A DNA stretch of 57,949 bases from a virus (IMGVR_UViG_3300043580_000084:1-57949), one strand, 5' to 3'. Numbered from the stretch's first letter, positions 1-57,949 are shown. Notes: generated by a model not told the origin, from the letters alone. Made by a program: numbers and translations.

Positions 1-82
1 CCAAGAAACCGAGAAAAGATAGGGATTGACCCGGGGGAGGGGTGGGGGGTAGGGTCAGGGGGTGAAGGAATTTCAGAAGAGC
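1..82 (+). repeat. 82-bp inverted repeat, copy A (may be truncated by window start)
   Basis: Exact reverse complement of 56912-56993. Confidence 0.95.
26..55 (+). promoter_or_regulatory. sigma70/HrdB-type promoter TTGACC-18-TAGGGT, probably leaderless
   Basis: Hexamers at 26-31 and 50-55; GTG at 62 lies at the expected TSS distance. Confidence 0.7.
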
Positions 83-100
83 GAGGACAAGAGCTGGTGA
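62..100 (+). CDS. 12-aa mini-ORF MKEFQKSEDKSW coupled to the next gene
   Basis: First 7 codons identical to the RNA ligase start; GTGA overlap with ORF 97. Confidence 0.5.
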   Translation: MKEFQKSEDKSW

Positions 101-783
101 GTAGGAAGAGCAAGGCGTATCTGGCGGCGGCACGGTACCTGGCGGAAAGGTACGACTGCACGCGCCTGGATAACCTCGACACCTGGATCTTGAAAACGGT
201 GGAAGACCACCGAGACTCCTGGGACGTCATCTGGAAAGCAGCCCGGAGGGCTGAGTGGGTCCACTCCCAGCGTGACCTGGACGCACTTCAGGAGCGCTAT
301 GAAGCCCTCCAGGCCAAGTTCCAGCAGAGTGGGCGGCTCTACGACCAGGTAGAGAAGGAGAACAGGTACCACGAGAATGCCCTGGAGCTGGCCGAGCAGG
401 AGCTGACCAACCTTCGGGTCACGGTGCTGGAGGAGCGCGAGCGGCACACGAAGCTGGGCACCGTCCTCGAATCTCAGAACAGGGCGCTGAACGCCTGTAC
501 GGAGAAGCGGAACGAGCTATTGAGGCGGGCTCTGGCGGCTGAGGGCACGCTGGCTTCCTGGCCGAAGAGGGCTGAGCCCAGGATCCCCAAGAAGCCGGAG
601 GGTGACGGCTGGGAGTTGTCCTGGGTCCGGATGACCGGGGAGACCATCGCGGGAGTAGTGACCACCCATCCCCTGGTGCGCTGTCAGGCGGTCTTAGGCA
701 AGCACGCGTGCCAGAACATGACCCAGTCTGGCAAGGAGCATCCACAGCGCCACCAGTGCCACTGTGGGATCCTCTGGAGCTAG
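97..783 (+). CDS. hypothetical coiled-coil protein with C-terminal Cys/His cluster
   Basis: 228-aa ORF, heptad-rich middle, followed by a terminator. Confidence 0.8.
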   Translation: MSRKSKAYLAAARYLAERYDCTRLDNLDTWILKTVEDHRDSWDVIWKAARRAEWVHSQRDLDALQERYEALQAKFQQSGRLYDQVEKENRYHENALELAEQELTNLRVTVLEERERHTKLGTVLESQNRALNACTEKRNELLRRALAAEGTLASWPKRAEPRIPKKPEGDGWELSWVRMTGETIAGVVTTHPLVRCQAVLGKHACQNMTQSGKEHPQRHQCHCGILWS

Positions 784-797
784 ACTGAGCAGTACCG

Positions 798-829
798 AAC
801 CCGGTCCCTCGTGGGCCGGGTTTTTCTTT
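798..829 (+). terminator. intrinsic terminator
   Basis: aacccggtccc..gggccgggtt hairpin plus T tract. Confidence 0.8.
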
Positions 830-839
830 CCCTAACCCC

Positions 840-868
840 TTGACACTCCCCGGGGGCGGGGGTACAGT
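840..868 (+). promoter_or_regulatory. promoter TTGACA-17-TACAGT
   Basis: Near-consensus hexamers; CCCCGGGG in spacer. Confidence 0.8.
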
Positions 869-973
869 TCTAATCACTGGCGAGCGGACACCGAGAGAGT
901 GTCGCCCCAGCCCAATCCTTTTTACGAGCCCCGCGGGACCGACCCGCGGGGCTTCACCACACCAGGAGGAACC

Positions 974-1732
974 ATGGCCAGTACCGCAACCGTGCAGGCA
1001 CCCCAGGTCGAGAAGCCTGGTGTCTTCACCCAAGCTCGCATCTTCGTGATGCAGCACAGCAAGGATGCCGCCATCGAGATGCTTGAGACCATCAAGCGGA
1101 TCAAGAAGCGCTCCAACCTGATCACCAAGTTGGTGCTCCTTGCCAGCATGCCCCACCAGATCGGCTACCTCCTCTCCGAGGGGATGCCGTTCATGTTCTG
1201 GCACTCAGCGCCAGAGATCGCGCTCAGCTCGACTCTGATCCTGATGAGCGTGGTCGTCCCGATCGGCTGTGACCTGATGATCCTGAACTGCATCGAGGCT
1301 CTCGGTGCACGAGCTGCCGCCTCCGCCTGGCGGTGGGCAGCGTTGGGCATCATGTTCATCCCGGCCGGAGCGTCCGGTTACGTCAACTTCCTGGCCCCCG
1401 GGCCACCGATCATGCGGGTCCTGGCCGGCTTCGCCGTGCTACTGATCCCGCTGTCCCAGATCCTGCGGTTCATCAGTGTCGACTTCAAGAAGGTCGAGGC
1501 TGAGGAGCTGGACACGATCAGCCAGGTGCGGGGAACCACCGAGGAGCCCCCAGCTCCGCCGGCTCCGCCGACCAAGAAGATCGACGGGCTCCTCGCGATC
1601 CTCAGCGAGGCTCCGCACCTGACTGCAAAGCAGGTGGAGAAGCTGTACACCGACCGCTACGGCCAGATCAGCTACAACTACGTGGCTGACACGGTGAACA
1701 AGGTTCGCACCGGCCAACTGGCCGTTGCCTGA
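974..1732 (+). CDS. multi-pass membrane protein, SpdA/DUF2637-like, with C-terminal HTH-like tail
   Basis: AGGAGG RBS before ATG974; about 4 TM helices, PIGCDL and ASGYVNFL motifs, Pro-rich linker. Confidence 0.55.
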   Translation: MASTATVQAPQVEKPGVFTQARIFVMQHSKDAAIEMLETIKRIKKRSNLITKLVLLASMPHQIGYLLSEGMPFMFWHSAPEIALSSTLILMSVVVPIGCDLMILNCIEALGARAAASAWRWAALGIMFIPAGASGYVNFLAPGPPIMRVLAGFAVLLIPLSQILRFISVDFKKVEAEELDTISQVRGTTEEPPAPPAPPTKKIDGLLAILSEAPHLTAKQVEKLYTDRYGQISYNYVADTVNKVRTGQLAVA

Positions 1733-1736
1733 GCAC

Positions 1737-1774
1737 AAAGAAGGCCCCAGGACTACGGTCCTGGGGCCTTCTTT
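1737..1774. terminator. bidirectional intrinsic terminator
   Basis: aaagaaggccccagga..tcctggggccttcttt between convergent genes. Confidence 0.85.
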
Positions 1775-1779
1775 CGTTT

Positions 1780-2352
1780 CTAGGTCAGCACCACGCAGTT
1801 CACGGTGTAGATACCCACCCCGGTCAACGCGACCCGAGCCAGACCTGTCTGGCCAGCCCCGCCCACCAACTGGTTGTCCCGCTCCACGCGACAAGTCAGC
1901 CAGGCTGCCCCCGCTTTCAACATCTCCGGCGTCACCGTAATACTGGCCTCGACACTGAGGTGGTGCGGGATGCGCTTCTCGATGACGAACCCGGTGTGGT
2001 ACGGAGACCTTACATAGACGACGCCGGATTTCCCGTCGTCGAACACCACGAACTTATCCGGGTGGCCATACGATCCGACCCGGTCGACGACCATGATTTC
2101 ACTGAATTTCAGCGTCCCGCAGTTGTCGTCTTCCACCTCCACGAAGATCGTGTAGTTGTAGACCGGCGGGGCAGCGTTGAGGCCAACTGGCTGGGCCTTA
2201 ATCGGGGACGGCTGGCACTTCTGGGCCGGCTGGTTGTTCCCGGCCGAGTCTCCCTTGTCCCCGCTGGCGGGGACGTCGTACTTGTCGCAGGCGGTAGGGC
2301 CGGACATGACAGCCAGGGCTGCTACCAGCACAGCCGCTACGAGTCTAACCAT
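1780..2352 (-). CDS. putative lipoprotein
   Basis: Hydrophobic signal peptide then PTAC lipobox-like motif. Confidence 0.7.
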   Translation of the reverse strand: MVRLVAAVLVAALAVMSGPTACDKYDVPASGDKGDSAGNNQPAQKCQPSPIKAQPVGLNAAPPVYNYTIFVEVEDDNCGTLKFSEIMVVDRVGSYGHPDKFVVFDDGKSGVVYVRSPYHTGFVIEKRIPHHLSVEASITVTPEMLKAGAAWLTCRVERDNQLVGGAGQTGLARVALTGVGIYTVNCVVLT

Positions 2353-2584
2353 TGCTCTCCTTCACTGCGTGCCGATACTCCGACTCCAGCTCGAACAGGT
2401 CCAGCCAGTCAAACCGGTCCAGGAGATAGAACCCCCAGAAGCCATACCGCATGTAGCGCCACTGTGTGACTTCGGGGAGGGGTCGTAGTCGGATGATCCG
2501 GCCGTAGCGCGGGATCAGGTCGAGCTTGAGGATGAGCCGGCACACATGGTAGTGCACCGGACTCATCCTCTTGCCTCGTGTCAC
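2345..2584 (-). CDS. hypothetical protein
   Basis: Overlaps both neighbours, fills the operon. Confidence 0.6.
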   Translation of the reverse strand: MTRGKRMSPVHYHVCRLILKLDLIPRYGRIIRLRPLPEVTQWRYMRYGFWGFYLLDRFDWLDLFELESEYRHAVKESNG

Positions 2585-3450
2585 CTACCGACCCACACCG
2601 GCATCTTGCGGCTGTTGAGTCCCTTGTTGTAGGCGTCGGTGATCAGGTCGGCCACCGAGTGCGGCATCCGCATGCCGCGGTTGGCGGCATTGGCACGAGC
2701 CTTGGCGTGCAGGCCCTGCGCCCCGCCGGAGTACTCCTTGAGCTTGGTCCAGACGCGGGCGAAGTCCACGTTGGCCATGTTCTTGGCCAGGAAGAGGGCC
2801 ATGCCCTCGACCATGACGGCCTGTGTTGCCTGGCTGTCCCGGCCCCACGCGTTCGTGAGGGCACGAAGGCTCAGGTCGAGTAGGTTCGGGTCATACTCAC
2901 CCTTCAGGGAAAGCATGTAGACCCGACGCAGGGCGCCGACGCACTGGAGCTGGTTGTCGAGGTTGGCCGGGCCGATGCCCAGACCGAACTGCTTGACGAT
3001 GTTGTCGATCCCCACCGCCACCGGGTCCTCAGCCACCAGGTTGATCCGGAACTTGTCCAGCAGGTTGGGCTGGTTGCCAGAGTTGAGCAGCAGGAACAGC
3101 ACTGCCTCTTCCCGGCGGGTGAGACCCTTGAAGACGCGGGTCAGGAGCGTGCCCTGGCCTTCCGTGTTCTCCACGGTGGCGCGGTGACGGTGGGCACCGT
3201 CGAGGATGACGGTCTCGGCTGCGTTGCGCTCGGAGGCGGTGATGATGCCCAGCGCATCGGGGTTGTATTCCCGAAGGATCCGGTCGACCTTGCGCACGTC
3301 GAGGTGGTCTCGCTGCATCTTGGGGTCGACCTCCAGCTTGGACACTGGAACCATGCGAACCTCGCTGCGACCCAGGTCGAAGACCGGGAGGACGAAGTCT
3401 TCGTCGCCGGCCTGCGGCTCAACGAACGTGGGAGTCTTGGCACTAGCCAT
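2581..3450 (-). CDS. ParB/Srx-like (DUF6551-like) protein
   Basis: VPVSKLEVDPKMQR..YNPDALGIIT..ILDGAHR motif. Confidence 0.75.
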   Translation of the reverse strand: MASAKTPTFVEPQAGDEDFVLPVFDLGRSEVRMVPVSKLEVDPKMQRDHLDVRKVDRILREYNPDALGIITASERNAAETVILDGAHRHRATVENTEGQGTLLTRVFKGLTRREEAVLFLLLNSGNQPNLLDKFRINLVAEDPVAVGIDNIVKQFGLGIGPANLDNQLQCVGALRRVYMLSLKGEYDPNLLDLSLRALTNAWGRDSQATQAVMVEGMALFLAKNMANVDFARVWTKLKEYSGGAQGLHAKARANAANRGMRMPHSVADLITDAYNKGLNSRKMPVWVGR

Positions 3451-4252
3451 GATTCTCTCTTTCTTTCAGAACGGAGCGGAAGCCAGAGAGCAGGGTGCTC
3501 AGTTGGCCGCGTGCCTTCACGAGCCGGTCGACGGCCTCGCGAAGTTCCTCTGTAGGCACCACGAGGGGGTGTCCCAGCTTGGACAGACTGTTCACTTGTG
3601 CCTCGAACGCTTCGGTCCCTCGTTCCAGGATGATGCGCTGCTCGGCTTTGACAGTGACGTTGCCGGTCAGGTTGTGCGGGGTTCGGTACAGGCGGGTGGC
3701 GTGGATTACGCCAAAATCCCCTGCCTCCACGCGGGTCGCCAGTGCTTGGGCGATCGAGTCACCAGCTTCGGCCCGCCTATACAGGAACATGGCCGCCTGG
3801 ATCTTGTTCTCCGGAAGCCGAAGGGTCAGCGAGAGCTGCTTACGCATACTTTTCTTAGGCTCCTCCTCGCCCCTGACCTGAGTCTTGTTGCCATCGGGCC
3901 CTTCGACCCAACCGCCGTTAGCTTTTTGACGCCCCCAGATGCGGGCGTAGTCCGTCACGGCGCTGATCAGATTCCAGGCCCGGATAGGAGTGAGCCGCTC
4001 ATGTCGGTCCGCGTGCTGTGGACCGAGCTGCTCCAACGCTTCCGGGAATGTGCTGACCACGACGGCGGGGGCAACCTCATGTCCTTGCGCCCGGTGCCAC
4101 AGAAGGCGCCGGAGCCCGTCGATCAGGACCATGTCGTCCCGGACGATGATGACTTCGGTGTACGTCTTCCTGGGCAGCCCCGCGGGCAGTGGTTCCGCTG
4201 CGGCGGCATCGCTGCGTGCAACGATGACGTCGTCGATGCGGACGTGCCTCAT
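3443..4252 (-). CDS. ParB N-terminal-like domain protein
   Basis: IIVRDDMVLIDGLRRL motif; GGAGG RBS before ATG4252. Confidence 0.7.
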   Translation of the reverse strand: MRHVRIDDVIVARSDAAAAEPLPAGLPRKTYTEVIIVRDDMVLIDGLRRLLWHRAQGHEVAPAVVVSTFPEALEQLGPQHADRHERLTPIRAWNLISAVTDYARIWGRQKANGGWVEGPDGNKTQVRGEEEPKKSMRKQLSLTLRLPENKIQAAMFLYRRAEAGDSIAQALATRVEAGDFGVIHATRLYRTPHNLTGNVTVKAEQRIILERGTEAFEAQVNSLSKLGHPLVVPTEELREAVDRLVKARGQLSTLLSGFRSVLKERENHG

Positions 4253-4329
4253 AGAGTTCCTCCTCCCTTTACCCCCAGGGGGGGGTATGGAGAAACTGTA
4301 GCACAATCCGAGAACTCGTCAAATGCTGG

Positions 4330-6768
4330 CTACGACACCGACTGGAGCCACTGGGTCGCCGGCCGGGACAGACCCTGGTAGACCCATGTCCCCGACTCGT
4401 CCCGGATCTTCGTGTACTGGGGCATCGCCGACTCCATACGGAACATGAAGCGGCGCGATCCGAGGCTCCGCTCACCCACCTGCCGGCACCATTCCGCGTA
4501 CCCGAGGTAGATGTCGTTGGCCTTGATCCGGCCACTCTCCACATAGGACCCATCGGCCAGCTTGTCGGCCACGAACCGTGCCACCGAGTCGGAACTGACC
4601 CGGTGATCCGCGGTCAGCTGGGTCAGCTGGGTCGGCTCCCCCAGGCCGTGGGCCAAGAACTGTCGCAGACCCTCCAGAAGCCAGTTGAAGATCCCAGCCG
4701 CCTCCGGGGCCAGGACGGTGCGGGCATAGTCGAAGACCTGATCCTGGCCCAGGAACACCGTTGTCAAGGGGATCAACTTCACCCGGGACCAGATGGCGTT
4801 GTCGTCAGAATTGAACCGGGGCGCGTTGTTGGTCGCCAGCCACAGAGTGCACTCCGGCACCCACTCCTGGGACTCCTGGTACAGGGCCCGGGACCGGACC
4901 GAGTCACGACCGGTCAGCCGCTTCAGCAGCTCCTCGTCGAAGTTGGCACCTTCGGCTGTCTCCGAGCTGGTGACGAACCGGCGCCCACGCAACTCGTGCA
5001 GGTCATTGGTCGGGGTCTTCTCGTTCTTGATGCTGCGGAACGTACCGGCCTGGGCTGTGGTGCCGTACGTGCCGAACACGTGCTGCATTGTCTCGATCAG
5101 CGTGGACTTGCCCGTCCCGGACGGTCCATAGAGGACGAACAGGGCCCGTTGGTCCGCGTCCCCCAGCATGGAATACCCCAGTGCCCGCTGGACATAGGAG
5201 CGCATCCCCTGTTCTGGGATGGCGGCCTCCATGAACTCTTCGAACCGCGGGCACTGTGCCTCAGGTTCAAACTCGGCCCCGGCCAACTGCACCTGGAGGT
5301 TGCCCTTGTCGTGCTCCAGTAGCTCACCCGAGTGCAGGTCCATGGTCCCGTTCGGCAGGTTGAGCAGGTGCCGGTTGGGTCCCCAGTCCGCGGAGGAGTA
5401 GGCCATCTTCATAGCCTTGGCCAAGCTGATGCCAGCGTTGATCCGCCCTGCGTTGCGGGACGTTTTCGCCCACTTGGCGAGGACCTTGTCACCGTTGGCC
5501 AGCGCCTCGGCAGCCATGGCCTCGGTCATCTCCATGTATTCACGGACTATGGCGTCATCGTGGTCAGGGACCCAGCGGACCCCATCCCACAGGTACCACT
5601 TCTTCTCGTCGTAGAGCCAGCGGTACCGGCCCTCGATACACCGCTTGAATCTCATCCCGTTCCCCACGTCGTCGAGCGTGTAGTGCTCGACGGGCTCCCC
5701 AGCCACGGCCTCGGCCCGGTGGAACACCACCTCATCGATGGTGACGACTGCCGGACGCTCTCCGTACCCTAGCCGGGCCAGGGTCTGGGCCGCAGCGTGA
5801 TGATCCCCGCCATGATTCAGCAGGGCGTAGGCACCGAACTTGGTGTACGGCACCTCGGCCTCGAACTCGGTCGAGGTGCTAAACACGTACAGCCGATCCC
5901 GGTCATTCGCCCGGCCCGTGGTGGCTGAGGTGCCGTCCCGCATCTCCTTGCCCGGCCGGGTCCAGTGCCGCTCGTTGCCGGGGCCTTTGTGGGACACCCG
6001 CCAGCCAGTGGGGGCCAGGATGTCGTGCCAGTCGACCCGGGCCTCGAAGTCGTCACCAGGGGAGAGGCTGGATACAGAAGTGGCAGTGGTAGCGCTTACC
6101 GGTACCAAGGTCTGCACTGAAGACATTGTAGGTACCGCAACCGGCGCAGGGCTCTCGTCCAAGGCCAACTGGAGGGCCTGGTGGAACAGGTTGCGCTCCT
6201 GCCACGTGATCACTGGGAGTTTCCCGTACTGGCCCTGAAGCAGCTGCCAGGCTTCGCCGGAGGGATGACAGATACCGCTCGTTGGCGCGGTGATCACGTA
6301 GCCGCCGTGGCCACGTGTTTCGACTAGGCACAGGCGGTTCCCTTCCTCGTCCCGGGCCTTCTGGGCGATCTTGGTGTTCCCGGGTACCTCGTGGTCCGAG
6401 ATACGGTACAGAAAGTGCAGACCTCCGGAGGGGGAGGTTTCGGTGAACCCTTCCGGGCCGGAGAGGAGTTCCCAGATGTGGCGGGCCCCGGTCTCGTCCA
6501 TGCGGTTCATGACCTCGGTCATGGACCTCCCGTCGAGGGCACGACCCTCGATCTCGCACATCTCCAGGCCGCCGGACACACCGCCGCAGATCAGGGCAAG
6601 GCCCCAGGTCTTGCCGTTACCCCACCAGTCATGGACCTCGTCCAGGGTCGGGGCGGTGGCGATGTACGGGCTCCAGCGGATGGCCGGGCGCTTGGTCTGG
6701 TTGGCCAGGATCGGGATAACCGAGACGCCGGATGCTTGCCAGATCCGAGCAACTTCTGCTACGTTCAT
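4330..6768 (-). CDS. bifunctional Prim-Pol primase fused to D5/P4-type SF3 helicase
   Basis: VIPI..KRPAIRW, ETSPSGGLHF, ETRGHGGYV..PTS; Walker A GPSGTGKST; KRLTGRD; LATNNAP. Confidence 0.92.
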   Translation of the reverse strand: MNVAEVARIWQASGVSVIPILANQTKRPAIRWSPYIATAPTLDEVHDWWGNGKTWGLALICGGVSGGLEMCEIEGRALDGRSMTEVMNRMDETGARHIWELLSGPEGFTETSPSGGLHFLYRISDHEVPGNTKIAQKARDEEGNRLCLVETRGHGGYVITAPTSGICHPSGEAWQLLQGQYGKLPVITWQERNLFHQALQLALDESPAPVAVPTMSSVQTLVPVSATTATSVSSLSPGDDFEARVDWHDILAPTGWRVSHKGPGNERHWTRPGKEMRDGTSATTGRANDRDRLYVFSTSTEFEAEVPYTKFGAYALLNHGGDHHAAAQTLARLGYGERPAVVTIDEVVFHRAEAVAGEPVEHYTLDDVGNGMRFKRCIEGRYRWLYDEKKWYLWDGVRWVPDHDDAIVREYMEMTEAMAAEALANGDKVLAKWAKTSRNAGRINAGISLAKAMKMAYSSADWGPNRHLLNLPNGTMDLHSGELLEHDKGNLQVQLAGAEFEPEAQCPRFEEFMEAAIPEQGMRSYVQRALGYSMLGDADQRALFVLYGPSGTGKSTLIETMQHVFGTYGTTAQAGTFRSIKNEKTPTNDLHELRGRRFVTSSETAEGANFDEELLKRLTGRDSVRSRALYQESQEWVPECTLWLATNNAPRFNSDDNAIWSRVKLIPLTTVFLGQDQVFDYARTVLAPEAAGIFNWLLEGLRQFLAHGLGEPTQLTQLTADHRVSSDSVARFVADKLADGSYVESGRIKANDIYLGYAEWCRQVGERSLGSRRFMFRMESAMPQYTKIRDESGTWVYQGLSRPATQWLQSVS

Positions 6769-6955
6769 CTCGGTTCCTTTCTAGGGGGGGCCCCCGAATA
6801 GCTGAGCCAAAAAGCCTGCGGGGGTCCCCTTAACCGTGTCCCAAGTCAGGTGGACCCAGACTGCCACCTGTCCTTCGACTACACCAGGGGCTTGACAAAC
6901 CCATCGATACAGTCCCATAGATCGATATTAAGTTGACCATCAATCCTGGGGGATT

Positions 6956-7597
6956 TCAGAACGGGATCTCCTCATTCTGAGGCTGATCCTGGTGATTAAC
7001 CTTGCCCAGACCGCGTAGGCGGGCCAGGACATCGGAGGTACCTGCCGGCTGCTGGGCGAGTCTCGCCTGAGCTTCCAGCGGAGTCTCCTCGATCCGGGTC
7101 TGCGGTCCAGGACCACCACCCCAAGCCCGCTGTGTCTGCGGGGCTACTGTCTGTGGCTGGATTGGGTTGGCTTCGACCTCACCCGGAGACGAGGGCACGA
7201 AGTCCGGGTTGCGCTCGCACCACGCCCGGAAGCGACTCATCGCCTCCTTGTCCGCGCTCTGCGTGTGCAGCTCGTACGGAGAGTTGGACTGGGTGCCTTT
7301 GCTCAACCGAATCAAGATCGGATTGGGGAGCCCGACCCGCTTCTTCAGAACCATGATCAACCGAGATTGGCGCCACCACGAGTTGCGCCCGATCACGCCC
7401 TCGTATCCGTCCGAGTCGACCTGGTCCAGGTCGACCCCGTCCACCACGATCACATCCGAGTTGCGCCCCGGGATCGAGTGCCGGGTCGGAGAATGCTCGA
7501 TGTACCTGATCGCCCAGACAGCCAGGAGGTGGCCCAGGATCCCCTTAGGGTCCAGGTATTCACCGCCAGCTCCGGGGTCATCCACTTCATATGCCAT
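6956..7597 (-). CDS. putative ssDNA-binding/annealing protein
   Basis: Between exonuclease and primase; disordered tail ending in acidic-aromatic NEEIPF. Confidence 0.55.
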   Translation of the reverse strand: MAYEVDDPGAGGEYLDPKGILGHLLAVWAIRYIEHSPTRHSIPGRNSDVIVVDGVDLDQVDSDGYEGVIGRNSWWRQSRLIMVLKKRVGLPNPILIRLSKGTQSNSPYELHTQSADKEAMSRFRAWCERNPDFVPSSPGEVEANPIQPQTVAPQTQRAWGGGPGPQTRIEETPLEAQARLAQQPAGTSDVLARLRGLGKVNHQDQPQNEEIPF

Positions 7598-7613
7598 GTG
7601 CCTGCTCCTGTTC

Positions 7614-7880
7614 CTACTCCGGTACCGGTGCTGGTTGGAAGAACCGCGGCTCCTCGTTGTGGTAGTACGGTGCCTCGACACCGGCGCTCTCCACCTCGGG
7701 TTCCGCGTCCTCCTCTTCGTCTACATCATCGTCATCTGCCGCCGCTGTGATACGGGCCGACAGCTCCTTGATGTCCTCGTTGGCGTCATTCAGCTGATCG
7801 GTCCAGCGAGCGACCGCAGCCTGCGCCTTCTCCCGACGCTTCATCGCCTCGGAGAGTTCAGAGATCAGTTCCTCGTTCAT
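7614..7880 (-). CDS. small acidic coiled-coil protein
   Basis: MNEELISE..DDDDVDEEED. Confidence 0.7.
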   Translation of the reverse strand: MNEELISELSEAMKRREKAQAAVARWTDQLNDANEDIKELSARITAAADDDDVDEEEDAEPEVESAGVEAPYYHNEEPRFFQPAPVPE

Positions 7881-7905
7881 CCTCCACCCCCTTCCCCATC
7901 TCTTG

Positions 7906-8742
7906 TTAGTTGCCAGGACAACCCGTGTCATCGGCTGCCCTTTCCGGGTCTCGGTGAGAGTCGAACCAGGGGCAGAAGGCACACCCTTTACCTGGGGTGT
8001 GGTCAATCTGCTCCCACCTATGACTCTGCGTCAATACGTCCAGATCCACGACCTGTTGCGCGATTCGGTACAGGCGACTGAGTGCATTCTCAGCCACATC
8101 CCGCTCATAAGGAGCGGACCACACGTACATCTCCCGGAGCCAGCCGGCCCGGGGAAGGAAGACGAGGGCCACCCTTTCCACGGGGATGCCGGCCTGTTCG
8201 AACATGTACCCATACAGGTGAGTCTGGATCATGTAGCCAGGTGAAGGACCGTGCAACTCGGACATCCGAATCACGTCCTTCGACGCTGACTTCCAGTCAA
8301 TGACCGCCTTGTGTTCCACGTTGTACAGGTCCGCGTGACCCTCAATGAACTCGTTCAGGATCAGCGTCGTCTCGGTGTGCCAGTCCTCCGAACCCTGCTC
8401 CTTACCCCAGGCCGTGACCGCCTTCTCCAGCCAGGAGTGCAGGGCTGTGCCCACAATCCCGGCCCACGGGTCGAATCGGGTGTTGACCGGCGGCACGTCG
8501 GCCAGTCGCATGCCCAGGCGCCGGTCGCACGGGTCCCCGATCTCGGAGGGCCCGATGGCCTGCTGCTTGGACCGCGGGTTCTCCCCGTCGTACCAGCGGA
8601 TGATGTCCGTCAACTTCTGCTTGAGTAGGGACGAGAACGAGTCCCCGCCGTCCGGTTCCTCCACCATGAGACAGCTCGGGTGGATGACCGCCGGGGCCAG
8701 CACCGGGTTGAGGACACCGCCACAGGCGACGCAGTCGGTCAT
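7906..8742 (-). CDS. Cas4-like/PD-(D/E)XK exonuclease
   Basis: PSEIGDPC, GTALH, GHADL..IDWKS, QTHLY, CAFCPW..C. Confidence 0.88.
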   Translation of the reverse strand: MTDCVACGGVLNPVLAPAVIHPSCLMVEEPDGGDSFSSLLKQKLTDIIRWYDGENPRSKQQAIGPSEIGDPCDRRLGMRLADVPPVNTRFDPWAGIVGTALHSWLEKAVTAWGKEQGSEDWHTETTLILNEFIEGHADLYNVEHKAVIDWKSASKDVIRMSELHGPSPGYMIQTHLYGYMFEQAGIPVERVALVFLPRAGWLREMYVWSAPYERDVAENALSRLYRIAQQVVDLDVLTQSHRWEQIDHTPGKGCAFCPWFDSHRDPERAADDTGCPGN

Positions 8743-9167
8743 ACGACTTCAGCGATCAGGGCCAGGTCTTCCCGGTCCACCCACAGGCCCAGGATCCCCA
8801 GGTCGTCAGCACTGAACAGGCCATCGCGGTAGCGGGCCATCAGGATCTCGTGGGGTACGCCCAGTTGCCCGGCCACCTTGTGCAGCGGGGTCAGGGTCGA
8901 CACGTCACAGTCGTACTCGGCCAGGTAGTCCAGCTGGCGTCGGGCCAGGAGGAGGAAGCGTCCGATCCGCTGGCAGGTGCTGCGGTACACGGTGACCTCG
9001 CCGGACTCCCACGTCTTGTAGGTGGCCTGAGACGTGCCCAGGAACTCGGCCATGGCGTTGTGGGACAGGCCGAGGCGTTCCCGCATCGCCTTCAGCTCAC
9101 CGTTCTCCCAGGCGTACCGACCGTAGGCTTCAATCTCAGTGTCAGGCTCCACAGGCCCCCCTCTCAC
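8739..9167 (-). CDS. XRE-type HTH DNA-binding protein
   Basis: LKAMRERLGLSHNAMAEFLGTSQATYKTWESG. Confidence 0.8.
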   Translation of the reverse strand: MRGGPVEPDTEIEAYGRYAWENGELKAMRERLGLSHNAMAEFLGTSQATYKTWESGEVTVYRSTCQRIGRFLLLARRQLDYLAEYDCDVSTLTPLHKVAGQLGVPHEILMARYRDGLFSADDLGILGLWVDREDLALIAEVV

Positions 9168-9196
9168 GAGAGATCACCATAGACCACGGGTCCGAC

Positions 9197-9240
9197 AGAA
9201 AGAACCCCCCCTGCCGATGACAGGGGGGGGTTCTTTTTCT
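9197..9240. terminator. intrinsic terminator downstream of the tRNA operon
   Basis: aaagaacccccc..ggggggttcttt. Confidence 0.8.
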
Positions 9241-9245
9241 TGCAG

Positions 9246-9330
9246 TGTCAAAGGGGGGACTCGAACCCCCACACTCCGTGTGGAGTACCAGCACCTCAAG
9301 CTGGCGCGTCTACCGTTCCGCCACTCTGAC
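9246..9330 (-). tRNA. tRNA-Leu(GAG)
   Basis: Cloverleaf with long variable arm; ccagc-ttGAGgt-gctgg; GTTCGAG T loop. Confidence 0.9.
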
Positions 9331-9527
9331 CTACCAAGTTCGTGGGGGTCGGGCCCCAGAGAGGTAACAGGCCCGACCCCACACAGGTGATCAGTGGTCC
9401 TGGGGAGATCACACCTATCCCCGCGGGGCAGCACCTGCCTCCGAACCCTGGACCGACCCCGGTTCGAAGACTGTCTCGTTGGTGCTGTGGACCCGTTAAG
9501 CATAAAACCAGCCCGTACGTCTGGCAC

Positions 9528-9601
9528 TGGTGCCCAGCCGTGGAGTTGAACCACGTCTTGTGCTTTTTGAGAGCCACCGTGCATGCCTACACCAACCGGG
9601 C
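9528..9601 (-). tRNA. atypical tRNA-like gene, loop ctCAAaa, bulged anticodon stem, encoded CCA
   Basis: Acceptor gcccggt/gctgggc-ACCA; T arm cgtgg-ttcaact-ccacg; short variable loop. Confidence 0.7.
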
Positions 9602-9678
9602 TTGACAGTGGGGGAGCAGACCCCCCACTGCGACGGAACACACGGGACGGTCTAGATACCGTGCTTCTCGCTACCAGA

Positions 9679-9708
9679 ACGATACCCCTCCCCGGGGGGT
9701 AGACGCAA
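9679..9708 (-). promoter_or_regulatory. promoter TTGCGT-18-TATCGT for the RNA operon
   Basis: Hexamers with CCCCGGGG in spacer. Confidence 0.6.
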
Positions 9709-9756
9709 CCCGTGTCCAGAAGTTCCGGTTGCTCCGGATAGACGTAGCATGATCAC

Positions 9757-11196
9757 GTGGGGCTGTCCCTCAAAGAGCGTGTCGCACTCCTGCCCAGTGA
9801 CCAGAAGGTCGCCTGGGTCTCCTCTCTGCCCGACACCGTCCTCGAAGAGATACAACGCGGCGAGTGGTGGTGGACTTCCCGGCCAGAGCAGGTACCACCG
9901 ACCAATCTGCCCTGGCTGATCTGCCTGGCCCTGGCCGGGCGGGGATTCGGGAAGAGTCGTGCCGGTTCGGAGTGGATCGTGGACAGGGTGTTACGGCACC
10001 CGTTTGACCGGCATGGGGTCCCCACCGAGTGGCTCGTGGTGGCGGACACTCTGGCCGACGCCAGGACCATCAATGCCGAAGGTCCCAGTGGTCTACTCAA
10101 CGTGCTGCGTCGTCGCAAGATCGATCACCGGTACAAGCAGAGCCCGCGGCCCATGGTCCTGTTCCCGGACGGGGCCAAGATCTACCTGGAGGGGGCCGAT
10201 GATCCAGACACCGGGCGAGGCTACAACGCCGCTGGAATCCTGTGCGATGAGATGGCTAAGTGGATCAAGCCCTATGAGACTTGGTACGAGGGACTTCTGC
10301 CCTCACTGCGAGCTGACCTCGTGGGAGACCACCCCCGAGCGTTCGTCACCACTACCCCCAAACCCATTGCTTTGCTTGAAGAGTGGGTCACCCGTACTGA
10401 CGGAACAATTCATATCATCGTGGGTTCAACCTTCGACAACGCCTCCAACCTGAGCACCCAGGCCCTGGCCGAGATGAAGCTCCGGTACGACGGCACCACG
10501 CTGGGCGACCAGGAGCTGTACGGGAAGCTGCTCGACCTCGGCATCGGCGGCCTGTTCCGGCGCACCGACATCGCCAAGAACCGGGTGGCCTCCGACCAGG
10601 TACCGGAGGCCATCGTCTCCACGGTGGTGGGCTGCGACCCGAACCTCACCGGAAACGATGCGAAGTTCGGCATCGTTGTGGCCTGTCGAGATACTGAAGA
10701 CGAGCTATACATACTGGCTGATTGTTCTGTTCCGGAATCTGGTAGGCAAGCTGCGCTGGCCGTGTGGCGGGCCTGTGCCGAATACCGGGCCGACCTGGTT
10801 CTCTATGAAGAGAACCTTGGCAAAAGGTTCCTGCGGGAAGTTCTCGAAGACGCGTACAAGGAATGTCGAGACAAGGGGATGTTCCCCAAGCACACCTCCG
10901 CCCCCCTGGAATCCGTGCACGCGAAGCACGGCAAGAAGACGCGGGCCGAGCCGGTGGCGATGCGGAATCAGCAGGGGCGCCTGCACATGGTCGGGTACCA
11001 CGACGAACTGGAGAAAGAGATGGTCCGGTTCGACCCGGCCTCTACCCAGGAGTCACCGGACCGCATGGACGCCATGGTCCACGCCTGCCTGAAGCTGATG
11101 TCCGGGGAGAAGAAGCGGATGCGGGTCGGGAATGCCTACGACTACGACTTCCAGTTGAGCCAGGACCTCTATGGGCTGGATTCACTCGGGTTCTAG
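9757..11196 (+). CDS. terL: terminase large subunit
   Basis: AGRGFGKS Walker A, LCDE Walker B, TTTPKP, GCDP nuclease start, SPDRMDA. Confidence 0.95.
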   Translation: MGLSLKERVALLPSDQKVAWVSSLPDTVLEEIQRGEWWWTSRPEQVPPTNLPWLICLALAGRGFGKSRAGSEWIVDRVLRHPFDRHGVPTEWLVVADTLADARTINAEGPSGLLNVLRRRKIDHRYKQSPRPMVLFPDGAKIYLEGADDPDTGRGYNAAGILCDEMAKWIKPYETWYEGLLPSLRADLVGDHPRAFVTTTPKPIALLEEWVTRTDGTIHIIVGSTFDNASNLSTQALAEMKLRYDGTTLGDQELYGKLLDLGIGGLFRRTDIAKNRVASDQVPEAIVSTVVGCDPNLTGNDAKFGIVVACRDTEDELYILADCSVPESGRQAALAVWRACAEYRADLVLYEENLGKRFLREVLEDAYKECRDKGMFPKHTSAPLESVHAKHGKKTRAEPVAMRNQQGRLHMVGYHDELEKEMVRFDPASTQESPDRMDAMVHACLKLMSGEKKRMRVGNAYDYDFQLSQDLYGLDSLGF

Positions 11197-11229
11197 CCCT
11201 TGTGATCGACGGGCCTTTAGAGTAATGGC

Positions 11230-11517
11230 GTGATCGTTGTTTCCCTGGTCGTTGCTGCCTTAGCAGTAGCCCGGATTACCCGGCTACTCACTGAGGACTT
11301 CCTGACCGTGGGGTACCGGCGCTGGGTGGTCACACGCTGGGGTCCTGAATCGAAGATGTCGTACCTGGTGCACTGTGCCTGGTGTACCAGTGCCTGGATA
11401 GCCCTCCCGGTTATGCCGGTGGCCGTCCTGTTCCCGAACGTCTGGGTTATAGCAACTCTTGCTATACCTGCCGCGTCCCATGTGGCCGGGCTCCTCAACA
11501 CCACCAGCAAGGAGTAA
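11230..11517 (+). CDS. DUF1360-like membrane protein
   Basis: RITRLLTED..LVHCAWCTSAW. Confidence 0.75.
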   Translation: MIVVSLVVAALAVARITRLLTEDFLTVGYRRWVVTRWGPESKMSYLVHCAWCTSAWIALPVMPVAVLFPNVWVIATLAIPAASHVAGLLNTTSKE

Positions 11518-11522
11518 CCCCC

Positions 11523-13424
11523 GTGGCCCTGGGTCGGCGCAAAGCCATCGAGGCACCAGTCCCTGACGCTGTGCACAACTCGGGGGCCAGCCTTGTGGCG
11601 TCCGCTTCCCGGATACGCAACCTGGAGGGACGGGCGTGGCAGATCTACAAGTTCGGCGACCAGTCCTGGCAGACGGAGATCTGGCGCCTGTACGACGTCA
11701 TCGGGGAGCTGCGCTTCCTGGCTGACTGGATCGGGTCGGCCTGCTCCCGGGTGCGTATCTACGTGGCCGAGGTTGACAAGAATGGACGGGTTCAGAAGGA
11801 GTGCACCAAGCCGAAGGTGGCTGGCCTGGCGGACACCCTGTTCGGGGGGCCGACCCAGAAGCAGGAGGCCATCCGACTGCTGGGGATCAACCTGACCCTG
11901 GTGGGGGACGCGTACATCATCGGGCGCGGAACCAGTGACCCCGAGTCGGACGAGTGGTTCGTCCTGTCCTGCTCGGAGCTAAAGAAGTACACCCGCACCG
12001 GGGTCATTGAGATGACCAACTACTTCGGCGAGCCGGAGAAGCTGAACCCCGAGACAGACATGATCATCCGGGTCTGGACTCCACACCCGCGGCGCACCAT
12101 GTGGGCCCAGTCCCCCACCCGGGCCGCCATGCCGATGCTGTGGGAGATCGAACGGCTGACCCGATACGTGTTCAGCCAGATCGATTCCCGGCTCGTCTCC
12201 GCGGGTCTGCTGCCCATCCCGAAGGAGGTCAGCTTCCCGGACGAGGACGCCGACATCCCCGGCGCCGAAGGCCTGACCCAGGCGATCATGAAGGCCGGCT
12301 CGCGTTCCTTGAAGGGTGAAGGCACCGCCGCCGGGGTCATCCCCATGATCGTGGAGATGCCCCTGGAAGCGCTGGGGAAGATCGATCTGATCCAGTTCGG
12401 CTCCGAGCTGTCCCACCAGGCCCTGGAACTACGCCAGGAAGCACTCCGTAGATTCGCCACCTCCATGGACGTGGACCCTTCGATTCTCAGTGGAGCCGGA
12501 GAGGCCAATCACTGGGGGGCCTGGCAAATCATGGAGGGGCAGATCAAGGTTCATATCGAACCATTGATGACCCGTATCTGTGACGCCATCACCAAGGCCT
12601 ACCTCATCCCGGCCCTCAAGGTCATCAAAGAGGACCCGGACCGCTACGTCTTCTGGTACGACACCGCACCCCTGGTCGTGCGCCCCGAACGGGGCAAGGA
12701 AGCTCGCGAGATGTACAAGGAAGGGATCGTCAGCCGGGAGACGGTCATTACCCTCAACGACCTGAAGCTCAGTGACGTACCCGAAGAGGAAGAGGACAAC
12801 AAGCTCTTCATTCGGGAACTGATGCTGCGTGACGCCAACCTGTTCCAGGTCCCCGCTGTCCGGAAGCTGGCCGGGATCTCTGACGAGCTACTGCCACCGG
12901 ACACGGTCTTTCCCCAGCAGGGTGGGGCCGGGCCGCCTCCTCCACCGGCCCCACCCACCGGGATCTCCACCGTGCCAGGCCAGGCACTGCCCGCCGACTC
13001 GCAGTCCCAGAACGCACCCGGTGGCCCGCCGCCGGCCACTGCCCCCGCCGGCCTGGCCGCGTCCGCCTCGGTCGCGCCCATCAACCTGTTCGTCATTGCC
13101 AACGCGACGGTCCTGCGAGCCATGGAGCTGGCCGGGAAGAGATTGGCGGGCAACTCCCACCGGCACCAGTTCGCCTGCCCGGCCTACGAGTTCCACACCA
13201 AGATCAAGGTAAATGGTGACGACCACGCGGTCCGGCTCCTCAACGGGGCCTGGGACCACCTCACCGTCCTGGCCGAGCAGGTCGACCCGACCCTGGATGT
13301 CACCGGACTCAAGGCAGCGCTGGATCAGTACTGCTCCACCCTGTTGACCCGCGGTATCCCGCACCGGGTCGAGCTGCTGGGCGAATACCTGAACAAGTCA
13401 GGGTTCCTCAATGCCACGCCGTGA
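11523..13424 (+). CDS. portal protein
   Basis: Position after terL; WQTEIWRLYDVIGELRF, ANHWGAWQI; AAGGAG RBS before GTG11523. Confidence 0.85.
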   Translation: MALGRRKAIEAPVPDAVHNSGASLVASASRIRNLEGRAWQIYKFGDQSWQTEIWRLYDVIGELRFLADWIGSACSRVRIYVAEVDKNGRVQKECTKPKVAGLADTLFGGPTQKQEAIRLLGINLTLVGDAYIIGRGTSDPESDEWFVLSCSELKKYTRTGVIEMTNYFGEPEKLNPETDMIIRVWTPHPRRTMWAQSPTRAAMPMLWEIERLTRYVFSQIDSRLVSAGLLPIPKEVSFPDEDADIPGAEGLTQAIMKAGSRSLKGEGTAAGVIPMIVEMPLEALGKIDLIQFGSELSHQALELRQEALRRFATSMDVDPSILSGAGEANHWGAWQIMEGQIKVHIEPLMTRICDAITKAYLIPALKVIKEDPDRYVFWYDTAPLVVRPERGKEAREMYKEGIVSRETVITLNDLKLSDVPEEEEDNKLFIRELMLRDANLFQVPAVRKLAGISDELLPPDTVFPQQGGAGPPPPPAPPTGISTVPGQALPADSQSQNAPGGPPPATAPAGLAASASVAPINLFVIANATVLRAMELAGKRLAGNSHRHQFACPAYEFHTKIKVNGDDHAVRLLNGAWDHLTVLAEQVDPTLDVTGLKAALDQYCSTLLTRGIPHRVELLGEYLNKSGFLNATP

Positions 13425-14133
13425 GGATGAGGAGAACCTACGAGGGGTAGTAGCCGGTGCTCTGCGGAACTGGTTGGCGAAGGCGCGGTCGGCGGCTATG
13501 GCTCCCTGGCGTCAGCACAAGATCCCACCGGACCCGACAGCCATCTACTCCACGCAGCAGGACTGGCAGGGTGAGCTTGAAACCATCCTCACAACTATTG
13601 GTCGCATTGCCCTCTCGGCGTGGTCCGAGGCCACTGATGTTCCGCCAGTATCAAGGCACAGTTTCATCGTCGCCTCGCTCGCTCAGACGGAGAACCTTCT
13701 GGTCCGGATACCAGATGAGGTCTACAACCTCGTATTCGCCGAGTTGGCTGACGGGACTAACAGTGGCGAATCACTGGAGCAGTTGGCTGAGCGCGTGGAC
13801 CGTGTACTCGCCTACACGGACTCCGATCGGTGGCCAAACCGGGCCAAAGTAATTGCCCAGACAGAGACCACCCGTGCCTACGGTGCAGGGACCTTGGCAG
13901 CGGGGATGGAGATGTCCCGGGTGACCGGTCGGCTGTTGAAGAAGCGCTGGGACACCCAGGATGATTTGCGTGTACGGACTCCACACCGGGAAGTCGACGG
14001 TGAAACGCGAGACTTGAGCATGCCGTTCTACATGGACGACTTCCCAATGATGTTCCCAGGTGATCCAATTGCACCAGCGGACTTGGTCTGCGGGTGCCGC
14101 TGTAACTTGGTGATCGTGAACGAGGAGGGATAA
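13411..14133 (+). CDS. MuF-like minor head/morphogenesis protein
   Basis: RAKVIAQTET, KRWDTQDDLRVRTPH, FPGDP..CGCRC. Confidence 0.85.
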   Translation: MPRREDEENLRGVVAGALRNWLAKARSAAMAPWRQHKIPPDPTAIYSTQQDWQGELETILTTIGRIALSAWSEATDVPPVSRHSFIVASLAQTENLLVRIPDEVYNLVFAELADGTNSGESLEQLAERVDRVLAYTDSDRWPNRAKVIAQTETTRAYGAGTLAAGMEMSRVTGRLLKKRWDTQDDLRVRTPHREVDGETRDLSMPFYMDDFPMMFPGDPIAPADLVCGCRCNLVIVNEEG

Positions 14134-16724
14134 TGGTCGACCCGAACCCTGCTCGTGGAATGCCCGCAGCTTTGCAGCGTTACTGGCTGGTCGGAAAAGG
14201 TGCGGCAAAAATCCGCTGGCATATGCCCCACGATTTTGACCGTTGCGTAAGGAACCTGCGGAAGTACTTTCCAAAGAACCCGCAAGGACTATGTAACATC
14301 CTGCACCAGAAGGCAGTCGGCGCCCCTCCTGGCAAAGGTCACGGGCACAGCCTCACCGCCTCCATGGTCACTAGTGACGACCCCAAGTACCTGATCGCGG
14401 CCCAGGCCCTGATCGACAAGCAGCCAGAGCTGGGTCGCTACACCTGGGCCAGTCCCATGGCCCCCATCGGCCTGCCCACCGGGGAGCCCCGCAGGATCCG
14501 GGTGTTCGAGCCCAACTCCCTGACTACCCGGACCATGCCCCGGCCCCTGGACTGGCGCAAGGAGCAGGCGCAGGGTCACACCGGAGGCATCACTGTGGGC
14601 CGGATGCTCGGCTTCGGAGTGGGCCCCGACCACACCGGCCAGGACTGGGCCTACTCCTGGGGCGACTTCCTCAACGAGGACATCGTCCCCGAGGCGAAGC
14701 GTGCCCGGTATCTGGTGACAATGGGCGTCGCCGGTCCCAGCCTGGACCCGGGGGGGGCGGTCCATGTGGGCATCAACCCCGAGACCGGCGTGGAGCACTA
14801 CAACCAGTTCGTGGTGGGTGGCTCGACCCTGGTCTCCATCCCGGCCTACGCGGAACTGGGCATGCACGTGTTCGACGGGGACCAGGACTGGGATGACGAC
14901 GACGACGACATGCCCTGGTCCATGATCGATGACGACGAGGACTGCGGCTGCTCCGAAGCCAAGGCCATCACCGCCTCGATCAACTCCCACGGGTGGAAGG
15001 GCAAGCCCCTGGCCGTCCGGGAGACCGTCTTCGACAACGACGACGCGGTCAAGCGGATCACCGCCTGGGCCAATGGGGACGCCAGCAAGATGTCCGAGGC
15101 GTTCCTGTACCACGACGACCGGGGCAATCCCCTGGACTCCACCTCGTACCGCATGCCCATCGGCGACATCATTAACGGGAAGCTGACCCTCATCTTCCAT
15201 GCCATCTATGCGGCGGCGGCCCTGCTGTCCGGCGCCCATGGTGGCCTGCCCAACGTTCCGGAGAAAGACATCGAGGGTGCCCGGAACGTCATCTCAGAGA
15301 TTTACGCGATCATGGCCCGGGAGTTCGGAGACAACAACATCCGAGCCCCCTGGGACCGGTCCGGTGCACCGGGAGTACAGCTGAGCATGGACAGCTACGC
15401 CGCCACAGAGCCCTACGGGGATGTCAACTACGCCGACCCTGGCTACCGCGACAGCAAGAAGCGGTACCCGATCGACACCCCTGAACACATCCGGGCCGCC
15501 TGGTCCTACATCAACCAACAGCAGAACGCCGGGCAGTACACCCCGGATCAGTTGAAGCAGATCAAGGCGCGGATTGTGGCTGCCGCCAAGAAGGCTGGCG
15601 TCCAGATCTCGGAGGACAGCATGAGCATGACCTACCCGGTGAACCCGCCGAAGTCCTGGTTCGAGAACCCGCAGCTAGCCGGAAAAACGAAGCTCACGGT
15701 TACTGACGAGGGTCACGTGTTCGGTCACCTCGCGGCCTGGAATGAATGCCATCGCGACGTCACCAATCGGGAATGTGTCATGGCTCCTCGGTCCCGCAAC
15801 GGGTACGACCCGTTCCACCTCGGGACTGTGGTCACCAAGGAGGGGGACACTCTTAACGTCGGTAAGATCATCATGGACACCCGGCACGCGGCGATCAACC
15901 TGGGCTACACGGCGACGGCGATTCACTACGACAACACCGGCGACGAGGTCGCCGTCATCCGATGCGGGGAAGACGACTTTGGCATCTGGTTCTCCGGTTC
16001 GATCGTTCCTGAAGCCACACCGCAGAAGGTAGCGAAGCTGCGCCGCTCCCCGTTGTCAGGGGACTGGCGCCGCGAACGTGGCGCCCTGGAACTCACCGCC
16101 GCTCTGGCCGTCAACGCCCCCGCGTTCCCCATCTACAGCATGGACAACGACGAAGTCCAGGCCCTCACCGCCGCTGGCTCCGTCTGGTTCAGTGACTTTG
16201 ACACGGCCCCGTACCAGCCCCCGCCGACCGGCATCGTTATGGACGCCATCAAGCGGGAGGTGGCACTGCACTTCGCCGCCACCGAGGAGCCGAAGCCGGA
16301 CACCAGTCGGGACGAGCTGGCCGCCCGACTCAAAGACCTGGAGGAAGACGAGGAGATCTATGCCCAGCGACAGCGAGCCGAACGTCTCCAGCACATGTTC
16401 TCCATGGACGCGGGCCCTCTACCAGGAGCTGCTCCAGCTCCAGCTACTGGTGTGCCAGCGCCTGTACCCGGAGCGCCCGCCCCGGCTCCCGCGAATGGTG
16501 CCCCTGTCGACCCTGTACCTGGAGGAGCACCGGGAGAGTCTGCTACTGATGCGGCAGGCATGGATGTCGACGCCTGGAACATCGCGGCCCAAGCCTCCGC
16601 CCGCTACCGGGTAGTCCGGGACCTGCGAGACAAGTCCGCGGGGTCCGCTGACGCCGCCAACCCGGCCACCCCTGACACCCCTGCCCCTGCCGGTCCGCCA
16701 CCCACTGCACCACCAACCTACTAA
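14133..16724 (+). CDS. multidomain capsid maturation protease fusion
   Basis: PLDW..GHTGGITVG..GPSLD protease-like region; YADPGY..RYPIDTPEHIRAAW (DUF6582-like); GHVFGHLAAW..LSGDWR domain. Confidence 0.7.
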   Translation: MVDPNPARGMPAALQRYWLVGKGAAKIRWHMPHDFDRCVRNLRKYFPKNPQGLCNILHQKAVGAPPGKGHGHSLTASMVTSDDPKYLIAAQALIDKQPELGRYTWASPMAPIGLPTGEPRRIRVFEPNSLTTRTMPRPLDWRKEQAQGHTGGITVGRMLGFGVGPDHTGQDWAYSWGDFLNEDIVPEAKRARYLVTMGVAGPSLDPGGAVHVGINPETGVEHYNQFVVGGSTLVSIPAYAELGMHVFDGDQDWDDDDDDMPWSMIDDDEDCGCSEAKAITASINSHGWKGKPLAVRETVFDNDDAVKRITAWANGDASKMSEAFLYHDDRGNPLDSTSYRMPIGDIINGKLTLIFHAIYAAAALLSGAHGGLPNVPEKDIEGARNVISEIYAIMAREFGDNNIRAPWDRSGAPGVQLSMDSYAATEPYGDVNYADPGYRDSKKRYPIDTPEHIRAAWSYINQQQNAGQYTPDQLKQIKARIVAAAKKAGVQISEDSMSMTYPVNPPKSWFENPQLAGKTKLTVTDEGHVFGHLAAWNECHRDVTNRECVMAPRSRNGYDPFHLGTVVTKEGDTLNVGKIIMDTRHAAINLGYTATAIHYDNTGDEVAVIRCGEDDFGIWFSGSIVPEATPQKVAKLRRSPLSGDWRRERGALELTAALAVNAPAFPIYSMDNDEVQALTAAGSVWFSDFDTAPYQPPPTGIVMDAIKREVALHFAATEEPKPDTSRDELAARLKDLEEDEEIYAQRQRAERLQHMFSMDAGPLPGAAPAPATGVPAPVPGAPAPAPANGAPVDPVPGGAPGESATDAAGMDVDAWNIAAQASARYRVVRDLRDKSAGSADAANPATPDTPAPAGPPPTAPPTY

Positions 16725-16733
16725 GGACTGACT

Positions 16734-19700
16734 GTGGCTGGAATCGGATCCGCATGGGGTTCGCGGGAGGAAATGCTCCACCCGCGTGACCGGCATGGGC
16801 GCTTCCGCAAGAAGTGGAAGATGGCCGCTGGGGTTGTCGATGCCCTGTCCAAGTTCCTGGACAGGTTCCAGCCACACTCCTTCCAGTCCGATCAGCAGGC
16901 GTCGCAGTACGCGTTCAACCGTCGCAAGGCCCCGTGGTCCACCCCCGAGTTGCAGCGTCTGCACATGGACTGGGACGAGGCCAATGGAGCCCTCCAGGCC
17001 GGGAAGATGGACCCGACCACCAAGCGGTTCACCCAAATGATGGACCGCAACATGGTGGAGACCACCGACGACCTGATCGTGTCCCAGACCGTTCCCACGG
17101 AAGCCTTTGGTCTCAGTCCGCAGCAAGCAGCTATGGAAGACGGTGGCCTGGAAGACCTCATCGGTCTGGAGATCGCCGACGCTGGATACAGCGCCACCAG
17201 CCTGGGGTCCGAGCTGTCCCACCCGCCCGGCTCGGTCACGTTGCGGGTGGCTGTCCCCAAGGGAACCCGGGTCGCCTACGGGGGCCGTAGTCCTAACGAT
17301 CGAGCCGTCATCTTCGACCGGGACCAGCCCCTTGTCGTCACCAAGGTGGAGTCGGACGGGCGTGGTGGCTGGTACATGCTGGCCATTGCCGGCAGTGGCG
17401 CCCGCACCAAGGGTGCGGCCGCTGTCGCCGACGACCGCACCCACGGCACCCGTGGCGCTGCCCTCACCCCGGAGCAGCGGGAAGCTCGGATATCCCCGCA
17501 GATGTCCGGGGAGTCCCGGCTCAAGATCGCCCAGCGGGAGCAGCAGCAGAATGAGGCTGCTACTCTGCGTCACCAGCGGGAGGTTCAAGGAACTCCGCCA
17601 CCGCCCCATGAGACGCCAGTCCCTGGCCCCGCCCCAGCCCCGGCTCCCGCCACTCCTGCTTCGCCGCAGACATCCGCCCCCCCAGCGGCCGGTGTTCCCG
17701 AGCGGCGGGAGCCGGTTCACTCCAACGCAGTTGGCCCTGGCAGTCCCGAGGGACGCTCTGCTTCCGAAGTTGCCCAGATGGGTGAGGAAGCTAGGGCCAC
17801 CGCGGCGAAGGAGGCCGCCACTCCAGCGGCACCGACGCCGCCCACGCCACTGGAGTTCCAGGAGGCGGCCCGGGGCCTGTCTGTGCCCACCGCCGGCAAG
17901 CAGCGCTCGGAATGGAACAAGGCCCACAGCGACCTGTCCCGAGGCAAGCGGGACCCCGGTGATGTGCTGCGGGAACTCGACACGGACATCGAGGAGAACA
18001 AGCGGCAGGCGGCCAGTGCCGACCATGCCGAGAAGAAAGACACTCTGGACCGCAACATCCAGGCCCAGGAGCAGTTGGCTGACCTGATCGCCGAGAAGTA
18101 TGGGTTGCAGCGCCAGGGTCGGGAGGCTAAAGGGACAGGTGATGGCACCAGCCCTACACCGACCCCGGCTGCCAAGAAGGCTCCCAGAGTCGCGCCAGGG
18201 GCGCCATCCACCAAGCGGGAAGCCACACCCAAGGCCCCGGCCCCCCGCAGTGGGAAAGGTCGCAAGCCTGCCGACATCGCCGCCGATATCCAGGCCGCCA
18301 AGGCCCGCGAGGAAGCAGACGCACACCTGGAAGGGATGACCGGGGCCGAGCTGAAGGCCCTGGCCGACCACATGGAGGCCCCGGTCCGGGCCCGTGCCAC
18401 CAAGGCAGAACTCCGTAAGGCCATCGTGTTCCGCAAGGGCCGGGAGCTGGATTCGGACGCTATCAGTGGCCACGGCAAGGCCCGCCGTGACGCCGAGGCT
18501 GCCAAGGCAGCCAAGGCAGCGGAGAAGGCTGTCCCCGAAGCCCCAGCGGCTCCGGCCAAGAAGGTAGCCGGTCCAGACCGGACCGGCGAGATGTCTTCGT
18601 TGCGAAGCTTTGCTGAACGAGAGCGTGCCAAGAAGGCTGCCCCCGCCAAGGCCGCACCGTCCCCTGTGGACGATGCCGAAGAGGCCTTCAAGGCTCGGGT
18701 CGCTGAGGCTGGACTCCCGGACAAGGTCGCTGACCTTCGGGCCCAGGCACGGGAGAAGAAGATCCGCGGCTTCTCCACCATGAACAAGCGCCAGCTTCAG
18801 TCGGCGCTGCTCGGCGACGAGGTTCCCAAAGCCGGGAAGATCGCCCCGGTCAGTCCGAAGAAGATGATCCCGCACCTGGAGGCAGCAGAGTCGGACCAGG
18901 AGGCCCGCAAGCTGCTGGAGAACCACACCCTGGCCGACCTCAAGGCCCTGGCTGAGGCACGGGAACTGGAACTCCCGAAGCGGGGAGTCACCAAGGATAA
19001 AGTCAAAGACGCCGTCCTGGCCGACATCCGTGGCGTGCCTGGAGGTGCCGGTGGCGAGACCCCGGCCCGGAGTCTGCGCCAGGAACTGAGTGCCCAGAAG
19101 TGGGTAGCGCCAGAGAACCCTGCCGCCGCCAGCAAGGTTCAAGGCATCATCGACGACACCGATGAGATGGACGCAGCCGAGCTGCGTGGGTCCCGCGACG
19201 ACCTGGAGAAGTACTCCAAGGAGCTGCGGGCCGATGGCAACCGTCAGGACGCCAACCTGGTACAGACCTTGGCCGACACCATGGGCATGCGGGCTCAGGT
19301 CATCTCCGGCGTGGAGGAGGGCCCCGCTCGGGCCCCAGCCAAGCGGGCCGCCAAGAAGGCTGTCCCCGCCGTGCCCGAAGGTGAGGCCCCGCCGAAGACC
19401 CTGGACAAGATGCTCCGTACCGAGCTGGCCAAGGTTGCCGCCGACGAAGGTGTTGACGTCAAGAAGTCGGCCACCAAGGCGCAGTTGAAAGAGGCCATCG
19501 AACGGCACCGTCGCGCCGGTGGGCGGGAGAGCAGTGAGGATCGCCTGCGCCAGGAGTTGGAGGCTGTCCCGGTCGAGGCGCCCACGCCGGTCAAGAAGGC
19601 TGCCCCCGCTGCGGTAGTTCCGGACCGGGCACCGACGCCGGAGGAGATCGCCCGGGACGCTGCCCCCACGGCACCGCCAGCCAAGCGGGCCAAGGCCCGT

Positions 19701-22700
19701 GCCCTCAAGCGGGTCCCGGAAGGCTCCGTCGAAGGTCCTCGCGCTGCTGAGAAGCTCGACAGCGAGCCACGCAAGTCTGCGTTCCAGGAAGCCTGGGACG
19801 GGGAAGGGTTCGCCGACGATCCGTCTCTTACTGAGATCCGGGATGACATCGCCTCCGGGAAGATCAGCCAGGAAGAGGGCGTACGCCGCATCCAGTCCGA
19901 GGTCTCCTTCAATGAGGAGGAGATCAGCGACCTGGGCGCCCAGCTTGAAGGCATGGCCCCGGAGGACCGGGACGAGGAGAGTGGCGTCGCCGATGCTATC
20001 CATGCCCGGCGAGCCGAAGTACAGGACAAGATCACCAGCCAGAAGAAGGCAGCCAAGTTCCTGCGGGACCATGCTCGCGACGAAGCCCCGGTCACCCGTC
20101 AGGAGCTGGAGGTCAAGCTCGACGGCCCCGAGAAGGCAGCCCTGGACCGGGTCGACGTCGACTCCCTGAAGGAAGCCGCGCGCCAGGAAGGGCTCGGCAA
20201 CATCGAGGGTGACGACAAAGACACTCTCATCCAGAACATCGCCAAGGCGATAGCAGGTCGGGAGCTGGCCAACCAGGAGAAGGAGCGGACCGCCCGGGAC
20301 CGGCAGGCCCGGATCGGCGAGTCAGGCAAAGTCGCTGAGGCACTGTCCAACCTGGACCAGATGGCCCAGAACGATGGCAGTGACAAGGCTCTTCAGGCTG
20401 GTATCCGACGCCTTCCCGCTGCCGACCGGGAGCGATTGACCAAGGCTCTTGGTGACCGGGACCAGTTCCGCCGGGAGCTGGACAGCATCACTAAGAGCAG
20501 GGACCTGTCCCGGTTCGGGACTGTGGGGGAGACCGTTCCCTACGACCCGCAGAAACATGACGTTGTTGGGGACGTAGCCCCCGGGTCGCCAGTGCTCATC
20601 ACCCGAGCTGGCCACGACTCGCACCTGGGTGGCGGGGACCGGGTCACCTTCAAGGCCCGTGCCATCCCAGACGAGGGGACGAAGATCCCGGCCAAGGCAC
20701 CTGAGGCCCCGGCCGCACCAGCCAAGAAGGCTGCCAAGTTCCTGCCCCCACTGGCCAGTGGGCAGGAACGTAAGAGCGCTACCAACGTTGAGGTTGGGGA
20801 CATCGTTCAACGGGCTGGGGCCCGGAACGCTCCCCCAGCCCGAGTGGTCAAGGTGGAGCGAGGCCCCGGTGGCATCGACATCACCTTGGAAGACGGTAGG
20901 AAGTACAACAACAACCCCAACACTGCCTACTGGATGGGCAGCGGTACCCCTGAGGCCCCGAGCGCCCCCTCTCGGGCAAGCCGGGTTAAGGCGTCTACCC
21001 CACGGGCACAGGAAGTCTTCGACCGCCTCGATGACAACGAGAACCCGCCCACCACAGAAGAAGCGGAAGCTCTTCTCGCTCCCCTAAACAAGGGGGAACT
21101 GGTTTCACTGGCCAGGGGTGTCAGTCTGCCCAACCCAGGCAGCCGGAACATGGCTGACCTCCGGGCCTCCGTCATCGAGGCGACCAGTGGGCGTCGCCGA
21201 GACTCTATTGCCACTCGCAACTTCACCGGGGAACGCCCCGGTGAAGGAGGGCTACCGGTACGTCCCTTTGAGCAGAGTGCCCTTGAATCACCGCCAGTCA
21301 AAAGAGTCTTGGCCAAAGCCGCTGTTCCCGCCAAAGCCGCCCCGAAGCCAGTGGTGGACCTGGACAACCCGACCAAGCACGACGCCGAAGTCATCGGCAC
21401 CGGGCTGGGCCTGGACGCCAAGGGCGAGGACAAGCAGTGGCTGGCCGTGGTTCAGAAGGATCTGGACAATGGTGTCGACGGTCGGCAGATCGCCGATGGT
21501 CTGCGTCGTGGCGCCGACTCCGAGCGGACCCTGCACAACATCGAAGCTGAGTCTGGTGGTGGCACCCCGGACACGGGCCGGGCTGCTCGCATCAACCGCA
21601 TGGAGCTGATGGCGGACCGCCTGGAAGGTGTCCGTCCCATCCCCAAGCCGGAACCGGCTAAGAAGACCGTTGCCCAGCAGGTGCGTCACTTCGACACCAT
21701 GCGGGCACAGTCGGCTTCCTCCAAGGCCCAGGCTGACCTCAAGGCTGGGAAGTCACACACCGAGGTGGCCACAGCATTGCGACAGGCGGCCACCAGTGTG
21801 GGCAGCCGGGACCATGACCCGCAGTTGACCAGCCGAGTCGGGGACCCCACCCCGTCCGAGATGAGTGCCATCAAGCGATCCGACGCTCGTTCCCTGCGGG
21901 AGCTGGCCGACGAGATCAAGGCTGAGGGTGTAGCCCAGCGGGCGGAGGCGCGGGCTACCAAGAAGGCCCGGCCCTCGGTGACTGACGACGCGGTCGCCAC
22001 CTTGCTCATGGACAGGATCGCGGAACGGGACCCTGCCGTAGCCAAGGCAGTGCTGGCTGAGATCTCCCCAGCGGATCGCAAGGAGCTGGATGCGGCCCGG
22101 GAACGTGACACTGCCCGGAAGGCAGCAAGGGCGGCTGTCCCCAAGAAGCGCACCGCCGCCGAGATGCGCCGGGCACGGAGCGCCTCCGAGTCTGAAGGTG
22201 TGCCGGTCGACGAGATCCTGGCCCGCTGGGACGGGCAGAAGCAGGACCGGAAGAACCTGACCGGGCCTGTGGGCGAGATGATCGCGGCCCAGATTGAGGA
22301 CGCGAACCAGGCCCTCCTGGCGGCGGACACCCCGGCCCTGGAAAGCGAGGCCACGGGTCGACTCCTGCATCCGGAGCTACGGACCTGGGCCACCAAGCTG
22401 GGGCTGTCCCCCAGCGGGACAAAGGCCCAGTTGGAGAAGCGGATCGCGGACAGAATCAAGGGGCGTGAGGCACCTGGTGCCAGTGCGGAGCGTGCTGTCC
22501 CAAAAGCACCGGGGGGAATGACTGACCAGCCCCCCAAGCCACACAGTTGGGGAACGTTCGGACAGCGTGGAGACCAGCACTACTTCCATCCGGACGGGCA
22601 GATCCCCATGGCCATGAAACGCCTGGGTCCCGAGGGTCAGCTCGACGTGGGCGATGGCGAATCCCTGCACAACGCCATGGGCGACATCGCCTCCGACATG

Positions 22701-23180
22701 GTCATGGGCAGGATCAGTGGAGATACCGGGGTGGCTCGACTCCGGGCACTCGCTACCAAACTCCAGGCGGGGTCGGGGGCCAGGAACATGGTGGCCAGGC
22801 TGGCTGATGAGCTGGACCAGCCAGCGGTAGCGATGCCTAGGCTCCCCGACGACACCCCAGCCCCGGTGCGGCGGTTGCTGCAACAGGTCATGACGTTCCC
22901 GATCGCCAGGGCCACCGGACACTTCGGTTCCTCCACCTACGAGAAGTCTCTGGTGGACAAGATCGCCGACTTTGTCCGAGAGAAGGCCTCTGGTGAATCC
23001 AGCATCGTGGGGATGAACGATGGCCTGGCTCGGTTGATCACGAACCACACGCACGAGAGCCAGGAAGGGTCCATGGGTCTGCGGGCTCTGACTCAGCCAC
23101 TATTCAAGGACGATAGCGAGATCTCCCAGGCCCTCCTAGCCTGGGCCAAAGAGATCAGGGCCAGACGAAGGAGCACATGA
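16734..23180 (+). CDS. 2148-aa head-module protein with degenerate ADP-ribosyltransferase-like domain and HeH/SAP/Rho-N-like repeats
   Basis: HPRDRHGRF N-terminal motif; GYSATS..LRVAVPKGT; repeated LxxLA..GxK..L..I helix pairs; Ala/Pro/Lys-rich linkers. Confidence 0.75.
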   Translation: MAGIGSAWGSREEMLHPRDRHGRFRKKWKMAAGVVDALSKFLDRFQPHSFQSDQQASQYAFNRRKAPWSTPELQRLHMDWDEANGALQAGKMDPTTKRFTQMMDRNMVETTDDLIVSQTVPTEAFGLSPQQAAMEDGGLEDLIGLEIADAGYSATSLGSELSHPPGSVTLRVAVPKGTRVAYGGRSPNDRAVIFDRDQPLVVTKVESDGRGGWYMLAIAGSGARTKGAAAVADDRTHGTRGAALTPEQREARISPQMSGESRLKIAQREQQQNEAATLRHQREVQGTPPPPHETPVPGPAPAPAPATPASPQTSAPPAAGVPERREPVHSNAVGPGSPEGRSASEVAQMGEEARATAAKEAATPAAPTPPTPLEFQEAARGLSVPTAGKQRSEWNKAHSDLSRGKRDPGDVLRELDTDIEENKRQAASADHAEKKDTLDRNIQAQEQLADLIAEKYGLQRQGREAKGTGDGTSPTPTPAAKKAPRVAPGAPSTKREATPKAPAPRSGKGRKPADIAADIQAAKAREEADAHLEGMTGAELKALADHMEAPVRARATKAELRKAIVFRKGRELDSDAISGHGKARRDAEAAKAAKAAEKAVPEAPAAPAKKVAGPDRTGEMSSLRSFAERERAKKAAPAKAAPSPVDDAEEAFKARVAEAGLPDKVADLRAQAREKKIRGFSTMNKRQLQSALLGDEVPKAGKIAPVSPKKMIPHLEAAESDQEARKLLENHTLADLKALAEARELELPKRGVTKDKVKDAVLADIRGVPGGAGGETPARSLRQELSAQKWVAPENPAAASKVQGIIDDTDEMDAAELRGSRDDLEKYSKELRADGNRQDANLVQTLADTMGMRAQVISGVEEGPARAPAKRAAKKAVPAVPEGEAPPKTLDKMLRTELAKVAADEGVDVKKSATKAQLKEAIERHRRAGGRESSEDRLRQELEAVPVEAPTPVKKAAPAAVVPDRAPTPEEIARDAAPTAPPAKRAKARALKRVPEGSVEGPRAAEKLDSEPRKSAFQEAWDGEGFADDPSLTEIRDDIASGKISQEEGVRRIQSEVSFNEEEISDLGAQLEGMAPEDRDEESGVADAIHARRAEVQDKITSQKKAAKFLRDHARDEAPVTRQELEVKLDGPEKAALDRVDVDSLKEAARQEGLGNIEGDDKDTLIQNIAKAIAGRELANQEKERTARDRQARIGESGKVAEALSNLDQMAQNDGSDKALQAGIRRLPAADRERLTKALGDRDQFRRELDSITKSRDLSRFGTVGETVPYDPQKHDVVGDVAPGSPVLITRAGHDSHLGGGDRVTFKARAIPDEGTKIPAKAPEAPAAPAKKAAKFLPPLASGQERKSATNVEVGDIVQRAGARNAPPARVVKVERGPGGIDITLEDGRKYNNNPNTAYWMGSGTPEAPSAPSRASRVKASTPRAQEVFDRLDDNENPPTTEEAEALLAPLNKGELVSLARGVSLPNPGSRNMADLRASVIEATSGRRRDSIATRNFTGERPGEGGLPVRPFEQSALESPPVKRVLAKAAVPAKAAPKPVVDLDNPTKHDAEVIGTGLGLDAKGEDKQWLAVVQKDLDNGVDGRQIADGLRRGADSERTLHNIEAESGGGTPDTGRAARINRMELMADRLEGVRPIPKPEPAKKTVAQQVRHFDTMRAQSASSKAQADLKAGKSHTEVATALRQAATSVGSRDHDPQLTSRVGDPTPSEMSAIKRSDARSLRELADEIKAEGVAQRAEARATKKARPSVTDDAVATLLMDRIAERDPAVAKAVLAEISPADRKELDAARERDTARKAARAAVPKKRTAAEMRRARSASESEGVPVDEILARWDGQKQDRKNLTGPVGEMIAAQIEDANQALLAADTPALESEATGRLLHPELRTWATKLGLSPSGTKAQLEKRIADRIKGREAPGASAERAVPKAPGGMTDQPPKPHSWGTFGQRGDQHYFHPDGQIPMAMKRLGPEGQLDVGDGESLHNAMGDIASDMVMGRISGDTGVARLRALATKLQAGSGARNMVARLADELDQPAVAMPRLPDDTPAPVRRLLQQVMTFPIARATGHFGSSTYEKSLVDKIADFVREKASGESSIVGMNDGLARLITNHTHESQEGSMGLRALTQPLFKDDSEISQALLAWAKEIRARRRST

Positions 23181-23344
23181 TGCCGTGCGCATGTAACGGA
23201 GGGGCCAGCCAGGAAGCTGCACGCCGCGAGGAACTGTACGAGGTGACGTACACCAACGGACGCAGAGAGACGGTCACTGGGGAACAGGCCGCCAAGGTCG
23301 CGCAGACCATGGGGGGGGTCGGCACACAGATCCGTAAGCTCTGA
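23177..23344 (+). CDS. small protein with N-terminal CxC (MMPCACNGG...)
   Basis: AAGGAG RBS, ATGA overlap; not in the supplied ORF track. Confidence 0.7.
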   Translation: MMPCACNGGASQEAARREELYEVTYTNGRRETVTGEQAAKVAQTMGGVGTQIRKL

Positions 23345-23354
23345 CATTTGCCAC

Positions 23355-23400
23355 GCAGCACCTACTGACCTACCATTCCTCCTAGATCAGTAGGTGCTGC
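23355..23400. promoter_or_regulatory. 14-bp inverted repeat upstream of the major capsid gene
   Basis: gcagcacctactga..tcagtaggtgctgc. Confidence 0.55.
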
Positions 23401-23494
23401 GTTTATGGTCCAGACCCTGATCAACGCCACGCCGGTGGCATGAGCTGTGGGCCTTCACCGGGACGTCTCAAACACGTTCCCTGAAGGAGCAGTA

Positions 23495-25219
23495 ATGACT
23501 TTCCAGATCCCGGAGAGCCTTGACGGCTATTCCGTGTCGGGTCTTGAAGACCTCCGCCGTATCGCTTCTGACGAGTGGGCCACACTCAAGGGCAGCGTTG
23601 ACGTCTACAGCGTGACCGAGGAAGACCTGGAGCGCCTGGAAGAGCTTCAGGAGTTCCGGATGGTCACCGTTCCAGGCGAGCTGGCCGCCCGCGCCGACCG
23701 GGAGACCCGGTTCGCTGCCGCTGTCGAAGACGAGCCCGCCGCCGCGGAGGAGGAGACGACCACTGACACCCCGGCTGAGCCGGTCGCTGTCACTGCGTCC
23801 ACCACCATCCGGGTTGCGGACATCGCTGGCACCACGGCGACCCCCCAGATCCCCGCTGGCGCCCCGGAGCGCACTGCCTACAGCACCCTGGTTGCCTCGG
23901 CGTCGGTCAGCACCGGTGCCGGCGAAGGCTATGAGTCAGGTCAGCGCCTGGACAGCATGCTCGACGTCGCCAAGGTCTTCATGGCCCGGTCCGCGTCCCA
24001 TGACGCGATGAGCCGCCGTGGCATGAAGACGGACGGCCCCATCTCCATGCCGGTCGCTCAGCTGATCCGCAACTACCCGGACGAGTTCTCGGTCGACGGG
24101 GACAACGGGGACTACGCCAAGCTGCTGGCCGTTGCCGACGAGCGCCGGCTGCCGGGTGGGTCGCTGATCGCCTCCACCGAACTGGACCGTAAGCGGCTCC
24201 AGGAGCAGCACCCCGAGCGTGACTCCCTCGTCGCGGCCCAGGGTTGGTGCGCCCCCTCAGAGACCGACTACGACATCTGTCTCCAGATCACCACCGATGG
24301 CCTGGCCGACTTCCCTGAGGTCCAGGCCCGTCGCGGTGGCATCCGGCACAACACCGGCATCGAGTTCGACACGATCTTCGGCTCCGGCACCGGCTTCTTC
24401 GACCTCACTGAGGCCCAGGTCGCCGCCGGCACCACGAAGACCTGCCTGGAGATTCCCTGCCCCGACTTCGTCGACACCCGCCTCGGTGTCACCGGCCTGT
24501 GCCTGACCGGCAATATCTTGGCCAACCGTGGCTACCCGGAGTTCACTGCCACGTTCACCCGTGGCGCTCTGGCGGCCTCGGCGCACCAGATCAACCGGGA
24601 GCAGATCGCGGACGTGGTCACCGGCTCCACGGCGGTTACCTTGTCCGGTGCCCCATGGGCCACTGACGGTTCGACCGTGTCGCAGGTTCTGTCGGCGGTC
24701 GAGATGGCTGTCGTGGACATCAAGTACCGCCTGCGTCTGGAGCGTTCGGCCACCCTTGAAGTCAAGATGCCGTACTGGATCGGTGCCCAGATGCGCGCGG
24801 ACTGGATCCGCCGCAACGGGACCGGCAACGGCCCGGAGGCCATCACGCTGGCTGACTCGATGATCACCGCCGCGTTCACTGCTCGCGGTGCCCGGGTCCA
24901 GTACGTCTACGACTGGCAGGACGCTTTCGCCACCGGTGCCGTCTCCGGCTCCCCAGGTGCTGACACGGCCATCCAGAACCTGCCCACGGCCCTGACCTTC
25001 CTGGTCTACCCGGCCGGCACCTGGGTCCGTGCGGTGTCTGACGTCATCACGTTGAACAGCGTCTACGACAGCACCAAGCTGGCCACCAACCAGGTCACGC
25101 ACCTCTTCACGGAAACGGGGTGGGCCATGTTGAAGATGTGCCCTGTCTCCCGCGTCTACACCGTGAACATCTGCCCCAGCGGTAAGACCACCAACCAGGG
25201 AACCCTTACCTGCCCGTAA
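23495..25219 (+). CDS. major capsid protein with N-terminal scaffold-like region
   Basis: GAAGGAG RBS; LVAAQGWCAPSETDYD, ARRGG, RGYPE, LVYPAGTWV. Confidence 0.88.
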   Translation: MTFQIPESLDGYSVSGLEDLRRIASDEWATLKGSVDVYSVTEEDLERLEELQEFRMVTVPGELAARADRETRFAAAVEDEPAAAEEETTTDTPAEPVAVTASTTIRVADIAGTTATPQIPAGAPERTAYSTLVASASVSTGAGEGYESGQRLDSMLDVAKVFMARSASHDAMSRRGMKTDGPISMPVAQLIRNYPDEFSVDGDNGDYAKLLAVADERRLPGGSLIASTELDRKRLQEQHPERDSLVAAQGWCAPSETDYDICLQITTDGLADFPEVQARRGGIRHNTGIEFDTIFGSGTGFFDLTEAQVAAGTTKTCLEIPCPDFVDTRLGVTGLCLTGNILANRGYPEFTATFTRGALAASAHQINREQIADVVTGSTAVTLSGAPWATDGSTVSQVLSAVEMAVVDIKYRLRLERSATLEVKMPYWIGAQMRADWIRRNGTGNGPEAITLADSMITAAFTARGARVQYVYDWQDAFATGAVSGSPGADTAIQNLPTALTFLVYPAGTWVRAVSDVITLNSVYDSTKLATNQVTHLFTETGWAMLKMCPVSRVYTVNICPSGKTTNQGTLTCP

Positions 25220-25283
25220 TGGCGACAGGGGGCCAGGAAACTGGCCCCCTTCCCCGCCCTGAGGCACGGAACGGAGAGCCTGG

Positions 25284-26132
25284 ATGCCGACCATCGCCAA
25301 CGCACCAACCCTGATCCCTGCCCCGCCGCCACCGCCACGGCCGCCGGGGCTGTTCGACGTGGCCCTGGGGCCAATGCAATTCCCCAACGACGCCGGAGTC
25401 ATGGGCGGCGGCATCATCTATGTGCCGGACACCTGTGAAGACGACGTCTTCCTCTACGCCATGAACTGTCCCTCGGTCTCAGGCTCCAAGACCTTCTCGG
25501 CCATTGAGCCTGCCGTGTCTGGATCCCCGTTCGGGGTCTACACCTCCTACACCTGTGGCTCCATCGGCTTCACCTTCGCCGAGGTGGAGCAGCGGGTACG
25601 GCTGCGGATGCAGCTACGGGAGCAGCGGGCCGTGGAGCGCCGGGTCTGGCAGGGAGTACCAGCGGGTGGCACAGGAGGCATTCCTGGCCACTTCCAGAGC
25701 GCCGCCACCTTGACCGCAGCGGGTTGCATTACCGAGGCCCTGTTCAGCCTGGAACAGGCTCTGGCTGACAACGGTGTCGTGGGCGGCATGATCCATGCCC
25801 GACCCGGAATGGGCGCCATCCTGGCTCAGCAGCATCTGATTGAGCGAACCCAGCGGGGACAGGTATTCACCATGAACGGGACCCCGGTGGTCCTCGGTCA
25901 CGGCTACAACGGCACCGGTCCGGCAGGCCAGGCCACCACCGCCACGACCGAGTACATGTACGCCTCCGGTCGGGTCCTGATCTGGGGCTCGGACACCTGG
26001 GTTCCCCCGGTCGGGGAAACCATGGACCGCGCGCTCAACCAGATCTACACGGTGGCGGAGCGGATCTTCGTCACGATCGTGGAATGTGGCTCCTGGGCTG
26101 TCCAGGTCACCCATGACTGCACCACCGACTAA
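25284..26132 (+). CDS. virion structural protein (capsid-associated)
   Basis: Directly after the capsid gene; EQRAVERRVW, MIHARP, GTPVVLGHGY. Confidence 0.65.
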   Translation: MPTIANAPTLIPAPPPPPRPPGLFDVALGPMQFPNDAGVMGGGIIYVPDTCEDDVFLYAMNCPSVSGSKTFSAIEPAVSGSPFGVYTSYTCGSIGFTFAEVEQRVRLRMQLREQRAVERRVWQGVPAGGTGGIPGHFQSAATLTAAGCITEALFSLEQALADNGVVGGMIHARPGMGAILAQQHLIERTQRGQVFTMNGTPVVLGHGYNGTGPAGQATTATTEYMYASGRVLIWGSDTWVPPVGETMDRALNQIYTVAERIFVTIVECGSWAVQVTHDCTTD

Positions 26133-26146
26133 GTGAAGGAGTAGGC

Positions 26147-26860
26147 ATGCCGTCGCGGTGTTATACCCCGTTCAAAGTTCCTCGGGTCCGCGTCACGAAG
26201 CTGAACTCATGCGGGCTCCCTATCACTGGTTGCTCCACTGTGGTCAGTGACGGAATCATCTCCATCGCGATGACGAAGGAGTATGAGGACCGGGAAGAGT
26301 TCTTCGTCAAGAACGGTGACGGCGTCTTCTGCGTCACCGAGACCAACCCACCGGTCCTGAAGTGGATCAACCTGGAGTTGACGTTCTGCAACGTCGACCC
26401 CGAGATGGTCAACATCATGACCGCCGAGCCCCTGGTCATGGACGACGCCGCTGTTCCCAATGCGACCGGCTACAGCACGGAAGAAGGGTCGGCGGCCAAC
26501 GCCAACTTCGGCTTCGAAGGCTGGACCCGGCTCGCAGCCAATGGTGGAGTTGCCTGCTCGGGTGGCGTGGAGTACGGCTACGCACTGTTCCCCTGGGTGA
26601 AGGAAGGCACCATTGGTGACATCACCTATGAGAACGGTGCCGCCAACTTCATGGTGAGTGCCCGGACGTCCAGCAACTCCCCGTGGGGCCTTGGTCCCTA
26701 CTTCGTGGACTACTCGGACAACCCGGTGGGGTCGACGACACCGATTCGTCTGCTCACCCCGATCGGGTCCCGCCAGCACCACCGCATGTTCATGACCCGC
26801 CTCGCGCCGCCCACCGCGTCGTGTGGCTGCACCACCCTCAGTTCCCTCACCCCCAGCTAG
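26147..26860 (+). CDS. major tail protein
   Basis: RVTKLNSCG, LTFCNVDP, GDITYENG; synteny. Confidence 0.8.
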   Translation: MPSRCYTPFKVPRVRVTKLNSCGLPITGCSTVVSDGIISIAMTKEYEDREEFFVKNGDGVFCVTETNPPVLKWINLELTFCNVDPEMVNIMTAEPLVMDDAAVPNATGYSTEEGSAANANFGFEGWTRLAANGGVACSGGVEYGYALFPWVKEGTIGDITYENGAANFMVSARTSSNSPWGLGPYFVDYSDNPVGSTTPIRLLTPIGSRQHHRMFMTRLAPPTASCGCTTLSSLTPS

Positions 26861-26907
26861 CCTGTAGCGGTGAGTAGCGACTGACATAGAACGCAAGGGA
26901 GGGATTC

Positions 26908-27768
26908 ATGGCAACCGTTGACGTGTTCGTCGGGAACCTGGATCCCTCCCTTCCGTGCTCCCTGACGGTGGACACGGGATGCTGCCCCGAGTGGGACAGC
27001 TACGACACTGAACTCCAGACCGCTGCCGCCGAGTACGGGGCGCTGCTTGTCTGGGCCAGCACTGGGCGCCGCTTCGGTCTCTGCTCCAAGACGGTGCGCC
27101 CCTGCCGCCGGGACTGTGAAGACTGCTGGGGCGGTGGCTGGTTCTGGGCCGAGGGCACCTGGATGCCGTACATCTTCAACGGCGTCTGGCGTAACTGCTT
27201 CTGCGGTACCGGGGACGGCTGCTCCAGCTGCAAGGCCTCCTGCCAGTTGTGGTTGGAGCCCCCGGTCAACAGCATCGTTAACGTGTACTTCTCCGGGTCC
27301 GGGATTATTGCCCCGTCTACCTATCGGGTAGATGACTACCAGTGGCTGGTGCGGCAGGGTCCAGCAGTCTCTGGCAGTGGGGCCACGGACTGCTGGCCCA
27401 TCATGAACAACTTCAATATGCCGGCCTCGGGTGCGGGGGAGCCGTTCGACAACTCGGCCTGGCAGGTCACCTACTTGCAGGGAATTCCCATGCCAGGGGT
27501 GCTGTCCCGGGCCGCGGGGGAGCTGGCCTGTGAGTACGCCAAGTTCTGTCTGGGCCAGGTCTGCCGACTGCCACAGCGGGCCACCTCCTTGTCCCGGCAG
27601 GGTGTCACTGTCTCCCTGGTGAACGTGGATCAGTTGCTGGAAGACGGGCTCACCGGCATTGTCACGGTCGACAATGTCATCCGGGCTTTCAATCCGTACC
27701 GGCTGACGTCCCGAATGAAGATCGCCACCCCGGACTACAATCCGATCCGGAAGACGACCTGGCCGTGA
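26908..27768 (+). CDS. head-to-tail adaptor (Cys-rich)
   Basis: TGRRFG..TVRPC, AAGELACE, SRQGV; synteny. Confidence 0.75.
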   Translation: MATVDVFVGNLDPSLPCSLTVDTGCCPEWDSYDTELQTAAAEYGALLVWASTGRRFGLCSKTVRPCRRDCEDCWGGGWFWAEGTWMPYIFNGVWRNCFCGTGDGCSSCKASCQLWLEPPVNSIVNVYFSGSGIIAPSTYRVDDYQWLVRQGPAVSGSGATDCWPIMNNFNMPASGAGEPFDNSAWQVTYLQGIPMPGVLSRAAGELACEYAKFCLGQVCRLPQRATSLSRQGVTVSLVNVDQLLEDGLTGIVTVDNVIRAFNPYRLTSRMKIATPDYNPIRKTTWP

Positions 27769-28346
27769 CCTCCCCCATTTTGCCGGACATCATCGCCCTG
27801 GATCCGGTCTATGTCGTAGCGGCCAAGGCGCTGGAATGCCTCCAGGCCAGTTTCCCGGTGTCCGGGTACGCGCCGGGGCAGTTCTGCTTCCGGGTCGGCA
27901 CCAACGTCACCTACGACATCGACCAGTTCCAGGACCTGTGCTGCGACGGCCTGGGTTACGTGATGCTAGGGGAGACCACGGTCAGTTCTGCCTCGTTCCC
28001 CGAGCAGGACATCGTGCGGCAGGCCAACAGTGTCTGTGCCCCGGCCGCCTGGGCGCAGAGCCTCACCGTGGGCATCATCCGCTGTATCCCCACCGTCATG
28101 GACGATGAGGGATCTATGCCCACCTGTGCCGACTGGACGCTGGCGTTCTACCAGAACGTCGCCGACGTCCTGGCCCTACGGGAAGCGGCCTGCTGTCTAC
28201 GGTCCTGGTTCGTGAACCAGACCGGGCTCCTGGAAGGCATGTCCATTGTCATGCAGCCCCAGTCCCAGGGGGCGCCACAGGGTGGCTGCGTGGAACGCAG
28301 CATGACCGTCACCTTCCAGATGCCACTCTGTGAACCCTGCGCATGA
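27765..28346 (+). CDS. tail terminator/completion protein
   Basis: Synteny; VGIIRC, PQGGC. Confidence 0.6.
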   Translation: MTSPILPDIIALDPVYVVAAKALECLQASFPVSGYAPGQFCFRVGTNVTYDIDQFQDLCCDGLGYVMLGETTVSSASFPEQDIVRQANSVCAPAAWAQSLTVGIIRCIPTVMDDEGSMPTCADWTLAFYQNVADVLALREAACCLRSWFVNQTGLLEGMSIVMQPQSQGAPQGGCVERSMTVTFQMPLCEPCA

Positions 28347-28540
28347 GACAGGTCCTCGTCCGGGCGCTGAAGAACTTCGACGGGCACGAGGTTGGCCAGG
28401 AATCGTGGGTGGAACTCACTGAACGTACCGCACACTTGATCGTGGGTAACTACCTTCAGTTGCTGTGGGATCCGACCTGGGAGCAGGGCTATGGCGCGAG
28501 TGGTTATGTACCAGCTGGTCCTGAAGGAGACCTCGATTGA
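28343..28540 (+). CDS. hypothetical protein
   Basis: ATGA overlap with the upstream gene. Confidence 0.55.
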   Translation: MRQVLVRALKNFDGHEVGQESWVELTERTAHLIVGNYLQLLWDPTWEQGYGASGYVPAGPEGDLD

Positions 28541-28985
28541 GGAGGCCTTGCGCCTCACTGACAAGCTCCTTGATGCAACCGTGAATGCCGCCAAGGCGCT
28601 GACCGCCCCAGGGACGGGGCTCTACACCACGGGACACCTGTCCAGCACCATCGAAAAGGAAGGGCCCCACGTATCTGGGCGCCTGGTCAGTGGATCCGTC
28701 GTGGCCCGCGCGTCCTACTCTGCTATCGCCCATGACGGGGCTGGGGTACACAACATCTTCCCGAAGGATGCCCCGCACCTATGGCGGTTCGGGTCACGTC
28801 GCAAGCCTCAGTTGAAGTTCTTCTGGCGCCGGGCCGGGCGCACGGTTTACGCCCCCCACATCCCTATGTCTCCCAGCTTCCTGGGCATCTCTCACCCCGG
28901 CTACAAGGGCAAGAAGTATCTCTCCACCCCTCTCCGGACACTTTCCCGAATCTTCGGCTTCAGGTACATCGCCACCGAGCTGTAG
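28491..28985 (+). CDS. HK97 gp10-like neck/tail completion protein
   Basis: TGHLSSTI, YSAIAHDG, HPGYKGKKYL. Confidence 0.7.
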   Translation: MARVVMYQLVLKETSIEEALRLTDKLLDATVNAAKALTAPGTGLYTTGHLSSTIEKEGPHVSGRLVSGSVVARASYSAIAHDGAGVHNIFPKDAPHLWRFGSRRKPQLKFFWRRAGRTVYAPHIPMSPSFLGISHPGYKGKKYLSTPLRTLSRIFGFRYIATEL

Positions 28986-28995
28986 TGTGCCGAGC

Positions 28996-29340
28996 ATGGT
29001 TAATGCAGACACAGGTCGGGAGACTCAGATCGTCCCCGTGTGTGGACGAAACATCGTGGTCAAGAAGCTGACGGACATTCAGATGTCCTTGCTTCTGCGT
29101 GGAAGTCGCATCCTCTCCTCCTCGGACGTTGCCCAGGAGAAGAAGATGGAGATGATGGAGATGATGTTCACCATCCTCGACAGCGTCGTGGTTCAGGACG
29201 CCGACAAGAAGTGGGTCCTGGAGCAGCAAATCAAGGGCGACCTGGAACTCAAGGACATGACCAGCTGGGTCACCGTCTTCAAGGACGAGGACGAGGATGA
29301 GAAGAAGCCCGCAGTCCGGCGGGGCCGCGCCAGGGCCTAG
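28996..29340 (+). CDS. tail assembly chaperone
   Basis: Synteny before tape measure. Confidence 0.6.
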   Translation: MVNADTGRETQIVPVCGRNIVVKKLTDIQMSLLLRGSRILSSSDVAQEKKMEMMEMMFTILDSVVVQDADKKWVLEQQIKGDLELKDMTSWVTVFKDEDEDEKKPAVRRGRARA

Positions 29341-29887
29341 TTCCCAGGTTGTTGTCCCCAACTACAACGTCGACCCTGTCTGGTCTCTTCAGCCGTGGCC
29401 GGTGGAGCTGGAGTTAGCTGGCCAGACCTGGGAATTCCCTGCTGTTGCCGCGGTGTCCTGGCTGGCGATCCTCATGGAAGAGCAACTGGACCTGGATCGG
29501 CTGCTTCTCGACCTGTGCCCCCGGGGCATGGAGCTGTTGTTCAACGACACGATCGAGCCAGAAGTCCTCTACCGGGGGGTAGTGGACGTGATCGAAACGG
29601 TCGGGGCTCGTCGGTGGTGGATCAGTCTGCGTCTCGTTGCGGCCATCAGGCAGAACTGGCACATCATGGGGCCAGAGATGATCATGTCCGGCGTTGACCC
29701 CACAGTCCTGTCCCTGGCCGCCTGGCTGGACGCCATGTTCCTCATCCTCATCCGGGCCATGGAGTCGAAAGACGTCAGCATGTTCATCAGTCGACTAGAA
29801 CTTCCACCCCCCTCCGAGATGGCCTCGGAACAGGACCGGGTCGAAGAGATGGAGATGTCCGTGGAGCAGTTCCTCTCCATGCGATGA
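29297..29887 (+). CDS. second tail assembly chaperone
   Basis: Directly before tape measure; GVDP..LSLAAWLD. Confidence 0.6.
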   Translation: MRRSPQSGGAAPGPSSQVVVPNYNVDPVWSLQPWPVELELAGQTWEFPAVAAVSWLAILMEEQLDLDRLLLDLCPRGMELLFNDTIEPEVLYRGVVDVIETVGARRWWISLRLVAAIRQNWHIMGPEMIMSGVDPTVLSLAAWLDAMFLILIRAMESKDVSMFISRLELPPPSEMASEQDRVEEMEMSVEQFLSMR

Positions 29888-29958
29888 TCCCCTTAGAATG
29901 AGGGTGTGGCGCCCGGCGCAATGGCCCACTCCGAGAAGCTGTGAGGGGTGGTGTCACT

Positions 29959-32019
29959 GTGGCCAAGCGCGAGGGTGAAGCGTTCATTGAGGTACACGCT
30001 GACACCACTCCCTTCCCCGGCGAAGCCGAGCGAGGAATCAGGGCTGGCTCCGAGCGGGTCGAGGGGGATCTCAAGGAGACCGGCGACAAGTGGGGCGACA
30101 CGCTCACTGACGCCATGGGCGACCGGATCGAAAAGGAAGGGCCCAAGCTCGCCCGGTCAGTAGAGCGCGGAATCGGGCGGCAGAAGGTCAAGGTACCCGT
30201 TGACACGGTGTACGACCGGGATCGGAACTCTGTCCGCAAGATCGGTTCCAAGATCGTCAACGACATCGAAGAAGCTGTGCGGGAAGCCGGCAGTGGCGGT
30301 GGCAGCGGCGGTGGTTTCGGCAAGATCGGGCAGGCGTTCTCTGACGCCATCGGTGCTGGCTTCAACGTGTCGGGCAAGTCCCCTCTGATCGCCTTCATCG
30401 TGCCTCTGGTCGGTGCAATCATCGGCCTGGTTGGCGCCGCTATCCAGGCTCTGAACGCGCTCGCTGCCGTGGCTATCACCCTGCCCGGAATCCTGGCAGC
30501 TGTCGGCATCCAGGTCGGCGTCCTCATGCTCGCCTTTCAGGGCGTGGGCACAGCGGTACAGGGCGCCTTTGCGGCCAATAATGCCAAGGAGCTGAAGGAA
30601 GCCCTCAAGGACCTGCAGCCTGCCGCTCGGGCGTTTGTGAAGGAACTCCTGCCGCTTAAAGACTTCTTCTTCCAGCTGAAGGGTCAGGTCCAGCAGGGGT
30701 TCTTCGCGGAACTTCAGGGTGTCTTCACCAGCATCTACCGCAACCTGGGGCCCTCGATCTTCGACGGCTTCATCAAGGTAGCCAAGGCTCTGGGCGCCTT
30801 CCTGGCTGACCTGGGCAACTTCCTGGCCTCCGGGGGCAGCTTCAAGAAGTTCCTCGACGAGATCTTCCCGCGCACGGTGACCTTCCTGGAGCAGTTCGGC
30901 CCCTCGTTCATCGCCTTCCTGGATGGCCTGCTGAACATGGTCAACGCGGCGATGCCGTTCCTGACCAAGGTCGGCGACATCGTCTCCATGATCTTCAAGC
31001 AGGTTGGCGACGCGTTCAACGAGGTCGCCGACGACCCGGACTTCATTGACTGGTTGAACAGCATGGAAGACACTCTCATGTCTGTCATCCAGCTGTTCCG
31101 GGCCGCGGGCATCTTCATTGGGGCCCTATTCACCGCCGTGGACAAGGCCGGCGGCCAGGACCTGATAGACAAGTTCTCCGAGGCTCTGATCATGCTGGCC
31201 GTCTTCCTGACTTCCGACACTGGAGTCAAGGGGATCGCCGCCCTGTTCGACCTGGCGATCCTTTCCATCCAGACCATCACTGCCTTCATCATCGTTGTCG
31301 TCTTCGCCCTGGCTGCTATTCGCGAGTTCTTCCTCTTCGTGGTGGATGTCGTTGGACCAGCCATCGGCGAGTTCTTCTCCTCGATAGGCCCCGCCATCGG
31401 TGACTTCTTCAACTGGGTCGGTGGCAAGATCCTGGCCTTCTGGGAGTTCCTGAAGTGGATCTTCGTTGGTGGCGGCATCAACGAAGTCATGACCAGCATC
31501 CAGAGCAAGTTCGGCGCGATCGCCTCGTTCCTGAGTGGCATCGTCGCCAGCATCAAGAACTGGTTTGCGAGTATCCCGGACCGGATCAAAGAGGTCTTCT
31601 CCAATGCCGTCAGCTTCCTGTACAACGCTGGTCGGAACATCGTCCAGGGCCTCATCAACGGCGTGAAAGACATGCTCGGGAGCCTACGAAACGCTCTGGG
31701 CAACGTCGGCGGAATCATCAGCGGCTTCTTCCCCCACTCACCAGCCGAGGAGGGGCCCCTGTCGGGCAAGGGAGACCCCCGCTACGCGGGCCAGCAGATC
31801 GTGGGCCGAGTTGCCATGGGCATGGAAGAGGCAACGCCCCGGCTGCGGGACGCCTCCGCCAACGCCACCCAGAACATCGTCTTCGGGCCTAACTCGATCT
31901 CCATGCGCATCAACGGGCCAATGGATCGCGACCAGGCCCGTACCGCTGGGGCTGGTGTGGCTGAGGGCATCTGGACCAACCTGAATCGCAACACTCAGCT
32001 AGCTATCAGGGCGATGTGA
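29959..32019 (+). CDS. tape measure protein
   Basis: GEAFIEV start; amphipathic helical repeats; GRNIVQGLING..PHSPAEEGPL. Confidence 0.9.
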   Translation: MAKREGEAFIEVHADTTPFPGEAERGIRAGSERVEGDLKETGDKWGDTLTDAMGDRIEKEGPKLARSVERGIGRQKVKVPVDTVYDRDRNSVRKIGSKIVNDIEEAVREAGSGGGSGGGFGKIGQAFSDAIGAGFNVSGKSPLIAFIVPLVGAIIGLVGAAIQALNALAAVAITLPGILAAVGIQVGVLMLAFQGVGTAVQGAFAANNAKELKEALKDLQPAARAFVKELLPLKDFFFQLKGQVQQGFFAELQGVFTSIYRNLGPSIFDGFIKVAKALGAFLADLGNFLASGGSFKKFLDEIFPRTVTFLEQFGPSFIAFLDGLLNMVNAAMPFLTKVGDIVSMIFKQVGDAFNEVADDPDFIDWLNSMEDTLMSVIQLFRAAGIFIGALFTAVDKAGGQDLIDKFSEALIMLAVFLTSDTGVKGIAALFDLAILSIQTITAFIIVVVFALAAIREFFLFVVDVVGPAIGEFFSSIGPAIGDFFNWVGGKILAFWEFLKWIFVGGGINEVMTSIQSKFGAIASFLSGIVASIKNWFASIPDRIKEVFSNAVSFLYNAGRNIVQGLINGVKDMLGSLRNALGNVGGIISGFFPHSPAEEGPLSGKGDPRYAGQQIVGRVAMGMEEATPRLRDASANATQNIVFGPNSISMRINGPMDRDQARTAGAGVAEGIWTNLNRNTQLAIRAM

Positions 32020-32028
32020 GGGACATAG

Positions 32029-34626
32029 ATGGGTAACTACAACCCGAACACGCCCATCATCCTGGGCGAGGAATGGGTCCCGATCAGGGACGAGAAGTTG
32101 GAGCTGTCGCCGGCTACCAACTTCATCGAGGCCGGACATGGGTTCACCCTGGCTACATCTCGGGTGCTGCAAGACGGTCGCTACTACACCGATAGGCCCA
32201 CTGACATTCCTCCCATGAGTGACCTGGGTCAGCACATGGGCATCGCCGTGTATCAGCGGGGCAAGGAGAACGAATCGGGGCCTATCAAATCGGTAGTGAT
32301 TCCGGTGAGTTCTGCCATTTGCACTGGCGGAAACCCCAGCGGTGACGTGACCGGTCGCCTGGTTGTGCCGTCCCAGTACCAGGGAGGCGTCTCTTTCACT
32401 ACCGACGCCATCAACACCCATGGCATCCGAATGCAGTTCAATACGTCCCGCTACCCCCAGTTGAATGGCAAGCGAATCCTGGGAGTTAACTTCCTCTATT
32501 CGGTGGATGGTAGCGACAACCTGGTAGGCCCTGGCGCTGGCATTGGTGGCGGAACTGTCGTTGCCATGACCACGGAGTTCAGCCAGAGCCTGGTCAGCAA
32601 CTACGTGTTCTACGAGCGCCTACGGTCCAACGCTGACGATTCCATTACCCGGGCTTCGCTGGGGGAGATCAACCCCTTCTGGACGGCCAACAGTCCCGTC
32701 ACCACTGGTGACCGGATGCATTGGACCTGGGACCAGCTCAAGCGCCTGGACATCGGAGGCACGGCGCCACTCCTCTTCATCACCATTGCCCTTGGCGCCA
32801 GCTATGGGGCCCCCGCCGGGGCGAGCCTGTTCTTCTACTACGCCGCCTTGGAAATCTTCTACTGCGAGGAGCAGCGGCTAGCCTTCGGCGCTATTTGCCT
32901 GGGTGGCTCCAACTCCTTGCAGCGCAAGAGCCAGGTAGGCGCCAACATCATTCCGATGCGGACTATGGCGTACGCCTCCAACCCAGTCCTGGCCGCCGGT
33001 GACTACAGCGTCGTTCTCACGTCCCCCTTCGTGGGCGGAAGCGAGTGGGGCTTCACTAGCAGCTCGGACTATCCACTGCTCAATGCAGAACGACAGCTGT
33101 ACCCGATCTCCAGCCACCCTGGGGTTCAGGTCAACATCCCGTTCCCCATGGACGACACGGCCATAGACCAGACGTTGACAAGCGAGACGATCCAGGTTCT
33201 GCCCCAGATCTCCCTGCATGCCTCGGGTGGCACCCTGACAGAGCCCCATGCCTACGGGCGCCAGGCGGTGGCCCAGGTGTACGGCACCGTCACCGCCACT
33301 CAGGAGATCCTGGACTCGGTCATCGGTACCAACCGTCCCTTCCCCTGGGTGCGCTGGTACGCCCGCCGCTTCGGCGACACCACAGTGTCCCTGCGCCTGG
33401 ACTCCACCAGCCCCACCGTGTCCGGGAGTGGCATCGCGGTCACCCTCACCCCGGCCGAGTGGGACGCACTGCCGGAGATCCTGGATGGCTGGAAAGAGGT
33501 TACGAAGCGGTTCCCCACCGCGACCCCTCCCAGCATGGGCCTGGGTCTCACTCCCACCTGGCGCTGGTCTGCCGCGGGGGAGACGGCCGGCAACCGGTGG
33601 GAAGTGCTGGGCGCCGTTGCTCCGGCGCTGTCTGGTATCGCTGGCAACCTCTACAACCTCGTGGTCCCCAGCACGCAGCGACTGGAGACGGCGACCTACG
33701 GTGCCCCGACAGTCGGCTCCACGGTCAACCTGGGCTGGATCACGGGCTACGCGCCACCGGTCACGGCCACCACGGACGATCCGTCTTCAGACGGCGTCCT
33801 CATCTTCAGCCAGGACATGCCCCCGGTGTCCGGGTTCACCCTGTCCCAGTTGACCCAGGCGGTCACTGGTATCGGTCAGAACTGCGGGATCAACCCGTGC
33901 TGCATTCCGAGCGGGATCTTCTACAACCGACTCACCTGGACCCTGGGCTCGGTCGGCTCCAGCTCCTCCTGGTTCTACGAGTTGCAGCGCATGGACACCA
34001 TCGATACGAGCTGGCAGACCATCATGATGGCTGGGCCCACCGTGTCCGGGTTCAACGACTACGAGACCCGACCAGGCATCTTGACCTCGTACCGGATACG
34101 CGAGATCAATTCCTACGGGTTCTATGGGGACTGGTCGTCCACTCAGACCATCACCATGACCTCGCCCGGAATCACAGGTGGCTGCACCACGGGTGGCCAT
34201 GTCCTCATCTTCACCACCAATGAGATCCAGAACGGCTCCAGCAACCTGGCCTACTCGTCCGTATGGGACGACCGCGTAGAGGAGGGCTTCTCCTTTGCCG
34301 AGGCGGGATTCACCGTCCTCCAGGCCATGTACGACCGGGACTTCTTCGTTGCCTTCAAGCCACTGGAGCGGGGTGGGGAGCAGTTCACCCGGGATGTCCT
34401 GGTCCAGGCTGCCGCCATCTCACCCCCGACCCTGGGTGATTTCCGGTCCCTGCGGGACATGGCCTGGAATGACGTGTCCTACATCTGCGTGCGGGATGAG
34501 GAGGGTAACAAGTGGCTGGCCAACGTGAGTGTCCCCTCCGGCCGGGTCGTGAACCACCGTCGCATCTACCGAGCCCAGGTGCAGATCATTGAAGTCACCG
34601 CTACCTCAAGCCAGGTGGTGCTGTGA
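32029..34626 (+). CDS. minor tail protein
   Basis: After tape measure; beta-rich with FnIII-like segment. Confidence 0.75.
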   Translation: MGNYNPNTPIILGEEWVPIRDEKLELSPATNFIEAGHGFTLATSRVLQDGRYYTDRPTDIPPMSDLGQHMGIAVYQRGKENESGPIKSVVIPVSSAICTGGNPSGDVTGRLVVPSQYQGGVSFTTDAINTHGIRMQFNTSRYPQLNGKRILGVNFLYSVDGSDNLVGPGAGIGGGTVVAMTTEFSQSLVSNYVFYERLRSNADDSITRASLGEINPFWTANSPVTTGDRMHWTWDQLKRLDIGGTAPLLFITIALGASYGAPAGASLFFYYAALEIFYCEEQRLAFGAICLGGSNSLQRKSQVGANIIPMRTMAYASNPVLAAGDYSVVLTSPFVGGSEWGFTSSSDYPLLNAERQLYPISSHPGVQVNIPFPMDDTAIDQTLTSETIQVLPQISLHASGGTLTEPHAYGRQAVAQVYGTVTATQEILDSVIGTNRPFPWVRWYARRFGDTTVSLRLDSTSPTVSGSGIAVTLTPAEWDALPEILDGWKEVTKRFPTATPPSMGLGLTPTWRWSAAGETAGNRWEVLGAVAPALSGIAGNLYNLVVPSTQRLETATYGAPTVGSTVNLGWITGYAPPVTATTDDPSSDGVLIFSQDMPPVSGFTLSQLTQAVTGIGQNCGINPCCIPSGIFYNRLTWTLGSVGSSSSWFYELQRMDTIDTSWQTIMMAGPTVSGFNDYETRPGILTSYRIREINSYGFYGDWSSTQTITMTSPGITGGCTTGGHVLIFTTNEIQNGSSNLAYSSVWDDRVEEGFSFAEAGFTVLQAMYDRDFFVAFKPLERGGEQFTRDVLVQAAAISPPTLGDFRSLRDMAWNDVSYICVRDEEGNKWLANVSVPSGRVVNHRRIYRAQVQIIEVTATSSQVVL

Positions 34627-35711
34627 CCCAGTTTCTCAACCCCCCGTTCACCAGTGGGCCGCTACTCACCATCCCTCGGGATCCGAAGCTGGACCTGGTC
34701 CCGTGGGTAGGGCAGCGAGCGGCTAGTTTCCGGTTCGCTCGGTCCAATGGAGTAACCGGGGAGCAGTTGGGGGACATCACTCCGCTACGGAGTGGGTCGC
34801 TGTCCCATGACACGAGTCGCACCATCAAGCGTCAGTTGTCCATGAGCCTGGGCAAGGCGGACACGGCGATCATTGAACCCCTCACCGATCGCATCGAACT
34901 GTTCATGGTGATGTCAGACGGGACCGAGTATCCGTTGGGTCGGTACATGTTCACCGACGACAGGCGTCAGATCTTTACGTCAGGTGAGCTGGGAACCACA
35001 GTCCTCGCGGACGAGATGTTCCTGGTGGATCAGCAGATCCAGCAAGGGATCAATGCCGTCGACATCTCGGCCCAGTCCGTCATCTTGGACACGATGGAGA
35101 ACTTGCCGATCACTGTACAAATGGAGCCAAGCCCCTTTAATGCGACCCAGGCCTGGACTATCGGGACCGGCCGGGGTCAGCTCCTAGAGGCGCTGGCACT
35201 GGCTGGGGACTACTTCAGCCCCTGGTTCGATAACAACGGCACCATGCGCTTCATACGATCCTTTGCCGCCGCCGATTCTGTTCTGGACTTCGACTTTGAC
35301 TTCGGCGGGAAGGTGGTCCGAGGCTCCATCTCCGGCGCCTCCAATATCCTCACCGCCCCCAACCGGTTCATGGTTGTCTCCAACGCCGCCACTGAAACCG
35401 CAAACGCGGTAGTGGGTATCGCTGACGTGCCCCCCTCCGCGCCCTACTCGTTCTCCAACCGCGGCTTCTATATCACCGAGGTGCAGGACCTCCAGGTCCC
35501 CGACTCTCAGACCGCTGCCGCTGTCGCACAGAATCTGGCCAACCGTCAGACCGTGTTCCTGGAGACGGCCCTCAGTAGCGCTCCTGACCCTCGTCACGAC
35601 TCATACAACGTGATCCAGTGGCTCGGGGAGAAGTGGCTGGAGGTGGCCTGGACGATGAACCTGACTGCCGGCGGCGCCATGACCCACTCCCTGCGGAGGG
35701 CGTACTCATGA
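34623..35711 (+). CDS. minor tail/hub protein
   Basis: YPLGRY, WFDNNG, PNRFMVV, PDPRHD. Confidence 0.75.
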   Translation: MTQFLNPPFTSGPLLTIPRDPKLDLVPWVGQRAASFRFARSNGVTGEQLGDITPLRSGSLSHDTSRTIKRQLSMSLGKADTAIIEPLTDRIELFMVMSDGTEYPLGRYMFTDDRRQIFTSGELGTTVLADEMFLVDQQIQQGINAVDISAQSVILDTMENLPITVQMEPSPFNATQAWTIGTGRGQLLEALALAGDYFSPWFDNNGTMRFIRSFAAADSVLDFDFDFGGKVVRGSISGASNILTAPNRFMVVSNAATETANAVVGIADVPPSAPYSFSNRGFYITEVQDLQVPDSQTAAAVAQNLANRQTVFLETALSSAPDPRHDSYNVIQWLGEKWLEVAWTMNLTAGGAMTHSLRRAYS

Positions 35712-36382
35712 CCGACGAGCAGGAGCTTCCCCAGCTGCTGGCTACGCAGGCGGCAGCAGTGGTGGATCGGGCCAAGTCACTGGGCCTGACCTGGACCCTT
35801 CGTCCCGCCACTGTGTCGACCGTAGAGACCAGCAGCCTGTCCGCCACGGTCATCTACGACGGAGACGATGTCCCGGTCGGGTGCGTTTCCCTCATCGGCA
35901 CTGCCGTCCCCACTGACCGAGTGATGATGTTGCAGATCCCCCCGGGTGGGAACTATGTCATCGGTCGCCTGCCGGGGTCTCCGTTCACCCTGAAGACGAC
36001 AACGACGTTTCGGGGGGAGACCAACTCCCTTGCTGACGTCACTCTGACCACTTCTGCCCAGGCTGTTACGCCACTGACTTCACTGACCCTGAAGAGCGCG
36101 GGCGAATACATCATCACCGGCAACGCGGACATTGATTACTTCACTGCCGGCACCAACAACCTGGTGGCAGTGGCTCTACAGATTGACGGCGTCGGACTCA
36201 CCGAGCAGATCATCTTTCAGACCAATGCCAGCGGTAACCGCTACTCATTGGCTCATACGTGGCACGGCACCTTGACGGCAGGGACGCATACGTTCCAGAT
36301 GATTGGCATCAAGTCCCTGGCCACTGGCGGCATTGCCACACGGGCAGTAGGTACCAGCTTCGTCTATCAGATCTTCCAATAG
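35708..36382 (+). CDS. minor tail protein (OB-like N terminus, beta-sandwich C terminus)
   Basis: PATV..YDGD..DRVMML..YVIG; ATGA overlap. Confidence 0.65.
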   Translation: MTDEQELPQLLATQAAAVVDRAKSLGLTWTLRPATVSTVETSSLSATVIYDGDDVPVGCVSLIGTAVPTDRVMMLQIPPGGNYVIGRLPGSPFTLKTTTTFRGETNSLADVTLTTSAQAVTPLTSLTLKSAGEYIITGNADIDYFTAGTNNLVAVALQIDGVGLTEQIIFQTNASGNRYSLAHTWHGTLTAGTHTFQMIGIKSLATGGIATRAVGTSFVYQIFQ

Positions 36383-36392
36383 GAGCGGGCCA

Positions 36393-37451
36393 TTGAAGGT
36401 CTACGTCTTCCCTGCTGACAATCAGGGCTGCGGGCATTACCGACTCATCTGGCCCGCCGACGCGTTACGGAAACAGGGGCATGATGTGGTCATCATGCCC
36501 CCGATGAAAGAGTCTGGGTTCGTCATCAAGGTGGAGGAGCAGGCGGATGGGACCGACCGGATCATAGACGTCCAGATCCCACCAGGCGCGGATGTCATTG
36601 TCATTCAGCGGGCCGCCCACCGACGCCAGCAGGAGCTGATCACCTTCCTACGGTCCCGGGGGGTAGCCGTAGTCGTGGACATGGACGACGACATGTCCTC
36701 GATCCATCCGGACAATGTCGCCTACCGGGCCTATCGACACAACAACGGGACCGAGTACTCCTGGAAGTGGGCGATCGAGTCCTGCAAGCTGGCCACCCTG
36801 GTCACCACCTCCACCACCCCGTTGCAACGGATCTACGCTCCCCATGGCCGGGGGATGGTGCTGGACAACTACGTCCCAGCGGTCACGCTCACCTATCCGA
36901 CCGAGGAGTCCGGGTGCTTCGGTTGGGCTGGGACCACCCTGTCCCACCCCAACGATCTCCAGGTGACCGGTGACGTGGTGCGACGGATGACAGCGGAGGG
37001 TCACCAGTTCCGGGTGGTGGGGGGCCCTTCGAAGGTGAAGCAGAACCTGAGGCTCACCGAGGACCCGATCTGTACCGGCACGGTAGGGCTGGAGAACTGG
37101 ATCAAGACTCTGGGGACAACCATGGATGTGGGCATGGTTCCCTTGGCTCCCACCGCTTTCAACACATCCAAGTCCCGACTCAAAGGCATCGAGTGCATGG
37201 CCGCCGGGGTTCCCTGGGTAGCCTCCCCCCGTGCGGAGTATCGTCGCTTGCACAAGGAGTCCGGGTGCGGCTTCCTGGCGGACACCCCGAAGCAGTGGTA
37301 CGCCCACCTCACTCGACTCCTGGCGGATAGTTGCCTGCGCAAGGAGCAGGCCGAGGCAGGGAGGGAGTACATGGCTACTCAGACATACGAGGCCAACGCG
37401 TGGCGGTGGCTGGAAGCGTGGACCAGGGCAGTGGAGATCCAGCGTGGCTAG
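36393..37451 (+). CDS. glycosyltransferase (GT-B-like)
   Basis: GCGHYRL, VDMDDD, GWAG..H..DL, PLAPTAFNTSKSRLK. Confidence 0.85.
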   Translation: MKVYVFPADNQGCGHYRLIWPADALRKQGHDVVIMPPMKESGFVIKVEEQADGTDRIIDVQIPPGADVIVIQRAAHRRQQELITFLRSRGVAVVVDMDDDMSSIHPDNVAYRAYRHNNGTEYSWKWAIESCKLATLVTTSTTPLQRIYAPHGRGMVLDNYVPAVTLTYPTEESGCFGWAGTTLSHPNDLQVTGDVVRRMTAEGHQFRVVGGPSKVKQNLRLTEDPICTGTVGLENWIKTLGTTMDVGMVPLAPTAFNTSKSRLKGIECMAAGVPWVASPRAEYRRLHKESGCGFLADTPKQWYAHLTRLLADSCLRKEQAEAGREYMATQTYEANAWRWLEAWTRAVEIQRG

Positions 37452-38109
37452 GATCCCGCGCTATGCCGTGATCCCCAGCAACGGGCGCGAGTGCCTGATT
37501 GGCTGCCTGGAGAACATCAGACCCCAAGTGGACATGGCCTTTGTTGTATTCACCGGGGAATCCATCACTGAGATTGATAGTGACCGGATACTTCGACACG
37601 CCTACGTCCTCTATGAAGGACCGGATGACGCGAACATCTCCCGGTGGTGGAACCAGGGCCTAGATGCTGTTGCTGACGTTGTCCTTGAAGCGGACCCCGG
37701 CCCCACGAAATGGGATGTCGCGGTCCTCAATGATGACGCCATAGTCCCTGAGGGGTGGTTCGATGCCGTCGCCGGAACCATTAGACAGATGGGTGTCGCC
37801 GCCGGCTGCTCCGGTGGCTACGGTATGCCCGTATTACACACTCAGAACCAGGCACCTCCTCTGGCGACGAGGATGCAGGGTTTTGCATTCGTCCTTGCTG
37901 GGGAGCTGGGGCTCCGAGCAGATGAACAATTCGTCTGGTACTGCGGGGATGATGACCTGGGAAGACGAGCCGCCGTTGCCGGAGGAATGGTTATGGTCCC
38001 CGGGTTTCCCGTGAATCACCTGCACCCGAATGGTCAAAGCAACCTGCACCATCACATCCCGGGGGACATGCAGCGCTACGTCGACAAATGGGGAGGGCGG
38101 CCCTGGTGA
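37444..38109 (+). CDS. glycosyltransferase (GT-A/GT2-like)
   Basis: AVIPS, NISRWWNQGL, VLNDD, WYCGDDD. Confidence 0.8.
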   Translation: MARIPRYAVIPSNGRECLIGCLENIRPQVDMAFVVFTGESITEIDSDRILRHAYVLYEGPDDANISRWWNQGLDAVADVVLEADPGPTKWDVAVLNDDAIVPEGWFDAVAGTIRQMGVAAGCSGGYGMPVLHTQNQAPPLATRMQGFAFVLAGELGLRADEQFVWYCGDDDLGRRAAVAGGMVMVPGFPVNHLHPNGQSNLHHHIPGDMQRYVDKWGGRPW

Positions 38110-38237
38110 ATCTGCTCAATGACTCACGGGAACCAACGTCTCGTGGACCCGCGGCCTACCTGCTCTTCCTGACTGCGGTGATCTTCTTTTTCATCATGTG
38201 CTTGTTCTGTGGAGCGGTGATTCAGGGATGGATATGA
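38106..38237 (+). CDS. 43-aa membrane peptide
   Basis: GTGA/ATGA overlaps on both sides; one TM helix. Confidence 0.55.
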   Translation: MNLLNDSREPTSRGPAAYLLFLTAVIFFFIMCLFCGAVIQGWI

Positions 38238-38923
38238 CCCGGCACGAGTTCCTGGCCGCCCTGCACAAGGTGCTGCAACCGAAGGTGTACCTGGAGATCG
38301 GGGTCCAGTACGGCAGCTCCCTGGTCCTGGCCGAGGCGGCACAGGTGGCGTACGGGATCGACCCAAACCCGCTGCTGTTCGCGGCCCCACAGAATCAGCT
38401 ACCGAACCAGGACATCCATTCCGTCACCTCGGACGAGTTCTTCCAGTGGGTCTCCTGGAGCGGGTCCAACCCGCTGCCCCCCATCGACCTGGCCTTCATT
38501 GACGGGTCACACCTGGTTGAGGACGCTGTCGTTGACTTTGTCAACGTACAGAAGCACATGCGCCCAGGGGGTGTCATCGTCTTCGACGATGTCCTGCCCT
38601 ACAACGAGGCCATCGCCGCTCGCGAACAGCCGCCGGGGGACTGGACCGGGGATGTGTGGAAGTGCTACTTCATCCTGGGCGAGATGTACACAAACCACCT
38701 GATCAGCTCCGAGCCAATTTTGGTCAACACCTGGCCCACCGGCACCATGGTCCTGCTCAACGTGGAACCCACCCTGTCGCTGGGGTCTCGCTACAGCGAC
38801 AAGGAGTACATCCGCCAGTTCTTCGAGCATGTGAGCCCGGTCCCGGGCACTATCCTCAACCGAACCCATGCGGTACATCCTGACCATGTATTGGAGAAGC
38901 TCCGTGAGCGACAACTGGATTAG
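38234..38923 (+). CDS. class I SAM-dependent methyltransferase (Methyltransf_24-like)
   Basis: YLEIGVQYGSS, IDP, FIDGSH, PGGVIVFDD. Confidence 0.88.
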   Translation: MTRHEFLAALHKVLQPKVYLEIGVQYGSSLVLAEAAQVAYGIDPNPLLFAAPQNQLPNQDIHSVTSDEFFQWVSWSGSNPLPPIDLAFIDGSHLVEDAVVDFVNVQKHMRPGGVIVFDDVLPYNEAIAAREQPPGDWTGDVWKCYFILGEMYTNHLISSEPILVNTWPTGTMVLLNVEPTLSLGSRYSDKEYIRQFFEHVSPVPGTILNRTHAVHPDHVLEKLRERQLD

Positions 38924-39140
38924 ATCCACCAGGTGTAATGGCGACACCTGTGTCGAGATTGCGTTCCGCAAATCCACTAGGTCTGGGCCCTGGACTGACA
39001 ACTGCGTCGAGGTGGCCAACCGTGACTACGGCGTACAGGTCCGAGACAGCAAGGATCCCCAGGGACCGGTCCTGAGCTTCACTCATGCCGAGTGGGATGC
39101 ATTCCTCGCCGGTGCCCGCGATGGTGAGTTCGACCTGTGA
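38904..39140 (+). CDS. DUF397 protein
   Basis: WIRSTRC..CVEIA-FRKSTRS..NCVEVA..VRDSKDP.GPVL.F...W.AF. Confidence 0.9.
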   Translation: MSDNWIRSTRCNGDTCVEIAFRKSTRSGPWTDNCVEVANRDYGVQVRDSKDPQGPVLSFTHAEWDAFLAGARDGEFDL

Positions 39141-39958
39141 CACGGATTGCTGTGACAGGCGGTGGCGGCTTCCTCGGGGCCGCCACCATTCGCATCGCCG
39201 AGCTACAGGGACACGAGGCATGGCGCTTCGACCGGTCTGACGGGAATGATGTCCTCGGGGACCTACGCGGCCTCGACGGTGCGGATGTGGTCATTCATAT
39301 GGCCGGGATGCTGGGGACAGATGAACTCTTCGACACTGCCGAAGAGGCTGTCGAGGCGAACGTGGTGGGGACGCTTCGAGTTCTCGAATGGTGCAAGAAG
39401 CATGATGCCGGATTCGTGGGCATCACGATGCCGGACTCCTCCTGGGCCAACGTCTATCAGGCCACCAAGCTCTGTGCCCTGAGGCTGGCCACAGCCTGGC
39501 ACCGCAACTTCGGGGTGCCCGTGTCCCACGTCCGGGCCTTCAACGCCTATGGACCAGGTCAGAAGTGGGGGCCGGGACATCCGCAGAAGTTCATTCCCAC
39601 CTGGTCCACGCAGGCCTGGCGCGGGGAGCCGTTGACCATCTGGGGCTCCGGCAACCAGACCGTGGACGCCGTGTACGTGGACGACGTGGCTCTGATGCTG
39701 GTGGACGCCTGCGTATTCGGGGACGACGAGATTCTCGACGCCGGCACTGGCCAGGCGGTGACAGTTAATCAGATCGCCCTGGCGGTCAACCGGTTCGCCG
39801 GCAACACGGCCGGGATCGTGCACCTACCCATGCGCCGTGGGGAGGCGCCGGACACGCACATTGTGGCGAGGGGAGAAGGATGGGAAATGGTGGGGTGGCA
39901 TCCCGAATTCAGCTGGGACAAGATTCGCCAGACGGTGGAGTGGTACAAGCCTGCCTAG
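39137..39958 (+). CDS. NAD-dependent epimerase/dehydratase
   Basis: TGGGGFLG, YQATK, RAFNAYGPGQ, GSGNQ. Confidence 0.9.
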   Translation: MTRIAVTGGGGFLGAATIRIAELQGHEAWRFDRSDGNDVLGDLRGLDGADVVIHMAGMLGTDELFDTAEEAVEANVVGTLRVLEWCKKHDAGFVGITMPDSSWANVYQATKLCALRLATAWHRNFGVPVSHVRAFNAYGPGQKWGPGHPQKFIPTWSTQAWRGEPLTIWGSGNQTVDAVYVDDVALMLVDACVFGDDEILDAGTGQAVTVNQIALAVNRFAGNTAGIVHLPMRRGEAPDTHIVARGEGWEMVGWHPEFSWDKIRQTVEWYKPA

Positions 39959-40108
39959 GCAGCTATCGCAGAAAGTGTCGGTGTCCGACCTGCTCAACCA
40001 GGCACTCCGCTGCGGCCAAAGCCCTCCGGGCCTCGCGCCGGCAGATGCCAACCCTCACCACCAGGCTGCGTCGGGATATCGGCATCGTCAACGAAAGGAG
40101 ATTCAAGG

Positions 40109-40351
40109 GTGAATGAGGTCATGGTCCAGGAGTTGGGGCCGCGGACGTGGACTGACGAGTCGGGGGAGGAGAACGTCTACTACTCCGTCTCTTTTACCCT
40201 GGAGCACGAGGGCCGTATCTATGGGCAGACACTGTCCCTGTCCCCTGGCGTGGAGCCCGGGGACCCGGAGTATGTGATGTCCGTGGAGCACAGCCGCCAG
40301 AGCTTCCTAGCCAAGGCGCTCCAGAAGATAAGCGACGATCCAGCAGAGTAG
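40109..40351 (+). CDS. hypothetical protein
   Basis: 80-aa ORF with plausible RBS. Confidence 0.55.
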   Translation: MNEVMVQELGPRTWTDESGEENVYYSVSFTLEHEGRIYGQTLSLSPGVEPGDPEYVMSVEHSRQSFLAKALQKISDDPAE

Positions 40352-40456
40352 GCCACCGGCCAGCAGGTCGGGGCGGGCAGCGGGCTGTCCCCAGAAGGTG
40401 CGGAACCCCAGCAGGAGGGCTCCTGCGATCAGGAGGATGAGAATGATCAGACTCAT
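40307..40456 (-). CDS. small 2-TM membrane protein
   Basis: MSLIILLILIAGALLLG..LLCWIVAYLLERLG. Confidence 0.5.
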   Translation of the reverse strand: MSLIILILLIAGALLLGFRTFWGQPAARPDLLAGGLLCWIVAYLLERLG

Positions 40457-40472
40457 GGGCAGAAGATACCCA

Positions 40473-40655
40473 CTATGAGTCGTCGCTACTCGCCGCCTTC
40501 TCTGCCCGAGCCGCCTGGTAGGCGGTCCAGTGACTGACCACGTTGGCGTAGACGGACACGATGCCGATGAAGAGGATGCTCTCCTTCCACCACAGGATCG
40601 TAGGGATGATGAGCGCCATCCAGGCCCAGGTGAGGATCAGGTGCAGCCGGCGCAT
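40473..40655 (-). CDS. small membrane protein
   Basis: Two hydrophobic segments; SVYANVVSHWTAYQA. Confidence 0.65.
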   Translation of the reverse strand: MRRLHLILTWAWMALIIPTILWWKESILFIGIVSVYANVVSHWTAYQAARAEKAASSDDS

Positions 40656-41354
40656 ACCCCCAAGGTAGCTCTTTACACCGCTGTGTATGGTAAATCGGAC
40701 TGGGTGAAGCCGGCCCCCAAGGTCCCGGACGGGGTGCCCTGCTACTTCTACACCGACTCACCAGTGGTTGGTCTGGAGGCTGAGACCCTCGGGTGGGATG
40801 TTCGGGTCGTTTCCCACTACATCGCTACGGTAAAGGGTGAACCGAAGATCACGGCTCCCATGCTGGCGCACAAGTTCTGGAAAACCCATCCCGCCCTGGC
40901 ATGCCCCGATGTGGACGTTTCGCTGTGGATAGATGGGTCCATGGAGGTGACAACTGATCGTTACGTGGACCTCGGGCTTGAGGCTCTGGGCAGTGACGAC
41001 TGGGCCTGCGTCCCACACCCGACCCGGGGATGTATCTACCCGGAGGGCGAGTACTCCGCCACCTTGACATGGCGTTACGACGGCCCGAGCATTCTCGCCC
41101 AGATCCAGTTCTACTCTCAGTTCCACCCACCAGGGTGGGGCCTGATTGCCACCGGGGCCAATGTACGTCGCCATACTCCGAGAGTACTGGAGCTGTCAGA
41201 CGCCTGGTGGATTGAGTGTCTACAGTGGAGTCATCAGGACCAGTTGTCCCTGCCTGTGTTGCTGCGTCTCGCCGAAGGGGAAGTCAAGTGGAATATGAAC
41301 CTGCCCTGGTTCCAGACATGGTTTCTGCACGAACATGGCCCGAAGCTAGGTTGA
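40641..41354 (+). CDS. DUF616/TOD1-like glycosyltransferase
   Basis: YTAVYG.D, YFYTD, KFWK.HP, SLWIDG, HP.RGC, DQLSL; GTG40641 has a GAGGA RBS. Confidence 0.8.
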   Translation: MQPAHTPKVALYTAVYGKSDWVKPAPKVPDGVPCYFYTDSPVVGLEAETLGWDVRVVSHYIATVKGEPKITAPMLAHKFWKTHPALACPDVDVSLWIDGSMEVTTDRYVDLGLEALGSDDWACVPHPTRGCIYPEGEYSATLTWRYDGPSILAQIQFYSQFHPPGWGLIATGANVRRHTPRVLELSDAWWIECLQWSHQDQLSLPVLLRLAEGEVKWNMNLPWFQTWFLHEHGPKLG

Positions 41355-41485
41355 TTGCCACTGAAGACACTCTCTTCAAGGTCTATGAGGCATTGTTGCG
41401 AGCCGGCCTCTCTGGCGACCAGGCTCAGAGCGCGATCATGGACATGCAGAACGTGGGTCTCTACTTCCGCGAACTGGAGAGCTAA
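41351..41485 (+). CDS. hypothetical protein
   Basis: Fills the gap with overlapping start and stop. Confidence 0.5.
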   Translation: MIATEDTLFKVYEALLRAGLSGDQAQSAIMDMQNVGLYFRELES

Positions 41486-42069
41486 TGTTGCCCGGTATCA
41501 CCGTCTGTATAGCCACCCACCCGGAGCGCCAGACGTCGGGGCTCATCAACCGGGCCTTCGCCTCGGTGGCGGCTCAGACGATGCAGCCGTCCGCGATCCT
41601 GGTCTGCAACGACCTGGACAGGAAGGGCGCCGGGGCCAACCGCCGCCGGCTCCTGGCCATGGTGGACACCGAGTGGATCGCCTGGTGCGACTCAGACGAT
41701 GAACTGATGCCGGAGCACCTGGAGAAGCTGTACCGGGTGGCCACCGAGACCGACTCTGTCTTCGTGTTCAGCTGGTTCCATGGGCCCGACCCGCTGGGTC
41801 ACTTCGGGTTGCCATTCAAACCGTGCACACCCCATCACACGACTCACAACGTCTTGGTACGTACGAATATCGCACAGGAAGTCGGCTACCAAGACAATCA
41901 AAAAGGTACATACGCCAATGAAGACTGGAGCTTCATCACCGGAGTGGCGGCACTGGCCTGTGAACGTGGCCTGGCCATGACCCACCTGGCTGAGCGCACC
42001 TGGACCTATCACCAACACGGACAGAACAGCAGCGGACAGCCGGGACAAGGGGACGCCCGGGGCGCATAA
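41485..42069 (+). CDS. GT2-like glycosyltransferase
   Basis: ITVCIATH, SVAAQT, WIAWCDSDD, EDW. Confidence 0.85.
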   Translation: MLPGITVCIATHPERQTSGLINRAFASVAAQTMQPSAILVCNDLDRKGAGANRRRLLAMVDTEWIAWCDSDDELMPEHLEKLYRVATETDSVFVFSWFHGPDPLGHFGLPFKPCTPHHTTHNVLVRTNIAQEVGYQDNQKGTYANEDWSFITGVAALACERGLAMTHLAERTWTYHQHGQNSSGQPGQGDARGA

Positions 42070-42076
42070 TGCACCC

Positions 42077-42961
42077 ATGGCGACCAACCCGCAGCCTAGC
42101 CACATCACCGCGGAGATGTGGTGGTTCATTGAGGAGTGGGAGCGTCTCGAAGCTGAGACGGTCTTCGCTGGTGCCTGGGGTGACTTCAAGCCGGGATATC
42201 ACTGTGACTACTACACCCTGAAGCATCATTCAGGGTGGCAGAACGACTATTCAGTCCAGCTGGCCGACGACCAGGTCCCGGCCCCCCACCCGAACGAGCA
42301 CATGGGCGCCGCGGTGGACATCACCTTCCCTTCGGCCCAGGCTGGGAACCTCACCAACATCCGCAAGTACAGCGACCGCATCCGAGCGGCCTGGAAGGCT
42401 CGGGACCCCCGGCTCAAAGGCTGGCGCGAGGTTCTGTGCAACAGCTCCGATGGGGACACCCCGGCGGACGGGTACGACTTCACCAACTGGACCGAGCGCA
42501 GTCCCGACGACACCCACAAGTGGCATATGCACTTCAGTTGTCTGCGCAAATACCTCAACGTGCTGTCGGTATTCCAGGCCATGATGTCGATTCTGCGGGG
42601 CGAGACACTGGCGCAATGGCAATCAAGGGAGACAGGGACGATGGCGATAGTGTTCAGATACAGCAACCAGTACTGGATCTCCCGGGGCGACGCCACATCC
42701 CGCGAGGTCATCCCCGGGGCCATGGGTGTGGTGTCCGGTGAAATGAATGTTGTCTGCGACGTGCACCGGGTCTACCCGGACAAGGATTCACACGGCTATC
42801 CGGCGACGGATCTGAAGACCCGTGACTGGAATGACGCCAGGGTCGACCTCTCCTTCGGGAAGATCAAGTCGGCGGCCAATGGTGGCGGGGGTTCTTTGAC
42901 CGATCACTCCCACGAATTCGCGGCATCTGGTACATCTGGTCCGCCTGTGGCCACTAGCTGA
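42077..42961 (+). CDS. putative endolysin (M15-like Zn peptidase)
   Basis: GYH..DYSV..AAVDI..HKWHMHFS; near holin candidate. Confidence 0.6.
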   Translation: MATNPQPSHITAEMWWFIEEWERLEAETVFAGAWGDFKPGYHCDYYTLKHHSGWQNDYSVQLADDQVPAPHPNEHMGAAVDITFPSAQAGNLTNIRKYSDRIRAAWKARDPRLKGWREVLCNSSDGDTPADGYDFTNWTERSPDDTHKWHMHFSCLRKYLNVLSVFQAMMSILRGETLAQWQSRETGTMAIVFRYSNQYWISRGDATSREVIPGAMGVVSGEMNVVCDVHRVYPDKDSHGYPATDLKTRDWNDARVDLSFGKIKSAANGGGGSLTDHSHEFAASGTSGPPVATS

Positions 42962-42965
42962 TCTT

Positions 42966-43295
42966 GTGACGACACATCGCCGGTACACTTTCCTGGATGA
43001 GGTCATGACTGGCACCGCTTGTCACACCAAGGTGCTCTCCATCCTCCAGCACGCCTGCGAAGTGTCCTGGTGGTTCAACGAGCCCGACGTGCAGGGCCAG
43101 GAGGAGGGCACTCTCAGCTTCTCGTTCACGGTGTCGGCGCGCGATCAGTGGTGGGCCCACCGCCGGGCCATGGAACTGGCTGAGCGGGTCTATCGCGGGG
43201 CTCTACGCATGGGCCCAGCGGCCGTCCCGGTCCCCCTGTGGCAGCCCCTGGCCCCGCACACCAACCGTGGAAGGTTTCGCGTCCCGACAACTTAG
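42966..43295 (+). CDS. hypothetical protein
   Basis: Operon position. Confidence 0.55.
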   Translation: MTTHRRYTFLDEVMTGTACHTKVLSILQHACEVSWWFNEPDVQGQEEGTLSFSFTVSARDQWWAHRRAMELAERVYRGALRMGPAAVPVPLWQPLAPHTNRGRFRVPTT

Positions 43296-43308
43296 GTAAA
43301 GTGTTCTT

Positions 43309-43536
43309 GTGGCCTTTGACCGCTCCGATGATCTGATCCTTGCACTGCAGCAGGCGACCGAGCTGTTCAGCCACGGTCGCTACGAGCACCTGGCGGAGTG
43401 CAACGGAGACTTGTACGCCGCTGAAACAGTCACCGAGGTAGCCGACGTCTTTGTGGCGTGGCTGCGCCGACCCGTATCCCTCACCCTTACCCTCGTCGCA
43501 GTCGAGGAACAACCCGCCCAGGAGGCGACACCGTGA
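43309..43536 (+). CDS. hypothetical protein
   Basis: Operon position. Confidence 0.55.
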   Translation: MAFDRSDDLILALQQATELFSHGRYEHLAECNGDLYAAETVTEVADVFVAWLRRPVSLTLTLVAVEEQPAQEATP

Positions 43537-43862
43537 CCACGTTGGACACCAGCCAGCAGGCCCGTTACGTCATCAGCTCCGCCGACGACCGGGGCTTCCC
43601 GGTCGACGCCACCCTTGAGGTCAGCGCCACGCCCACGGGCGTCGTCACGGCCACCATTACCGAGGCCACCGCTGGCACCGCGTCCGGCAAGGACGAGCTG
43701 GTAGCTGTCGCAGTAGGCATCGGCTCCGCCGTGGTCAAGGTCTTCGACCCGGCCAACCCGGACACCATCTTTGGCTCGGACAACATTGACGTCGCCGCTG
43801 GCGGCGTCGCCGCGGTCGTCCTGGAGGCTCCGGTCATCGAGGAGCAGACGCCGACCCCGTAA
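43533..43862 (+). CDS. Ig-like beta-sandwich small protein
   Basis: AGGAGG RBS; Thr/Val/Ala-rich beta pattern. Confidence 0.55.
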   Translation: MTTLDTSQQARYVISSADDRGFPVDATLEVSATPTGVVTATITEATAGTASGKDELVAVAVGIGSAVVKVFDPANPDTIFGSDNIDVAAGGVAAVVLEAPVIEEQTPTP

Positions 43863-43870
43863 GCAGACAC

Positions 43871-43911
43871 AAAGCAGCCCCCGTGGGTCATTGACCTACG
43901 GGGGCTGCTTT
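43871..43911. terminator. intrinsic terminator
   Basis: aaagcagcccccgt..acgggggctgcttt. Confidence 0.8.
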
Positions 43912-43990
43912 GTGTCCCTTCGAGCCACGCCGGGATCAGCGCCTTCCGAGGATCATGGGATTCCCCGACTCTGGAACTATTCTAGAAACT

Positions 43991-44272
43991 ATGACCGCTG
44001 AGGGTATAGCCCTAATCCTTGGTGCCGTCGCCACACTGGTGACGTCGATTGCTACTGCCGTGGTCCTGGTCTTGAAGCGTGATGTCGTTAAGGTCAAAGA
44101 TGGCCTCGGTGAAGTACACGCTCTCGTCAATCAGAACCGTACCGACATGCTCCAGTACCAGAATGACCTGATTATGGTCCTTCAGAAGAACGAGATCATC
44201 GTCCCTCGGGACCGCTCAACTGTCGCAGGTACTGGACCTCTGCCCAAGCCCGATGGCCGGGACACAGCATGA
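43991..44272 (+). CDS. holin-like single-TM protein
   Basis: N-terminal TM, VHALVN motif, near lysin. Confidence 0.55.
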   Translation: MTAEGIALILGAVATLVTSIATAVVLVLKRDVVKVKDGLGEVHALVNQNRTDMLQYQNDLIMVLQKNEIIVPRDRSTVAGTGPLPKPDGRDTA

Positions 44273-44401
44273 GTGGCCACACCCCGTAGGTCACTCGGAC
44301 CAGCCAGCGGTGGCATTCCTTGAAGGCCCCCGGGAACCCGGTGACCAGATAGCGCACTGTGTTCATGGAACCTCCCTTCGTTGTCCGGCCGCGCGGCCTC
44401 G

Positions 44402-44471
44402 TGGATCGTGTCGGATTCGAACCGACATCCCCGGCCTAAACGCCGGACTCTGCCAATTAAGCTAGCGACCC
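44402..44471 (-). tRNA. atypical tRNA-like gene with 6-nt anticodon loop (gtttag)
   Basis: TAGCTTAATTGGCAGAG D arm; ccggc/gccgg stem; GTCGGTTCGAATCCGAC T arm. Confidence 0.75.
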
Positions 44472-44536
44472 AGGCGGTCCGTTTGAGGACCCTCGGACCA
44501 AGGGCACATGGACCTCGGTAAACCGAGGCTCCCTCG

Positions 44537-44608
44537 TGGCGGGATCCGGATTCGAACCGGAATCGACCGGGTTATGAGCCCGGGGAGTTGCCGTTACTCC
44601 ATCCCGCA
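44537..44608 (-). tRNA. tRNA-Met(CAT), initiator-like
   Basis: ccggg-ctCATaa-cccgg (three GC pairs); 1:72 mismatch. Confidence 0.88.
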
Positions 44609-44710
44609 CCGGCCAGAACCAGGAGACGACGGGGGAAGCTCCTGGTTCTGGCACTCATGAGTTCACTAGCCAACAACACTTGCCGGTCGTCGCTGGTCGT
44701 AGGTCCCTCG

Positions 44711-44765
44711 TGGCTGTTCAGGACTCGAACCTGGACCTGGGTGCACCCGGTCTTCCATTCAGCCG
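44711..44765 (-). ncRNA. mini tRNA-like RNA lacking a D arm and normal anticodon arm
   Basis: ggctg/cagcc acceptor-like stem; cagg-ttcgagt-cctg T arm; same 3' trailer as neighbouring tRNAs. Confidence 0.55.
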
Positions 44766-44840
44766 TGACTCCCCCAGGTTTTGTGTGACCAGCCCCTGGG
44801 GGAGCTTTCCTCCAGCCCTCTCAAACCTGAGGGTAGCTAC

Positions 44841-44869
44841 AGCCTAACTCCCCGGGGCCGGGGAGTCAA
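44841..44869 (-). promoter_or_regulatory. promoter TTGACT-17-TAGGCT for the tRNA cluster
   Basis: Hexamers; palindromic actccccgg..ccggggagt spacer. Confidence 0.8.
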
Positions 44870-45200
44870 CAGCATCGAGCCGTGCCTTGTGTAGCTCCGT
44901 GTAGTCCCCGGACGCGCTCTTGCACTTGCTCCCCGGCGGCTGCTCACAGCGCGGACAGGACAGCATCAGAGCCTTGGTCTTGCGATCCGCGCGAGGTCGG
45001 GCACCCCGAAACACAATGGGGTCCTCGTCATCCTCGTGCACCTCGTGCTCGTTGATGATGTCGGCCGCGATCAGGTCCTGCACCCGCTGCCGGTCCTTCT
45101 CATAGTCCAAGCGTGTCTTGCCCGGAGCAGGGAAGTACCACCCGTAGTTGGGACAGGCCCGAGGTAGGTGCCCGAGGATCCCACAGTTGTTGCACCTCAG
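44844..45200 (-). CDS. zinc-knuckle plus zinc-finger protein (start uncertain, possibly CTG)
   Basis: CNNCGILGHLPRAC (CX2CX4HX4C) and CPRCEQPPGSKC..H..R. Confidence 0.7.
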   Translation of the reverse strand: MRCNNCGILGHLPRACPNYGWYFPAPGKTRLDYEKDRQRVQDLIAADIINEHEVHEDDEDPIVFRGARPRADRKTKALMLSCPRCEQPPGSKCKSASGDYTELHKARLDAVDSPAPGS

Positions 45201-45433
45201 GAGCGGCGCTTGCGGCGAAGCTGGTCGCGGGTCAGGAACCCTTGAACTACCAACTGGGGTAGTGAACCCACGTGGTACAGCTCCTGCACCGTGTCCTTGG
45301 TCTCGGGGCAGATGTAGGCCGGCTTGCGGGGATGGTGCCGGCGCCCCACCTTCTTGGCTCGTGACTTGTCTGTGTACCACCACTTCTGGCATGTCTCACA
45401 CCACCCGATGGGATCTGTGTCGGTTTTGTTCAT
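45197..45433 (-). CDS. small Cys/His protein
   Basis: WCETCQK..AYICP..YHVG. Confidence 0.7.
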   Translation of the reverse strand: MNKTDTDPIGWCETCQKWWYTDKSRAKKVGRRHHPRKPAYICPETKDTVQELYHVGSLPQLVVQGFLTRDQLRRKRRS

Positions 45434-45713
45434 TGACCCCCCAGTAGAGCCAGCCGAAGTTCCACTTCAACCAGGTCAGCGGGTGTCGCCAGACCCTGGG
45501 TCCACGGTACGGGGCCAGGTGTCGGGGGACGGGGCGCGTAACGGGGATTTCAACGGTGTCTGCCTGCATCCCTACAGCCAGGACCGGGATCTCGAACTCG
45601 GGCTCACGGTCCGCGGCGATGTCTGCCATGGATCGTAGTGGCGTGTTCTTCATGATCTCCAGGAAATCCAGGAGGTCGTCGCCGGTCGTCTCGGGGAGCA
45701 GGTCGGTACTCAC
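45396..45713 (-). CDS. hypothetical protein
   Basis: Overlapping operon arrangement. Confidence 0.6.
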   Translation of the reverse strand: MSTDLLPETTGDDLLDFLEIMKNTPLRSMADIAADREPEFEIPVLAVGMQADTVEIPVTRPVPRHLAPYRGPRVWRHPLTWLKWNFGWLYWGVNEQNRHRSHRVV

Positions 45714-46024
45714 AGGGCCACCGATGCTGGAAGGGCCAGGATGATGCGTTTCAACTCATCCTGGTGGGCCGGGGTCAGCGTCACTGACGCCCCCGGGATC
45801 TCGGGCCACACCGCGAGGAGTAGCTCAAGCGCGTCGGCCACCAACTTGAAGTTGGTGATCTTCCGCTCTATCTCCACGTTGCTGGGGCGGCCCACGGGTA
45901 CCTCGACGGCCAGGGGTATCTTCCGGCCGTCACCGCGTCGTATCTCCCGGTCAGTCACGATCATCTGGGCCCAGTCGGGCAGGTCCATGCTGAACCCTGC
46001 AATGTGATCGCTCGTCACTGTCAT
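45710..46024 (-). CDS. hypothetical protein
   Basis: Overlapping operon arrangement. Confidence 0.6.
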   Translation of the reverse strand: MTVTSDHIAGFSMDLPDWAQMIVTDREIRRGDGRKIPLAVEVPVGRPSNVEIERKITNFKLVADALELLLAVWPEIPGASVTLTPAHQDELKRIILALPASVAL

Positions 46025-46485
46025 CCCTTCGTCAGTTCCTCTAACGGTGCCATGGGCAGCACCACGATCCTGGCCCCTGGAACTTCCAGGGACTCCGGGT
46101 CCTCATTGCAGTACACCTTGGCCAGGCGGGTGAATTCAACTATCAAAGCGTCGTCAGAAACGACCCCGCACTTTGTCAAGGCATCTCCTACCGATCTCAT
46201 CAACTTGTCCAGATCGGGTGCCACTGACGGGTATGGGCGCTTGCGTCGAGACACAGACGGGGGCCGTGCGACTGAGACCACCAGCCTCATCCACACGGCC
46301 CCCGTGTACGGGAGCCCGTGTTCAGGGATCCGCTCCCGATATGCCTCCACCCGGTTCATGACGGCATTGCGCCAGTCGTTGATCTCCGTCTTGTTGGTAT
46401 GGATCAGGCGACCCTTACCGATGTGCTTCAGGGACCCCTGTTGAGCTGGGACCCACCTCACCTCGATCTCCATGAGGCGAGTCAA
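46021..46485 (-). CDS. rusA: RusA-family Holliday junction resolvase
   Basis: PAQQGS, PDLDKLMRSVGDAL..DDALIV..K.Y. Confidence 0.9.
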   Translation of the reverse strand: MTRLMEIEVRWVPAQQGSLKHIGKGRLIHTNKTEINDWRNAVMNRVEAYRERIPEHGLPYTGAVWMRLVVSVARPPSVSRRKRPYPSVAPDLDKLMRSVGDALTKCGVVSDDALIVEFTRLAKVYCNEDPESLEVPGARIVVLPMAPLEELTKG

Positions 46486-46489
46486 CCAC

Positions 46490-47449
46490 CTACTTGGCGC
46501 CTACCAAGACTCCCCCTCCGGAGATGACACAGGACGCAGCCTTAGCACACGCGGCGGCCTGAGCCTCCGCAGCCTGCAACTCCATCTTGGCCAGCTCCAG
46601 CTGGACCCAACTGGGGTTCTTGTACAGCTCCGCCTCCTTGGCGGCGGCGTCCACCTTGCCCTGAGCCTCGGCCACCTTGGCAGCGGCCAGCTCGATAGCC
46701 TTCTGCTTCTCGTCGCGAGCAGCCTGGATGGCGGGGTTGGTGTAGTCCACGTCCTTCACCAGAACCTGGATCTCACCGCACTGGTCCGGGTTGGCCCGGT
46801 TGAAGGTGGGGGAGCAGAAGTAGGAGCCGCCGACGAGGCGCTTCAGCTCTCCGGGCAGCTCCGCGGAGACCGCCTTCTGGAGGTCCACGTTGGCTGCACC
46901 GGACACCAGAGCGTCAGCACTGTAGGCACGAGCCTTGGTGCGCGACACTGCCTCAGCGGCAGGGACGATGGTGTTCTGGAGCATCGCGGCCCACCACTTG
47001 GTCTTTTCTGGAGTGGTGTCGGCGGCGTAGTAGCGGCGACCGACCTTCTCCCACCACTGCACGGCAGGGCTGTTGGCATCCTTGCCGTCGCCACAGGCGC
47101 TGTTGATGCTGAAGGCGAACTGGACCCACAGGTTGACCTGTACCCCACTGGGCTGGCCCGCCTCGGGGGCTGCGGCCACCGTGATGGGGACGTTGGAGTC
47201 ACCACCCTGGGGGGCGATGTTCCAGGTCCGCAGCGACGCCGGGACCGGATAGATCGCGTCGGACTCTTCGAACAGGTCGGAGGTCTGTACCGACTCGCCA
47301 GGATCCACGCACTCCAGGAAGTTCTGGCCGTCGAGGGAACCCTCCTCGTAGTAGAGACCGACCTCGTCGGCCCCCGGGTTTCCGTAGGAGCACGCGGTGC
47401 CCCCGAGCAGCAACAGCAGTGCCGTCACTGCGAGCAGGATCTTCTTCAC
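46490..47449 (-). CDS. SPFH/band-7-like lipoprotein
   Basis: Lipobox GTAC; band-7-like core; C-terminal Ala/Glu/Lys coiled coil. Confidence 0.75.
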   Translation of the reverse strand: MKKILLAVTALLLLLGGTACSYGNPGADEVGLYYEEGSLDGQNFLECVDPGESVQTSDLFEESDAIYPVPASLRTWNIAPQGGDSNVPITVAAAPEAGQPSGVQVNLWVQFAFSINSACGDGKDANSPAVQWWEKVGRRYYAADTTPEKTKWWAAMLQNTIVPAAEAVSRTKARAYSADALVSGAANVDLQKAVSAELPGELKRLVGGSYFCSPTFNRANPDQCGEIQVLVKDVDYTNPAIQAARDEKQKAIELAAAKVAEAQGKVDAAAKEAELYKNPSWVQLELAKMELQAAEAQAAACAKAASCVISGGGVLVGAK

Positions 47450-47766
47450 TTGCTGACCTTCTCTTTCACGTTGTTGTACTTCTTCAGCCACAGGCCCACG
47501 GCGATGCGGGTATCAGCCCGCAGGATCTCCGGGTCCCCGTAGTTGTCCGGGTTGTTGTTGCCCAGGTTCCGTAGGATCTGTTCGGCCTCGGCCAGCTGAG
47601 TGACCAGGGCCTGCTCCTCGCTGCGGTTCAGGTCGCCCCGCATGGCATATCCGTGCTGGCGGGCCTGCATGCGCTCACTACGCCGGGACAGGAAGACCCC
47701 GACTACTGCTGCGATGACAACAATCACCACCACGGCGATCGAGATGATCGCGACTCTAGCTACCAT
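47446..47766 (-). CDS. membrane-anchored protein
   Basis: N-terminal TM; adjacent to SPFH gene. Confidence 0.7.
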   Translation of the reverse strand: MVARVAIISIAVVVIVVIAAVVGVFLSRRSERMQARQHGYAMRGDLNRSEEQALVTQLAEAEQILRNLGNNNPDNYGDPEILRADTRIAVGLWLKKYNNVKEKVSK

Positions 47767-48064
47767 CTTTTCTCCTCTTGTATTCAATTTTCACCACGGG
47801 CACAGCGATTGCTTCCCATAGCTCCACTTGAATGTCATCGTCAACGAAGTCCAGGCGGTAATCTTCGTTGCTGGTCTGTACCTGGTACGTGTAGCCCCAG
47901 AAGGTACTGGGGACATTCTGGTCGACTGGCTTGTAACGCAGGATGATCCGTTTGTTGATTCCCCAGCGCCACGTCCCTGTTGTGTCATCCTCCATGACCT
48001 CCCACTCGGGACCGTCATAGTCCTCATGGATCAGGTCCTGGAGGAGCTGGACATCTATCTTCAC
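47756..48064 (-). CDS. hypothetical protein
   Basis: Overlapping operon arrangement. Confidence 0.6.
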   Translation of the reverse strand: MKIDVQLLQDLIHEDYDGPEWEVMEDDTTGTWRWGINKRIILRYKPVDQNVPSTFWGYTYQVQTSNEDYRLDFVDDDIQVELWEAIAVPVVKIEYKRRKDGS

Positions 48065-48165
48065 TTGGTCTCCGATTCCACCACGATGTACACGACGCTG
48101 GTCAGCGTGGAACCGATGAGGAGTCCGGCCGAGAACATGACCATGTACCAAAAGTCTCTGGGCAT
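48061..48165 (-). CDS. small membrane peptide
   Basis: GGAGG RBS; single TM. Confidence 0.55.
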   Translation of the reverse strand: MPRDFWYMVMFSAGLLIGSTLTSVVYIVVESETK

Positions 48166-48179
48166 CCTCCAGCCCCTCT

Positions 48180-48542
48180 TCACTCCCCGGCTTCCCTGAA
48201 GTCTCTGGTCTGGTACATGGCGGCGATGTCAGGATGGTGGGCGGCGAACTGGTACACATCCAGGCGCGTGTCCACCGAGGTGGTCATGTAGTGCTCACAC
48301 AGGTCCGCATGGTCCCGCAGCAGGCCCTTGGTGTTCCACCCCTTCCGGGGCCGGTAGGTAATGACCTTGACTCCACCCACAGTGGCCGCGGTGGCGTTGC
48401 CCATCTGCTTCTCGATCTGTGCCCGTAGCTCCGTCTCCACCGCCTCGGCCTCCTTGATGGCAGCACGTACCTCCATCCAGGCAGCGTAGGTGTCCGTGTC
48501 GATCTCGACCTTGACCTCGTTCTCGTGCGGGTCTACTGCCAC
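48180..48542 (-). CDS. hypothetical protein (coiled coil plus beta, YqaJ-C-like)
   Basis: LRAQIEKQMG..VGGVKVITY..HPDIAAMY. Confidence 0.6.
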   Translation of the reverse strand: MAVDPHENEVKVEIDTDTYAAWMEVRAAIKEAEAVETELRAQIEKQMGNATAATVGGVKVITYRPRKGWNTKGLLRDHADLCEHYMTTSVDTRLDVYQFAAHHPDIAAMYQTRDFREAGE

Positions 48543-48565
48543 TGGTTTCTCCTCTGAAACGAGAC

Positions 48566-48602
48566 CAGGGTCCCGTGCCACATCCCCGGCACGGGACCCT
48601 GG
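48566..48602 (-). terminator. GC hairpin, probable terminator
   Basis: ccagggtcccgtgcc..ggcacgggaccctgg. Confidence 0.6.
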
Positions 48603-48609
48603 AGAACTG

Positions 48610-49053
48610 TTAACGCGCGAAGGCCCACGATCTGATGACCTTGGACGCCGAAGGTATGCCACACGGGCCGTTCCACTGTGCGATCGGCTCCGTGCAGCTC
48701 TGCATCTGGTCAGACTGCGGTACCCACGCGTACGCCCTCGTGACCAGGGCAACGGTGCAATCCCGGCCCGAGTAGAACTCGACGTAGGTGATCGGACCCA
48801 GGATGTCGTTCCACCAGACCGAATCAACACGACGGTCCCAGTTGATTCCCGTGTTCGGATCAACACCCATGTTGAAGCACGTGTGCTGCGGGAGGCCGGC
48901 TGGGTTGACCACGTACTTCGGGTCCCTCCAGTCGCTGGAGTCGTACCAGCAGATCGTGGTGTACGGGCATCTGGACACAGCCTGCGCGGGTGTCGCTGCT
49001 AGGGCGATCACCGCGACCGAGGCCACGGCCAGGGTCAAGATTCTCTTGAACAT
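48610..49053 (-). CDS. secreted peptidase-inhibitor-I36-like protein, paralog 2
   Basis: Sec signal; CP..ICWYD, CFNM, WD..VDSVWWN, FY.G.DC. Confidence 0.75.
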   Translation of the reverse strand: MFKRILTLAVASVAVIALAATPAQAVSRCPYTTICWYDSSDWRDPKYVVNPAGLPQHTCFNMGVDPNTGINWDRRVDSVWWNDILGPITYVEFYSGRDCTVALVTRAYAWVPQSDQMQSCTEPIAQWNGPCGIPSASKVIRSWAFAR

Positions 49054-49070
49054 GAGACTTCCCTTCCCTG

Positions 49071-49532
49071 TCAGTAGGTGTAGGCCCAGGAGCGAATCCG
49101 GTGGCTCACATTGTTCGGCGGGCCACAAGGTCCACGCCACGGGTCAGGCGCCGGACCCTCGTTACAGGACTGCATCTGGTTGGCGACCGGGGACCAGGCG
49201 TCGGCCCGAGTGACTGCCGCGATGGTGCAGTTCTGTCCCTCATAGAACTCGACATACGACTCGGGGAACGCAATCTCGTTCCACCAGACGCTGTCAACAG
49301 CCTTGTCCCAGTTGATACCGGTGTTGGGATCGGTGCTCATGTTGAAGCACGTGTGCGCCGGGAAGGAGGTGGGATTGACCTGATACAACGGCCCCTGCCA
49401 GTTGCCCGCATCGAACCAGCAGATGCGGTAGAACGGGCACGTGGGTGCAGCCGAGGCGGGGGCGGAGATAGCCAATGCCCCCAGGGATCCGGCAACAACT
49501 GTCGCCAGGATCAGGACGAGACGCTTGAGCAT
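49071..49532 (-). CDS. secreted peptidase-inhibitor-I36-like protein, paralog 1
   Basis: Sec signal; same motifs as the neighbour. Confidence 0.75.
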   Translation of the reverse strand: MLKRLVLILATVVAGSLGALAISAPASAAPTCPFYRICWFDAGNWQGPLYQVNPTSFPAHTCFNMSTDPNTGINWDKAVDSVWWNEIAFPESYVEFYEGQNCTIAAVTRADAWSPVANQMQSCNEGPAPDPWRGPCGPPNNVSHRIRSWAYTY

Positions 49533-49727
49533 TCAGTTCTCCTTGGTGCGTGATGTGACGTCCACGTAGTCGAGATCGAGATCGTCACTGTCATCATCCT
49601 CCAGAAACAGTCCGTCAGCCCTGTCCATCAGCTCGATGCCCTTGGCGGCGATCTGGTCCCGCATGAGGTAGCCGACCACGACAGCAGTCGTGACGATCCC
49701 GGCGGCTGCCAGCAGTTTCTTGTTCAT
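49533..49727 (-). CDS. small membrane-anchored acidic protein
   Basis: N-terminal TM, acidic tail. Confidence 0.65.
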   Translation of the reverse strand: MNKKLLAAAGIVTTAVVVGYLMRDQIAAKGIELMDRADGLFLEDDDSDDLDLDYVDVTSRTKEN

Positions 49728-49729
49728 AT

Positions 49730-50152
49730 CTATGACTCTCCGTCGATGTTGTCGGTGTCAGTTCCGGTGATGTATCGGGCTTCCAGGGCGTCGGCGATCT
49801 GTTCGAAGGTCCAGTTCAGGTCGTCATTGGCCATGGTGCAGCACACGTTGTCACCTTGGTCCTGGTGGTAAACCAGGGGCGGGTCAGTGGCGTGGGGGTG
49901 CATGAATCCGAACCACCGGCCCAGATCCGCCGGCATGGCGGCCGGTCCCCAGTCCAGCCAGTCGCTGTTGGGCACGTCAACAGATACCCACCCGTTGCGC
50001 AGGGCCACTTCCTGGGCCACTCCCAGACAGCAGTAGCGAGGCTTAGCACCGAAGGGTTGATTCAGCCTCAGGTGACCCTGGCCCTGCTCGTACTCACCGC
50101 TCCGCAGAGCCTGGATCCAGAGCTGTACCCGCTCCACGTTGACATCGTGCAT
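49730..50152 (-). CDS. ALRSG/CCLGV family protein, paralog C
   Basis: ALRSGEYEQG..YCCLGVA..AND..TFEQIAD. Confidence 0.75.
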   Translation of the reverse strand: MHDVNVERVQLWIQALRSGEYEQGQGHLRLNQPFGAKPRYCCLGVAQEVALRNGWVSVDVPNSDWLDWGPAAMPADLGRWFGFMHPHATDPPLVYHQDQGDNVCCTMANDDLNWTFEQIADALEARYITGTDTDNIDGES

Positions 50153-50535
50153 CAGCTGTCGCCGTCCAGCTCGTACGTGTAGATGATCCGGTCGGCGATG
50201 TCTGAGAACGGGACCTTGGAGTCGTTGAGCCCGGAGGCCCGCTGACGGCCGAGAGGCCGGGTCCGGTCTGCGCCCACCGTGTACAGGCGCGGGTCGGACT
50301 GGTCCCCGCGAGGCAGTCCGTACCAGTCGGCCACGTTGTATGGCAGCTGGGACGAGGCACCCCAGTTGTCGGTGTCGGTGGGCTGGCACCCGTTGGCGAA
50401 GGCAATGTCCATCGCCACACCGAGGCAGCAGTAGCCGTCGACTCCACGCATCACGCCTTTGCCCTGTGCGTACTGTCCCGACTTGAGGGCCCGGGTCCAC
50501 ATGCGGAGCCGGGCCTTGTTGGCGTTACTTGCCAT
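50152..50535 (-). CDS. ALRSG/CCLGV family protein, paralog B
   Basis: ALKSGQYAQG..YCCLGVA..LND..FSDIAD. Confidence 0.75.
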   Translation of the reverse strand: MASNANKARLRMWTRALKSGQYAQGKGVMRGVDGYCCLGVAMDIAFANGCQPTDTDNWGASSQLPYNVADWYGLPRGDQSDPRLYTVGADRTRPLGRQRASGLNDSKVPFSDIADRIIYTYELDGDS

Positions 50536-50838
50536 CTGGTTCTCCTTCATCGTTTCCGCGGCGGCATCTTGGGCCGCGACGTTGGGTAGGTCCAGGGTGG
50601 GTCTGCTTTCCACTGCATAACCACCCCGTTGTCATCGATCCAACGGTGGAATCCCATGTGACGTTCACAGAGGACGTCCCCGTTGCTGAACACTGTTTCC
50701 CGGTCAAAGATGACGGCCGGCTCCAGGCACGGCTCCAGGTCCCCGTCCCGCCACTTGGCATTGCAGGTCTTGCCGGACACTGTGGCCCACCGAGACGCCT
50801 CGATCACGACCCAGGTCTGTCCAGGGCCGAGCAGATGG

Positions 50839-51195
50839 TCAGGTGGGGTTGGTTTCACGGAGGAAGGTCTCCTCGAATGCGTCGGCGATCTGGTTGAAGT
50901 CCAGTTTGCAGATGTCGTTGGCCGCGACTGCATCCCGGCACGGAGCTGGGCGAATGATCGGGTTGCCGCTCTCGAAGCCGTACCACTGAGCCAGCCTCCA
51001 GTGCAGGGCAGTCCCGCCCCAGGCCTCAAGACACATGGCCCCGTTGCGCAGGGCCACCTCGGTGGCGACCCCGAGGCAGCAGTAACTGACACCACCACCA
51101 TGGGCATTGCCCCTCAGGTCGCCATGACGCTGCTGAAACTCCCCGCTCCGCAAAGCATCGACGAGCAGCTGGACTCGTTCCTTGTTGACGGTCAC
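50839..51195 (-). CDS. ALRSG/CCLGV family protein, paralog A
   Basis: ALRSGEFQQ..YCCLGVA..AND..DFNQIAD. Confidence 0.75.
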   Translation of the reverse strand: MTVNKERVQLLVDALRSGEFQQRHGDLRGNAHGGGVSYCCLGVATEVALRNGAMCLEAWGGTALHWRLAQWYGFESGNPIIRPAPCRDAVAANDICKLDFNQIADAFEETFLRETNPT

Positions 51196-51548
51196 TGGCG
51201 TGCCCCCACGTTGCCCGAGGCCTGGATGAGGGCCATCACGCTGTCCCTGCTGACGTAGGGCGTCTGCCCTATGAGCAGCTGCGGAAGCCGCAGCAGCGGC
51301 AGGTTCAGGATCTGCCGCATCAGCATCGCGTCCTTGGCCACGACCACGTTACGCAGCCGCCCCAGGAACACGTCCGCTGACTTCAAGGCGACCTCGGCTG
51401 AGATCTCCTGAAGCTCGGCGACAACAGCGCGGCTCTCGGCGATACCAAGAGCCGCCAGGTCTTCACCCAAGGTGACGAGACGCTGTGCGCTCACACCTAC
51501 CGAGGGTCCGGCCTGGAGCGACCGGATCTGTAGCTCGTCACTACTCAT
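51192..51548 (-). CDS. hypothetical protein
   Basis: AAGGAG RBS; first gene after promoter. Confidence 0.65.
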   Translation of the reverse strand: MSSDELQIRSLQAGPSVGVSAQRLVTLGEDLAALGIAESRAVVAELQEISAEVALKSADVFLGRLRNVVVAKDAMLMRQILNLPLLRLPQLLIGQTPYVSRDSVMALIQASGNVGARQ

Positions 51549-51583
51549 GAGTTCTCCTTGCCTTAGTTACCTTCATGCATATC

Positions 51584-51612
51584 AGCCTACCCAGGGACCC
51601 CCGGGGAGTCAA
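51584..51612 (-). promoter_or_regulatory. promoter TTGACT-17-TAGGCT
   Basis: Same hexamers as the 44841 promoter; CCCCGGGG in spacer. Confidence 0.8.
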
Positions 51613-51616
51613 CGGG

Positions 51617-51661
51617 CAAAAAGAAGCCCCTGACCGGCAGCCAGCAACGGTCAGGGGCTTC
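51617..51661 (-). terminator. intrinsic terminator
   Basis: gaagcccctgacc..ggtcaggggcttc with T tract on the minus strand. Confidence 0.75.
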
Positions 51662-51664
51662 AGC

Positions 51665-51889
51665 TCAGAACAGTGGCTCTTCGCCTTCCAGGCGCTCGGG
51701 CGCCTTGTCGCGACGGACCCGGTACCCAATACACAGCGGGCACAGGATCAGGTCCAGGCCCGGGGATCTCCACACTCGCCACCCGTGTACCCGGGCCGAG
51801 TCATCGGTCCGGGTCTGTGAGCTGAGACCGTCGTAGCGGCTGTAGCACTCGTCGTTGCTACAGGTCAGGTCCATGGTCACCGAGACCAT
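51665..51889 (-). CDS. small zinc-finger protein
   Basis: CSNDEC..ARVHGW..CPLC. Confidence 0.65.
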   Translation of the reverse strand: MVSVTMDLTCSNDECYSRYDGLSSQTRTDDSARVHGWRVWRSPGLDLILCPLCIGYRVRRDKAPERLEGEEPLF

Positions 51890-52040
51890 CCCCCTGGGCC
51901 ATCTGGGTCAGCTCGGACAGGACAGCTGCGTACTCTTCCGGACTCATGGTGGTGCGCACAGGTGCACGGTGAAGGCAGTCACACCAGGTCCCGCCCCGGC
52001 ACAGATCATGAATCTGATCCTTGCAGGTCTGGCAGATCAC
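51858..52040 (-). CDS. small Cys-rich protein
   Basis: CQTC..H..C....CDC.H. Confidence 0.65.
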   Translation of the reverse strand: MICQTCKDQIHDLCRGGTWCDCLHRAPVRTTMSPEEYAAVLSELTQMAQGDGLGDHGPDL

Positions 52041-52088
52041 GCCGCACCCCCGATGACCAGGGCCAGGTCATGTTTGACCTGGGAGCAG

Positions 52089-52763
52089 TCACACCCCGGG
52101 CACTTTTCGTGCTCGCTTTTTCGGCAGTAGATGCACACGAGGAACTTCGGGTACACCTTCCTCGGCTCCCCGTTCTTCGGCTTCGGCATCAGGTGTCTCC
52201 TCAGGTTCCGGGGTCGATTCGGGTTCAGGTTCGGGGTCGGGGGGCAGCTCTGTCAATACGCCCGGCCGCTGCTCTTCAATGATCGGGGGCATCTCCCAGC
52301 CCAGGTTGTGCAATCGGCGCAGGGCAGTGATAGTGGCCGCAGCTCCACGCCCCCACAGGGTCATGTACTCGAACCCGTAGACCACGGCCTCACTGAAACC
52401 CTTGTCCTGGATCATGTACGGCTTCAAGGCGGTGAGCACAACGCTCATGGCGGAGCCGGACACGGTCCAGCGGGCAGCCTCAGCGAATTCTCCTGGGTTG
52501 ACGTGTACGTGAGCCTCGGGGCAGTGTTCGTCGCAGTTGCGACGGAACCAGCCTTCGGCCCGCTGCCGCGGAGTCTTGAGTTCTGGGTTGGTTCCAGTCA
52601 GTTGGGCCAGGCGCTTGATGATCGGCAACTGAACCGACTCCACGTACAGGGTGACCTGATTGGAGTGGTTGGGGTTGCGGGTCTTGTTGTTCTTGTAGAC
52701 GACCCGGCCACGCAGGTCGATGATGCCTGCCATCCAGGCCAGGTCCGTTACGGGAATACCCAT
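52089..52763 (-). CDS. LAGLIDADG-like protein, degenerate active site
   Basis: LAWMAGIIDLRG..ARWTVSG..VLTALKPYMI.DK. Confidence 0.65.
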   Translation of the reverse strand: MGIPVTDLAWMAGIIDLRGRVVYKNNKTRNPNHSNQVTLYVESVQLPIIKRLAQLTGTNPELKTPRQRAEGWFRRNCDEHCPEAHVHVNPGEFAEAARWTVSGSAMSVVLTALKPYMIQDKGFSEAVVYGFEYMTLWGRGAAATITALRRLHNLGWEMPPIIEEQRPGVLTELPPDPEPEPESTPEPEETPDAEAEERGAEEGVPEVPRVHLLPKKRARKVPGV

Positions 52764-53071
52764 TACCCTCCAGCTTTCATTGCCTCGATATGATCTTTAA
52801 TGAACTCACAGATCCGCAGGTGCAGATCCGCGGGCGTGGACCCGGAGCCGGACTTGTCCGTGCGCCGGATGAACTCGGCTGGACGCCAGCCTTTGATCTC
52901 CTCCAGCAGGAAGGTCATCCCCTTGATTCGCAGGCCCAGCTCCATGGCCGGGGTCACAATCAACCCAGCCTCGTGCAGGTGCTCCACCTGGTCGATGCCA
53001 AGGACATGAGCCTGGTGGATGAGCCACTGCACCCGCAGGTACGTGGGCTGATCTAACGGGAGTTGCTTCAC
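52763..53071 (-). CDS. hypothetical protein
   Basis: 102-aa ORF abutting the tRNA 3' end. Confidence 0.65.
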   Translation of the reverse strand: MKQLPLDQPTYLRVQWLIHQAHVLGIDQVEHLHEAGLIVTPAMELGLRIKGMTFLLEEIKGWRPAEFIRRTDKSGSGSTPADLHLRICEFIKDHIEAMKAGG

Positions 53072-53072
53072 G

Positions 53073-53147
53073 ACCCCTCGGGGAGATTCGAACTCCCAGC
53101 CACCGCGTTTTAGAGACGGGTTGCTCTGCCAGTTGAGCTACGAGGAG
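53073..53147 (-). tRNA. tRNA with CTA (amber-reading) anticodon and extended bulged anticodon stem
   Basis: ctcctcg/cgagggg acceptor; TAGCTCAACTGGCAGAGC D arm; acccgt-ctCTAaa-acgcggt; gggag-ttcgaat-ctccc. Confidence 0.8.
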
Positions 53148-53213
53148 ATCCCAGGGCCGGGCAGGGATCTGGGGGTCACCTGCCCGGCCCGGGTCTTGTG
53201 TTCCTGTTCCTGA

Positions 53214-53243
53214 AGTCTATCCCCGGGGGTGGGGATCGGGCAA
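53214..53243 (-). promoter_or_regulatory. promoter TTGCCC-18-TAGACT upstream of tRNA(CTA)
   Basis: Hexamers; CCCCGGGG in spacer. Confidence 0.65.
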
Positions 53244-53247
53244 GGCT

Positions 53248-53547
53248 CTATGCGGCCTCGGCGTTGGCCTCATCGGTTCGCCGCTGGGCGCGGGCCTCGT
53301 CCACGAGCCGGCGTACGGTCTGTACCCGCATCCCGACCGTGTGGGCCAGGCTGGGGTACTGGTAGTCCCCGGATTCGATCAGATCCATCATCACCTGCCG
53401 GCGGAGGCGGGCGAGTTCACTGAGAACCGGGTTGATGCGGGAGATGGCCTCACCTAGAGCGTGCACGCGTGGAATCGGATCCAGCTCTTCTAGGTCAGTG
53501 AATAGCGTCTCCTCCCAGCCCATCGGTTGTATGGATTGCTTCGTCAA
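53248..53547 (-). CDS. hypothetical protein, possible HTH
   Basis: YPSLAHTVGMRVQTVRRLV. Confidence 0.6.
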   Translation of the reverse strand: MTKQSIQPMGWEETLFTDLEELDPIPRVHALGEAISRINPVLSELARLRRQVMMDLIESGDYQYPSLAHTVGMRVQTVRRLVDEARAQRRTDEANAEAA

Positions 53548-53679
53548 GGAAACTCCTTATATCAGTGATCGTTACTAGGGAGAGATCCCCCCCCTGAAAG
53601 AGAGCGTAACGATCATTGGGCATCGGTTCAATAGCAAAGGCCCAGGCCGGAGCCTGGGCCCTGGTGGAACGGTCTGGGG

Positions 53680-53880
53680 TCACTCGGTCACCTTGGTAAC
53701 CGAGTGGAAGTTGGTGATGGCGGCGATCAATTTGTTGTTGCTGTCGTAGAACTGGACGGTGGGTCCGTCGGTGTATGCGTGCACCTGGAATTCCCTGGCT
53801 TCGACGTCGACATGTTCGGCGACGCGCTCCCCGATTTCGCCACCGTTCCAGTGGAACGACGTCACTCGATACTTGTTCAT
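53680..53880 (-). CDS. hypothetical protein
   Basis: GAGGAG RBS, ATGA overlap. Confidence 0.6.
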   Translation of the reverse strand: MNKYRVTSFHWNGGEIGERVAEHVDVEAREFQVHAYTDGPTVQFYDSNNKLIAAITNFHSVTKVTE

Positions 53881-54044
53881 TCAGTCTCCTCGATTTCCTC
53901 GTAGGTGAAGTAGGTGTTCTTGAATAAGGCCACCTTGCGCAGGCCCCGATAGAAGATCCCATGGCTGGACAGCAACGTGACTCGGAACCAGTTGGCCCGC
54001 ACGCGACTAGTTCCATCCCGGTGTTTCACGACGAAAGTCTTCAT
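53877..54044 (-). CDS. hypothetical protein
   Basis: RBS before ATG54044. Confidence 0.55.
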   Translation of the reverse strand: MKTFVVKHRDGTSRVRANWFRVTLLSSHGIFYRGLRKVALFKNTYFTYEEIEETE

Positions 54045-54065
54045 CCAGTCTCCCTCATGAAACAA

Positions 54066-54096
54066 GTCTACCCCCCGGGGGTCCCGGGGGGTAGAC
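54066..54096. promoter_or_regulatory. perfect 14-bp palindrome overlapping a TAGACT -10 element
   Basis: gtctaccccccggg-ggt-cccggggggtagac. Confidence 0.7.
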
Positions 54097-54103
54097 GGTG
54101 TGA

Positions 54104-54400
54104 TCACTTATTGAAGTTGACCCGTGGCCGTCCACGGGTGACCTTCGCCCGGATCAGGACCTCCATGCCCAGGGTCTCGGCCCAGCTCTTCAGCGTGGAC
54201 AGTTGGATGTCCCCTTCCCCGCTCTCCAGCTGACTGACCCGGGCTGGGCCGCTGTAGCCCATCCGCCGAGCCACGTCCCACTGATTCCAGCCGCGAGCCA
54301 GTCGCTCCTTCCTCAGCGCCTGGATGATCGGGTCCAGTTCCTCGGTGCTCTCCTCGTCTTCGACCTCTTCGGTCACCTCGACGACGTCTTCAGTTTCCAT
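54104..54400 (-). CDS. XRE-family HTH regulator
   Basis: LRKERLARGWNQWDVARRMG..VSQLESG..TLKSWAETLG; GGAGG RBS. Confidence 0.85.
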   Translation of the reverse strand: METEDVVEVTEEVEDEESTEELDPIIQALRKERLARGWNQWDVARRMGYSGPARVSQLESGEGDIQLSTLKSWAETLGMEVLIRAKVTRGRPRVNFNK

Positions 54401-54741
54401 AGTTCCTCCTTCAAACTGGCGACCTCCGCCAGAGCTTGAGCCAGAGCCTCTCGGAGTTCGGGGGTGCCGTCCAAGCCGAGTCGGTTGTCTGGTGACTGCA
54501 CCCAGAGACCCTGGGGGCAGGGGACGATGTGCAGGGTGGTCTTGCGCCACCAGGCGGCACTGCGCAGCTTCTTGATGATGGCCTCGTCGGAGACCAGGGG
54601 CGGGAAGTGAAGCCCTCTGGTTACCAGGTGCAGGTGACCGTCGAACAGACTGTTCAGGTAGAACTTGGACAGTCGCCAGTGGCTGAGCAGCATCCCGTTC
54701 CACATGGGCTGACCGTCGAACGGGTTGTCCGGCTCGGTCAC
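54373..54741 (-). CDS. hypothetical protein
   Basis: GGAGG RBS, GTGA overlap. Confidence 0.55.
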   Translation of the reverse strand: MTEPDNPFDGQPMWNGMLLSHWRLSKFYLNSLFDGHLHLVTRGLHFPPLVSDEAIIKKLRSAAWWRKTTLHIVPCPQGLWVQSPDNRLGLDGTPELREALAQALAEVASLKEELWKLKTSSR

Positions 54742-55295
54742 GCCGCCACCTCCTCCTGGTCCCCGGTCAGGTAGTGCCAGATCCGGTCCAGGTTGGCCTG
54801 GACGAGGCCCTGGGTCGGGTTGGGCGCCACCAGTAGGGCACCGGCGTTGCGGAACAGCCGCCGCTCGTCCTTGCTCATGTCCGGGTGGCAGGCGTCGTCG
54901 TCGGTCCAGATGAGGTTGCCCCCACTGTCCCGTAGCGCCCGCTGTGCTCCTGGCAGCTTCCACCAGCCCCGGGCGCCTTTCGTCCAGCCCTCGTACTCGG
55001 GGGCTGGGAGCACATCGAACGGGTGCAGGCCCACGGCCTCACCCACCTTGTTCGACTCGTCGGCCCAGGTGCTGTGCCACAGGACCGTAGCCAGACCTTC
55101 GTCGTCGATCCGGTTGATGAACTCCACCACCGGGCGCGCGGTCAGGATCGGCCACGCCCTGTCACTGTGTCGGTTGAAGATCTCCAAGTCCATCCAGGCG
55201 TCTCGGGGCCAGGCGTTGGGCAACGGGTCCCGGTTGCGTGGACAGGCGTTGATGACGCCGTCGATGTCCAGCAGCCAGATTGCTGTACTACTCAT
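54738..55295 (-). CDS. HAD-superfamily phosphatase (RNA-repair 'Swiss army knife' type)
   Basis: LLDIDGVIN, VLWHSTW, WWK, LIWTDDD, P..GL. Confidence 0.8.
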   Translation of the reverse strand: MSSTAIWLLDIDGVINACPRNRDPLPNAWPRDAWMDLEIFNRHSDRAWPILTARPVVEFINRIDDEGLATVLWHSTWADESNKVGEAVGLHPFDVLPAPEYEGWTKGARGWWKLPGAQRALRDSGGNLIWTDDDACHPDMSKDERRLFRNAGALLVAPNPTQGLVQANLDRIWHYLTGDQEEVAA

Positions 55296-55587
55296 CTCGT
55301 TTCACCTCCTCGTACTCTTTCTCCAGCTTCCATTCCAGCTCCCCCATCGTGTTTCTGATCTTGGGCCAGATCTCCGGTGTGAAGGTTATATCGAAGATCA
55401 CCGCTTCGTCGTCGCCGTACACAATCTCCATATACAGCTCCGGCTCCGCGGACTCCAGCACCAGCGAATGACCCAGCCGCAGCTTGAAGTCCCCCGACTC
55501 CCGCAGCCGGCGCACCAGCCACCGGATCGCGCGGATCTCCAGGCGAGGTTTCTCTTCCTCGCTGCGATCCACGATCCGCCACGTCAC
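55288..55587 (-). CDS. hypothetical protein
   Basis: Operon position. Confidence 0.6.
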   Translation of the reverse strand: MTWRIVDRSEEEKPRLEIRAIRWLVRRLRESGDFKLRLGHSLVLESAEPELYMEIVYGDDEAVIFDITFTPEIWPKIRNTMGELEWKLEKEYEEVKRDE

Positions 55588-55700
55588 AGGGTGACCAGGT
55601 AGATGCAGATGGCCAGGAAGAGGGCTAACCCCACTACCCCGAACAGCTGGACCATGGCCTCCCAGATGATCGTGGGGCGGTCCCAGAAGTGCTGTTTCAC
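55584..55700 (-). CDS. small membrane peptide
   Basis: Single TM; overlap with next gene. Confidence 0.5.
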   Translation of the reverse strand: MKQHFWDRPTIIWEAMVQLFGVVGLALFLAICIYLVTL

Positions 55701-55753
55701 CAATTCTTGTCCTCTCCTTCGTGGAGGTCCTTCAGGTACTGGACCTCTTCCTC

Positions 55754-56062
55754 CTACTCGGCGAGCTGACGGTGCAAGTCCGCGACCTCCTCATTGAGGA
55801 ACGCGACCTGGTCCCGTAGTTCCTTGACCTTGTCGCCCTGTTCCGCGATGGTGACCCGCTGCCGGACGATGATCCCGGCCTGCTGGTTCAGCTCCTGGTT
55901 CTGCTGTTCAATCTGGTCCTGCTGGGCCCGGATGAAGTGGGCCAGGCGCTGTATATCCGAGCGGGGGTCGTCCCCGGTGCAGGTGCAGCCCATGGGGAGC
56001 CCGGCGTCGCAGTAGCCGCAGAGCTTCAGCCACTTCTCGGCGATCGCATCAAGATCAATCAT
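55754..56062 (-). CDS. Cys-motif plus coiled-coil protein
   Basis: CGYCD...CTC then heptads. Confidence 0.65.
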   Translation of the reverse strand: MIDLDAIAEKWLKLCGYCDAGLPMGCTCTGDDPRSDIQRLAHFIRAQQDQIEQQNQELNQQAGIIVRQRVTIAEQGDKVKELRDQVAFLNEEVADLHRQLAE

Positions 56063-56306
56063 CGACCCTCACCAGGTCCTCCGGTTTCATCCCGAATACC
56101 TTCCACAGCGGCATCATCGAATCAGGCGTTAGCCGGGTGTAACGGATCACGCTCATGGTGCCGTCTTCGAAGTAGCTGTAGATCTGATAGACGTCGCCGT
56201 CTCCGCCACTGGCCAGCCGGTACTGGACATCTGGGGGGTGACTCCTAGCCAGGTCCTTGATGACCTGTGGCCGGTCGCGTAGCCACTCCTCCAGCTCCTT
56301 GTTCAT
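56055..56306 (-). CDS. hypothetical protein
   Basis: Coupled to the RNA ligase gene. Confidence 0.65.
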   Translation of the reverse strand: MNKELEEWLRDRPQVIKDLARSHPPDVQYRLASGGDGDVYQIYSYFEDGTMSVIRYTRLTPDSMMPLWKVFGMKPEDLVRVDD

Positions 56307-56932
56307 GCCTGGAAGTCCTTTGCTTTGATCTTGACGATTAGGCGGTGACCCGACCGGTCCAGTAGTCCGGCGGCGGTCACACCGACCACCCCTTCGGCCA
56401 CCAGGGTCGGATTCCAGGTCGACCGGAGGTCACCTTTTACCCGCTCAATGGCGGCTGGGATGGAGCCTGAGAGCACCAGGGGCACGTGGTCCAGCCCCAG
56501 GCTCTCTGCGACGTCCAGGCTGTCGTCCCGCAGCAGCCACCAGTCCCCGATGCGCACGTCGAACAGGACGTACGACATATCCGGACGGTAGTTGCCACCT
56601 TTCTGGATGCCGGCCCCATAGCCTTCGCCGTACAAGGTGACCGGCCGCTCGTTGAACTTCTGCTCGAACAGCTCCTCGGGCAGCAACTGATCCAGGGCCT
56701 GGATGAGCTTGGCCGGGATCTGGGCGTTGTCGGTGCGGCCCCCGTAGATGACCTTGTGACCATCCCAGTGGACCCGGATGTTTGTCCCGTCAACCTTCTC
56801 AGTCCAGTACCAGTTCAGCCCTGCTGTTACCTCTAGCGCGGGCGAGGACCAGGCACCTTCGATGAGCTTGTTGCGGTTCGGCCCCTCTGTCTCTCGGAGG
56901 AAGGGCCCAGGGCTCTTCTGAAATTCCTTCAC
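56303..56932 (-). CDS. ATP-dependent RNA ligase (Rnl2-like nucleotidyltransferase domain)
   Basis: TEKVDGTN (I), LYGEGYG (III), VLFDV (IIIa), AEGVV (IV), IVKIK (V). Confidence 0.88.
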   Translation of the reverse strand: MKEFQKSPGPFLRETEGPNRNKLIEGAWSSPALEVTAGLNWYWTEKVDGTNIRVHWDGHKVIYGGRTDNAQIPAKLIQALDQLLPEELFEQKFNERPVTLYGEGYGAGIQKGGNYRPDMSYVLFDVRIGDWWLLRDDSLDVAESLGLDHVPLVLSGSIPAAIERVKGDLRSTWNPTLVAEGVVGVTAAGLLDRSGHRLIVKIKAKDFQA

Positions 56933-56993
56933 CCCCTGACCCTACCCCCCACCCCTCCCCCGGGTCAATCCCTATCTTTTCTCGGTTTCTTGG
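56912..56993 (-). repeat. 82-bp inverted repeat, copy B (promoter plus leaderless start of the RNA ligase)
   Basis: Exact reverse complement of 1-82. Confidence 0.95.
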
Positions 56994-57125
56994 TATTCAG
57001 TCAACTCATTCTTAGGTAAATCGCTCCTATGTAAAATCAACCTAGGTTGACAGATAGGCACAGTGTTACAAGAAACCGGTTTCCCCTCGAATGAGTAGAT
57101 GAAAAGCCACCGTTTCCATTAAATG

Positions 57126-57488
57126 TCAAGAACCTGGCACTCCGTGGATCTTGTCCTCCAGTTCCTCCAGTTCCCTGACCAGGGCAGCCCTCTGATCCGT
57201 GCTAGACCCTGCGTCAGGGTCTGCTTGCACAGAGTGAGGTTTCAGGAGTCCGTAGATGGCCGTCAACCTGTCCAGCACCCTGATCCCGGCCTCGATGTAG
57301 CGAGGATCACGACGGAACCCCAGCTCCACAGACTCTTGATCAGGGTTGATGTGCGGTTCACAGGCCCGCCACACCTGTTCCAGGCGCTGCACCACCAGGG
57401 CCCGGACGTAGGGCCCGGAGTCGGCCACGTGCTCCTCGTTGATCCCGGCCTCACCGGGGACCATGACACCCGGTTCCAGTTGTTCCAT
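57126..57488 (-). CDS. putative terminase-small-subunit-like protein
   Basis: QRLEQVW..DPRYIEAGIRVLDRLTAIYGL resembles phage TerS-like helical motifs. Confidence 0.45.
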   Translation of the reverse strand: MEQLEPGVMVPGEAGINEEHVADSGPYVRALVVQRLEQVWRACEPHINPDQESVELGFRRDPRYIEAGIRVLDRLTAIYGLLKPHSVQADPDAGSSTDQRAALVRELEELEDKIHGVPGS

Positions 57489-57689
57489 GGCGTCAGGGTG
57501 CGCGTGGCAAAGATGCATATCAACATGCACTCCAACTACTGACAGGTTCCTTAACAGTAACCAGGCACACAGGCTCCAGGATCTTGGCAGCCTCCGCCAA
57601 CGTATCGAAACAGAGTCATGTGACCAGAGGCGATCCGGACCAGGGACCAGACTATGCTGAGCCTGGACCTGGTCCATGATCAAGAAACC

Positions 57690-57949
57690 GGTTGCCTGCG
57701 CCCCCTGGGGCTAGTACATGTGTACAGTGCCCGGGGCAGGACCCCTGGGATCAGGGTCATGGGGCCTAGGTGGGGGGGTCAAGATCCTTGATCTTGATGT
57801 GTTGATCTAGGTACTAGTAGTAGTTGCTTGAGCAAGCAACTAGTTATGGACAGAAAGATCCCGGTGAAAATCCCTGTACCCCAGGGCCCTGGGGAAGGGC
57901 CCTGGGGAGGGGGGTGGGTGGTCAGAAACCGACTACCTCAGACAGAAAT
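57690..57949. other. non-coding region rich in palindromes and CCCTGGG repeats (ori/pac candidate)
   Basis: tagttgcttg-ag-caagcaacta; tcaagatc/gatcttga; several ccctggg copies. Confidence 0.4.

Follow-up and report, generated by a model that had tools for sequence, protein, structure and literature searches.

RNA ligase, HAD phosphatase and atypical tRNA genes of a soil actinophage look like accessory genes of known kinds

Do an RNA ligase and a HAD phosphatase encoded in one gene run, and a set of tRNA genes with distorted anticodon arms located elsewhere in the same phage, make up a single tRNA-repair machine? The question is raised by IMGVR_UViG_3300043580_000084, a stretch of 57,949 nucleotides (hereafter the window). 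In a first-pass annotation its components were read as a combined decoy, replace and repair counter-defence, or as a pathway in which odd tRNAs are cut and re-ligated into mature forms. The window, ~58 kb long with 63% GC, represents almost the whole genome of a soil actinophage; homologues of its phosphatase point to Micromonosporaceae-like hosts. A sister phage (G001), ~90% identical, is collinear with it, nucleotide identity being 75-94% per block, mostly 82-94%; no match to the region was found among GenBank phages by megablast. All 67 ORFs of the gene list, ending with TGA (37), TAG (21) or TAA (9), stay open under the standard code, and amber/ochre recoding was rejected on this ground. 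The in-frame pair 14133-16724 and 16734-23180, also considered a candidate for recoding, is separated by an ordinary stop, ribosome-binding site and start, and is conserved in G001. As detailed below, the ligase, the phosphatase and the odd tRNAs look like accessory genes of known kinds, not like one dedicated tRNA-repair machine, and a three-part system is poorly supported.

Two enzymes of one operon

A stand-alone ATP-dependent RNA ligase of 209 residues, made up of the nucleotidyltransferase domain only, is encoded on the minus strand at 56303-56932, from a GTG start. Its earlier description as a minimal, Rnl2-like enzyme holds. The ORF matches Pfam RNA_ligase (PF09414) with 52.5 bits (cut-off 27, E 8.4e-14) and PHROG 548 'RNA ligase' (E 6.7e-19). 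Across 21 sequences no change is seen at K46, R66, E103, G104, F124, D125, E180, G181, K201 or K203; K46, found within EKVDGTN (KxDGxN pattern), is the motif I lysine, and the others belong to the further nucleotidyltransferase motifs. Best Foldseek matches of the structure model (pLDDT 92.8) are NgrRnl (6vt9) and the nucleotidyltransferase domain of T4 Rnl2 (1s68/2hvr), with E ~2e-9, TMq 0.68-0.73 and 18-20% identity; 98 PDB chains match at E<=0.001, RNA ligases ranking top and DNA ligases lower. PDB searches by sequence yielded weak rows only (PAB1020, E 0.064). The chain has ~40 residues ahead of motif I and ends 6 residues past motif V, and the C-terminal helical domain of the T4 Rnl2 family is absent. 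The model fits 1s68, the isolated N-terminal domain of Rnl2, better (TMt 0.65) than full-length Rnl2 (2hvr/2hvq, 317-319 residues; TMt 0.42-0.50). Missing is also the N-terminal OB-like module (~126 aa) of the Rnl5 enzymes DraRnl and NgrRnl; TMt to NgrRnl is 0.41-0.44 because only the nucleotidyltransferase half of the latter aligns.

The ligase family includes at least 4,683 clusters (E<=1e-10) of ~210 aa. Nine longer forms were inspected: six carry intein/LAGLIDADG domains, one PF09414 plus PF09511 and two PF09414 only, and neither a kinase nor a phosphatase domain was found in any of the nine. No title or abstract on this minimal (nucleotidyltransferase-only) family was found in the literature. 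The protein is probably a sealer of nicks in RNA or tRNA. A nucleotidyltransferase domain deprived of extra domains may, however, be a poor nick sealer; the N-module of DraRnl is, according to the title of PMC1807946, important for both sealing and adenylylation.

The phosphatase (54738-55295, minus strand) is a cap-less HAD-superfamily protein of 185 aa, belonging to a putative SAK-HAD-like clade. Among 31 homologues D10, D12, D132 and D133 are invariant, T76 and K113 at least 90% conserved; these residues correspond to the four catalytic motifs DxD, S/T, K and DD. The best 50 entries listed for the model by VIA-align (Z 9.3-7.2, 120-153 residues aligned) are all named HAD-superfamily phosphatases or HAD-like domains, while Foldseek matches are weak (MDP-1, E 2.5e-3), and picornavirus VP2 rows obtained by searching the PDB with the sequence were dismissed as chance matches. 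The closest structures are protein phosphatases (SCP1-like, CTDNEP1, MDP-1, Lem4), which rank above the phosphatase domain of T4 Pnkp (Z 7.3). The enzyme had been called an RNA-repair-type HAD. The HAD part of the name is clear from the fold; the RNA-repair part goes back to a match to Pfam HAD_SAK_2 (PF18143) of 19.6 bits, below the threshold of 27.5. PF18143 is found in the precomputed annotation of 16 of 73 homologues. Of 64 bacterial loci with a homologue, 9-10 have dgt-like HD and dnaG genes beside it; homologues from Arthrobacter phages reside in replication modules, next to NrdH, SSB and helicase genes in RadFad.

A polynucleotide kinase had not been recognised in the first pass, and this is borne out: Pfam scans of 50 window ORFs revealed no kinase family, and a six-frame AAA_33 search of the window matched only the P-loop of the D5 helicase (14.3 bits).

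A replaceable cassette behind a duplicated promoter

A promoter-like site, TTGACC-N18-TAGGGT, lies at 56968-56939, and the ligase gene comes first after it. The site belongs to an 82-nt unit (56912-56993, minus strand) that extends over the initial 21 nt of the ligase ORF. An exact inverted copy of the unit is found at 1-82 on the plus strand, ahead of gene 97-783; two matches of the repeat were seen in none of 100 shuffles. A duplicated promoter with the ligase as first gene had thus been correctly noticed. The GTG sits 6 nt past the -10, and from this spacing the transcript looks leaderless. The unit is kept in G001 at 1202-1266, a homologous promoter-like site precedes the ligase of L145 (a short contig from a less closely related phage), and a 56,889-nt contig of run X1 carries 30 nt of the repeat at each end. 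Six sites of the form TTGAC-N17/18(CCCCGGGG-rich)-TAnnnT are found in the window. They precede the ligase, the CTA tRNA and the tRNA cluster at 44.4-44.8 kb, which do share related promoters as proposed, but also other genes, and are therefore to be viewed as the general promoter type of the phage.

Downstream of the ligase, all on the minus strand, lie orf83 (56055-56306), devoid of matches in Pfam, PHROG or Atlas; orf102 (55754-56062), with a Cys-rich N-terminus and a coiled coil, conserved in G001 and 88% identical in L035; orf99 (55288-55587), which overlaps the HAD start by 8 nt, is conserved in G001 and L145 and has no usable Protein Atlas match; the HAD gene; and an Xre-type HTH regulator (54104-54703; PF01381, E 2.8e-8; PHROG 1373), whose domain spans residues 126-186 and whose true start may be located further in. 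In G001 the interval 56063-56928 is replaced by 333 unrelated bp, the flanks aligning to the promoter on one side and to orf102 on the other. The slot behind the promoter holds in sister phages an unrelated 97-aa ORF, so that ligase and orf83 make up one replaceable cassette. No ligase was detected in G001, either at E<=1 or with PF09414; orf102, orf99, the HAD (85% identical at the amino acid level), the HTH gene and all five tRNAs called by ARAGORN are retained. Runs X5 and X6 yielded contigs that likewise lack the ligase and retain the HAD gene, the small ORFs next to it and the amber-anticodon tRNA. In X5 position 56062 is joined to 56929 through 333 other letters; in X6 contigs end at the 56062/56929 junctions, their loose ends matching the G001 insert. 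Pieces at least 99% identical to the window inside ligase and orf83 were found in run X3. Gene order varies among other relatives: an orf83 homologue is upstream of the ligase in L146, in L147 an ORF resembling orf102 follows the ligase and the next 1.36 kb contain no HAD, and promoter, ligase, orf99 and HAD are in a row in L145.

Co-occurrence of ligase, HAD and odd tRNAs had been indicated as the way to check the proposed system, and for the most part it fails. G001 has the HAD and five tRNAs in the absence of the ligase. Among 31 ligase-bearing IMG/VR records the HAD profile A3 was found in one, the same in which PF18143 was found; PF09414 was in none of five HAD-bearing viral records, and the ligase in none of 64 bacterial HAD loci. 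No HAD was located within 10 kb on either side of the ligase in 32 of 32 loci, and one of 80 metagenome ligase loci contained it. Elsewhere too the ligase mostly does without a phage kinase: AAA_33 was detected in 5 of the 31 ligase-bearing viral records, and in none of the eight of them at least 90% complete. Clustering by blastp of 661 ORFs from the 32 loci revealed no protein neighbor of the ligase common across lineages; ORFs starting just downstream of it in 24 of the 32 are unrelated, apart from those of near-identical loci. Exceptions exist. G003 carries both families ~15 kb apart, plus a Pnk-like kinase, and two Logan proteins, a ligase 69% and a HAD 64% identical to those of the window, come each from a 63,757-nt contig, probably the same one. 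In view of these cases and L145, ligase and HAD may still be functionally paired in part of the clade.

In other phages the ligase family is often found beside tRNA genes: of 32 viral loci, 11 have their nearest tRNA at most 1 kb from the ligase, as do 15 of the 18 metagenome ligase loci holding any tRNA. Adjacency within 1 kb was observed in 8 of 13 lineages, 4.93 being expected (P=0.026), a modest excess calculated on lineage representatives picked by eye. In the window 3.2 kb separate the ligase from the nearest tRNA.

tRNA genes with altered anticodon arms

Five tRNA genes were identified in the window by ARAGORN; Rfam (RF00005, gathering threshold 29 bits) detected four of them when the entire window was scanned, and the remaining one when the search was confined to a short range. 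All are on the minus strand. Two have a canonical anticodon arm (5-bp stem, 7-nt loop), two a bulged stem, and one a 6-nt loop. A canonical class II tRNA-Leu(GAG) is at 9245-9330 (53.4 bits), and a tRNA with a CAA anticodon, short variable arm, an anticodon stem with a G bulge on its 5' strand, and encoded CCA at 9528-9601 (30.9 bits). The cluster at 44.4-44.8 kb is made up by a tRNA-like gene with the 6-nt anticodon loop GTTTAG (44401-44471; 37.5 bits, z -2.86), a tRNA-Met(CAT) (44536-44608; 52.0 bits) and a remnant. Three changes separate the first from its G001 counterpart, and affect the D loop and a mismatched position of the acceptor; the anticodon arm is identical. The tRNA-Met features a 1:72 mismatch, A11:U24 and three G-C pairs adjoining the loop, initiator marks read from the sequence; a different, elongator-like CAT tRNA occupies this position in G001. 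The remnant (~44705-44775, minus strand) has a short acceptor, a hairpin and a T arm, recognised by its T-loop motif, but no D arm; it does not match the Rfam tRNA model, and its 3' part aligns with the element at 12600-12750 in G001. The CTA tRNA (amber anticodon; 53072-53147; 43.9 bits), with an anticodon stem whose 3' strand has a single C bulge and with no encoded CCA, is preceded by a promoter-like site at 53243-53214, is 100% identical in G001 over 96 nt, and is 80.5% identical to tRNA-Arg(cct) of Bixzunavirus phages. Six tRNA-like genes had been counted, four of them distorted; five stand as tRNA genes, three with aberrant anticodon arms, the sixth being the remnant. As to the two said to read stop codons, only the CTA tRNA clearly does so, TTA being one option among several for the 6-nt loop.

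An IMG/VR scan for an exact 16-mer covering one odd anticodon arm hit 30 loci, 29 terminator-like hairpins and G001; a 17-mer covering another hit G001 only. Nothing on suppressor tRNAs in actinophages was found in the literature. Run in intron mode, ARAGORN made 44-49 calls per genome, nearly all spurious; one of them, a 'tRNA-Tyr with intron' at 44710-44874, was rejected, as it covers both the promoter and the last part of the zinc-knuckle ORF. This ORF (44844-45392, minus strand), in the 3' end of which the promoter-like site of the tRNA cluster falls (44869-44841), encodes the zinc-knuckle, or phage zinc-binding, protein reported in the first pass, an assignment confirmed by PF24623 (27.1 bits vs. 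24) and zf-CCHC_6 (22 vs. 22).

In L145 (3399-3514) and G001 (12600-12750) tRNA-like genes carry inserts, of 57 and 93 nt, in place of the anticodon arm. They match the Rfam tRNA model with 42.7 and 37.4 bits; each insert folds as one long arm of ordinary folding energy (z -1.35, -0.85), and no splice motif is recognisable in either. These genes are the least explained item of the analysis, and may merit a separate study.

The inserts are the main argument for a pathway in which odd tRNA-like precursors would be cleaved and the phage ligase would join the pieces to give mature tRNAs; L145 also has the ligase. Yet G001 has both an insert element and the same bulged tRNAs, and no ligase; the inserts carry no recognisable splice motif, the window holds only a truncated remnant, and a partner endonuclease was not found. 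Since these odd tRNAs persist in the absence of the ligase, maturation by cutting and re-ligation is contradicted for the ligase of the window, and this pathway appears scarcely credible. It may otherwise be imagined that the HAD takes off 3'-phosphates and the ligase seals the ends, the pair overcoming, together with replacement or decoy tRNAs, a host anticodon nuclease. The two genes lie in one operon, 1 kb apart; they are in a row with orf99 in L145; both families are in G003 and probably on the 63,757-nt contig; the Pnkp phosphatase domain does match the HAD model; the ligase family is found near tRNA genes above chance; and section 3.4.9 of PMC7824862 counts stand-alone SAK-HAD phosphatases, like RNA ligases, among the RNA-repair components of phages. 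Set against this are a phage with no 5'-kinase, G001 and the X5 and X6 contigs, where HAD and CTA tRNA persist with no ligase, the co-occurrence counts, HAD homologues residing by dgt-like HD and dnaG genes or in phage replication modules and never by a ligase, and structural matches in which protein phosphatases precede Pnkp. A heal-and-seal pair is on balance unlikely. The combined decoy, replace and repair system is partly supported: it keeps its parts, the L145 row and the tRNA adjacency, and loses the co-inheritance of the ligase with either HAD or tRNAs.

Some of these data would also fit enzymes not acting on tRNA at all, the HAD being a nucleotide or protein phosphatase of the early or replication programme, and the ligase a sealer of RNA-containing nicks or a repair enzyme for other RNAs. 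The gene contexts (dgt and dnaG in bacteria; NrdH, SSB and helicase in RadFad) and the protein-phosphatase-like structural matches of the HAD are in line with it, as are the ligases of crAss-like and Streptomyces phages, which have no tRNA nearby, and the 3.2 kb between ligase and tRNA in the window. The ligase, however, adjoins tRNA genes in ~8 lineages, and the SAK family is assigned to 16 of 73 HAD homologues; a role of both enzymes away from tRNA is quite unlikely.

Probably independent accessory genes and their relation to known systems

With the ligase cassette in a variable slot, the HAD in a conserved part of the operon, and the tRNAs elsewhere, we consider it rather probable that all three are accessory early genes, separately gained and lost, and therefore not a co-inherited machine. 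The leftward early operon opens with a conserved promoter typical of this phage, and the variable slot comes right after it, occupied here by ligase and orf83 and in sister phages by the unrelated 97-aa ORF; the HAD lies in the conserved part, ~1 kb downstream, after two small conserved ORFs, and the tRNA genes at three other places, under promoters of the same general type. The ligase would be adenylylated on K46 and join 3'-OH and 5'-phosphate ends at breaks in structured RNA, nicked tRNAs being the likeliest substrate; a phage kinase would be dispensable for breaks having such ends, or ends healed by host enzymes. The HAD may remove a phosphomonoester from a large substrate, be it an RNA or DNA 3'-phosphate, a nucleotide or a phosphoprotein. 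The tRNAs would supplement or replace host tRNAs; resistance, a decoy role or decay may account for the three whose anticodon arms are altered. Identity and fold of the enzymes, cassette polymorphism and lack of co-occurrence are directly documented; substrates and biological roles we infer.

A bolder possibility is that the clade keeps a flexible set for tRNA warfare, in which tRNA-like RNAs with deliberately altered arms, through stem bulges, a 6-nt loop and, in relatives, the inserts of 57-93 nt, serve as nuclease-resistant substitutes or baits, and the minimal ligase as a one-enzyme tRNA sealer of 3'-OH/5'-phosphate breaks. Metal-dependent PIN/VapC-type tRNases leave such ends, and sealing them ready-made would explain why most carrier phages have no kinase. 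We deem this very unlikely as a whole. Should the ligase family be a self-sufficient tRNA nick sealer, it would be a very common, uncharacterised phage counter-defence enzyme, and the smallest RNA ligase known. Under the preferred reading of independent accessory genes, the locus mainly shows that genes of the ligase type travel as single promoter-proximal cassettes, and that genes do not form a system merely by sharing an operon.

It has already been put forward, in section 3.4.9 of PMC7824862 and in PMC10264068, that host attack on tRNA is countered by RNA ligases, stand-alone SAK-type HADs and tRNAs of phages. The ligase shares fold, Pfam family, motif I lysine and catalytic motifs with T4 Rnl2 and with the Rnl5 enzymes of Naegleria and Deinococcus (NgrRnl, DraRnl), and differs in that, judging from sequence and model, it has neither the C-terminal domain of Rnl2 nor the N-terminal module of Rnl5. 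Members of the same family, ~210-240 aa in length, are annotated as 'RNA ligase' in Streptomyces phages (BillNye, Circinus gp196), crAss-like phages (cr116_1, IAS virus) and Lak phages, and are 31-37% identical to the window ligase over 87-100% of its length. Those of Streptomyces and crAss-like phages stand alone among small early ORFs; all belong to other phage groups and hosts, and neither HAD nor tRNA adjoins them in the two records examined. Repair of PrrC-cut tRNA-Lys by T4 Pnkp and Rnl1, named in PMC2610378, is a functional parallel, the phage having a ligase and a HAD-type phosphatase in principle able to heal and seal tRNA; but it lacks a kinase, its ligase is not of the Rnl1 family, and its two genes are not co-inherited. 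Like the 'Swiss-army-knife' HADs of jumbo phages presented in section 3.4.9 of PMC7824862, the window HAD is small and stand-alone, with 16 of 73 homologues annotated as PF18143; unlike them, it falls below the Pfam threshold, belongs to a family unlinked to ligases in our counts, and resides in a phage that is not jumbo. Phage tRNAs with altered anticodon loops are proposed in PMC10264068 to evade host tRNases. The tRNAs of this actinophage likewise have non-canonical anticodon arms, yet feature stem bulges and a 6-nt loop in place of the loop substitutions described there, and one of them has an amber anticodon.

The ligase slot in sister phages

The ligase gene (56303-56932, minus strand) is a replaceable cassette, located in the slot right after a conserved promoter. 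A search of IMG/VR with the HAD phosphatase returned a sister phage (G001; a 59,229-bp record, 94% complete) collinear with the window, nucleotide identity ranging from 75 to 94% per block. The promoter, orf102 (55754-56062, minus strand; 88% identical at the amino acid level), orf99 (55288-55587, minus strand; 94%), the HAD gene (54738-55295, minus strand; 85%), the HTH gene (54104-54703, minus strand; 87%) and all five tRNAs found by ARAGORN are retained in G001. In place of window residues 56063-56928, which hold the ligase and orf83 (56055-56306, minus strand), the sister phage has 333 bp with an unrelated 97-aa ORF, and neither a ligase at E<=1 nor a PF09414 match was found in it. Two public sequencing runs, possibly of the G001 lineage and hence not fully independent of it, feature the same replacement: a contig from run X5 joins 56062 to 56929 through 333 other letters, and contigs from run X6 end at both junctions, their loose ends matching the G001 insert. 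HAD gene and tRNAs are thus independent of the ligase. A further run, X3, has pieces within ligase and orf83 with an identity of 99% or more. In metagenome contigs of relatives, orf83 precedes the ligase (L146), or the ligase is followed by an orf102-like ORF, with no HAD gene within the next 1.36 kb (L147).

The window (57,949 bases) is an entire IMG/VR virus record, estimated to be 91% complete and about 63% in G+C, and has no close DNA relative among GenBank phages. Encoded are terminase, portal and MuF-like proteins, a long rightward structural block, a primase-polymerase/D5 helicase, a PD-(D/E)XK nuclease and RusA; small early genes form a leftward block that begins at about 57.7 kb and ends at 44.2 kb. 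Actinomycetes such as Micromonospora, Catellatospora and Hamadaea have homologues of the HAD protein, and the host is therefore probably an actinomycete of that kind. In the head-gene region, a 2,148-aa ORF (16734-23180) whose SAP domain lies close to the C-terminus follows a DUF6582 protein of 863 aa, each being unusually large for such a position, and a NAD-dependent epimerase/dehydratase gene (39137-39958; PF01370, E 2.8e-30) lies within the late region.

An exact 82-nt repeat is found at 1-82 and, as reverse complement, at 56912-56993. In run X1, a 56,889-nt contig bears 30 nt of this repeat at each end, and a separate 1,038-nt contig corresponds to 56912-57949, with a flush end at 57949. 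Since the contigs break at the repeat, the left end of the record is an assembly break. The inverted repeats flank a 956-bp segment with an ORF (57126-57683, minus strand), the depth of which in X1 is 28.5 vs. 23.3 for the remainder; this region may reflect a circular genome, longer inverted ends or inversion of the segment.

tRNA genes and promoter-like sites

The first-pass annotation had listed six tRNA-like genes, four of them distorted. Five score above the Rfam tRNA threshold, and three of these have an aberrant anticodon arm: a tRNA (CAA) with a bulged G and encoded CCA (9528-9601), a tRNA (CTA) with a bulged C (53072-53147, minus strand), and a gene with the 6-nt loop GTTTAG (44401-44471). 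The others are a canonical tRNA-Leu(GAG) (9245-9330) and a tRNA-Met(CAT) with initiator marks (44536-44608). A T arm is also present in the sixth element (44705-44775), which matches no tRNA model; with a 3' part alignable to an element of G001, it has the look of a shortened remnant of the copy residing at 12600-12750 in G001. The latter (Rfam tRNA 37.4 bits) has normal acceptor, D and T arms, and a 93-nt insert for the anticodon arm. An element of similar make-up, with a 57-nt insert (42.7 bits), is found at 3399-3514 in L145, a metagenome contig of a relative, where it occupies the position of the CTA tRNA of the window. MFE folds of both inserts give one long arm. PMC10264068 contains the proposal that phage tRNAs escape tRNases via anticodon-loop changes.

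The CTA tRNA is identical over 96 nt in G001, within a block 93.9% identical overall, and shares 80.5% identity with tRNA-Arg(cct) of Bixzunavirus mycobacteriophages. TAG terminates 21 of the 67 ORFs listed for the window, none of which needs recoding, so that the effect of an efficient amber suppressor in this phage would be read-through, with no reassigned codons to decode. Different CAT tRNAs are found at one site in the sister phages, initiator-like in the window (44536-44608), elongator-like and with many paired stem changes in G001 (12853-12925), which suggests that tRNA genes, too, are swapped as cassettes.

The first-pass annotation had also noted related promoters. Sites of the type TTGAC-N17/18-TAnnnT, with a G+C-rich spacer containing CCCCGGGG, do precede the ligase, the CTA tRNA and the tRNA cluster at 44.4-44.8 kb, and equally the genes at 97-783, 899-1732 and 51192-51548. 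These six promoter-like sites represent the general promoter type of the phage and not the mark of a ligase-tRNA regulon.

The HAD phosphatase and the partners of the ligase

That the phage encodes a HAD phosphatase was borne out. Across 31 sequences, four residues (D10, D12, D132, D133) are invariant and two (T76, K113) nearly invariant, and the model (pLDDT 88.2) has a cap-less HAD fold, which points to a phosphatase probably acting on a large substrate; the fold is silent on which. The label "RNA-repair type" corresponds to a HAD_SAK_2 match below threshold (19.6 vs. 27.5 bits); of the 73 homologues, which all stand alone and measure about 170-300 residues, 16 are assigned this domain by precomputed annotation. 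The best VIA-align matches of the model are SCP1-like, CTDNEP1, MDP-1 and Lem4 phosphatases (Z 9.3-8.6), followed by the phosphatase domain of T4 Pnkp (Z 7.3), and Foldseek by itself returned weak matches only. In 64 bacterial loci the HAD gene adjoins a dgt-like HD phosphohydrolase at least 10 times and dnaG at least 9 times, both counts being lower bounds, as the ORF caller recovered the HAD ORF in 40 loci only. In Arthrobacter phages the gene is located among replication and early genes. When aligned, the homologue found at 1504-1986 in G003, a phage record of 40% G+C, has an in-frame TAG directly 5' of motif I, which may mark a later start codon.

Co-occurrence of the two enzymes, a check put forward in the first-pass annotation, is rare. 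The HAD-family profile, with G001 as positive control, hit one of 31 ligase-bearing IMG/VR records (G003), PF18143 the same record only, and PF09414 none of five HAD-bearing records. By tblastn, no HAD gene was found within 10 kb on either side of the ligase in 32 ligase loci; 1 of 80 metagenome ligase loci had a HAD gene, and none of the 64 bacterial HAD loci a ligase. No polynucleotide kinase was found in the window either, as already noted from the sequence, by Pfam scans of 50 ORFs and a six-frame AAA_33 search, the sole P-loop match being a helicase. Of the 31 records with a ligase, only 5 have a Pnk-type kinase, none of these being among the eight that are at least 90% complete, suggesting that ligases of this family would usually work without a phage kinase.

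The ligase has no protein neighbour common to different lineages. Of 32 viral loci, 13 contain a tRNA, and in 11 one is found less than 1 kb from the ligase; 18 of 80 metagenome loci hold a tRNA, the nearest within 1 kb in 15. Many loci being near-duplicates, 13 lineage representatives were chosen by eye from the 31 tRNA-holding loci; 8 have a tRNA within 1 kb, vs. 4.93 expected if placement within each locus were random (P=0.026). The evidence for proximity is no more than suggestive; the window ligase has its nearest tRNA at a distance of 3.2 kb.

The ligase, the HAD phosphatase and the tRNAs are inherited separately here, and this is the point that the analysis adds. It speaks against the single counter-defence or maturation system originally proposed, the ligase being absent from G001, which keeps HAD gene and all five tRNAs, and favours, with moderate confidence, independent accessory genes. 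A facultative pairing, in which HAD phosphatase and ligase would heal and seal RNA in part of the clade, is unlikely overall, yet some genomes fit it. The 4.1-kb contig L145 carries a homologous promoter, ligase (76% identical), orf99, HAD (61%) and HTH genes in a row; G003 has both families, about 15 kb apart, and a Pnk-like kinase; and a ligase homologue (69% identity) and a HAD homologue (64%) are each found on one Logan contig, 63,757 nt long in both cases and probably shared. Cutting and re-ligation of the odd tRNAs into mature forms by this ligase is very improbable, being contradicted by G001, where the tRNAs persist without it.

The ligase and its relation to known enzymes

The assignment of the ligase as Rnl2-like was borne out, and both the ligase and the HAD phosphatase belong to known kinds of enzyme. 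The ORF matches Pfam RNA_ligase (52.5 bits, cut-off 27) and PHROG 548, and aligning it with 20 viral-contig homologues revealed invariant residues at K46 (motif I, EKVDGTN), R66, E103/G104, F124/D125, E180/G181 and K201/K203. In the PDB, the AlphaFold model (pLDDT 92.8) best matches the RNA ligase of Naegleria and T4 Rnl2, the latter in its nucleotidyltransferase domain (E about 2e-9, TMq 0.68-0.73, identity 18-20%). The protein probably seals breaks with 3'-OH and 5'-phosphate ends in structured RNA, be it tRNA or another kind.

The family is large, with 4,683 or more clusters, about 210 residues in length, matching at E<=1e-10, and members are annotated as RNA ligase in Streptomyces, crAss-like and Lak phages; no paper on the biochemistry of the minimal form was found in the literature searched. 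At least eight contigs of about 50-65 kb bear ligase homologues 60-77% identical to that of the window. The nine longer forms found contain intein/LAGLIDADG domains (six), PF09414 and PF09511 (one), or PF09414 alone (two), and a fusion to a kinase or phosphatase does not occur among them. Intein-bearing (Hint/LAGLIDADG) minimal ligases (P0074, P0077-P0081) measure 559-572 aa. With about 40 residues before motif I and 6 after motif V, the window ligase is a nucleotidyltransferase domain only, and thus differs both from Rnl2, which has a C-terminal domain, and from Rnl5, which has an N-terminal module.
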